Below, in pieces: positions 1 through 64,000 of a stretch of 64,000 nucleotides of DNA. Position numbers and translations under genes: made by a program. The stretch is from an archaeon (GTDB lineage Archaea; Nanobdellota; Nanobdellia; Pacearchaeales; GW2011-AR1): the NCBI GenBank assembly GCA_018648095.1, contig JABGRV010000006.1, positions 16,559 through 80,558 on the forward strand, written 5' to 3'. The notes under the pieces are model-generated. The model saw only the letters and a program-made list of their open reading frames with translations, was not told the DNA's origin and did not search any database. Within the stretch, counting starts at the first letter, position 1; each line of letters starts with the position of its first letter.

Positions 1-10082: not shown

Positions 10083-11783
10083 CTACCTATTCCCAAACCA
10101 AAACTCTAATTTCTCTTTTCCATCTTCCTTTTTCTTTTTGTGAAGTCTAACAAAACCAAATCGCTCAAATTGAATAATATCTCCCACCTTAAGTTTCTTA
10201 AGTGCAGATTCTCCTAGTCCATGAATAATTGTACCGTCGTCCATCCTGATTTTTGTATCAACATTCTCAGCATTAGCCGGTAACCATTGGATGAATTTAG
10301 TTTCCAAGTCATTATCCGGATCTTCAGAAACAAAACTAAAATCTCTCGGACGTATTTTTCCAACCTCACCAGACTTAAAATTAAGTAAGTGCATCAACCG
10401 ATAATTCCCGTTACGCATCAAATCATAATCTTGTCCGGGAATAAAGAACTCTTGCCGGGTCATATACTCTCTAAATCCCTTCTTTCCATCCGGGTGGAGA
10501 GGTAATTTAGCATGAAATTCAGGACAACCACCTATTTTGATTTTCTGCGGCCTTTCTACAAAGAAATATCTTGGGACGTCTGCAAGATTTTTCTTATTAA
10601 TTGAATATAGTACATCTACCGGAACAACTGCATTAGACCTCTTAACTCCCATACCTAAAATAAATTCGCGAATAGTCTCCGGTAATATCCCCCTATCCTT
10701 CAAACTTCTCAAACTCCAAGTTCTGGGATCATTCCACCCCGTATAGGTTCCTGATTTAACTTCTGCAGCCCCCTTGGACTTGGAAATCTTTACACCCTCA
10801 ATTGCAAAATGCCCCGTGTGAATAACTTCAGGGTGCTTCCATCCAAAAATATCCCAAATAAACTTCTCAACCTTAGTTTCCATCATTAGTTCCATCCCCC
10901 TAATAATATGGGTAACTCCCAAAAGATGATCATCAATTGCCCAAGAAAAGTCAAGAAGGGGATAAACACGATACTTTTTCCCAAGCCTAGCGTGAGGACG
11001 ATCAGATATTCTAAACATGATACGATCTCGAAAGGCAGGGTTCGGATCATCCATAGAAGTTTTAAGTCGAACGGTAAAACTTCCAACAGGAGCATCAAAC
11101 ATTTTCTTCCATCTCTTTTCATGTTCACTAGGCAACAATCTTCGACAACTACACTCAACACCCTTAACTTTCAGTTCATGCATCTCATCCTGCGGACAAG
11201 AACAAACGTACAAATAACCTTTCTTAATCATCTCTTCAGCATAAGCATAGTATTTCTCAATCCTGTCAGATTTGTAAATAATCTTTTTATCATATTTTGC
11301 TCCAAGAAATTTAACATCTTCTTCAATCATCTTATATGCTTCAGGTTCAATTGGTTTAGCTTCAGAACCAATTGTATCATCCATAACTAAAATCATTCTC
11401 CCCCCATACATTTTTGCATACTCATCATTGAGGATTAATGGTCTAGCATTTCCAATATGTAGGGGTCCCGAAGGAAACGGAGCAAATCTCGTGATAACTT
11501 TCCCATCTTCTGCATTAGGCAATTCGGGCAATCCTTCACGAACTTCTCGCTTACTAACATTTACCTTCAATTTATCAAATTCTTCTGCCTGTTTTTCCAT
11601 ATCCAGAGAATTAACTGCCTTCAAAACTTCCATTATTTTTGGGAGGATTTCCTTAACCTTATCTTTCTCAAGTCCTTCTGCGAAAAGCCCAGCCAGAACC
11701 GCACCCTGATTTGCCTTTCCCCCATACTTTAGAGCATTCTCCAATGCATAGGCACGAATAATTTTCTTTGAAATTTCTACCAT
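10083..11783 (-). CDS. gltX: glutamyl-tRNA synthetase, archaeal/eukaryotic type
   Basis: 566 aa. Class I HIGH motif (PLHIGNARP) and KMSKS motif (KISKSKG), at archaeal GluRS length. Confidence 0.9.
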   Translation of the reverse strand: MVEISKKIIRAYALENALKYGGKANQGAVLAGLFAEGLEKDKVKEILPKIMEVLKAVNSLDMEKQAEEFDKLKVNVSKREVREGLPELPNAEDGKVITRFAPFPSGPLHIGNARPLILNDEYAKMYGGRMILVMDDTIGSEAKPIEPEAYKMIEEDVKFLGAKYDKKIIYKSDRIEKYYAYAEEMIKKGYLYVCSCPQDEMHELKVKGVECSCRRLLPSEHEKRWKKMFDAPVGSFTVRLKTSMDDPNPAFRDRIMFRISDRPHARLGKKYRVYPLLDFSWAIDDHLLGVTHIIRGMELMMETKVEKFIWDIFGWKHPEVIHTGHFAIEGVKISKSKGAAEVKSGTYTGWNDPRTWSLRSLKDRGILPETIREFILGMGVKRSNAVVPVDVLYSINKKNLADVPRYFFVERPQKIKIGGCPEFHAKLPLHPDGKKGFREYMTRQEFFIPGQDYDLMRNGNYRLMHLLNFKSGEVGKIRPRDFSFVSEDPDNDLETKFIQWLPANAENVDTKIRMDDGTIIHGLGESALKKLKVGDIIQFERFGFVRLHKKKKEDGKEKLEFWFGNR

Positions 11784-11832
11784 ACTTAATAGAGAAGAGA
11801 CAAGGTTTTAAATTTGTTGTTTATCCGGAGAA

Positions 11833-12264
11833 TTACCAGCCCATAACTCCAACACTCGAATCGCTAGTAGAAGGACTAGCTTCAACACCTGCCTTTCTCT
11901 CAAGAAGTTCAATCCTTTGTTCTAACTTGTAAATCTTATTATCCAATTCTGTTATTTTTGCATCAACTTCTCTCTTATCATATCCCCCACTAGAACTTGA
12001 AAAACCATCAGAACTAGAAGAAGAACCTGAAGAGTCCATAAATCCAAAGAATTCTGAATTAGATCCTGATCCTGAGTTTTCAGAGCTAGCTTCTGACGAA
12101 TCCATTCCAGAAACAGAAGAACCAACCTTCGAAGAGCCAACACCCAACTCGACAAAACCATCCTTATTAGTCGGAACTTCTACATTATTACGCGGGATCA
12201 CAACAACGCCTCGCTTTTGTAGCTCTCGAACATCAATCATCCTCTTCTTTTTTCTAAACAACAT
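11833..12264 (-). CDS. Ser/Gly-rich low-complexity protein with C-terminal coiled coil
   Basis: 143 aa. Long S/G/D run, then a heptad-like KITELDNKIYKLEQRIELLERK segment. Confidence 0.35.
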   Translation of the reverse strand: MLFRKKKRMIDVRELQKRGVVVIPRNNVEVPTNKDGFVELGVGSSKVGSSVSGMDSSEASSENSGSGSNSEFFGFMDSSGSSSSSDGFSSSSGGYDKREVDAKITELDNKIYKLEQRIELLERKAGVEASPSTSDSSVGVMGW

Positions 12265-12308
12265 AATTCATATAAGAAGAACCTTTATTTAAAGATTGCT
12301 AAACAAAC

Positions 12309-12317
12309 TTTTATATA
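12309..12317 (+). promoter_or_regulatory. archaeal TATA-box-like element (ttttatata) about 26 nt upstream of the 12339 ATG
   Basis: TATA-like element at the spacing expected for a leaderless transcript. Confidence 0.3.
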
Positions 12318-12338
12318 TCCTTCAATCTATCTTACAGT

Positions 12339-13805
12339 ATGGGTGACATTAAAGAGGTAGTGCCAAAAATTACTAAGTTTAAGAAAGGAAAACCAATTTC
12401 TTCCTTTAAGCTAACTTTTGATTCTCAACAAGTACAGCCAGAACCAATATACTATTGGCTTCTTGATTTCGTTCAGGATGGGGGATGGGAAACAAAAAAG
12501 ATCACAGATAATTTTTCAGCATCTCCAGGTTCAGGACAATTTGCAGATATTGGACAAAGAGTAACACGAATGCAAGAGGAGGGAATGAAAATCCTTGGAG
12601 GATTAAACCAAGTAATCAAGTCCTCGTTAAATTTAATTTATGATCTTAAGGAATTCAAGATGAGGCTAGTACACTATGATGACTCAAAATCCGATAGCAA
12701 ACAAACAAGAGAAAGTGGAATGCTTGCATTAAAACAGATTTGGCTTGATAGTGTAGATTTAAAGCGGGGCCGGGGATCCATTCATCAACTGGCTGCGGAG
12801 GGGGGATATACCACAATTCGTGAGGTTTTTATGATGGCAAACAGCATTAACGATCTTAAAAAAATGAATAAGGAAGATAAAGATGGGGGGGGAATAATCA
12901 ATGACCAGATTCTAAGGATGTTAATTCCAAGGCTTGCAGAGTTCAATAAGTGGGTAGAGTATTCCGAAAAGGAACTAAGAAAAAGATTCAATATTGAAAG
13001 GTCTTATCTAAAATCTCAGGTAGAGACAATAAAACTTTATTCTTCCTGGATGAAACCGTATCTAAAGGCTGCAGAAGAACTTCGACAAAAAGGTTTCGAA
13101 GGAAACGCAGCATTAGTCAGTGCATTTAGTACTTCAATGTTCGAACTAACTCTTTTTGGAAAGAGGAAAGTTAGCGTTCCAGAAAAATTTGGTAACGCAA
13201 AACTAAAACGGGATTATTATTCCTGTATTCTAATTAGTTTAGTTTATCGGGGGCATCTTTCGCGGAGAGAAACCCAACAAGGAGATTATGGATTTGTGAT
13301 GGGTGGAAGAATAGATATGACCTTCGATTCCTATGCCCTAAATAGCGAAGAAATGGAATTAATGGAAAAAGAGCTAACAAAAGAAGATGTTGAAGATACT
13401 CTAAAATTTTCAAGCGATGTTGCAGGAGATGCTTTAGCGGAATTAAAAGACGATCTAGACGAATTCTTAACTGATGAAGATGATAAAAAAGAAGAAAAGA
13501 AGAAAAAGAAAAAAGAAAATGACATCAATCCATTCTCTGCACTCTTCAGTTTATTCAAACCTTCCTCAAAAAAGAAAGGAAAGAAAAAAGAAATTGCTAA
13601 TCTAAAAAGCATAAAAGCCGATAATTTTGTAGAAAGAGCAGTTCGTGCTAATGCTGCCCAGAGTGCGGCCGATGGAATTTACTTAGTTTATGATATCTAC
13701 AAGAAATCACATGGCATGGCTTCCTCTCCAGAAGGATTCGAAAACTCAGATGAGGCAGAAACAACAGAACCTGCAGTTGAATTTAAGGATGTCTTTAAGA
13801 AATAA
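12339..13805 (+). CDS. hypothetical protein with Lys/Glu-rich low-complexity C-terminal region
   Basis: 488-aa ORF. No recognisable family. Confidence 0.45.
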   Translation: MGDIKEVVPKITKFKKGKPISSFKLTFDSQQVQPEPIYYWLLDFVQDGGWETKKITDNFSASPGSGQFADIGQRVTRMQEEGMKILGGLNQVIKSSLNLIYDLKEFKMRLVHYDDSKSDSKQTRESGMLALKQIWLDSVDLKRGRGSIHQLAAEGGYTTIREVFMMANSINDLKKMNKEDKDGGGIINDQILRMLIPRLAEFNKWVEYSEKELRKRFNIERSYLKSQVETIKLYSSWMKPYLKAAEELRQKGFEGNAALVSAFSTSMFELTLFGKRKVSVPEKFGNAKLKRDYYSCILISLVYRGHLSRRETQQGDYGFVMGGRIDMTFDSYALNSEEMELMEKELTKEDVEDTLKFSSDVAGDALAELKDDLDEFLTDEDDKKEEKKKKKKENDINPFSALFSLFKPSSKKKGKKKEIANLKSIKADNFVERAVRANAAQSAADGIYLVYDIYKKSHGMASSPEGFENSDEAETTEPAVEFKDVFKK

Positions 13806-13865
13806 GCTTTTTAGGCAATTTTCTCAAACAATAAAATAATTAAACGTATTTTTCTATGATTTTTA

Positions 13866-14537
13866 ATGGCAAAGAAAGCTAAAACTGTAATTGTTAGAGA
13901 AAAAGGCCCAGCTATCCGAGAAGTCGAAAAAGAAGAGAAATTTGAAGAAGAATCAACAAAAGAAGATTCAGAAGACTCTGGGAAAGAAGAAGATTTTGAG
14001 GACTTTGTGGAGGACCTTTGGGAGGACAGACAAAGACAGTCAGAACGAGAACCAGAAGACGCATTTACTCCAGAAGGCCTTATTTTAGAATCGGGACAGG
14101 GAGCACAAGACATTCCAACAACTCTTGAAGACTCCTTAGGCGATGCTCCGGATACATTTGGGGATCAAGGAGAAATGGCTGGGAATGACATGTACAATAC
14201 TGGCGGAGGACAAGATGGCGGAATCTATGGTGCCGCAGGAGATAGTGCCGCAGGAGATATGTATGGCACTAGTGCGGGACAGGGAGGAAGCCCTTACAGC
14301 ACTGGCACAGGTGCTGAAGAAGGATCAAATAGCATGTACAATACGGGACAAGGAAATGATACAAACTCCCAAGGCTCCTTGGCATATAATGCTGGACAAG
14401 GAAATGCTCAAAATAAGGATAATACAAATAATCGGCAAAAAGACAAGGGCGGCTTAGAAAATCGAGGACTTGGCGGAAGAAGTTCAAAAAAAGGAAAGTC
14501 TAACTCCTCTGGAGCGCTTTATCAGGCGAGACACTAA
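13866..14537 (+). CDS. acidic N-terminus / Gly-Gln-rich tandem-repeat protein (repeats of ~MYNTGxGxDG)
   Basis: 223 aa. Internal repeats MYNTGGGQDGG, MYGTSAGQGGS and MYNTGQGNDT. Confidence 0.35.
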   Translation: MAKKAKTVIVREKGPAIREVEKEEKFEEESTKEDSEDSGKEEDFEDFVEDLWEDRQRQSEREPEDAFTPEGLILESGQGAQDIPTTLEDSLGDAPDTFGDQGEMAGNDMYNTGGGQDGGIYGAAGDSAAGDMYGTSAGQGGSPYSTGTGAEEGSNSMYNTGQGNDTNSQGSLAYNAGQGNAQNKDNTNNRQKDKGGLENRGLGGRSSKKGKSNSSGALYQARH

Positions 14538-14577
14538 TTTTAAATAATACAAATATTTAGTATTATTAGGTGATAAA

Positions 14578-16494
14578 ATGGACTCATATGGTACAACAAG
14601 TTACGAATCTTTTCAGGATGGCACTGTCTCCTCATTAAGTCCAGACTTTGGAACTTACGGTTCTACCGGATTTAGACTAAACGCGGGAACAATCGGTTTT
14701 CCAGGATCTGCAGCGACGGCAAATCAACTTGGAGAAACAGTAAATGCACTAAAACACGGTGTTAAAACATTCGAAGTAACCCTCCTAGGTGTCCAAGATG
14801 CTGACCAGGCAATCCCTATCCAACATTTTAAGGAAATGAGAGCACTAATGAAACTTTCTGGAGTTAAACCCTCTGTCCACGGACCATTGGTGGATGCAGC
14901 AGGATTTGGGGAACAGGGTTGGGGCGGTGAGCACGTAATGGAAGATAATCAACGGAAGATGTTTGACGCGATAGAGAAAGCACACATACTCGATCCCACC
15001 GGGAATATCCCCATAGTTTTCCATTCAACAAATGGTGTGCCTGGAACAGAATGGAGGCCGGGAGATACTAGCAAGGGAGAGGATAGATTCAAGGAATTTC
15101 AAACTCCTGTAATCGATCAAGAAAGCGGAAGAGTATCACAGGTTAAAGAACATAGATCCTATTATATGAGTAGTACACCAGAAGAATTCAAACTTGGTGA
15201 GAAAGATATCGAGGAGGGGGGATCCCTTATGACAACACGGGCGGCAATAAATAATCAAAACGCTACAGATTGGGATGAAAAATTAAAAGATATTACCCTC
15301 GGAAAGAGATATGCTGATCAGGCCCTTCAGGATGCACTCGCTAATGCTCAGGGACTTAACCTAACCAATCAAGAAATAAAATCAAGAGAAGATATGGTAA
15401 AATTGGATATGGAAATGAAATCTCATCCGGAGATTGAACGTGAGTTCACGAAGGCTGCAACTCTACTAGATAATAGTAATACTTCTTTCCGTTCCTTATT
15501 CAATAGGGCTTATAAGTACGGGACAGATGCGCAAAGAAAAGAACTTAAAACGATGGCATCTAACTGGCAAAAAGAAAAAAAGGAAGATAAGAAAGAGGTC
15601 GCTAACATCTTCCAAAAACAAATTAGGGAATCTCAACGGCAAGATAAGTATTTTAAGGAAATGAAAAGTATCACTACCGGCGGAGGAGAGATAAATGGAA
15701 AAATGATTGGGGGAGAAGATTTCCTGGCACCACAGGTCAACATGGCTGCAGAAGATTTTGCAATGAAAAAGGCTGCCAAAACATTCGGGAATCTTGCTTT
15801 AAAATCCTATGAAAAATTTGGAGAAACCGCCCCGATAATCGCAATAGAAAACATGTATCAGGGAATGGCATTCTCGCGGGGAGAGGACATGAAAAATTTG
15901 GTAAAGAAATCAAGAAAACAATTCGAGAAAAAACTAAGGGATGAACAAGGCTTATCAAAGGGGGACGCAAGAAGGGTGGCCAAGAAACAAATTGGGGTGA
16001 CCTGGGATGTTGGGCACCTGAATGTAATGCGAAAGGCAGGGTTCGATGAAAAAGATATTGTGAAGGCAACAAAAACTGTCGCCCCCATGGTAAAACACGT
16101 ACATCTAACGGACAACTTTGGTTATTCTGATTCTCATCTAGTTCCTGGAATGGGAAATGTCCCATTCAAAAAGATCCTTGAACAATTAGAAAAAACTGGT
16201 AGGCTTGATGAGATGAGAAAAATAGTTGAAGCACCAGGATTCATCCAACATTTCAAAAAATTACCTCATTCCATGGTTCTTTCAGCCTTTGGTTCTCCAA
16301 TCTACGGAGCAAAAATGGCTCCCCACTGGAATCAGGCAGCGGGGATGGTGGGATCATATTTTGGAGGATATGGGACCCTAAATCCGCAACAGCATCATTC
16401 AATTTATGGGGCAGGTTTCACAACAATGCCTGTTGAGCTAGGGGGGATGATGGATGGAGGCCAATCAAGATTTGGCGGAACACCAATGTCCTAG
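14578..16494 (+). CDS. putative xylose-isomerase-like TIM-barrel (sugar phosphate isomerase/epimerase family) with a large internal helical insertion
   Basis: The N-terminal PSVHGPL..HVMEDN..IVFHS and C-terminal HVHLTDNFGYSDSHLVPGMGNVPF resemble AP-endonuclease-2/xylose-isomerase TIM-barrel metal-binding motifs. They are separated by about 350 aa of charged helical sequence. Confidence 0.35.
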   Translation: MDSYGTTSYESFQDGTVSSLSPDFGTYGSTGFRLNAGTIGFPGSAATANQLGETVNALKHGVKTFEVTLLGVQDADQAIPIQHFKEMRALMKLSGVKPSVHGPLVDAAGFGEQGWGGEHVMEDNQRKMFDAIEKAHILDPTGNIPIVFHSTNGVPGTEWRPGDTSKGEDRFKEFQTPVIDQESGRVSQVKEHRSYYMSSTPEEFKLGEKDIEEGGSLMTTRAAINNQNATDWDEKLKDITLGKRYADQALQDALANAQGLNLTNQEIKSREDMVKLDMEMKSHPEIEREFTKAATLLDNSNTSFRSLFNRAYKYGTDAQRKELKTMASNWQKEKKEDKKEVANIFQKQIRESQRQDKYFKEMKSITTGGGEINGKMIGGEDFLAPQVNMAAEDFAMKKAAKTFGNLALKSYEKFGETAPIIAIENMYQGMAFSRGEDMKNLVKKSRKQFEKKLRDEQGLSKGDARRVAKKQIGVTWDVGHLNVMRKAGFDEKDIVKATKTVAPMVKHVHLTDNFGYSDSHLVPGMGNVPFKKILEQLEKTGRLDEMRKIVEAPGFIQHFKKLPHSMVLSAFGSPIYGAKMAPHWNQAAGMVGSYFGGYGTLNPQQHHSIYGAGFTTMPVELGGMMDGGQSRFGGTPMS

Positions 16495-16539
16495 GTCAAT
16501 ACATTTATAAAATTGAATTACTAATTACTATAAAAGAGG

Positions 16540-17421
16540 ATGGCAAAAAAGAAAGTTTCTAAACCTAGTCTAAAGAAAGGGGAGTCTAAAAAACCCGAGA
16601 CAAAGATAGTCAGGAACAATGAGCCAAAGACGCTAAACCTTGTCGGAGAAAGGGAAATAGCTCTAGATTTTGCAACAAAAGTCTATAATGAATTTGATCA
16701 GATGATTAAGTCAATCGTTCTTTTTGGGTCATCTGCAAAGAAGATCTCAATGCCAGATTCAGATATAGATATAATAATTATAATCGACGACGTATCCATT
16801 CAATGGGATCAAGAACTTATTGCAACCTATAGGGAAGAACTTGGGAAACTTATCCAAAACAATCCTTATAGAAAAGCATTACATATCAATTCCGTAAAAC
16901 TTTCCACATGGTGGAGCGATTTAATGAGGGGAGATCCAGTTGTAATAAACATTTTAAGATATGGGGATGCACTTGTTGACTTCGGCGGGTTCTTCAACCC
17001 ATTACGAATTCTCTTGAAGGACGGAAAGATCAGATCAACCCCTGAATCAATTTATACCCTTTTACAGAGGGCTCCGGCACATATGGTTCGTGCAAGAGAT
17101 TCAATGCTTGCAACCGTAGACGGGCTATATTGGACAATGGTAGATTCTGCACATGCTGCGCTAATTGCTGCAAATATTATGCCGTCATCTCCAGAAGAGA
17201 TTGCAGAAGTAATGACTAAACATTTCGTAAAAAAGAAACTTCTTCATAAAAAATATCCTGCCTACTACGAAAGTGCGAGAGTTATCGCAAAAGATATAGT
17301 TCACGGAAAAAGAAGAGAAATCACTGGAAAGGAAATCGATGATCTCTTTACAAAAACCGATGATTTTCTCGGAGAAATGGCAAGACTAGTAGATAGTCTA
17401 ATCGATAAAAAAAATAATTAA
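16540..17421 (+). CDS. nucleotidyltransferase-domain protein (Pol-beta superfamily, minimal NTase)
   Basis: GS...D.D signature: VLFGSSAKKISMPDSDIDIIII. Confidence 0.6.
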   Translation: MAKKKVSKPSLKKGESKKPETKIVRNNEPKTLNLVGEREIALDFATKVYNEFDQMIKSIVLFGSSAKKISMPDSDIDIIIIIDDVSIQWDQELIATYREELGKLIQNNPYRKALHINSVKLSTWWSDLMRGDPVVINILRYGDALVDFGGFFNPLRILLKDGKIRSTPESIYTLLQRAPAHMVRARDSMLATVDGLYWTMVDSAHAALIAANIMPSSPEEIAEVMTKHFVKKKLLHKKYPAYYESARVIAKDIVHGKRREITGKEIDDLFTKTDDFLGEMARLVDSLIDKKNN

Positions 17422-17435
17422 AAAATTAAAAATAA

Positions 17436-18440
17436 TTAGTTCCCGTTATTCTGAGCAGCCATTGCAGCTTCATATTCCGCAATAGTTGTTCTTGCCAAAT
17501 CATTTAGGCCTTCAACCATTGGAATAACCTGTTCAAGAGCATTCTGGGAGAATTCTCCGATACTTGCTCTTTTGTTCTGCATCCATTGCTGAAGTTCCTG
17601 AACCTTTTCCTGAGCCGGTTCTGGACCAAGTGCTTCCAATTTGCTCCTAACTTCTTGATTAAGGGCCATAATGCCTTCTGCCTGATCATTACCATAGGCA
17701 TCAGCTAACTTAATATTATCTGCAACGAACTTAGGGAATCCGTATTCTCCAACTGTTCTAATTGCCTTATTCTTTGCATTAATTCCAAATTCATCAACTA
17801 TTCTATCCTTGAATGGCGTAAAAAATGCCATTTCAATAGGTTTAAGATTCTCTGCCTTACCTGCAAAATAAGCCTCAGGATCATCAGAAATGGCCTTCTG
17901 TTCAGCCCTATAAAATTCAATAGCATCAACAACTGGATCAAAACTAGCCCCCCTACCTTTCTTAAAAGTCGGCATTGTAAATACCATGTTGAATAGACCT
18001 TCTCCTCTTCCTTCCATCCATGCGATTTCAGCAAGAGCATTAGCATATTTAACTCCGTATTGAGTCATTCCATCTTGAGCAACCATAACACTACCTTTTC
18101 TAGCAGCCTCTACTTGTGCGGACGGAAGTCCTGCCAAAGCATCTTTATTACCAAGCATTATTTCCGAGAAAGTAGCAATATCTGCTCCAGTTATTTCTTT
18201 AGCTTGATCGTATCCTCTTGCAAAAGTTCCTGCACTCCATCCAGAATCTGCATTTAATGGAGCATAGGCTAGATCAACTAATCCTCCGTCTTCATTAACA
18301 AATTGTGTTGGTGTTATGAATCTTTCATAATCCCTCACGTTTTCATTTCCATTAACCATGTTTATTTTAGAAATATAGACTTTATAAACCTTTCGGTGTG
18401 TTGTATCTGGTGAGGGGTAACAGAATGCGCATCTAATCAA
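17436..18440 (-). CDS. hypothetical protein
   Basis: 334-aa ORF. The likely true start is the internal MVNGNENV. No family recognised. Confidence 0.4.
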   Translation of the reverse strand: MIRCAFCYPSPDTTHRKVYKVYISKINMVNGNENVRDYERFITPTQFVNEDGGLVDLAYAPLNADSGWSAGTFARGYDQAKEITGADIATFSEIMLGNKDALAGLPSAQVEAARKGSVMVAQDGMTQYGVKYANALAEIAWMEGRGEGLFNMVFTMPTFKKGRGASFDPVVDAIEFYRAEQKAISDDPEAYFAGKAENLKPIEMAFFTPFKDRIVDEFGINAKNKAIRTVGEYGFPKFVADNIKLADAYGNDQAEGIMALNQEVRSKLEALGPEPAQEKVQELQQWMQNKRASIGEFSQNALEQVIPMVEGLNDLARTTIAEYEAAMAAQNNGN

Positions 18441-21127
18441 CTAAAAATATCTTCCTTCTTCCTTTCTTCAACTATTTCGATATCACTTGGCTCTGAATTT
18501 GGCCGTTCAAATTCTTCAGTATTAGTTTCAGCAGGTTCCTTATCCACTACTTCAATATCACTTTCTGGAGCCCTAGCTTCTTCCCCATTTCTTTCTGATC
18601 CTTCGCTAGAACTATCAACAACTTCAATATCATTTTCTTTGTCAACCTGCCTAACTCTCTCTGCTTCATCTTCTACTCGCTCATTCAATTCTTTCTCAAC
18701 AGATTCCCTATCTCCGATCGGTTCAATTACACTTTCTCCTCCCGCATTTTCTGGGTTTTCTTCTCTCCGAGGATTATTTTCTACAACCTTATTTCCTTCA
18801 TTTTCTACAACCCCCCCATTATTTTCCTTAATGTTTCCATCAACATCTCCACCCTTATCGCCCCCCTCCAATCTCAAAACTAACTCCGAGATTTCCTTAG
18901 CAACATCCGCATTAACAGAGATAGAATCAATTCCCTGCTTAACTAAGAATTCAACCATCTCTTTTTTAGAACCTGCCTGCCCACAAATAGAAGTCTCAAC
19001 CCCCTGCTTTCTACATTCACGAATCACTCGGGATAATTGTTTCAAAACCGCCCAGTTCATTTCATCATAGATATATTGAACATCTTCATTTCCTCGATCA
19101 ATTGCAAGAGTATACTGCGTCAAATCATTTGTTCCAAATGAAATAAAATCAAGTCCAACTTCACAAAGATCTTTTATCAAGATTGAAGCGGCAGGAGTCT
19201 CAATCATAACTCCAAATTGAACATTACTAATTCCCATCTCTTCAAAAATCTTCTTAGCTGCCTTTACCTCATCAACAGAAATAACTTGGGGAAACATAAC
19301 TCCAAATTTATGTCCCTTATCTGCAAGTTCCTTAATTGCTCCAAGCTCTGCCTTAAAGATTCCAAGATGTTTCAGTGAAAACCTAATCCCGTGATTTCCT
19401 AACATTGGATTCTTTTCAATCTCTTTTGGGGCACCCTTTAGATTAGCATATTCATCACTTCGGATATCTGAGGAACGGATCCAGATTGGCTTTCCAATAA
19501 ATGTTTCAGCAATCTTTCCAAGACCCTTAACTAACATGGCCTTATACTCTTCTAAGGTTCCTTCAGCCTCATAAGCAATCGGGTGTTTTCCTGCAGATGC
19601 GATTAAACCTTCCAATCGAACAAGTCCAACACCGTCCGCATTTGTCTTAGCCGCTCGCTCAGCATATTCTGGTAAGTCAACCATAACTTTTATTCGAGTT
19701 TTAGTTTTAACAATTGGCAAGATTTCAACCTTCTTACTCTGAGCTCTTCCAGAATAAACCTTACCCCTAAAACCATCCACTGTAACTTCCTGACCATCTT
19801 CCAAAACCTCTAACGCATTATCTGTCCCAACAACTGCGGGAATACCCATTTCACGAGATACAATCGCTGCATGTGCTGTGATCCCCCCCTCACTAGTAAT
19901 AATCGCCGCAGCCTTTTGCATAGTTACAACCATGTCCGGATTAGTCATTGCAGTAACAAGAACATCACCTTTTCGAATCTTGCCCAAATCTTCCATAGAC
20001 TTAACAATTTTAACAACTCCTGAAGAAATCCCTGGAGATGCGGCAAGTCCTTCCGTTAAAACTGGTCCTTCAAGTTCGTCTCCCTCACCCTCTTCCTTGC
20101 CATCACTCCCTGCTTTCAAGGTCGTAATCGGCCGAGTCTGTAAAATATATATATCCTCATTCTCAATTGCAAATTCAATATCTTGCGGTTTCTTGTAATG
20201 TTCTTCTAATTTAATCGCATATTCTGCCAACTGCTTCAATTCATAAGTTTTCAAAACTCTCTGTCCGGATTTTTCTGGGCTTAATTGAACTGTTTTTGTA
20301 ATTCCTGATGCATCTCTAACAATTGCAATTTTCTTCTCAGCAATTTTCTCATCTACAAGATCAAAAGCCCTAGAAACTGTTTGCTGGTCTGGTTTGATTT
20401 TCCCAGAAACAATACCTTCCCCTTGTCCAAAGACAGATTCTACCAAGACATCGTCCGTGTTTTTTACTGGATGTCTAGAAAAAATAACTCCGGACTTATC
20501 TGAATTAATCATTTTCTGAACAATCGCGGCAATACCCACAAGATCTTCAAATCCTTTCTTCTTTCGGTAATATATCGACCGGGCTGTAAAAATAGATGCA
20601 AAAACTCGCTTGACTTTTTCAATCAAATCATCATTTCCCTTAACATTGATAAAACTTTCTTGCTGTCCTGCAAAACTTGCATCTCCCAAATCCTCTGCAG
20701 TGGCCGAACTTCTAACTGAAACAAAAACAGGCTCACGAGCAGATTTCAAAATGGCCAATGCTCCAGGGGAACTTTCAAGACCGCTCAAATCAACATTAAA
20801 ATTATCATAGGCTTCCAAAATTTCACTTCTAAGATCCTCGGGCATTTCCGCAGCAACCATGATTTCCCTAATCTCCTTAGCTTTGCTCGAAAGACCATCA
20901 GTATCATCAACATCAATCTTATTCAAAATCTCTCGAATCTGATCCTTAATCTCCGTCTTTTTCAAAAAATGATCAAATGCCTTAGTTGTGACAACAAAAG
21001 CCTGGGGAACCGGAAATTTTGAATTAAACATTTCACCAAGATTAGCCCCCTTACCTCCTGCGAGCTTAACATCTTTCTTAGATAAATCGGAAAGCCATGC
21101 AATGTACCCCTCTTTCATAAATTCCAA
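18437..21127 (-). CDS. ppsA: phosphoenolpyruvate synthase (pyruvate, water dikinase) with about 140-aa acidic low-complexity C-terminal tail
   Basis: N-terminal PPDK_N ATP-grasp region, phosphohistidine domain and C-terminal PEP-utilising TIM barrel. The tail contains DIEVVD/DIEIVE repeats. Confidence 0.9.
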   Translation of the reverse strand: MEFMKEGYIAWLSDLSKKDVKLAGGKGANLGEMFNSKFPVPQAFVVTTKAFDHFLKKTEIKDQIREILNKIDVDDTDGLSSKAKEIREIMVAAEMPEDLRSEILEAYDNFNVDLSGLESSPGALAILKSAREPVFVSVRSSATAEDLGDASFAGQQESFINVKGNDDLIEKVKRVFASIFTARSIYYRKKKGFEDLVGIAAIVQKMINSDKSGVIFSRHPVKNTDDVLVESVFGQGEGIVSGKIKPDQQTVSRAFDLVDEKIAEKKIAIVRDASGITKTVQLSPEKSGQRVLKTYELKQLAEYAIKLEEHYKKPQDIEFAIENEDIYILQTRPITTLKAGSDGKEEGEGDELEGPVLTEGLAASPGISSGVVKIVKSMEDLGKIRKGDVLVTAMTNPDMVVTMQKAAAIITSEGGITAHAAIVSREMGIPAVVGTDNALEVLEDGQEVTVDGFRGKVYSGRAQSKKVEILPIVKTKTRIKVMVDLPEYAERAAKTNADGVGLVRLEGLIASAGKHPIAYEAEGTLEEYKAMLVKGLGKIAETFIGKPIWIRSSDIRSDEYANLKGAPKEIEKNPMLGNHGIRFSLKHLGIFKAELGAIKELADKGHKFGVMFPQVISVDEVKAAKKIFEEMGISNVQFGVMIETPAASILIKDLCEVGLDFISFGTNDLTQYTLAIDRGNEDVQYIYDEMNWAVLKQLSRVIRECRKQGVETSICGQAGSKKEMVEFLVKQGIDSISVNADVAKEISELVLRLEGGDKGGDVDGNIKENNGGVVENEGNKVVENNPRREENPENAGGESVIEPIGDRESVEKELNERVEDEAERVRQVDKENDIEVVDSSSEGSERNGEEARAPESDIEVVDKEPAETNTEEFERPNSEPSDIEIVEERKKEDIFS

Positions 21128-21339
21128 GAGCTATACGATTATTTAAAGTTTGTTGTAATAATTTCACTATCTTAGAACCTGCCAGAATCAGAATATCTCA
21201 TAGTATAACCGAATCGCCCACTAACTGGGGAACTATCATACTTATTTTGGTTCCATTCATACGGTGATCCCGAAGGCCTTTCAAACACATATCCTTTGGA
21301 TTCACCATCTCCACATCCACATGCCATATTATCTCAATG

Positions 21340-21620
21340 AATATTAGTCTTTTATGACTTTCGGTCAAATCTACGAAATAAAAAACACAAAGTATGTCCT
21401 ACAACATATATGATACAATATCTATATTGCAATATACTATATTGCACCACATACATTGGGACAAATAAAAAACCAAACTTTGCCCTAAGGGCACCAAATC
21501 ATCCGAATTTTAAGACCGAATTTTAAGAAATAAAAAATGCAAATAAAAAACCAAACCCAAAATCTACGAAATAAAAAACACATAATCAAATAAAAAACAC
21601 AAATCCAAAGGCGAGGAGCC
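21340..21620. repeat. A-rich degenerate short direct repeats (aaataaaaaacac variants; aatctacgaaataaaaaacaca occurs twice) in a 560-bp non-coding junction
   Basis: Read directly from the sequence. They lie exactly at the AT-rich to GC-rich composition boundary. Confidence 0.6.
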
Positions 21621-21691
21621 CAAACAGTCAGTAAACTGAAAGTTGGGCCCCTGCCTTGGATACTACGTCTTGACCACCCAGTTAATTGGAC

Positions 21692-22153
21692 TTACTTGGG
21701 CGGATACAGAATCATAAGAATAACCAGGAAGAAGCAGACGGATATCACAACAAGCGAAGGAACGCTCGGAATGTAATATCCTTCGAGTCTTTCAATCTCC
21801 TGGAAACTGAAGACGCCACGCCCTTTTTCTCCACAATCCACATGGTACCTGTAACCTTTTTCTGCGCCACCAAAATCCCAATCCCGAATAACGCCTATCT
21901 TCCCTTCGGCAGCGGTATCCCGTTGGACGATCTTGATTTGATCATTGATGTGATACGCCGGGCCCCACCACCAGCAGAGGAAGTAAACTCCTGCAAGGAG
22001 GAGAATCAGGACCGCCCACCCCCGGGGAGATATCTCATTCAACTTTTTGGCAACCGCCCTTAGGGGACGGTAAACGACCAGCAAGGCAATGAACCCCCCA
22101 ATCGTGGCCAACACCTGCCAATGATCACCGGCTATTTTCAAAAGTTCATCCAT
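21692..22153 (-). CDS. family A small 3-TM membrane protein, paralog 1 of 4 in tandem
   Basis: Shares the WQVLATL... N-terminal TM, WWGPAYHIND, GKIGVIRDW and GP.IP..P motifs with the next three ORFs. Confidence 0.55.
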   Translation of the reverse strand: MDELLKIAGDHWQVLATIGGFIALLVVYRPLRAVAKKLNEISPRGWAVLILLLAGVYFLCWWWGPAYHINDQIKIVQRDTAAEGKIGVIRDWDFGGAEKGYRYHVDCGEKGRGVFSFQEIERLEGYYIPSVPSLVVISVCFFLVILMILYPPK

Positions 22154-22251
22154 ACGTCACTTCCTTTCATTCTGTCAATTCTCTTTCTTCTAGCTCATGC
22201 ACACACTGCACGAGTAATGCAAGTAAAAAATACTCCCCCTGTCAAGGGCAA

Positions 22252-22737
22252 TTAATCCAACTTATCCCGGACGATCACCAGGAAGCTTCCCAGAATAAAT
22301 ATGATGAAGGATGGAATTCCGGGGATATAGGGGCCACCCAAACTCCTTATCTCCGCGAACAGAAACTTATGCTTTGCCCCCCCACACTCCACAAAGTAGG
22401 AGTAGTGGGCCATTTCAAGTTTCCAATCTCTGACCACTCCAATTTTCCCGTTGAGCTCGCTTTGCAGTCGCGTAATCTCAACTTCATCATTGGCGCCATA
22501 GACTGGGCCCAACCACCAGCTGAAACAATAAACTATCACTGCAAGGAAAACTATCCCGAAGATCGTCCACATCAGCCACTTTCCGGCTACGCGCCCCCGA
22601 TCAATAGCTTTTCTTACCAAACGATAGCCCACAACCAGAACAGCGCAGGTAGCCAACGTGGCCAGCACTTGCCAATTGTCACAGGCCATTTTCCAAAGAT
22701 CATTCATAACTTCATTTCCTTTCATTTCGATTATCAC
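22252..22737 (-). CDS. family A small membrane protein, paralog 2 (likely start at MNDLWKM, ~22707)
   Basis: Paralogous to 21692..22153. The reported N-terminal extension is probably translated leader. Confidence 0.55.
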   Translation of the reverse strand: MIIEMKGNEVMNDLWKMACDNWQVLATLATCAVLVVGYRLVRKAIDRGRVAGKWLMWTIFGIVFLAVIVYCFSWWLGPVYGANDEVEITRLQSELNGKIGVVRDWKLEMAHYSYFVECGGAKHKFLFAEIRSLGGPYIPGIPSFIIFILGSFLVIVRDKLD

Positions 22738-22832
22738 AACCTCCCAAGGGAGAGCTAGTCATCCGGCCCACTGCCAAACAATCTAGCTCCCCCTTACAAT
22801 CGACCTCTTAATCGAGAGAACGACAACTACGC

Positions 22833-23327
22833 CTAGTCACTCGCGCCTTCTTTCAGCTTCAGGGAATCCATATTCGCGGCGAGAGCTATCAGGCTTCCGA
22901 TTATCATCAGGATAAGCGGAAAAACACTCGGGATATAGCAGGGGCCTTCAAACCTTTTGAGTTCCTGGAAGTGGAATTTTCCCAGTTCTTTCGCCCCATA
23001 ATCCACATGATAGATGAATCCCCCTGGACGAGGACTTTCCCAATCACGGATTATTCCGACCTTTCCTTCCTCGGGGGTATCTCGTTGGACGATCGTGACC
23101 TTTTCGTTGATACCATACACCGGTCCAAGGCCCCATGCGAGGAAGTAAATCACTGCCGAGACAATTACCATCCATACGAGGGTCTTCAACACCCAACCCG
23201 TAGTGAGATTCACATACCTGGAAGCAACCTTCTTTCCCAAGCGATAAATCACGAAGAGGGAGGCGAAGACAGCCAATGTGGCAAATACCTGCCAGTTGTC
23301 GCTCACCATGTTAACAAACTCTTTCAT
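22833..23327 (-). CDS. family A small membrane protein, paralog 3
   Basis: The MKEF..NWQVFATL N-terminus and conserved family motifs. Confidence 0.55.
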   Translation of the reverse strand: MKEFVNMVSDNWQVFATLAVFASLFVIYRLGKKVASRYVNLTTGWVLKTLVWMVIVSAVIYFLAWGLGPVYGINEKVTIVQRDTPEEGKVGIIRDWESPRPGGFIYHVDYGAKELGKFHFQELKRFEGPCYIPSVFPLILMIIGSLIALAANMDSLKLKEGASD

Positions 23328-23428
23328 ATCTCGTTCCTTTCGTTCAATTCATCAAAACCCCCAAAAGGGAGAGCTAGTCATCAAGCCCAATGCCCAACAA
23401 TCTAGCCCTCCCAAGGGTAACGCCATCG

Positions 23429-23917
23429 TCAATATCCGAAGTTCGAAGAGGATTTATTCAGGACGGGTAATCGCAAGTAGATCACCACACAAACCCCGAC
23501 GGCCATTAAAACAAGGATTGGAATGCCCGGGATATGGGGCCCGTTTAACCTCTTCAGGTGCTCAAAACGGAGGCCGTAGGGTTCATCTCCCTTACAATAA
23601 ACAGAATACACATAGCCATTGCCCGGAGCGAGACAATTCCAGGATCTGATTATCCCAGTTTCACCATTTACGTCGCTTCGGGGATAAACTATCTCGACTT
23701 CGTCGTTGATATGATACGCCGGACCCCACCACCAGGTAAAGAAATAGATCCCGGCTACCACAACAACTGCCAACATGACCGTCTTCAGGAACCATCCACG
23801 TGGCAATCCCCGGTACTTGGAAACAACCCTCCTTACCACACGATAGCCCATCAGCAAGGCGACACATCCTGCCAGGGTGGCAAACACTTGCCAATGTCCA
23901 ACAATAAACTCTTTCAT
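23429..23917 (-). CDS. family A small membrane protein, paralog 4
   Basis: MKEFIVGHWQVFATL...WWGPAYHINDEVEIV. Paralogous to the previous three. Confidence 0.55.
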   Translation of the reverse strand: MKEFIVGHWQVFATLAGCVALLMGYRVVRRVVSKYRGLPRGWFLKTVMLAVVVVAGIYFFTWWWGPAYHINDEVEIVYPRSDVNGETGIIRSWNCLAPGNGYVYSVYCKGDEPYGLRFEHLKRLNGPHIPGIPILVLMAVGVCVVIYLRLPVLNKSSSNFGY

Positions 23918-24008
23918 AACTCGTTCCTTTCATTATCTATCTTCATCCCATCTTGCCCGCACACTATGCACGAATAAAACAAGTAGGAAGTAAGTCTTCA
24001 GGCGGCGG

Positions 24009-25298
24009 TCAGGAAGGAGAGGCCAGTTTTATCAGCTTGACCTTTATTTCATCCTTGCTATCCCACCCATATTCGGCCGCTTCCGCAAAGAGATCCAGCC
24101 ACCATTCGAAGTCGCCGTCACCGAGTTCCATCAACTTTCCAAGGAAGATTTCTCCGAGATTGTCAGATTCTCCATCTCCGAGCATCTTGTCGTAGGTCTC
24201 TTTCCAGAGATTGAAGTCGCTACACTCCAACTCTCTGAATATTTCGATTATCCTATCCTCAGAAGGCGAGGAACCCTCTGCGTTTGTGAAGAACTCCCAC
24301 CATTTGTCCGGGCCCCAATTCCTGGGTCGTTCTTCTATCTGGGTGAGGATCAGTCTTTGCCTGTCATGATCTCCATCAAACATCCCGAAGATAGCCTCCC
24401 AGTTCTCAAAGGATACCTCTTCTCTCCCTTCGAGTCTTTTAATGAGGGCATCACACATATTTTCCCAGCCATTATCGTTTGCTTCTTCCAGGAATCCTTT
24501 CAATGTCTCGAAATCTTCCTGGGGGAGTTCGGCCACATTTTCTTCGAGAGCATTGTCCGTAGTTTCATCATCGGCCACCCTATAGGCCTCCATGAGTTGC
24601 CCCATGGTGGTCACTCTCTTGACCAGTTCTTCACCGATCCTTTCCTCGTGCTGATTGTAGCAGTCCCCACGAAGGGTGCACAACTGTTCAAGGGAGGGAT
24701 TGGAAGATAAGAGCAGATCGAGGAAAAGATCTGCGACCATCTTCTTGATGCCCATCTCTTCCTTATCGGCCTCTCCAGATTCTGTATAGATGGTTTTTGC
24801 CTGATCGAAAGTTTGGATGGATCCGCCTACATTTTCGAGAGCGGTCTGTCTGAGGGGAGATCCAGCTTCAGCCACTTCAAGGACAGACTCCCAATCTTCC
24901 GGAGTCCTTGCCCTTCGTGAGATCTGCTCCAGGACTGAACTTTTGAGCGAGGCGTCTCCAGACCTTATGGCCGCATGGCAAAGCTTGATCCAGTTTCCGA
25001 ATTCCGATCCCACACGTTGGAGCATCTGCGTTCCAGCGTGCCGGTGAAGCTCTGACAAATCTTCATTGCCTATCGAGAGTTCGAACAGTCTGAGGTTATT
25101 CTCGAATGTTGAAGCCAATCTGGCGGCTTCACCAAGGGCGCGTTTCTTGAGGGGCTCTTCGGCCTCTCCACTGTAGTACACCTCGATCCACCGATCGAAA
25201 TTCAGATCGGGGGGAGGCGCGTTATCTTGCACATTCCAGATTGCAAGAGCTTTCATTACTCCGACCTGGGCGGCCAGAGATTCAAATGACATTTCCAT
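24009..25298 (-). CDS. acidic alpha-helical repeat protein (Trp-containing FENW/FEWW repeats)
   Basis: 429-aa ORF with an SD-like ggaaaggaa upstream. No family recognised. Confidence 0.45.
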   Translation of the reverse strand: MEMSFESLAAQVGVMKALAIWNVQDNAPPPDLNFDRWIEVYYSGEAEEPLKKRALGEAARLASTFENNLRLFELSIGNEDLSELHRHAGTQMLQRVGSEFGNWIKLCHAAIRSGDASLKSSVLEQISRRARTPEDWESVLEVAEAGSPLRQTALENVGGSIQTFDQAKTIYTESGEADKEEMGIKKMVADLFLDLLLSSNPSLEQLCTLRGDCYNQHEERIGEELVKRVTTMGQLMEAYRVADDETTDNALEENVAELPQEDFETLKGFLEEANDNGWENMCDALIKRLEGREEVSFENWEAIFGMFDGDHDRQRLILTQIEERPRNWGPDKWWEFFTNAEGSSPSEDRIIEIFRELECSDFNLWKETYDKMLGDGESDNLGEIFLGKLMELGDGDFEWWLDLFAEAAEYGWDSKDEIKVKLIKLASPS

Positions 25299-25365
25299 AA
25301 GGATTACCTTCTTTCGTATTATTCTACTTTTTCGATCTATCCCAACACGATGTCAGGACTCTGTT

Positions 25366-25950
25366 TTATCCGTCACTCCGACCTTCAATTTTCTCCAGCT
25401 TTTGGATGACTGCACGCCGGACTTCGCTTCCCTGGGGGGTTCCGAAATAGACATAGGTGGCCTCCCGTTCCCCTTCAGCTTGTTCGAAGTCTTGCCAGCA
25501 CTGCGGGATCCATTTTTGGCGGATAGCCCTCCTTATATCTGAATCTTCCGGAGTGCAAAGATACAGGATCTTCAGTCCCAGTGCACTGTTGGCAGCAAGG
25601 CACCTGGACAAATGGATCCTTTCAATGCGATTCACAAACTCCGGACTGACCTTCCCGCCGAGGATAACACGAAGGTAGAGCTCGAAAAGCTGTTCCTTGT
25701 TCTTCGCATTTTCCAAATGGCCGATAAAGGTCAGATCATCCATCTCTTGGAGATCCTGAACAAGGCGAATCTGGGAATTCATTAAAGCTTCCCTCGAAAA
25801 GCTTTCTTCCTTCACCGAACACCCCGGAGACGTCAGGGATCCACAACAGACAACAACCAACAACCAACAAGGCAGTTTCATAACAATTCTCCCTTCAGAG
25901 AACAAGGAACAGCGCCGGGCACCCCCCAATAAAACATTACCCGGCCCCAT
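25366..25950 (-). CDS. secreted hypothetical protein (probable true start MKLPCWLLVVVCC at ~25881)
   Basis: Signal-peptide-like hydrophobic N-terminus after an internal Met, then a helical domain. Confidence 0.4.
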   Translation of the reverse strand: MGPGNVLLGGARRCSLFSEGRIVMKLPCWLLVVVCCGSLTSPGCSVKEESFSREALMNSQIRLVQDLQEMDDLTFIGHLENAKNKEQLFELYLRVILGGKVSPEFVNRIERIHLSRCLAANSALGLKILYLCTPEDSDIRRAIRQKWIPQCWQDFEQAEGEREATYVYFGTPQGSEVRRAVIQKLEKIEGRSDG

Positions 25951-25978
25951 TCAGGTTAGTGAAAAATCAGGCCATCAA

Positions 25979-26569
25979 TTATTCGGCATCGGCAGTCGGA
26001 ATGTCGCTGAGATCGATCGGAGATCCGTCCGCTCCGCGGTAGGTCCTGAGGAGGATGTCCTCTTCGATGTGGCGTTCGTCGCCATTCGGAAGTTTGATTC
26101 GGATTACTCCTTCCTTATCGCGGATAGCGAGAACCACGTCTTTTTCGTCACGCTTCACGATCCCAGTATAGTCATCGACCATGCGACCAGCCGGCGAAAG
26201 ATGATCATCCACGAAGTCAGTGTCGGCAGTGTACTGGTCACCGCACCCCTGCTCGCCTGCTGCTATAAGGATATCGTCCAGGTTATCTACCGTGGGCGGA
26301 GTCTCCATCATATCCAGAAGTGCCTCGGCGATTTCGCCAGGAACTTCGTTGAGGATAACAACGCCTTTTTCACCGTCTGCGCCCTGCCAGGTTCCGTCGC
26401 CGTCACCGTCAGTTTCGTTGAGAACGAGAATCACCGGACGGTCGTTATTCTGGCCATATCCGGAGACTTCCATATCCTGTTCGAATGCCACAACGACATC
26501 ACTCGCGGGAACCTTGAAGATAAGCTTGCGGGTTGCGGAAACGATTTTAAGACCTTTATCAAAATTCAC
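25979..26569 (-). CDS. acidic hypothetical protein
   Basis: 196-aa ORF with an SD-like motif upstream. Confidence 0.4.
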   Translation of the reverse strand: MNFDKGLKIVSATRKLIFKVPASDVVVAFEQDMEVSGYGQNNDRPVILVLNETDGDGDGTWQGADGEKGVVILNEVPGEIAEALLDMMETPPTVDNLDDILIAAGEQGCGDQYTADTDFVDDHLSPAGRMVDDYTGIVKRDEKDVVLAIRDKEGVIRIKLPNGDERHIEEDILLRTYRGADGSPIDLSDIPTADAE

Positions 26570-26698
26570 AATATTCTCCTTTCTCCGTTTTGGGGAGAAA
26601 AAAAGTAAGGCCCTAACTCTTGTCAGAACCTAAAGATTCCAGCAACTTGCCAGGATCCTTTTAATGTAATGCCATGTTACGTCCCAAAAACTTATCTC

Positions 26699-26806
26699 CT
26701 AATCCTGAGGAGTGTTTCGAATGTGCTTCACAAAACTCCAGATCGCAATCACTCCAGAAAAAGTGGCCCCCGAAGCGATTAAAATCCCTGCAATCTGCTG
26801 TGTCAT
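26699..26806 (-). CDS. 35-aa single-TM micropeptide
   Basis: Not in the ORF track because it is under 60 aa. ATG is preceded by GAAAGGAGTAGAA. Hydrophobic MTQQIAGILIASGATFSGVIAIW. It lies 17 nt downstream of the iGluR-like gene. Confidence 0.3.
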   Translation of the reverse strand: MTQQIAGILIASGATFSGVIAIWSFVKHIRNTPQD

Positions 26807-26822
26807 TTCTACTCCTTTCTGG

Positions 26823-27926
26823 TCAGCTCTCCTTTGAGCCAAACCATTTACGATAGATTTCATCGTATTTACCGCTTTTCCGAATCTTCAACAAGGCGCG
26901 GTTAATCTCTTCTCGAAGATTGCTTCCTTCAGGTACGGCGAAGCCGTAGTATTGTTTGTCGAAAATCGGACCGACAACCCCCACTTCATCCGGGTGTTGC
27001 TGGGCGAAGAAAAGGACACTTGGGGAATCGAAGACAACCGCATCAACCTTCTCCTTAAGCAGGAGATCATACGATTCTTGGATAGAAGGTGTAGCAACCA
27101 CCTTAGCTCCAAGGCCCTTAAGTGTCGTAACACTTGTAGTGCCTTGTGCAGTGGCGACCGTCTTTCCTCTGAGATCTCCCGGATGGTTGATCACCGATTC
27201 AATGGCCTCGATTTCCCGGACCGTAAAAGCTGTGATGATCGGAGCAGAGACAAGGCCGACAATAACGCAGCCGTTGAGGAAGAGGGGGATGGTTAAGAGC
27301 CTTCCCCAAGTCTTCTTGGGATAGATATCTCCAAAACCTATGGTGGTCTTAATTGCCCAGACACACCAGCATGCATCGAAGAATCCTTTCCAATCGTCTG
27401 CGATTACGTCTGCACCCTGTTCAGCCCGCCACAACAAGAATCCCCAAACGAAGAATCCAATGAAGAGGATTCCCAAAAGCCCTGCCATCTCCCAGTTGAA
27501 CAGTCTTCGGAAAATAGACGAGAGGATCGAGGCCTTTTTCTTCTGACCTTTGACAACGATCCTCAATCCGGAATTCATATAGTGGTGTGAGAAGTCGAAA
27601 TTCTCTTCCCGATCCGCGGTAATAAAGATCCCGGACACTGCCACATCAACCTTCCCTGCCTTAACATCCTGCAGAAGTTGGTCAAATTCCGAACCCTTGT
27701 ACTGCTTGTACTCAATCTCCCAGTTGAGTTCTCCAGCAATCGCCTCAATTATTTCGATGTCTGATCCCGAAAGGCCAGACTTCGTTGAGGAACTTTCCAT
27801 CACGCATGGGCGGAAGATTCCCGCACCAATAGTGATTTTCTTTTTTTCCTGCGCTTGCACCGGGGAAACGACTGCCGCCAGAACAAGTACACCAATAACA
27901 ATCAGAAAGGCGGTTTTTTGCTTCAC
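26823..27926 (-). CDS. prokaryotic ionotropic glutamate receptor-like ligand-gated ion channel (GluR0-type; SBP_bac_3 lobes S1-M1-P-M2-S2)
   Basis: Signal peptide, periplasmic amino-acid-binding lobe 1, TM M1, a pore helix with K+-channel-like TTIGFGD, TM M2, then lobe 2 (GKTVATAQGTT...YGFAVPEGS). Confidence 0.7.
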   Translation of the reverse strand: MKQKTAFLIVIGVLVLAAVVSPVQAQEKKKITIGAGIFRPCVMESSSTKSGLSGSDIEIIEAIAGELNWEIEYKQYKGSEFDQLLQDVKAGKVDVAVSGIFITADREENFDFSHHYMNSGLRIVVKGQKKKASILSSIFRRLFNWEMAGLLGILFIGFFVWGFLLWRAEQGADVIADDWKGFFDACWCVWAIKTTIGFGDIYPKKTWGRLLTIPLFLNGCVIVGLVSAPIITAFTVREIEAIESVINHPGDLRGKTVATAQGTTSVTTLKGLGAKVVATPSIQESYDLLLKEKVDAVVFDSPSVLFFAQQHPDEVGVVGPIFDKQYYGFAVPEGSNLREEINRALLKIRKSGKYDEIYRKWFGSKES

Positions 27927-27968
27927 CTTGAGCTCCTTATATCGGAGGTTATTGAAATAGAAAAAACA

Positions 27969-28139
27969 TCATTTCTTTTTTCGCTGTCTTCTCCCCCCTC
28001 CCGAAGATAAGCGTTCCATGAGCCTTCCCCAGATTTGTTCAGCTAAGCTCATCGCCTCGGCATCCTTTCTAGGATCGGCAAAAGCCTTACCTGCAAATCT
28101 TCTGGGCAAGTTCCATGTTTGTTGTTCTGAGCTATTCAT
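27969..28139 (-). CDS. 56-aa basic small protein
   Basis: Not in the ORF track. ATG preceded by GGAGAAAGGAACGAGCA. Co-directional with its neighbours. Confidence 0.25.
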   Translation of the reverse strand: MNSSEQQTWNLPRRFAGKAFADPRKDAEAMSLAEQIWGRLMERLSSGGGRRQRKKK

Positions 28140-28213
28140 TGCTCGTTCCTTTCTCCACGCCTAAGGTGGGGATTTATTGGTCAATCAACGTCTTGCGGAC
28201 CGACTTGCAGGCA

Positions 28214-37905: not shown

Positions 37906-38757
37906 CTAGGAGAGTGATGACGTGATTGAGTCAATCAGCTTACTCAGATTTGCTGAAAGAATCTGGATGGCGAGGGAACGACCCCGGGCTTCAGAGGTCG
38001 AAAGTCCTTTGGACTCTTTCAGGAGGACAGCAATAGCGACCCTTTCGGGGAGCCCGGCTTTCAACATCGAATCCAGTTTCCTGCGCTGTTCCGTAACTCT
38101 CAGCTTGACGAGCTCCATTCGCGCGTCCTGCGTACCTTCCTTCACTTCGAGGGCCAGTTCGTGGAACACGCCAAGCAGACCGCCGATGGACTCGCGATTG
38201 TCTGCGAGAATGTCGATGACGATGTCCTTGAGGCCATTGACCTTTCCAAGATACGGTCCGATGTCCTGGACATAGGACTTGGCTATCGCGCCGGCGATGA
38301 ACATATTCACCTGCGTTTTGAGTGCCCGGATCGCTGTATCGTACTGCTCTCCAGCTTCGGAGATCTGATTCCGGCGCAGGGAAACCTGATCCATGTGATC
38401 TCCGACGAGAGCCACAATGGAACTTACCCTGCCGTGAACGTCCTCCGACAAGGAATCGGGTGAGCCGCCATTCTGGATAAGAAAATCGAGGTTCTCATAG
38501 GTCCGAACCGCATCCTGAATTTCGGAGAGCTCGAGAGCGGTTTGGATATTCCTTTGGACTGCCTCGAGATTGTCTGTCAGGGGGGAGAGTGTCTCCGCCT
38601 TCTCACTTTCAAGCTCGCCAATCTGCTTACGCGCTTCCCCCACCGCTACCTGGATGCTTTCCGGAAGATCCTCGGTGGGAACGTTTTCGAATTTGCCCAT
38701 CAACTCCGCGAGAAGTTTCCCGATTCGGGAGTTTTCGTCAACAGTTATAAAACTCAT
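37906..38757 (-). CDS. family C alpha-helical coiled-coil protein, paralog 2
   Basis: 283 aa. See 36993..37805. Confidence 0.5.
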   Translation of the reverse strand: MSFITVDENSRIGKLLAELMGKFENVPTEDLPESIQVAVGEARKQIGELESEKAETLSPLTDNLEAVQRNIQTALELSEIQDAVRTYENLDFLIQNGGSPDSLSEDVHGRVSSIVALVGDHMDQVSLRRNQISEAGEQYDTAIRALKTQVNMFIAGAIAKSYVQDIGPYLGKVNGLKDIVIDILADNRESIGGLLGVFHELALEVKEGTQDARMELVKLRVTEQRRKLDSMLKAGLPERVAIAVLLKESKGLSTSEARGRSLAIQILSANLSKLIDSITSSLS

Positions 38758-38852
38758 AATCTTTACCTTTATTCAACGTCTTGTTCGCAAAATCCCAGCT
38801 ACACTAGCCGAGAATATTTCATCATTTACTGCAAAAAACCTGCCAACCGCAA

Positions 38853-39338
38853 TCACTTCTTCAGGCACGGATCGGCCAACGTCATGCTGAACCAGCGGGA
38901 TTCATGCCACCTGAGTTTAGCTTTTGTAGCGTTCAGGTTCTGAGTCAACTGGAAGACGTCGTTACGAAGTTTTGCAAGGTGACTGATTTTCTTCGCCAGG
39001 AGAACATCGCTTTTCACTTCGGGCAGTCGAAGCAGGAACGTTCGCGAAAGATTCTCAAACCACCCCTTCTCCAGCGGATAGCTCTTGATGCAGGCTTCGA
39101 TATCTGCCTTGACATCTTCGTACTCGGCCCGCTTCGCCACGATATCGTCCTGAATCCTTTGGATATTAACACGGTGATCCAGAACATGGTAGGTACAAAC
39201 CCCGGTGGGGATCAGGAGGATTACCGAAACAATAATTGCCGCAGTTGTCCATCCCCAGAAATAGTTTGCGTCTCTTGTGCTTATGCCCGCAATGATCGCC
39301 ATAACGAACAGGAATGCTGGAATCAATAACCAAATCAT
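38853..39338 (-). CDS. family D N-terminal 2-TM plus cytoplasmic coiled-coil protein, paralog 1
   Basis: 161 aa. Conserved IVAK.AEY..V...A.I..YPLEKG.F..LSRT.LL..PE and W.S.WFSM.L..P. Confidence 0.5.
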   Translation of the reverse strand: MIWLLIPAFLFVMAIIAGISTRDANYFWGWTTAAIIVSVILLIPTGVCTYHVLDHRVNIQRIQDDIVAKRAEYEDVKADIEACIKSYPLEKGWFENLSRTFLLRLPEVKSDVLLAKKISHLAKLRNDVFQLTQNLNATKAKLRWHESRWFSMTLADPCLKK

Positions 39339-39426
39339 GGTTTTTTCCTTTCTGTCTTGTTTTTTTAAAGTCTCAGCTACACTAGCCGAGAATATTTCAT
39401 CATTTACTGCAACAACCTCGCAGGAA

Positions 39427-39912
39427 CTAGTCCTTTTCGGGATACGGCGAGATCAGCGACATGCTGAACCAGGCGGAGTGCCAGTCGAGACAGCCTTTGT
39501 TCTCATTCAGCTCCACATTAAGCTTGTAGATCTCGTCTTCGAGTTCTGCCATCTGTTTCAGCTTTGCTACAAGGAGAGAGTCTCCCCTTATCTCAGGCAT
39601 CTTGAGGAGCAATGTCCGCGAGAGACTCCCAAACAATCCCTTCTCCAGTGGATACTTCGCTATGCTGGCATCGGCGCAGTTCTCCACTTTCTTGTATTCG
39701 GCCTGTTTCGCCACGATGTTTCGCTGAATCGTCCGCATATTCACCTGGGCGTTATAGACCCTGAATGTAGCCGCGATAGTCGGAATCAGAAGGGCGATCA
39801 GGCCGATGACTCCCACTGCAACCAGTCCGGGAGTGTAATCTTTTTTCTGCCGGTTAGCAAAGTAGGCCCAAAACAGGGAAATTATGGGGATAAGGAACAA
39901 TGAATGGATCAT
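39427..39912 (-). CDS. family D 2-TM plus coiled-coil protein, paralog 2
   Basis: 161 aa. Same length and motifs as 38853..39338. Confidence 0.5.
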   Translation of the reverse strand: MIHSLFLIPIISLFWAYFANRQKKDYTPGLVAVGVIGLIALLIPTIAATFRVYNAQVNMRTIQRNIVAKQAEYKKVENCADASIAKYPLEKGLFGSLSRTLLLKMPEIRGDSLLVAKLKQMAELEDEIYKLNVELNENKGCLDWHSAWFSMSLISPYPEKD

Positions 39913-40066
39913 GATTTTTACCTTTCTTCAACGTCTTGTTAACAAAAGGCGGCGGGCTGGCTCACACCACACATTAAAGCACAATGCAAGCCAACAAACC
40001 CGCCACCATTATTACGAAATGTTATCCGCTACCAACAGCCCTGGGCGACCGAGTCCCTTCATCGCC

Positions 40067-41041
40067 TTACGACTTTTGCAAACGTCGGGATCGGAGTCGG
40101 CGCTTCAGCATGACCAGACCGCCGGAAGCCAGCAGGATCATCGTGGCGGGCTCGGGCGCGTGCTGAGATTCCATGGGCACCGCGGCCTTGAACGCTTCGA
40201 CATCTGAACCGGTGTAAAAGGCGGAGAAATCGATGTCCACCCTCATGCCGAGGACGTCATCGCCCCACCAATAGAGATCGCCGATGCCAAGGCCCGCGTA
40301 ATCGATCTTGCCATCTTCGAGCCGGAAGTCCATGCTGGCACGGATGTCGTCTGTGAGGATCCTTGTCCACTCATCGCTGTCCTGGTCGATTTGCACATAA
40401 TCATACTGGTGGTGCATCTCGATGCTGGCGCTGAGGTTGATGCCGCCCATGTTGTAGTAATAATTCGATCCGGGGGGCGTCGGCCAGTTGGCGATTTCAT
40501 CGGCGTCGCTAGTGAACAGGAACTGCATCTCGCCGGAGATCTGGAATCGAATACCTTCTTCTTCGTCATTCCAGTATTTGTCGTCATTCCGGTAGATGCG
40601 GAGTTCCGTGCTATACGGATAGACATACATCTTTTCGCCGAGATAGGTGAAACGGTCCTGGTTGAGGTAGAGGTTTGCATCTCCGCGCACCTGTTGAGGG
40701 TGGATATGCATATCCGAATACTCATTGCCGGCCATATCCGTCCACTTGGTGAGATGTTCCCACGCTTCCTCAACCTCGGTATTGACGTTGATGTCAAGGC
40801 CGTCGCTGTTGTACCCAATGTTTGTCTGCCGATCCGGGAGTTCGGGCAGTGTAATGCCGCCGCCGGAACCACCGCTTCCGCCACCAGTAGATGTCGGTTC
40901 TTCGATCGTCGGCGTGACGATCTCGACAGTCGGCGTAAAGGTCTCGGTCACCATAATCACACCGCCGTCCGCTACGTTGTTAATCATCCCGAAACCGCAG
41001 AAAATCACGGCTGCCAATACGATAGTTGCGATTGTCTTCAT
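40067..41041 (-). CDS. secreted Gly/Thr-linker protein with C-terminal PEP-CTERM sorting signal
   Basis: N-terminal signal peptide. The C-terminus is APEPATMILLASGGLVMLKRRLRSRRLQKS: a PEP motif, a hydrophobic helix and a basic cluster. Confidence 0.55.
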   Translation of the reverse strand: MKTIATIVLAAVIFCGFGMINNVADGGVIMVTETFTPTVEIVTPTIEEPTSTGGGSGGSGGGITLPELPDRQTNIGYNSDGLDINVNTEVEEAWEHLTKWTDMAGNEYSDMHIHPQQVRGDANLYLNQDRFTYLGEKMYVYPYSTELRIYRNDDKYWNDEEEGIRFQISGEMQFLFTSDADEIANWPTPPGSNYYYNMGGINLSASIEMHHQYDYVQIDQDSDEWTRILTDDIRASMDFRLEDGKIDYAGLGIGDLYWWGDDVLGMRVDIDFSAFYTGSDVEAFKAAVPMESQHAPEPATMILLASGGLVMLKRRLRSRRLQKS

Positions 41042-41194
41042 GAGTCTTTCCTTTTGTACGTCTTGTTTTGTACGTCCCGATTACATCTCAGGCTTCGGCA
41101 ACAAGCCAAAACCAATCCTTCAAGTCCCTCACAAACCTTTCGTCCACATCTTACTGCCACGTCTTCCTCAGCGTCTCCTTTCTCGCTAGAGGTT

Positions 41195-41377
41195 TTATTT
41201 CCACCCGAACTTGTCGACTTCGGCCTGATAGTCATCACCAGGGGTCAGGTCATCTTCTTCGTCTTCGAAGACTTCGAGATCTGAGTGATCGACCGCCGGA
41301 GGGGGGCCTTGCAGGATTCTCTCACCAATAAGGTGTTCTTCCCCGCCGGGCCGTCCTTTTGTTGTCATTGCAACCAT
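41195..41377 (-). CDS. 60-aa acidic small protein
   Basis: The only ORF in a ~500-bp gap. Co-directional. Low confidence. Confidence 0.2.
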   Translation of the reverse strand: MVAMTTKGRPGGEEHLIGERILQGPPPAVDHSDLEVFEDEEDDLTPGDDYQAEVDKFGWK

Positions 41378-41538
41378 TTTCTTTACCTCACATACGAGTT
41401 ACGGAATAGTCCTTTTCACAAATAAGCTCAGAATAAATTCACCTCTCCCAACTTTGGGAATACACTGTTAATGAAAGGTCCTGCCCAGATCTATCAAATC
41501 GAGCATCTGGGCAGAACCCACAAAACATTACGGACTCA

Positions 41539-42021
41539 TTAGGCATACTCTTGCTGCCCAGGGTCTTTCTTAAAGCCGATCCGAGGAACAAGTAACAGGA
41601 GCATAACGAAAACCGTAAAGAACCGGTAATTCATCTGCTCGATAGTCGTATAGTCGCTCAACTGAATGGCTTCATAGACACCATTCCATGCATCGCCGAT
41701 GACCATAACGACATGTTGGACGCCATAGACCACATCACCAACAATCACTCCAAGAGGATTATCTGCAAGAGTCTTCTTGAAGCCCTCTTCCATAATCGCC
41801 CGTTTGACGGTCACAGAAGTCTGCGCGAACGCGATAGTCATGAACGCGAAGAACAGGATCTGCTTCCCCTTTCCGTGGCGAATCAGACACATGGTCATAA
41901 AGTAGGCCAACATGCCAGAACCAACGGCGAGTAAAGCGTGATAGCTGTCGTGATCAAGCGCGATGCCAAGCGTAACGACAACAACGAAACCGATTATATG
42001 GCTAGCCTTGTAACTATTCAT
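41539..42021 (-). CDS. 4-TM membrane protein
   Basis: 160 aa with four hydrophobic segments and an SD-like gaaaggaaac upstream. Confidence 0.45.
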   Translation of the reverse strand: MNSYKASHIIGFVVVVTLGIALDHDSYHALLAVGSGMLAYFMTMCLIRHGKGKQILFFAFMTIAFAQTSVTVKRAIMEEGFKKTLADNPLGVIVGDVVYGVQHVVMVIGDAWNGVYEAIQLSDYTTIEQMNYRFFTVFVMLLLLVPRIGFKKDPGQQEYA

Positions 42022-42050
42022 GATAGTTTCCTTTCGTTAAATACCGCGAA

Positions 42051-42314
42051 TTAGTCACGGGCCGGACGACCGGATCCGCGGCTTTTTCTTCTTCTCTCGG
42101 AGTTATCACCGTAGGGGTCTGTGAGAGTTACTTCACTTCCATCCTTGGTTTTTCTCCAACCGAGATCCTTTGTGGCAGCCTGAGCCTTTCCAATTTTAAA
42201 ACTGTACTTGTACTCGAGCTCCTCGAACTTGCCACCACAGCCGCTAACCAACATCATCGAAATCGCGAATACGGCTACCATTACGAAACAGATTGTCTTG
42301 TTCATCTTGAGCAT
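42051..42314 (-). CDS. small lipoprotein (lipobox LVSGC)
   Basis: Signal peptide ending L-V-S-G-C, then a hydrophilic domain. Confidence 0.5.
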   Translation of the reverse strand: MLKMNKTICFVMVAVFAISMMLVSGCGGKFEELEYKYSFKIGKAQAATKDLGWRKTKDGSEVTLTDPYGDNSERRRKSRGSGRPARD

Positions 42315-42576
42315 TACAAATCTCCTTCCAGCGCTTGAGCAGCGCAGGATAAATTAGGAGCATCCATGCTCGTTTAGTCATCCATGTAAACAACAACACC
42401 CAGCGTCGTTGTACACAGTGACTGAGAGACTCCTCAACATCCTTATCTCTCAATCCCTCCAACAACAACTAACAATACGACTGTACGCATACATCAAACG
42501 TCCCAAGATTTAACGTTGTTCTCCTTTCGTCGCTCTCTGCGCGCCTAAACTTCAGGCACTTTTGTTTATCCGTCAG

Positions 42577-43305
42577 CTACTTCAAGCCATGGCGTTCTTT
42601 CCATAGCTTGAGAAACTCCCCTAAACCTTCCGCCGTCGCGAGTATTCTATCCACGGGACCTTCTTCCTTAATGAATTCTGAAGGATCAAGATCCTCAAGC
42701 CGACCACTCTCCATCGCTGCTGACAACTTATCGCCTAATTTGTCCATGTCGCCGAGCACCTGCCGAATATTCCACGGTGCACTGACAAACGACTCTATCG
42801 CTTCTTCGAAAGGCGTTTTGGCTCTCCCTTCAACAGAAACCCAGCACCGATGAATTCTGTCCAAATCTCCAGACTTCATGTTGCCGGGTTTAAAACCAGT
42901 GGCCTCAACCAACCAATACGTCTGCTCTCCCTCCGAGTCGGGCATTCTATCGGTTGTTCCGGGGGCAGCGATGCATGCACTGAAATTCCTTCCCTCCAGA
43001 GGATTCTCATCAGGTTCTTCTTGGTACGGCTTCCAGACTTCAACTGCAAATCGGACGAGAACTGCGCCCTCGAACCTTGTTTTGCTGGCCCTCAAAAGTA
43101 TGGTTCCATCTTCCTTTTCATCTCCCTCGTAAACTTGGAAAAGATCGAAGATGTTATCCAATGAGAAGCACACTTTGCTCTCCTTACCGTGTTTTTGTCC
43201 AAACCAGACCTTGCATTCGGCATCAGGGTCATATCCGTACTTAAGGTCAATTTCGATGATCTTCGCAGCCTTCTCTGATTTTTTATTCGTCTTTTTCACT
43301 TTCAT
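42577..43305 (-). CDS. family E soluble protein, paralog 1
   Basis: 242 aa. Lys-rich N-terminus, then ~K.W.G.K.G....F....I.D.F....Y..L.L.ASK..FEGA...R.A.E.. shared with 43352..44068. Confidence 0.5.
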   Translation of the reverse strand: MKVKKTNKKSEKAAKIIEIDLKYGYDPDAECKVWFGQKHGKESKVCFSLDNIFDLFQVYEGDEKEDGTILLRASKTRFEGAVLVRFAVEVWKPYQEEPDENPLEGRNFSACIAAPGTTDRMPDSEGEQTYWLVEATGFKPGNMKSGDLDRIHRCWVSVEGRAKTPFEEAIESFVSAPWNIRQVLGDMDKLGDKLSAAMESGRLEDLDPSEFIKEEGPVDRILATAEGLGEFLKLWKERHGLK

Positions 43306-43351
43306 TTCCTTTCTCTGCGCGCCTAAACTTCAGGCACTTTTGTTTGTTCGA

Positions 43352-44068
43352 CTATTCCCTGCCGTGGAGATCTTTCAGGGGCTTGACGAACTTTTCATAG
43401 ATGCGGGCGGCCGCTTCGAGTGTTTCCATCAGAGGGCCACCTTCTCGGATAATCGCTGCCAGATCGAGATCTTTGAGCTCGTAATCTCTCTTTGCCCAGT
43501 ACAATCTTTGCCCCGATTTGAGTAGCGATTCCAGGTTTCGTCGGATCGTGTCGGTATTCTCACTGAACACGTCAACCAGATCCTCGGCGGGCGTTTGGAC
43601 TTTCTTCTCCACCCGGAGGTAGATCGTGTGGATTACTCTCTCTCCGAGTTTTTGGTTGCCTGCGCGAAAACCGCCGACCCGAGACAACCAGCGCACATTG
43701 GCCCCGTATGTGTCGCGGTTCGGATCTTTCGTCCTCGAGGCAGTGATCTGTGTCCAATACTTTCTCACAGGGATAGTAGTTCTTGGCAGACCACCCATTG
43801 CGGACCGAACCTCTCCTTCCTCATAGGCTTCGATTGCGATCCTGATGGGGATTGCACCTTCGAAATCTTCTTTGCTGGCCGTCAGGTGCAGCTTTCCATA
43901 AGCCACCTTGATACCGAAGAAATCGGAGAGGTCCTTGTGTGAAATCTCCAGCGTGGACTTCCCATCGAACTTACTGCCGAACCAAGTCCCCATTTTCGTA
44001 TTGTAGTGGAGGGTCATCTCGGCGATTTTCGGCTTCTTCGTCTCGGGTTTTTTCATAGTCTTATTCAT
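43352..44068 (-). CDS. family E soluble protein, paralog 2
   Basis: 238 aa. Paralogous to 42577..43305. Both are preceded by the leader ctctgcgcgcctaa(ac)ttcaggcacttt. Confidence 0.5.
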   Translation of the reverse strand: MNKTMKKPETKKPKIAEMTLHYNTKMGTWFGSKFDGKSTLEISHKDLSDFFGIKVAYGKLHLTASKEDFEGAIPIRIAIEAYEEGEVRSAMGGLPRTTIPVRKYWTQITASRTKDPNRDTYGANVRWLSRVGGFRAGNQKLGERVIHTIYLRVEKKVQTPAEDLVDVFSENTDTIRRNLESLLKSGQRLYWAKRDYELKDLDLAAIIREGGPLMETLEAAARIYEKFVKPLKDLHGRE

Positions 44069-44124
44069 CTCTAATTTCCTTTCTCTGCGCGCCTAATCAG
44101 GCACTTTGTAAATTTCGACCAGGC

Positions 44125-44826
44125 TTAGGGGGTGTTCTCTGGAATTCTCACGATCTTGGCCGGTCTGAAATTGAATGCGCGGATATCGCCCATTACTTCA
44201 TTTGCCGCTTCATTCCAGGAGGGATAACCATTTCCCATCGGGAACCAGTCTGAGTGAGTAAAGATATAAATCTCAATCGACCAATTCCCGTCTTCTTCCC
44301 GCGAGATCCGGTAGCCGGGGTTATCATCGAGATAAACCGTCCATTCCTGATCACTCGAACCCCTCAGAAATACCACAATCACCTTCAGAGTCATTCGTCG
44401 AATGACGTAGGAGGAGATCAGGAGGACTATCCAGGCTGCTAGGAAGAAGTAAAGAATCCCGTTGTTATAACCCGAGATCAAGAAACAGGCTCCGACCAGG
44501 GTAACTAGAACAACATAACCTGCTAGGAGCCCCTTCCAGGGATAGAAGTTCCTTCTCAGGAAGCTAATCGGGAAAACCTCTCCGAGAACGGCGAATACCA
44601 GCACAAGGCTGCCAATACCTATGCCCCTCAGGAGCATATTCGGTCCGCCGTTCGCAGGTCCGATGGTCTCGGAAGGTTGCGTCTCTGCCTTAGCTTCAGC
44701 AGCTTGCTCTTTAGCCCATTGCCCAAGAGCATCCGCCTGACCGAAAGCAACGCCCCCAAAACAAACCAGCACCAACAAACAAATTGTCACGAATGTAATT
44801 CTCATGCGATGGTTCCTTTCTCCCAA
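44125..44826 (-). CDS. membrane protein (signal peptide plus ~4 TM)
   Basis: 233-aa ORF. Confidence 0.4.
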   Translation of the reverse strand: MGERNHRMRITFVTICLLVLVCFGGVAFGQADALGQWAKEQAAEAKAETQPSETIGPANGGPNMLLRGIGIGSLVLVFAVLGEVFPISFLRRNFYPWKGLLAGYVVLVTLVGACFLISGYNNGILYFFLAAWIVLLISSYVIRRMTLKVIVVFLRGSSDQEWTVYLDDNPGYRISREEDGNWSIEIYIFTHSDWFPMGNGYPSWNEAANEVMGDIRAFNFRPAKIVRIPENTP

Positions 44827-44830
44827 GCAA

Positions 44831-45118
44831 TCATGCCCGAGTTATTGATGTTCCTTCTGAATCGACTACGAGGGAGATGCCATAGAGGCCCCAAGCTATC
44901 ATCATCAAAAGGATGAAAATTACCCCTATCCTCTTGTCCGTCGCACTCATCCCTTCCTTAGGGGATTGGGTGGTGACTGATCTTTCTGCCTCTCCACTTC
45001 CAACAGTTGGTGAATCCTGGGAGTGGTTGATGGCGTTCAGGACAATACAGCTAACTAAAATCGCAATCATCATCAGTACCAATATTACTCCGACCTGGAC
45101 TTTTGTACGAGTAAGCAT
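44831..45118 (-). CDS. family F 2-TM small protein, copy 1
   Basis: 95 aa, about 75% identical to 47769..48056. Confidence 0.5.
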   Translation of the reverse strand: MLTRTKVQVGVILVLMMIAILVSCIVLNAINHSQDSPTVGSGEAERSVTTQSPKEGMSATDKRIGVIFILLMMIAWGLYGISLVVDSEGTSITRA

Positions 45119-45130
45119 AATAGGTTCCTT

Positions 45131-45430
45131 TCATGAACCTTTGGTTTCAGTTGGATCTTCTTCAGAGTCATACGTCGCTGTGCGAAGCTTGTTACCTGAA
45201 ATAATACATCTCCCCGCAAAAAGCATAATCGCAGCTCCAGAGAGGACAATGAACCAGGGGGGCGGAATTCCGGGACCGGGGGAGGCTCCTTGGAACAATA
45301 TTCCTTGGAACAATATTACCTCGTATGTGGCGATGGCCATCCCCGCAAGGACTCCCATGAGGCCGATAATCATGATCACAATTCCGTCGGTCCGGTATTT
45401 ACGTATACCTTTTTTCGTTTCTTTCATCAT
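45131..45430 (-). CDS. small 2-TM protein
   Basis: 99-aa ORF. Confidence 0.35.
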   Translation of the reverse strand: MMKETKKGIRKYRTDGIVIMIIGLMGVLAGMAIATYEVILFQGILFQGASPGPGIPPPWFIVLSGAAIMLFAGRCIISGNKLRTATYDSEEDPTETKGS

Positions 45431-45474
45431 CTCGAGTTTCCTTTCATGCGCCTTTCACCAGATGGCGATAGGCA

Positions 45475-46332
45475 CTAGTTGTTCGATTTAGGCTGCGTAG
45501 CCGCATCAGCCGGAGGATCAACAGGGTCCCAGGAGATCTTGTAATAGAATCTCCGATCTTTGTCGAGCGGGACCGGTTTCTCGAAGGGGAAAGATACAGC
45601 CTTCTTCTCGTCCTTCTCGAATTTCACCTGGACGGGGGACTTGGTGGCGTGAATGCCCGTAGTTCCATCCGTCTCGGTGTAGGTCAGTAAATTCCCTACG
45701 GCATCTGTGAACCTGCAGCTGATGAGATACTCTCCAGCCTTATTTGCCACGATCTGGGTGAAGAGGGTGTTGGGATCTTTCCAATCCAACTTTTCTTCAA
45801 AGACTTCCAGGTCGGGAATCTGAGGCGTAGGAGGCGTTATCACCGGTTTCGGCTTCGGTTTGATCGTTACCGGAGGCGTTATCACCGGTTTCGGCGGCTG
45901 AACGATCGGCGGGATGAAGGGTTTCGGCTGAACAATGGGCTCAACCTTCGCCGAATCACTGCCAGTGCTTCCACCTTCCCACGGTTTAACAATCCAGAGG
46001 CCGACTGTTATCCCTACAATCATTGTGACGAAGAGAAGAATTACCACCCACTTATTCCTCTTCGCCCTTTTAATCCGATCCTTTTTCCACTGCGGAACCT
46101 CTTTTTCCGGGGCCTGTTCAACGGGTGCCGGTTCGGGAGCAGGCTGGAAGGTTCCGGGAATCGGAATCTTGTTCTGGCACTTACGGCAAAAGGCGACCTT
46201 TCCCGCATTTTCATCCGTGACCCTGAATCTCGCACCACATTTATCACACTGAATCTTGATCATCTTTCTTTCCTTTCCCACGCTAATTGCGCGGAGTTGT
46301 GAGTTTAACATCTCTTTCCTTACCACCAACAC
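45475..46332 (-). CDS. zinc-ribbon (CxxC..CxxC) - TM - Pro-rich linker - extracytoplasmic domain protein (true start MIKIQCDKCG at 46263)
   Basis: The ATG at 46263 is preceded by GGGAAAGGAAAGAAAG. CDKCG..CRKC zinc ribbon, one TM, PxxP repeats. Confidence 0.45.
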   Translation of the reverse strand: MLVVRKEMLNSQLRAISVGKERKMIKIQCDKCGARFRVTDENAGKVAFCRKCQNKIPIPGTFQPAPEPAPVEQAPEKEVPQWKKDRIKRAKRNKWVVILLFVTMIVGITVGLWIVKPWEGGSTGSDSAKVEPIVQPKPFIPPIVQPPKPVITPPVTIKPKPKPVITPPTPQIPDLEVFEEKLDWKDPNTLFTQIVANKAGEYLISCRFTDAVGNLLTYTETDGTTGIHATKSPVQVKFEKDEKKAVSFPFEKPVPLDKDRRFYYKISWDPVDPPADAATQPKSNN

Positions 46333-46613
46333 TCATCAATGGGAAGGCATGTCTTTCGCGAGTTCAGCTTGTCTTGTTCTTCCTGGGGGAGCCGGCTAAC
46401 CCGATGTAATTCAATCAGGACAGCACTGGCAATCAGAACCCCACTAAAGATCAAGGCGCATTCCCCATGCCCAAACATCTTGAGACCGAGAAACACCTCA
46501 CTGAATCCAGAGAGAAGGAACGTGAGCCCCACTAAGAGAAACAAGTAAGAGGACGCCTTCAAGAAGGCATTCTCACTGAACAACTTAGACCAAAACGTTG
46601 CAGCCATGATCAT
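46320..46613 (-). CDS. small 2-TM membrane protein
   Basis: 97-aa ORF. Confidence 0.3.
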   Translation of the reverse strand: MIMAATFWSKLFSENAFLKASSYLFLLVGLTFLLSGFSEVFLGLKMFGHGECALIFSGVLIASAVLIELHRVSRLPQEEQDKLNSRKTCLPIDECWW

Positions 46614-46631
46614 CTCCTTTCACACTCGAAC

Positions 46632-47000
46632 TTAATCCGAGTGTTTGTTTGGTTTGAGGGACTTGAGGATCTTGCAAAAGACCAAGAAGGCAATGACTGC
46701 AAGACAGCCAATCACCACCATAAGAACTACAATGTTCTTTTTCCCCAGATCCCGCACACGATCTATTTCCAGGGGTCTTCCTGCTTCAGGATCTTCACCT
46801 TCCTGCACTTCTTTCTTGGGCGTTGTCGTTTCGTTTTCAGCAGGCTGCACAGCCGCTGCCTCCGTCTTGCCACTGTTCTCATTCTGCCCTTTCTCATCTC
46901 TCTGGAGATGTTTAACGATTGCGACCGCCGCCACACTCCCCAGAAGAAGCAGAACAATTGTGACTAATAGGCTGTTATCGACATGTCCTGTCCTTTTCAT
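46632..47000 (-). CDS. 2-TM membrane protein with acidic loop
   Basis: 122-aa ORF. Confidence 0.35.
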   Translation of the reverse strand: MKRTGHVDNSLLVTIVLLLLGSVAAVAIVKHLQRDEKGQNENSGKTEAAAVQPAENETTTPKKEVQEGEDPEAGRPLEIDRVRDLGKKNIVVLMVVIGCLAVIAFLVFCKILKSLKPNKHSD

Positions 47001-47743
47001 GATCCTTCTCCCCCCTCACTTCTGACCTTCTCTATGAGTGTCTCAATACTGTTTGGAGAACCCATCATGCCCAGCCCATTCTCACGGCCCTTTATTCCGA
47101 CGAAATCTCCATCGAACAGCCCGCCGGCAAAGGAGAATCTGGCGCCAGGGCAATTGAGATCTACGAAAGACATGCCCCCGCCAATCTTCAGACCTTCACC
47201 AAAGTGGATCTGAGCGCCATTTAGAATCTCCATGTTCATGAGGTTAATGCATCCATGAAGAGTAGAGTTCCGAAATTCCATTGAGTCTCGGAGATTTCCG
47301 AAGAAAATGCAGTTGGACAATTCGGAGGAACCCATCCGAATATCTCCAATGGTACATTCGGGACAGGTATGGATATCATGGCACGTAGCCTTGAATTTGA
47401 CGAGTCCCAAACCCTTGATGTTCACCTTTTCAATGTTAAGCCCATGGTTTCCCACCTTGCTTTGTCCAGTTATCTCGAAGTCAATGAAACCCAACGAGTT
47501 GAGAGACACACCTTTGACTTCGAATATCTCAGGAACAGTAATGTTCATGAGTATGACATCGTGATCTGCGGGGATGCCCTGCTCCGGCGTGAGTGTGAAA
47601 GGGCCAGTAAGTTCAAAACCATTAACTATTGTCCTTTTATCCCCACCACTACTGGCATTCCCGATACTACTCTGGATCACCCGAGAAAAGTTTTCAGGGG
47701 AGATTTTCTTTCTTTCAGTTTTTTCTGTGTTTGGACAGTCCAT
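46997..47743 (-). CDS. Gly/Asn-rich probable beta-helix repeat protein
   Basis: 248 aa. Short irregular repeats with G/N/I/F periodicity. Family uncertain. Confidence 0.35.
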   Translation of the reverse strand: MDCPNTEKTERKKISPENFSRVIQSSIGNASSGGDKRTIVNGFELTGPFTLTPEQGIPADHDVILMNITVPEIFEVKGVSLNSLGFIDFEITGQSKVGNHGLNIEKVNIKGLGLVKFKATCHDIHTCPECTIGDIRMGSSELSNCIFFGNLRDSMEFRNSTLHGCINLMNMEILNGAQIHFGEGLKIGGGMSFVDLNCPGARFSFAGGLFDGDFVGIKGRENGLGMMGSPNSIETLIEKVRSEGGEGS

Positions 47744-47768
47744 GATCTGTTTCCTTTCACCCAGGCAA

Positions 47769-48056
47769 TTATGCCCAGGTTATTGATGTTCCTTCTGAAT
47801 CGACTATGAGTGAGATACCATAGAGACCAAAAAGCAATGCCATGACAAGGATAAAAATTACACCTATCCTTTTGTCTGTAGCACTCAGCTCCCCACTTAC
47901 CTGTTGTGTGGTAGCCGATCCTTCCGTCTCTCCACTTCCAACCGTTGGTGAATCCAAGGAGTGGTTGATGGCGTTAAGGACAATGCAGCTAACTAAGATC
48001 GCAATCATCATCAGTAACACTATTACCCCGACTTGGATTTTTGTACGAATAAGCAT
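47769..48056 (-). CDS. family F 2-TM small protein, copy 2
   Basis: About 75% identical to 44831..45118. Part of a ~320-bp duplicated segment that includes the downstream non-coding sequence. Confidence 0.5.
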   Translation of the reverse strand: MLIRTKIQVGVIVLLMMIAILVSCIVLNAINHSLDSPTVGSGETEGSATTQQVSGELSATDKRIGVIFILVMALLFGLYGISLIVDSEGTSITWA

Positions 48057-48085
48057 AATCAGCTCCTTTCAGAACCTTCTTGGCG

Positions 48086-48526
48086 TTAGTATGTTACTTC
48101 CCAGGGTTTCAGCGCCTTCTCTTTTTCAAGCGTAGAACCCTTTGGAATGATTTTCCCCTCTACGATCTCCCAATCCTTCATGTATGGCTCAGAGTCACCA
48201 CTTTTCGCAGGAGGATTAAACACCCCATTCTTCCAGTGAGGACTCTTTCCTTCATTCTGGGAAGGAGTTTCGACAATATCCTGCGTCTCGCTACGAGCTG
48301 CTTCAACTTGTCCAGATCCCAGGTTTTCGGAACCCATGAGGCTCTTGGAGCGAGAGAATACAAATGCTCCAATAAACATCAAGACCAACAAGATTCCGAG
48401 GTTAGCGCCCGGATTCTTCCTCTTTATTTTTCTTCGCCTTGCCATGACACTCTTCCTTTCGTTACGTACCATTGGGCACATGATTTTCGAATTAATTTCC
48501 TTAGCCCATTGCGAACCATGCCGCAA
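48086..48526 (-). CDS. basic N-terminus, single-TM, extracytoplasmic domain protein
   Basis: 146-aa ORF. Confidence 0.35.
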   Translation of the reverse strand: MRHGSQWAKEINSKIMCPMVRNERKSVMARRRKIKRKNPGANLGILLVLMFIGAFVFSRSKSLMGSENLGSGQVEAARSETQDIVETPSQNEGKSPHWKNGVFNPPAKSGDSEPYMKDWEIVEGKIIPKGSTLEKEKALKPWEVTY

Positions 48527-48740
48527 TGACTAGAAAAGACATCCACTCTAGACGTTTTATCTTCTTGATCATTTTACTGACCTTTCTTTTCTCCCGTGCT
48601 TTCCGCACATTGTTCTTCAATGATGTTTCCAATCCTAACGACCTAGCGTAGACCGCCCCGGCCCAGATTTGACTTAGGCCGACCGGGGCGGCTTGGCGGT
48701 AGATCGTCGAGATTAGTTCTCGCTACCTCCGCCGATCACG

Positions 48741-49826
48741 CTAGAAACCATCTGCGCCTTGGCCTTCCGGTTCGGGATCAACCGCGCAACCAAGCTGGCC
48801 ATCCGCACTTTCGTCAACCGGTTCATCTTCGATGGCACTTTTGATGAGATTATACAACTTGTGCATATTACACATTCCTCCCTCATCTACTGTCCCGCCT
48901 TCTTTCAGCAGAAATTCCAGGGATTCGACAAGCATCAGAACACTGCTGCCATCGATCGGATTCTTCAGGTTCTTCGGGCTAGAGGAACTTGCCAGAGTAA
49001 TGACAAGGTTACGCGCATATCCGAGGATTTCTTTTGGGCTTGGCGTATCCACCAAATCGTCTATGAAATTCTCGATACCCTCCCAAAGTTTTCCCGCATC
49101 GATCATCACATGCTTCTTGAGCAGTATCCCCACTACAACTGGGAGGAGGAAGAAGATCGGAGTGAGTGTGAGGGGCATTAATCCTGTGAACTCCCAATAG
49201 CGAAGAAGGAAGGGGAGTCCGATAAACAGGAGAATGAACCCGAGAACAGAGAAACAAAAAACGAAGACCGGAGACTTTGGGGAATGGCGCTTCTTCACGA
49301 TCTTCATTCCAACAAAGACTCCTAGGAATAACGTAATCATGCCAGATAGAATCAGCAGTAAATCCGCATTTGCTATTGCCTTCTTCTTCGCTATCTTCGC
49401 TTCAACCGCCTGCTTCAATTTCTTGTCGGCCGCATCGTATTCCTTCAGGAACTTTCCGATAACATCGCCCTCTTCATTCTGTCTCACTCGCCATACCAAC
49501 TTGTGGCAAGCATTCTTCTTATCTGCAAGGGCGCTATCCACCGGATCGTCCGAGACGAACTCATCCTTACGGGCGGATTTGATAACGTCCTCAAGGAACT
49601 CGGGAGATCGCGTATTCCGAATCATCTCGCTCGAAGAGACGATCTCGATCAACTTGAAGAGATCAGGGCTTTTGCTGACATTGATCAACCTGAAATGCGG
49701 ATCTGTCAGGGGAGTCTCTGCCTTTTCCGCAGCCCCGAAGGAAATCCCACCGATTGCCAATACAACCACCATCACCACCATAATCGTTCGCTTCATTGTA
49801 TTCACCTTTCTGTTTTGCGCTTTCAA
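48741..49826 (-). CDS. family G membrane protein, paralog 1 (signal/TM - extracytoplasmic domain - 3-4 TM - cytoplasmic domain)
   Basis: The N-terminus MKAQNRKVNTMKRTIMVVMVVVLAIGG is shared with the next two genes. The C-terminal H.(W/M)IDA..L...I region is shared by all five. Confidence 0.5.
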   Translation of the reverse strand: MKAQNRKVNTMKRTIMVVMVVVLAIGGISFGAAEKAETPLTDPHFRLINVSKSPDLFKLIEIVSSSEMIRNTRSPEFLEDVIKSARKDEFVSDDPVDSALADKKNACHKLVWRVRQNEEGDVIGKFLKEYDAADKKLKQAVEAKIAKKKAIANADLLLILSGMITLFLGVFVGMKIVKKRHSPKSPVFVFCFSVLGFILLFIGLPFLLRYWEFTGLMPLTLTPIFFLLPVVVGILLKKHVMIDAGKLWEGIENFIDDLVDTPSPKEILGYARNLVITLASSSSPKNLKNPIDGSSVLMLVESLEFLLKEGGTVDEGGMCNMHKLYNLIKSAIEDEPVDESADGQLGCAVDPEPEGQGADGF

Positions 49827-49850
49827 ACGCGTTGGTTTCAGTTATTCGTC
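49750..49850. repeat. family G conserved leader/start-region repeat, copy 1 (~101 bp)
   Basis: ccgattgccaatacaaccacc...cattgtattcacctttctgtttTgcgctttcaaacgcGttgGtttcagttattcgtc, about 90% identical to the copies at 50885 and 51633. Confidence 0.7.
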
Positions 49851-49854
49851 TTAG

Positions 49855-50961
49855 TTATCTCTTCCATTTACCATCGTCTGGATCTTGCCTGAAGGCTTTC
49901 ATCGCCACACTTTTTCCATCTCCCATCGACTCTTTCCACCAGTTACCATCCCAATCCGGTCCAATCTTATCCCGGATAGCTATATCGATGAACATATCCA
50001 CCGATCGGAGACTCTGCCCAGTAAGCGGCCCCCTATTGCCTCTAACCTTTTTTATGTGGTGGAGAATATCTGAGGCGTCGATAGGATGATTTCCTTCTTC
50101 GACATTTCCCCCGGGACTCGCAAGATCATAAACCAGGTTCCGTACCACCTTCAGGATCTTGGTCCGAGAATAACCCTTTCCAGTAATCCTTTCCTTGATC
50201 TTCTCCTGAAGCACCCTTGCGTCAATCCATCGATGCTTCTTGAGGACCAACGCAACGATTATGGGAGAAAAGAAGAAAATCCCTATTGAAAGGTAGAAAA
50301 ATCCCGTGCTGTCAATCACTCCGGGGCGATAGAGCATGAAGAAGGGTACTAAAGCAAGGGGAACCACAGAGAGCTGAAGATCTCCAGAAGCACGAACCGG
50401 ACAATCTCGTTTTTGCAGGATCATGTTTCCGACAAAGAATCCCGGGAAAAGGATGGCAAACAACAATCCCAAGAATCTAAATGTCTTATTGGTCGATTCA
50501 TTCGTCCTTGCAATCTCCTCTTTGGCTACTTGCTTCAACTTCTTGTCGGCTACATCGTATCCCCTCAAGAAATCCCCTACGAGATCGCCTTTTTCATGGC
50601 GTTTTACTCTGCGGATCAGGTCAGTGCAAGCTCCCCTCTTGACACTCAGGGGTCCATCAAGGGGATTATCCGAAGAGAAATTCCACTTACGTGCGGCCCT
50701 AATAACGTCTTCCAAGAACTCTGGAGGACGCACACCACGGACCTTATCGCTCGTAGAGAGGACTCCGATCAACATGTAGAAATCTGCACCATCGCTGACA
50801 TTGACCAATCCTGCGGGCTGAGTCGTTGCCGGCCACGCTGTCGGTCGCGTTTCCACAACTTCATCCCCTCCAAAAGAAACCCCGCCGATCGCCAATACAA
50901 CCACCATAACCATCATAATCGTTCGCTTCATTGTATTCACCTTTCTGTTTCGCGCTTTCAA
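49855..50961 (-). CDS. family G membrane protein, paralog 2
   Basis: See 48741..49826. Confidence 0.5.
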   Translation of the reverse strand: MKARNRKVNTMKRTIMMVMVVVLAIGGVSFGGDEVVETRPTAWPATTQPAGLVNVSDGADFYMLIGVLSTSDKVRGVRPPEFLEDVIRAARKWNFSSDNPLDGPLSVKRGACTDLIRRVKRHEKGDLVGDFLRGYDVADKKLKQVAKEEIARTNESTNKTFRFLGLLFAILFPGFFVGNMILQKRDCPVRASGDLQLSVVPLALVPFFMLYRPGVIDSTGFFYLSIGIFFFSPIIVALVLKKHRWIDARVLQEKIKERITGKGYSRTKILKVVRNLVYDLASPGGNVEEGNHPIDASDILHHIKKVRGNRGPLTGQSLRSVDMFIDIAIRDKIGPDWDGNWWKESMGDGKSVAMKAFRQDPDDGKWKR

Positions 50962-50986
50962 ACGCTTTGAGTTTCAGTTATTCGTC
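50885..50986. repeat. family G leader/start-region repeat, copy 2
   Basis: See 49750..49850. Confidence 0.7.
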
Positions 50987-51709
50987 TTTTTTGCTACTTG
51001 CACCCTTCTTCTGAGTTCCCACCAACAAGGAGAAGATAATCGGAGCAGCGAAGAAAGCTGCCAAGAAAAGGGGCTGTAGCGGGCCGATGATATATTTCTG
51101 GGAGCCTGTAATTATAATCAGGAATTGGAGAGCCACATAACCTAGGGTAGAGAGGATCACCAACGGAGGAGAATCCGAAGGCCAGTCTCTAAATCTCAGG
51201 ATCACACATCCGAAGATAAGTCCCACCACCGTCCAGATTGCCGAATTCTTCAGAAAGTCAAGAATGCGGGAAACTCTTATTCGTTCAGCGTTCCATGCTC
51301 TCTTCAGCTCCCTGTCGGCCGCATCAAATTCCGCAAGGAAAGTTTTCACCCCTTCTTCTTGTTCGTTCGGACTCTTTGAGATCAAAATCAGATAGGCATC
51401 CCGTTTCCGGTTATGGGCCTTATTCTCCCAGTCTTTTACGAATTCTTTCAGAACCATTGATTCCAACACCTCCTGGTAGAATTCCCGGGACCTCCCACGA
51501 GTTTCTTCACTCGTATGCAGGATCCCCATCATCTTACGGGCACGATTCCCCAGGTTATTTTCAGGTCCATTGGGAGAAGCTGCAGGTTGAGTCGCCGCAA
51601 CCACATCTTCTGCCGCAACAACAGTGCCACTCCCGATTGCCAATACAACCATCATCGCCATCATAATCGTTCGCTTCATTGTATTCACCTTTCTGTTTCG
51701 CGCTTTCAA
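50978..51709 (-). CDS. family G membrane protein, paralog 3
   Basis: See 48741..49826. Confidence 0.5.
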   Translation of the reverse strand: MKARNRKVNTMKRTIMMAMMVVLAIGSGTVVAAEDVVAATQPAASPNGPENNLGNRARKMMGILHTSEETRGRSREFYQEVLESMVLKEFVKDWENKAHNRKRDAYLILISKSPNEQEEGVKTFLAEFDAADRELKRAWNAERIRVSRILDFLKNSAIWTVVGLIFGCVILRFRDWPSDSPPLVILSTLGYVALQFLIIITGSQKYIIGPLQPLFLAAFFAAPIIFSLLVGTQKKGASSKKDE

Positions 51710-51734
51710 ACGCTTTGAGTTTCAGTTATTCGTC
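51633..51734. repeat. family G leader/start-region repeat, copy 3
   Basis: See 49750..49850. Degenerate variants also precede 52693 and 53358. Confidence 0.7.
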
Positions 51735-51751
51735 GTCGTCTTCTTCTTCCC

Positions 51752-52693
51752 CTACGCCAAAGGCGTATCAATCCCTGGAATCGGTTCCCGCCCAGAGTAT
51801 TTGGGCTGATCATCAGATCCTGCGATCTTCAGTTCAAACGGGACATCTGAATCTGGACAAATGACTCGAAGTTCGCCAGGAACAAGTTCCCGTACACCGA
51901 GCTCCATTTCACTTTCGCTGGAGAACAGGACCAGATAGGGATATTTCCCTTTAGGCGTGGAGACTGTAAACCTGCAGCATTCTTCCGGAGGGAACTTACT
52001 CATGACGAGATCATACAGTCTCGTGATCTCACATGGCGAACACTTTTTCTCCTGCTTTTCCAACTCCCTAACCAGGCTCAGGACGGCGTATGCATTGAGC
52101 TGGTACTTCATTCTCCCATTTCTTCTTTTTGCCGGATCGGCGAGAGTGTAAGTAACACTCCTCACGTGTCCCAGGAGATCAGAAAGAGTATGATCGCTAT
52201 TTTCGCGCTGGTACTTCAAGATTTCAGCCCGAAGGACTTCGGCGTCAATCCGTCTGTGCTTATTATGGATTGACGCAAGAGTAATCGGGATAGCAAAGGA
52301 GCTTACCAGGGCGATGCAATAAATCAGCGAAACTCTAGAAAGGAACTCGTAGTTGAAGAGGGCGATAGTCACTCCAACTACGAATCCAAACATGATCCCT
52401 GAGGAACAAAGCAGACTTCTAAGGGGTACAGGAGAGTTACGATGGATCATAATCGCCAATCCCATAACCGACCCGCCAACAAACACTACGAGTGCCTGTC
52501 CAAGGAACTGCCACTGGTTATAGCCCCCAAGCCCGACCTTCCGAGGGGCCACACTACTTCCGTCTACTACCGGAACCGGTTGAATCGCCATACCTCCGTC
52601 ATCTGTTGAGGATACCTGAACGACTCCGAAAGAAGTCCCACAGACTGCCAACACAACCACCATCATCCAAAATGTCATAAACGTTTTTTTCAT
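51752..52693 (-). CDS. family G membrane protein, paralog 4 (divergent)
   Basis: Same architecture. C-terminal HRRIDAEVLRAEI...VRSVTYTLADP. Confidence 0.45.
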   Translation of the reverse strand: MKKTFMTFWMMVVVLAVCGTSFGVVQVSSTDDGGMAIQPVPVVDGSSVAPRKVGLGGYNQWQFLGQALVVFVGGSVMGLAIMIHRNSPVPLRSLLCSSGIMFGFVVGVTIALFNYEFLSRVSLIYCIALVSSFAIPITLASIHNKHRRIDAEVLRAEILKYQRENSDHTLSDLLGHVRSVTYTLADPAKRRNGRMKYQLNAYAVLSLVRELEKQEKKCSPCEITRLYDLVMSKFPPEECCRFTVSTPKGKYPYLVLFSSESEMELGVRELVPGELRVICPDSDVPFELKIAGSDDQPKYSGREPIPGIDTPLA

Positions 52694-53358
52694 TTTACTT
52701 CCTTTCTGTTTTGCGTTTTCAACGCAATAGTTTCAATTGATTTAACCTGAGGCATTTGAGGTTGGACTCTCCACGATTTATGCACCCACCGAAAACCATT
52801 CCACTCCATTTCACGGGGATCATGGATGGCATCTTCAATAAGTGCAAACACGGCTCTACGGGTTCGATCTACAGTCAGAGGATTTTTTCGCTTCAAGATC
52901 CTCTTGAGAAGGTCAAGGAGGGTGGTCGTTAGGAAAGAATATTTAACATATCTTCCTCCCCCATGTTTCACTAAGGAATAAACGGCCCGTTGTACCTTCT
53001 TGACGAATTCCTCTGTAGAACAATCTATCTCCGAAACTTCCTCCCGGATCCTATCTCGAAGTATCTCTGCATCAACCAACACACAATTTTTCATCATTAG
53101 TGAGATTATCACAGGCCATATCAAGAAGATCAGCAAGAGATAATTACACCAACATATAACCGGCCATTGAGTATGGTATAATGAAAAGGTCAGCAGAATT
53201 AAAGAAGGAACCATCGAGGAGATCAGAAGGTCGATAAGTCGCCTCGGACAATTACGTTTTCGCATGATGACGAATCCCAGAGCGTTTCCAATAGCCAGTG
53301 CCCCCATCACCAACATCATGTGCTTCATCTTGCATCCTTTCTGTTTCGCGCTTTCCAT
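52690..53358 (-). CDS. family G membrane protein, paralog 5 (short, divergent)
   Basis: C-terminal N.VLVDAEILRDRI...VQRAVYSLVKHGG. Overlaps paralog 4 by 4 nt. Confidence 0.4.
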   Translation of the reverse strand: MESAKQKGCKMKHMMLVMGALAIGNALGFVIMRKRNCPRRLIDLLISSMVPSLILLTFSLYHTQWPVICWCNYLLLIFLIWPVIISLMMKNCVLVDAEILRDRIREEVSEIDCSTEEFVKKVQRAVYSLVKHGGGRYVKYSFLTTTLLDLLKRILKRKNPLTVDRTRRAVFALIEDAIHDPREMEWNGFRWVHKSWRVQPQMPQVKSIETIALKTQNRKEVK

Positions 53359-53377
53359 GCGCTGATTCCAGTTTCAT

Positions 53378-53929
53378 TCAGCTTATAGCTGAATTTTCAA
53401 CCCTCACTTCCCCCGGTTCACTTTTCAACCTCTTACGCCTTTCCTTGAGTTTCTTTCCCCCCTTAATGACTGAATCTCCGGCGAAGAGCACCGTTATCAA
53501 GATGAGAATCCAGGTAAGGTTATCCGTCCCCTCTGCCATCCAAATTCTGGAGGCTATGAATGCAATGAGGAAGAGGACATATGTCGCAGGGACCATTACT
53601 GGGATCCTCCGGCCATTTAGTGACCATGCGAGGGCAGACATGACGCATCCGAGGAGAGCAATGAATAGAGTCATCACAATCAAATCCACGTAGATTATCC
53701 CCCTCCTTCCGCGGACATGTCTTGTTGAGTGCCTTTCAACGGCTGAAGGGTTGCCTTCCGTGTCCTGTTCAACGCCTTCTGTTTTTACGGCTTCGGTTCT
53801 CGGCTTCATCCACCCACTTGCATTTGACTGATTCCAGGTATACCATCCCATTCCTCCCAGAAGCAATGCGATGAGTATGAGTTTTTCGGCGATCTTCGGC
53901 TTCGGATAGTTCTTGAGTTTCTTGATCAT
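53378..53929 (-). CDS. membrane protein (4 TM)
   Basis: 183-aa ORF. Confidence 0.4.
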   Translation of the reverse strand: MIKKLKNYPKPKIAEKLILIALLLGGMGWYTWNQSNASGWMKPRTEAVKTEGVEQDTEGNPSAVERHSTRHVRGRRGIIYVDLIVMTLFIALLGCVMSALAWSLNGRRIPVMVPATYVLFLIAFIASRIWMAEGTDNLTWILILITVLFAGDSVIKGGKKLKERRKRLKSEPGEVRVENSAIS

Positions 53930-54003
53930 TTTGAGTCTCCTTGTCTCTTGGTTCTTGTCACTAGATGTTGTTACCTGGTCGTCGGTTTTCGTCCAGAACT
54001 GTC

Positions 54004-54498
54004 TCAGAGCTTCTTGCGGCTACCATCACTTCTTCTAGTCATGATTACGATTTCATCTTCTCCATGAGAGAGTTTGTAACTCTCTTGCTCTTTAGACCTT
54101 CTCCTCCAAATGCCATCCCGAATCATGAAGAAAACAGAGAAGAACAGTGATACAATAGCGTGGGCATAGATGAGATCTTCCAATTCATTAATCCACCCTC
54201 CGAAGAGTGTTATCCATGAAATGAGGAATGGACTAACCAAGACAAACACCCAAAATCCTACTCTTTGACCCAAGGGCCATATAAGTAAGAGAGTAACAAT
54301 CCCCATGACTGTTACAAACTTGGTTAGGTTTGCCCAGTCATCGGCAATAAGGGGTTTCAAAACTTCTTCCCAGTTTATTGCGGCCCCCACAGATTTCACC
54401 TCTCCCCTAAGATTAGGTTGGATAACCATATATCCTGCCAAAAGCCCTAGCAGTATAATCCCTCCAAGGATTCTACTTTTTGTGAAATACTTTTTCAT
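54004..54498 (-). CDS. membrane protein (4 TM)
   Basis: 164-aa ORF. Confidence 0.4.
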   Translation of the reverse strand: MKKYFTKSRILGGIILLGLLAGYMVIQPNLRGEVKSVGAAINWEEVLKPLIADDWANLTKFVTVMGIVTLLLIWPLGQRVGFWVFVLVSPFLISWITLFGGWINELEDLIYAHAIVSLFFSVFFMIRDGIWRRRSKEQESYKLSHGEDEIVIMTRRSDGSRKKL

Positions 54499-54522
54499 TC
54501 TAGGTCTCCTTACTTCGTGGCT

Positions 54523-55083
54523 TCATTCATTGAATGTCGCTTCAAGTATTATTTCGAGTTCAGCTGGAGATTTTCCAACAATTCCTCTCCCCTTAAGGTA
54601 AGTTTGGAACTCTCGAAGAATCGATCCCAACTGTTGTTTACCATTTACTTCCACACCTTTCAAGTGGCAGTCATAGTACCATATAACCGGATTAAACCCC
54701 CAAAGTTCCCGAGAACTATTGATCTTCCCAACATGTTTGTCTCTCTCGGAGATCTCGAGTCTTAGTTCGTCAAATTTCTCCGAGGATGCCGTAAGATCAA
54801 TTTCCCTTGCTCCAAGGAGTTCATAAATCTCTCCCTTCAGACCATCAATTCGAGAATTACAGCGTGCGAACCCCATACTACTATCCCGGTATAACTCCAG
54901 GTCCACCATCAACAACCATGTAGCAATAGCCAACACTATGCAGGTGAACGTAAACATCCCCCCTTTAGTGAATCTATTCCTCTTTCCCATCCATAAAGGC
55001 CTTAGGAAGAATTTTGGAAGATTGAAGTAGACGAGAGGAACCCCAACCAATATTGCAACAACACAGATTATCAAAGACATCAT
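54523..55083 (-). CDS. membrane protein (3 TM) with cytoplasmic helical C-terminal domain
   Basis: 186-aa ORF. Confidence 0.4.
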   Translation of the reverse strand: MMSLIICVVAILVGVPLVYFNLPKFFLRPLWMGKRNRFTKGGMFTFTCIVLAIATWLLMVDLELYRDSSMGFARCNSRIDGLKGEIYELLGAREIDLTASSEKFDELRLEISERDKHVGKINSSRELWGFNPVIWYYDCHLKGVEVNGKQQLGSILREFQTYLKGRGIVGKSPAELEIILEATFNE

Positions 55084-55200
55084 AGTCTCCTTGTCTTGCG
55101 TACCAGTTTATACCAGTACAAGTCATTCCATTGTTTTTTCATCAGCCATTCGTAGCCCACCCCCTAATGGAGCGAGGTGGGTTGGCGAAGGGCTGATGAA

Positions 55201-56142
55201 CTAATCCTGCTGAGCTGATCCATCATCATCCGATTTCTTTACATCGGATCCGGCTGCGTTATCTTCAGGTGCTTTGTCAGCTTCCGGAGATTCCGCAGTT
55301 TCAGGCTGATCGTCTGTATGCGTCGGCGCGTCTTTGTCTTCTGCCGGCGTGTCCGGAGTTTCATTATTTTCCGGAGCGCCTCCTGCTGCGGATTCAACTG
55401 GCGGTTCTTCTTCGGCGGTCTGCTCTTCAGCCGGAACTTCTTCTTCGGGTTCATCAGGGTTTTGTGCCTTGATGCTCACTCGTATCTCATCCCGGTAAAG
55501 TGTCCAGAAGAGGTGGAGATATATTCCGAGAATGGCGCAGGTGAACAGCACTGCAGAGAAGCTCTTAATTCCGGAATATCCAAACGGAATTGCCGGCCAA
55601 AGAAATCCAAGGAGTGTAACTAGGATTCCCAAGACAACCAGGGAGAGAAGATAAGAGACAAGGAGAATGCCTATCGGAATGACTATCAGAAGGCCGTGAT
55701 AGCGCACATTGTCCCATTTATCTGCCTTTTCACCATCCTCGAGGTATAAAGCGTACTTGAGCCACGGGCTGTTGTGCGCTCCCCGGTTATACCAGTAGCT
55801 CCAGAGGAAAACCGAAGCATAGATCATGGTAAGTCCCCGCCAGACAACCATATTGATCGTCCAGTTGTTCATGCTGGCGATCTGAGTGAAGAAACCACCC
55901 TTAACGCTGGAAGCTGTTTCGATCTGGCCCCATGCGAATATCGGCCCGAGGAAGTTGAGGAGGGTTATGAGGATCGCAGTAACGAACAACCACTTCCACA
56001 TCTTGGGCCTTTCCAGTTTGTCATCTTCTTCGTCACTTGACGAATGCGATGATCTGAAAAACTCTTTCCATCTTGTTTTGAATGACATAGTCATTGTCCT
56101 TTCTCCATTCCATTTCTGGAAGGGGGTTTTGTGCCTAAGCAC
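55201..56142 (-). CDS. multi-TM membrane protein with acidic Pro/Glu-rich C-terminal tail (likely start MTMSFKTRW at 56094)
   Basis: 313-aa ORF. The leader shares gttttgtgcctaagcacgttt with the leader of the next gene. Confidence 0.45.
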   Translation of the reverse strand: MLRHKTPFQKWNGERTMTMSFKTRWKEFFRSSHSSSDEEDDKLERPKMWKWLFVTAILITLLNFLGPIFAWGQIETASSVKGGFFTQIASMNNWTINMVVWRGLTMIYASVFLWSYWYNRGAHNSPWLKYALYLEDGEKADKWDNVRYHGLLIVIPIGILLVSYLLSLVVLGILVTLLGFLWPAIPFGYSGIKSFSAVLFTCAILGIYLHLFWTLYRDEIRVSIKAQNPDEPEEEVPAEEQTAEEEPPVESAAGGAPENNETPDTPAEDKDAPTHTDDQPETAESPEADKAPEDNAAGSDVKKSDDDGSAQQD

Positions 56143-56268
56143 GTTTATCGACTTCCTTTCAACAGAAACAAGGCGCTAGGCCGGCGGCTCAGCAGAGCCA
56201 GGAGGAAAGGAGAGAAAACTCCCGACTCCTGAGATGAGAACCGCCGACCATAACAGCGCCAAATCTAC

Positions 56269-64000: not shown

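Follow-up and report, generated by a model that had tools for sequence, protein, structure and literature searches.

A GluR0-type channel gene carried on a compositionally foreign island of an archaeal chromosome

The stretch of DNA analysed here (the window, 64,000 nt in all) carries on its minus strand a gene for a GluR0-type channel at positions 26823-27926, which was delimited from the ORF list and identified through Pfam, PDB, AlphaFold and Foldseek comparisons. The gene starts with GTG, ends with a TGA stop codon at 26823-26825 and encodes a protein of 367 amino acids. A Shine-Dalgarno hexamer, AAGGAG (27933-27938, minus strand), lies 6 nt 5' of the GTG, the upstream 20-mer reading TCCGATATAAGGAGCTCAAG, and no riboswitch or other RNA was found upstream of the gene by Rfam matching at E ≤ 1. 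The N-terminus of the protein is a hydrophobic helix with a VQA motif according to both the hydrophobicity scan (residues 1-19) and the AlphaFold model (helix 2-19), and the VQA motif places a predicted cleavage site between MKQKTAFLIVIGVLVLAAVVSPVQA and QE, which gives a signal peptide of approximately residues 1-25 (27852-27926, minus strand). Downstream of the channel gene, a micro-ORF for a peptide of 35 amino acids with a single transmembrane (TM) segment occupies 26699-26806 on the same strand. It runs from an ATG at 26806 to a stop codon at 26699, and its ATG is preceded by AAGGAG at a distance of 5 nt. The preliminary description of this DNA had also recorded the micropeptide, at a distance of 17 nt; the ORF exists, and the gap from the channel stop to its ATG is 16 nt. 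A terminator-like hairpin of 10 pairs followed by T7 (26598-26631, minus strand) is situated 3' of the micro-ORF and 5' of the next gene, and no terminator-like site was found between the channel gene and the micro-ORF. All of this belongs to a compositionally foreign island of about 40 kb (21650-61850), recognised from GC, GC3, Shine-Dalgarno sites and a Pfam scan.

The order of parts in the channel protein is signal peptide, S1, M1, pore helix with TTIGFGD, M2 and S2. In Pfam, SBP_bac_3 (1.5e-29) has an envelope of residues 47-363, which the pore splits at 131-239; Lig_chan-Glu_bd (1.7e-8) matches residues 39-127 with 35.0 bits, its cut-off being 30; and Ion_trans_2 (7e-11) matches residues 168-234 with 42.3 bits, its cut-off being 22.5. 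The best PDB sequence match is 2pyy, the ligand-binding core of a Nostoc GluR0 homologue (1.1e-35), which aligns with the channel in two separate parts, residues 38-129 and 237-366, the latter covering S2 with 87 bits. It is followed by glutamine-binding proteins, then by GluR0 itself (1ii5, 3.8e-16) and many chains of GluA1-GluA4 at about 1e-15. A match to Lig_chan (PF00060) had been named beforehand as a check on the channel reading, together with SBP_bac_3; no PF00060 match is seen at E ≤ 1, and none is precomputed for the identical protein P0001, although PF00060 is on record among the precomputed domains of the remoter homologues P0011-P0062. Taken literally, the check would count the lack of a PF00060 match as a refutation, but it was mis-set, because Group 1 receptors with a K+ filter are defined by Ion_trans_2 (PMC2950845).

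The pore module itself is read most directly from the filter. The sequence TTIGFGD, which had been reported earlier with no strand given, is found on the minus strand at residues 194-200 (27327-27347). When residues 131-245 were excised and compared with the PDB, KcsA was the top match (7.6e-11), aligned end to end from TM1 through the pore helix to TM2, with KcsA TTVGYGD against TTIGFGD of the channel. From this alignment and from DSSP on the model, a pre-M1 helix (134-142) and M1 (145-168) are assigned to 27423-27527, the pore helix (179-195) with the K+ filter to 27327-27392, and the inner helix M2 (206-237), which ends in SAPIITAFTV leading to S2, to 27216-27311, all on the minus strand. 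According to the family alignment, the residues of TTIGFGD are invariant in the closest clade, the next clade carries TTVGYGD, and the K+ signature is lost in several of the remotest homologues shown, which have GGFEER (P0050, P0053), GGAENK (P0055) or GGCENK (P0057, P0060) at this site. Likewise P229, A233, F234 and R237 are invariant in the alignment of the closest relatives (A3).

An AlphaFold2 model built on 50 homologues (mean pLDDT 93.5, pTM 0.80) contains the signal-peptide helix and the four helices of the pore module given above, with alpha/beta lobes flanking the pore module on both sides and pLDDT of 85-97 per 10-residue block over residues 141-240. Two TM helices around a re-entrant pore helix and loop are thus predicted, as anticipated in the preliminary description and as in the KcsA alignment. 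When the model was compared with the PDB in Foldseek, the top 50 matches were AMPA-receptor chains covering the ligand-binding domain (LBD) and the transmembrane domain (TMD), over approximately 370-385 columns (E 5e-25 to 9e-23). S1 follows directly after the signal peptide, so that the amino-terminal domain (ATD) is absent, and M4 is also absent in both the sequence and the model; the protein ends in KWFGSKES, about 5 residues past a conserved KWFG, and the same holds for approximately 80 relatives. A fused M4 was considered in the longer homologues P0005-P0007 and rejected: they are longer at the N-terminus, and each of them stops at KWFG. The proposal with which this work began, a GluR0 architecture in which a two-TM K+ pore interrupts a fold for amino-acid binding, is therefore borne out by Pfam, PDB, KcsA, AlphaFold and Foldseek in agreement. 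The exact protein is present on 23 public contigs, all about 100% identical, and as the E-values are also far below chance, the domain reading is not a chance result. In ten loci with the identical protein the DNA is 99.9-100% identical, and the apparent differences in gene content between them stem from the gene callers. Because all copies are about 100% identical, selection on the channel gene within the lineage is not measurable.

The two halves of the binding fold were delimited by alignment. S1 (approximately residues 26-130, 27537-27851, minus strand), which includes R106 and F101, was placed with Lig_chan-Glu_bd and the alignments with 2pyy, GluA2 S1S2 and E. coli glutamine-binding protein (GlnBP), and S2 (residues 240-367, 26826-27209, minus strand), which includes G263-T264-T265 and D300, with 2pyy and GlnBP. 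In MAFFT alignments, R106 aligns with GluA2 R485 and GlnBP R75, and D300 aligns with GlnBP D157; as the beginning of GluA2 S2 came out misaligned, the residue equivalences in S2 are taken from GlnBP only. According to established structural work, GluA2 R485 and GlnBP R75 are the ligands of the alpha-carboxylate and GlnBP D157 that of the alpha-amino group, and hence we assign these roles to R106 and D300, respectively. D300 is unchanged throughout the 50 homologues and R106 throughout the closest ten, and it is probable from these residues that the channel binds an alpha-amino acid. Phe101 of the channel aligns with T480 of GluA2 and T70 of GlnBP, while the homologue rows shown (every second of the 50) have Ser, Thr or Pro at this position. 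The Thr or Ser contacts the ligand in GluA2 and GlnBP, and since Phe101 replaces it, the channel may not have the ligand specificity of GluR0; the substitution might impair ligand binding or retarget it.

Taken together, the architecture, fold, filter and binding-site residues are those of a GluR0-type subunit, and its tetramerisation, K+ selectivity, gating, physiological role and ligand identity we infer by homology. Once the signal peptide is cleaved, S1 and S2 would lie outside the cell and form a two-lobed amino-acid-binding clamshell of the GlnH/SBP_bac_3 type. The KcsA-like pore that interrupts it would lie upside-down compared to KcsA, its P-loop entering from the cytoplasmic face, and by homology with GluR0 four subunits would make a K+-selective pore. 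An L-amino acid would be held by R106 at its alpha-carboxylate and by D300 and the G263-T264-T265 turn at its alpha-amino group, and closure of the clamshell on the ligand may pull the S1-M1 and M2-S2 linkers so that the gate opens. GluR0 is reportedly a K+-selective, amino-acid-gated channel (Chen et al. 1999). In Synechocystis it is a K+ channel of the plasma membrane that restores K+ uptake to an E. coli strain deficient in it and lies in the membrane the other way round from KcsA, and GluR0 of Synechocystis is the only channel for which the inverted topology comes from experiment (PMC13099474).

In a scan of 185,579 species genomes, search patterns made from a 10-sequence alignment matched 310 relatives of the channel, and the earlier remark that such channels are uncommon is thus fair. 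The best 80 of the 310 are all bacterial and include Victivallales, Leptospirales, Gammaproteobacteria, Desulfobacterales, Patescibacteria, cyanobacteria, Hyphomicrobiales and others; the relatives from cyanobacterial genomes are only 31-35% identical to the channel.

The micro-ORF peptide, MTQQIAGILIASGATFSGVIAIWSFVKHIRNTPQD, is probably translated, and its gene is probably co-transcribed with that of the channel, judging from the signals around it. It is annotated as a gene by several, but not all, gene-calling pipelines. The coding strand of the island contains 33 AAGGAG hexamers, 22 of which are followed by a start codon, most of these before long ORFs, so that the well-spaced AAGGAG and ATG in an intergenic position argue for translation and against an ORF that is there by chance. 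Other observations separate the peptide from the channel. When 1.84 billion representative proteins were searched exhaustively with HMMER, only the peptide itself was found, and no TM micro-ORF counterpart is found downstream of the nearest channel homologues (39-54% identity). A conserved downstream micro-ORF is likewise missing in 85 related channel loci. Only seven of these loci (L025, L030, L031, L032, L037, L063 and L092) have a hydrophobic small ORF near the channel; these are unlike the micro-ORF peptide and are for the most part overlaps out of frame. In addition, the island is full of small membrane proteins without known function, and as all copies of the micro-ORF are identical, they give no evidence of purifying selection. 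It therefore seems reasonably probable that this orphan, which is not kept beside homologous channels, is unrelated to the channel, being either an ORF that arose by chance or a small membrane protein that the island encodes independently.

The setting of both genes points to an origin elsewhere. In 2-kb windows, GC is 0.36-0.43 (mostly 0.36-0.40) from position 1 to about 22,000, approximately 0.50 between about 22,000 and about 62,000, and 0.37 after that. GC3 is 0.307 ± 0.034 in 19 flank ORFs compared to 0.557 ± 0.053 in 40 island ORFs, and 0.543 in the channel gene. AGGAG-type Shine-Dalgarno sites precede 22 of the 40 island ORFs (11 with a perfect AAGGAG) and none of the 19 in the flanks, and a host whose own genes lack such sites may express the island genes inefficiently. 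Genes for ribosomal protein S6e, aIF-2/aIF5B (645.8 bits, the cut-off being 468) and a GluRS of archaeal type lie in the flanks. The closest named relatives of the aIF5B, which share 72-74% identity with it, carry the label Pacearchaeota or Nanoarchaeota, and a sister lineage has an aIF5B that is 92% identical (P0092). Because of these flanking genes the host is taken to be an archaeon, probably one of DPANN type. The left junction, where a PPDK gene stands beside the island, recurs across assemblies from several samples and several assemblers and is for this reason not an assembly artefact. Since the island of foreign composition lies in a DPANN-like chromosome and the closest relatives of the channel are bacterial, horizontal transfer is the most likely way by which the channel gene arrived, and the simplest reading is that the island, including the channel, was acquired from a bacterial or mobile-element source.

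Apart from a homologue of the major vault protein, the island is almost wholly unannotatable. The Pfam scan covered 47 ORFs, 45 of the island and two of the right flank, and gave matches at 1e-3 to no more than seven families, namely MVP_shoulder, Vault_3, Zot, a PARP-like repeat, KIF21A_4th, a zinc ribbon and PEP-CTERM, and a PHROGs search of the island gave four weak matches. A defence island was also considered and rejected, the only PADLOC matches being weak ones to HerA/mad8, which we attribute to an ATPase of the flank. One may ask whether a mobile element or a virus carries the channel as its cargo, so that the channel serves that element rather than amino-acid sensing by the host. The one-directional gene order, the many tandem paralogues, the internal tRNA-Val, and the weak Zot and terminase-like matches speak in favour of this, as do the foreign GC3 and translation signals of the 40-kb block, and relatives of the channel occur on two large, putatively viral contigs in IMG/VR. 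However, no integrase, capsid or portal families were detected in the island with Pfam or PHROGs, its edges show no direct repeats of att type with a length of at least 13 nt, and the island itself is absent from IMG/VR. We thus regard service to an element, for example by manipulation of the host membrane potential or exclusion of competitors, as unlikely. Acquisition together with the island remains our reading of how the channel gene came to its present place.

A functional bond between the channel and the micro-ORF peptide is weaker still. The peptide had been put forward as a possible auxiliary subunit, and it could be imagined as a dedicated one, or as a stand-alone equivalent of M4, that packs on M1/M2 and modulates assembly or gating, comparable to M4 or the single-pass auxiliary proteins in eukaryotic iGluRs or to KdpF in the Kdp K+ pump. 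The short gap, the perfect AAGGAG that is the island's own start signal, the downstream hairpin and T7 shared by the two genes with no terminator-like site between, and the annotation by several gene callers are compatible with such a partnership. Moreover, from the positive-inside rule the peptide is predicted to have its N-terminus outside and its basic C-terminus, with KHIR, inside, which is the orientation of iGluR M4. On the other hand, its hydrophobicity is modest (1.34 in a window of 17-19 residues), and the 85 related loci also show no fused M4, every readable protein end lying within 0-9 residues of the end of the query. Furthermore, it is established that GluR0-type channels function without M4 (PMC13099474). 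Because the peptide has no homologue and no counterpart, whether as a TM micro-ORF or as a fused C-terminal TM helix, beside about 80 related channel genes, an auxiliary role is unsupported by comparison, and we consider it improbable. A more specific version, in which the peptide supplies in trans a third TM helix on M1/M2, oriented like M4, with its gene on an island that a DPANN-like archaeon acquired by horizontal transfer, is less probable again; if true, it would be an in-trans version of the three-TM architecture of iGluRs.

That the protein is instead the substrate-binding protein of an ABC importer, as its NCBI name 'transporter substrate-binding domain-containing protein' and its matches to the NCBIfam models for GlnH and for lysine/arginine/ornithine-binding (LAO) proteins would have it, can practically be dismissed, the scores being far under the curated cut-offs (GlnH 138.8 against 303 bits, LAO 109 against 256) and the matches split around a 110-residue KcsA-like insert, with no ABC permease or ATPase families detected among the 47 ORFs scanned.

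Overall, it is very likely that the gene encodes a subunit of a GluR0-type 'Group 1' channel; most likely it was acquired horizontally with the island, and nothing ties the 35-amino-acid ORF to it functionally. It is accepted that GluR0-type channels connect K+ channels with the glutamate receptors of the synapse, and few of them have been studied; the family has been known since 1999. A physiological role was first shown in 2026, in Synechocystis only (PMC13099474). The present channel is an instance from an archaeal genome, where a survey in 2010 had found none (PMC2950845), and a clear case of a gene of this type travelling on a large block of DNA of foreign composition. In addition, its Phe101 pocket could serve studies of specificity, and a misleading database name ('transporter substrate-binding protein') is corrected. 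These points leave the understanding of the GluR0 family unchanged, and the archaeal and island setting, Phe101 and the orphan micropeptide are best seen as curiosities.

Compared to known systems, the channel is well supported as a further member of the known GluR0/Group 1 family of prokaryotic iGluRs and not as a new kind of system. Ger et al. (2010) defined Group 1 by binding halves that flank two TM helices and a P-loop with the K+ filter of Ion_trans_2 (IPR013099), and found neither Group 1 nor Group 2 receptors in Archaea (PMC2950845). The channel has the same defining combination, and what sets it apart is the archaeal genes that flank it. GluR0 of Synechocystis (slr1257) and its Nostoc punctiforme homologue have the same order of signal peptide, S1, M1, P-loop, M2 and S2. 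GluR0 also shares with the channel a filter of K+ signature, the lack of an amino-terminal domain and of M4, and the Arg/Asp pair that binds the amino acid. The differences are GFGD instead of GYGD in the filter, Phe101 in place of the Ser/Thr that contacts the ligand, and the position on a foreign island in an archaeal chromosome.

With AMPA, kainate and NMDA receptors the channel shares the LBD-TMD fold, as seen in Foldseek for GluA1-4 and in sequence at E of about 1e-15, and presumably the same gating logic. In contrast to the eukaryotic iGluRs, it has no ATD, no M4, no C-terminal domain and no match to PF00060, and a K+ filter takes the place of their cation pore with its Q/R/N site. The putative gate motif is SAPIITAF in place of the SYTANLAAF of eukaryotic iGluRs, which it may resemble. 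Small single-TM peptides accompany K+ transport proteins or iGluRs in the cases of KdpF, KCNE and the single-pass iGluR auxiliary proteins; the 35-amino-acid peptide is alike in size and in its single TM segment, but has no sequence relationship to them and no conservation. Finally, the pore module aligns end to end with KcsA, the orientation in the membrane presumably being inverted, and while KcsA is gated by pH, gating of the channel would come from the extracellular clamshell.

The channel gene lies within a block of foreign composition that spans about 40 kb (21650..61850) of the archaeal chromosome, with a GC content of 0.50 compared to 0.37-0.39 outside it and a GC3 of 0.557 compared to 0.307 in the flanks. 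Nearly all genes of this island are carried on the minus strand, and Shine-Dalgarno sites of the AAGGAG type were found ahead of 22 of 40 island ORFs versus none of the 19 flank ORFs. A Pfam scan of 47 ORFs gave matches to just seven families. The island may have originated as a mobile element, as a provirus or by cross-domain transfer. A tRNA-Val(TAC) gene (60712..60785, minus strand) is situated approximately 1 kb inward of the right edge, embedded in DNA of island composition and not at the boundary.

Two further ORFs, both on the minus strand, were noted in the island and its right flank. In the first, a 238-aa ORF at 43352..44068, residue 31 marks a Walker A motif, and this ORF is probably the source of the Pfam match to Zot (5.3e-5). 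The second, a 418-aa ORF at 62667..63923, belongs to the low-GC flank and directly adjoins the island at its right edge. Its matches to CedD, a DNA-translocating ATPase, are weak, and the HerA-like matches of the PADLOC defence-system search are tentatively attributed to it. This ORF could be relevant to the route by which the island arrived.

Tandem duplication is seen at several places in the island, always on the minus strand. At the left edge (21692..23917), four paralogues, each about 153-164 aa long, are arranged in tandem; they have 40-43% mutual identity and three predicted TM segments apiece, and a family match was sought for them and none was found. Three of them share GAAAGGAA start contexts that are nearly identical, the exception being the paralogue at 22252..22737, which has a GTG start. 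Further tandem duplicates are located at 33879..36851, 36993..38757, 48741..51709 and 58041..59314. Among these further duplicates, two membrane proteins of 494 and 453 aa share 70% nucleotide identity and have identical 20-nt upstream regions, and near-identical upstream motifs are common to the remaining adjacent pairs and triplets except those at 36993..38757, which share 80% nucleotide identity across about 209 nt.

Directly upstream of the channel gene, the 287-nt spacer holds a 56-aa ORF (27969..28139, minus strand) with a basic tail (…GGGRRQRKKK), which is preceded by the island start context AAAGGAACGAG and was annotated as a gene by one pipeline (locus L005).

GluR0-like channels are also encoded on two very large, candidate viral contigs of IMG/VR: IMGVR_UViG_3300037247_001786 (461 kb; locus L096, 9920..11065), with 38% identity to the query, and IMGVR_UViG_3300009514_000888 (186 kb; locus L097), with 33%. 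The L096 copy has the filter STVGFGD, and its gene is surrounded by many small unannotated ORFs. In the gammaproteobacterial relatives (proteins P0005 and P0007; loci L012, L014 and L015), the channel has a long acidic, GEGEGE-rich N-terminal extension and its gene is downstream of a conserved cluster of DUF2617, an approximately 538-aa protein without a family match, DUF350 and a spermine-synthase-like gene.

A 918-aa protein homologous to major vault protein (MVP; MVP_shoulder 9.1e-25, Vault_3 3e-5) is encoded upstream of the channel gene at a distance of 2.7 kb (30606..33362, minus strand). The database search gave 1965 matches at E<=1e-10, and the named matches, at 38-42% identity, were for the most part bacterial. 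The contig (L099) of the closest match, P0211, also has aIF5A-like archaeal genes. Archaeal MVP homologues have been reported just recently, in Asgard archaea (PMC12962969).
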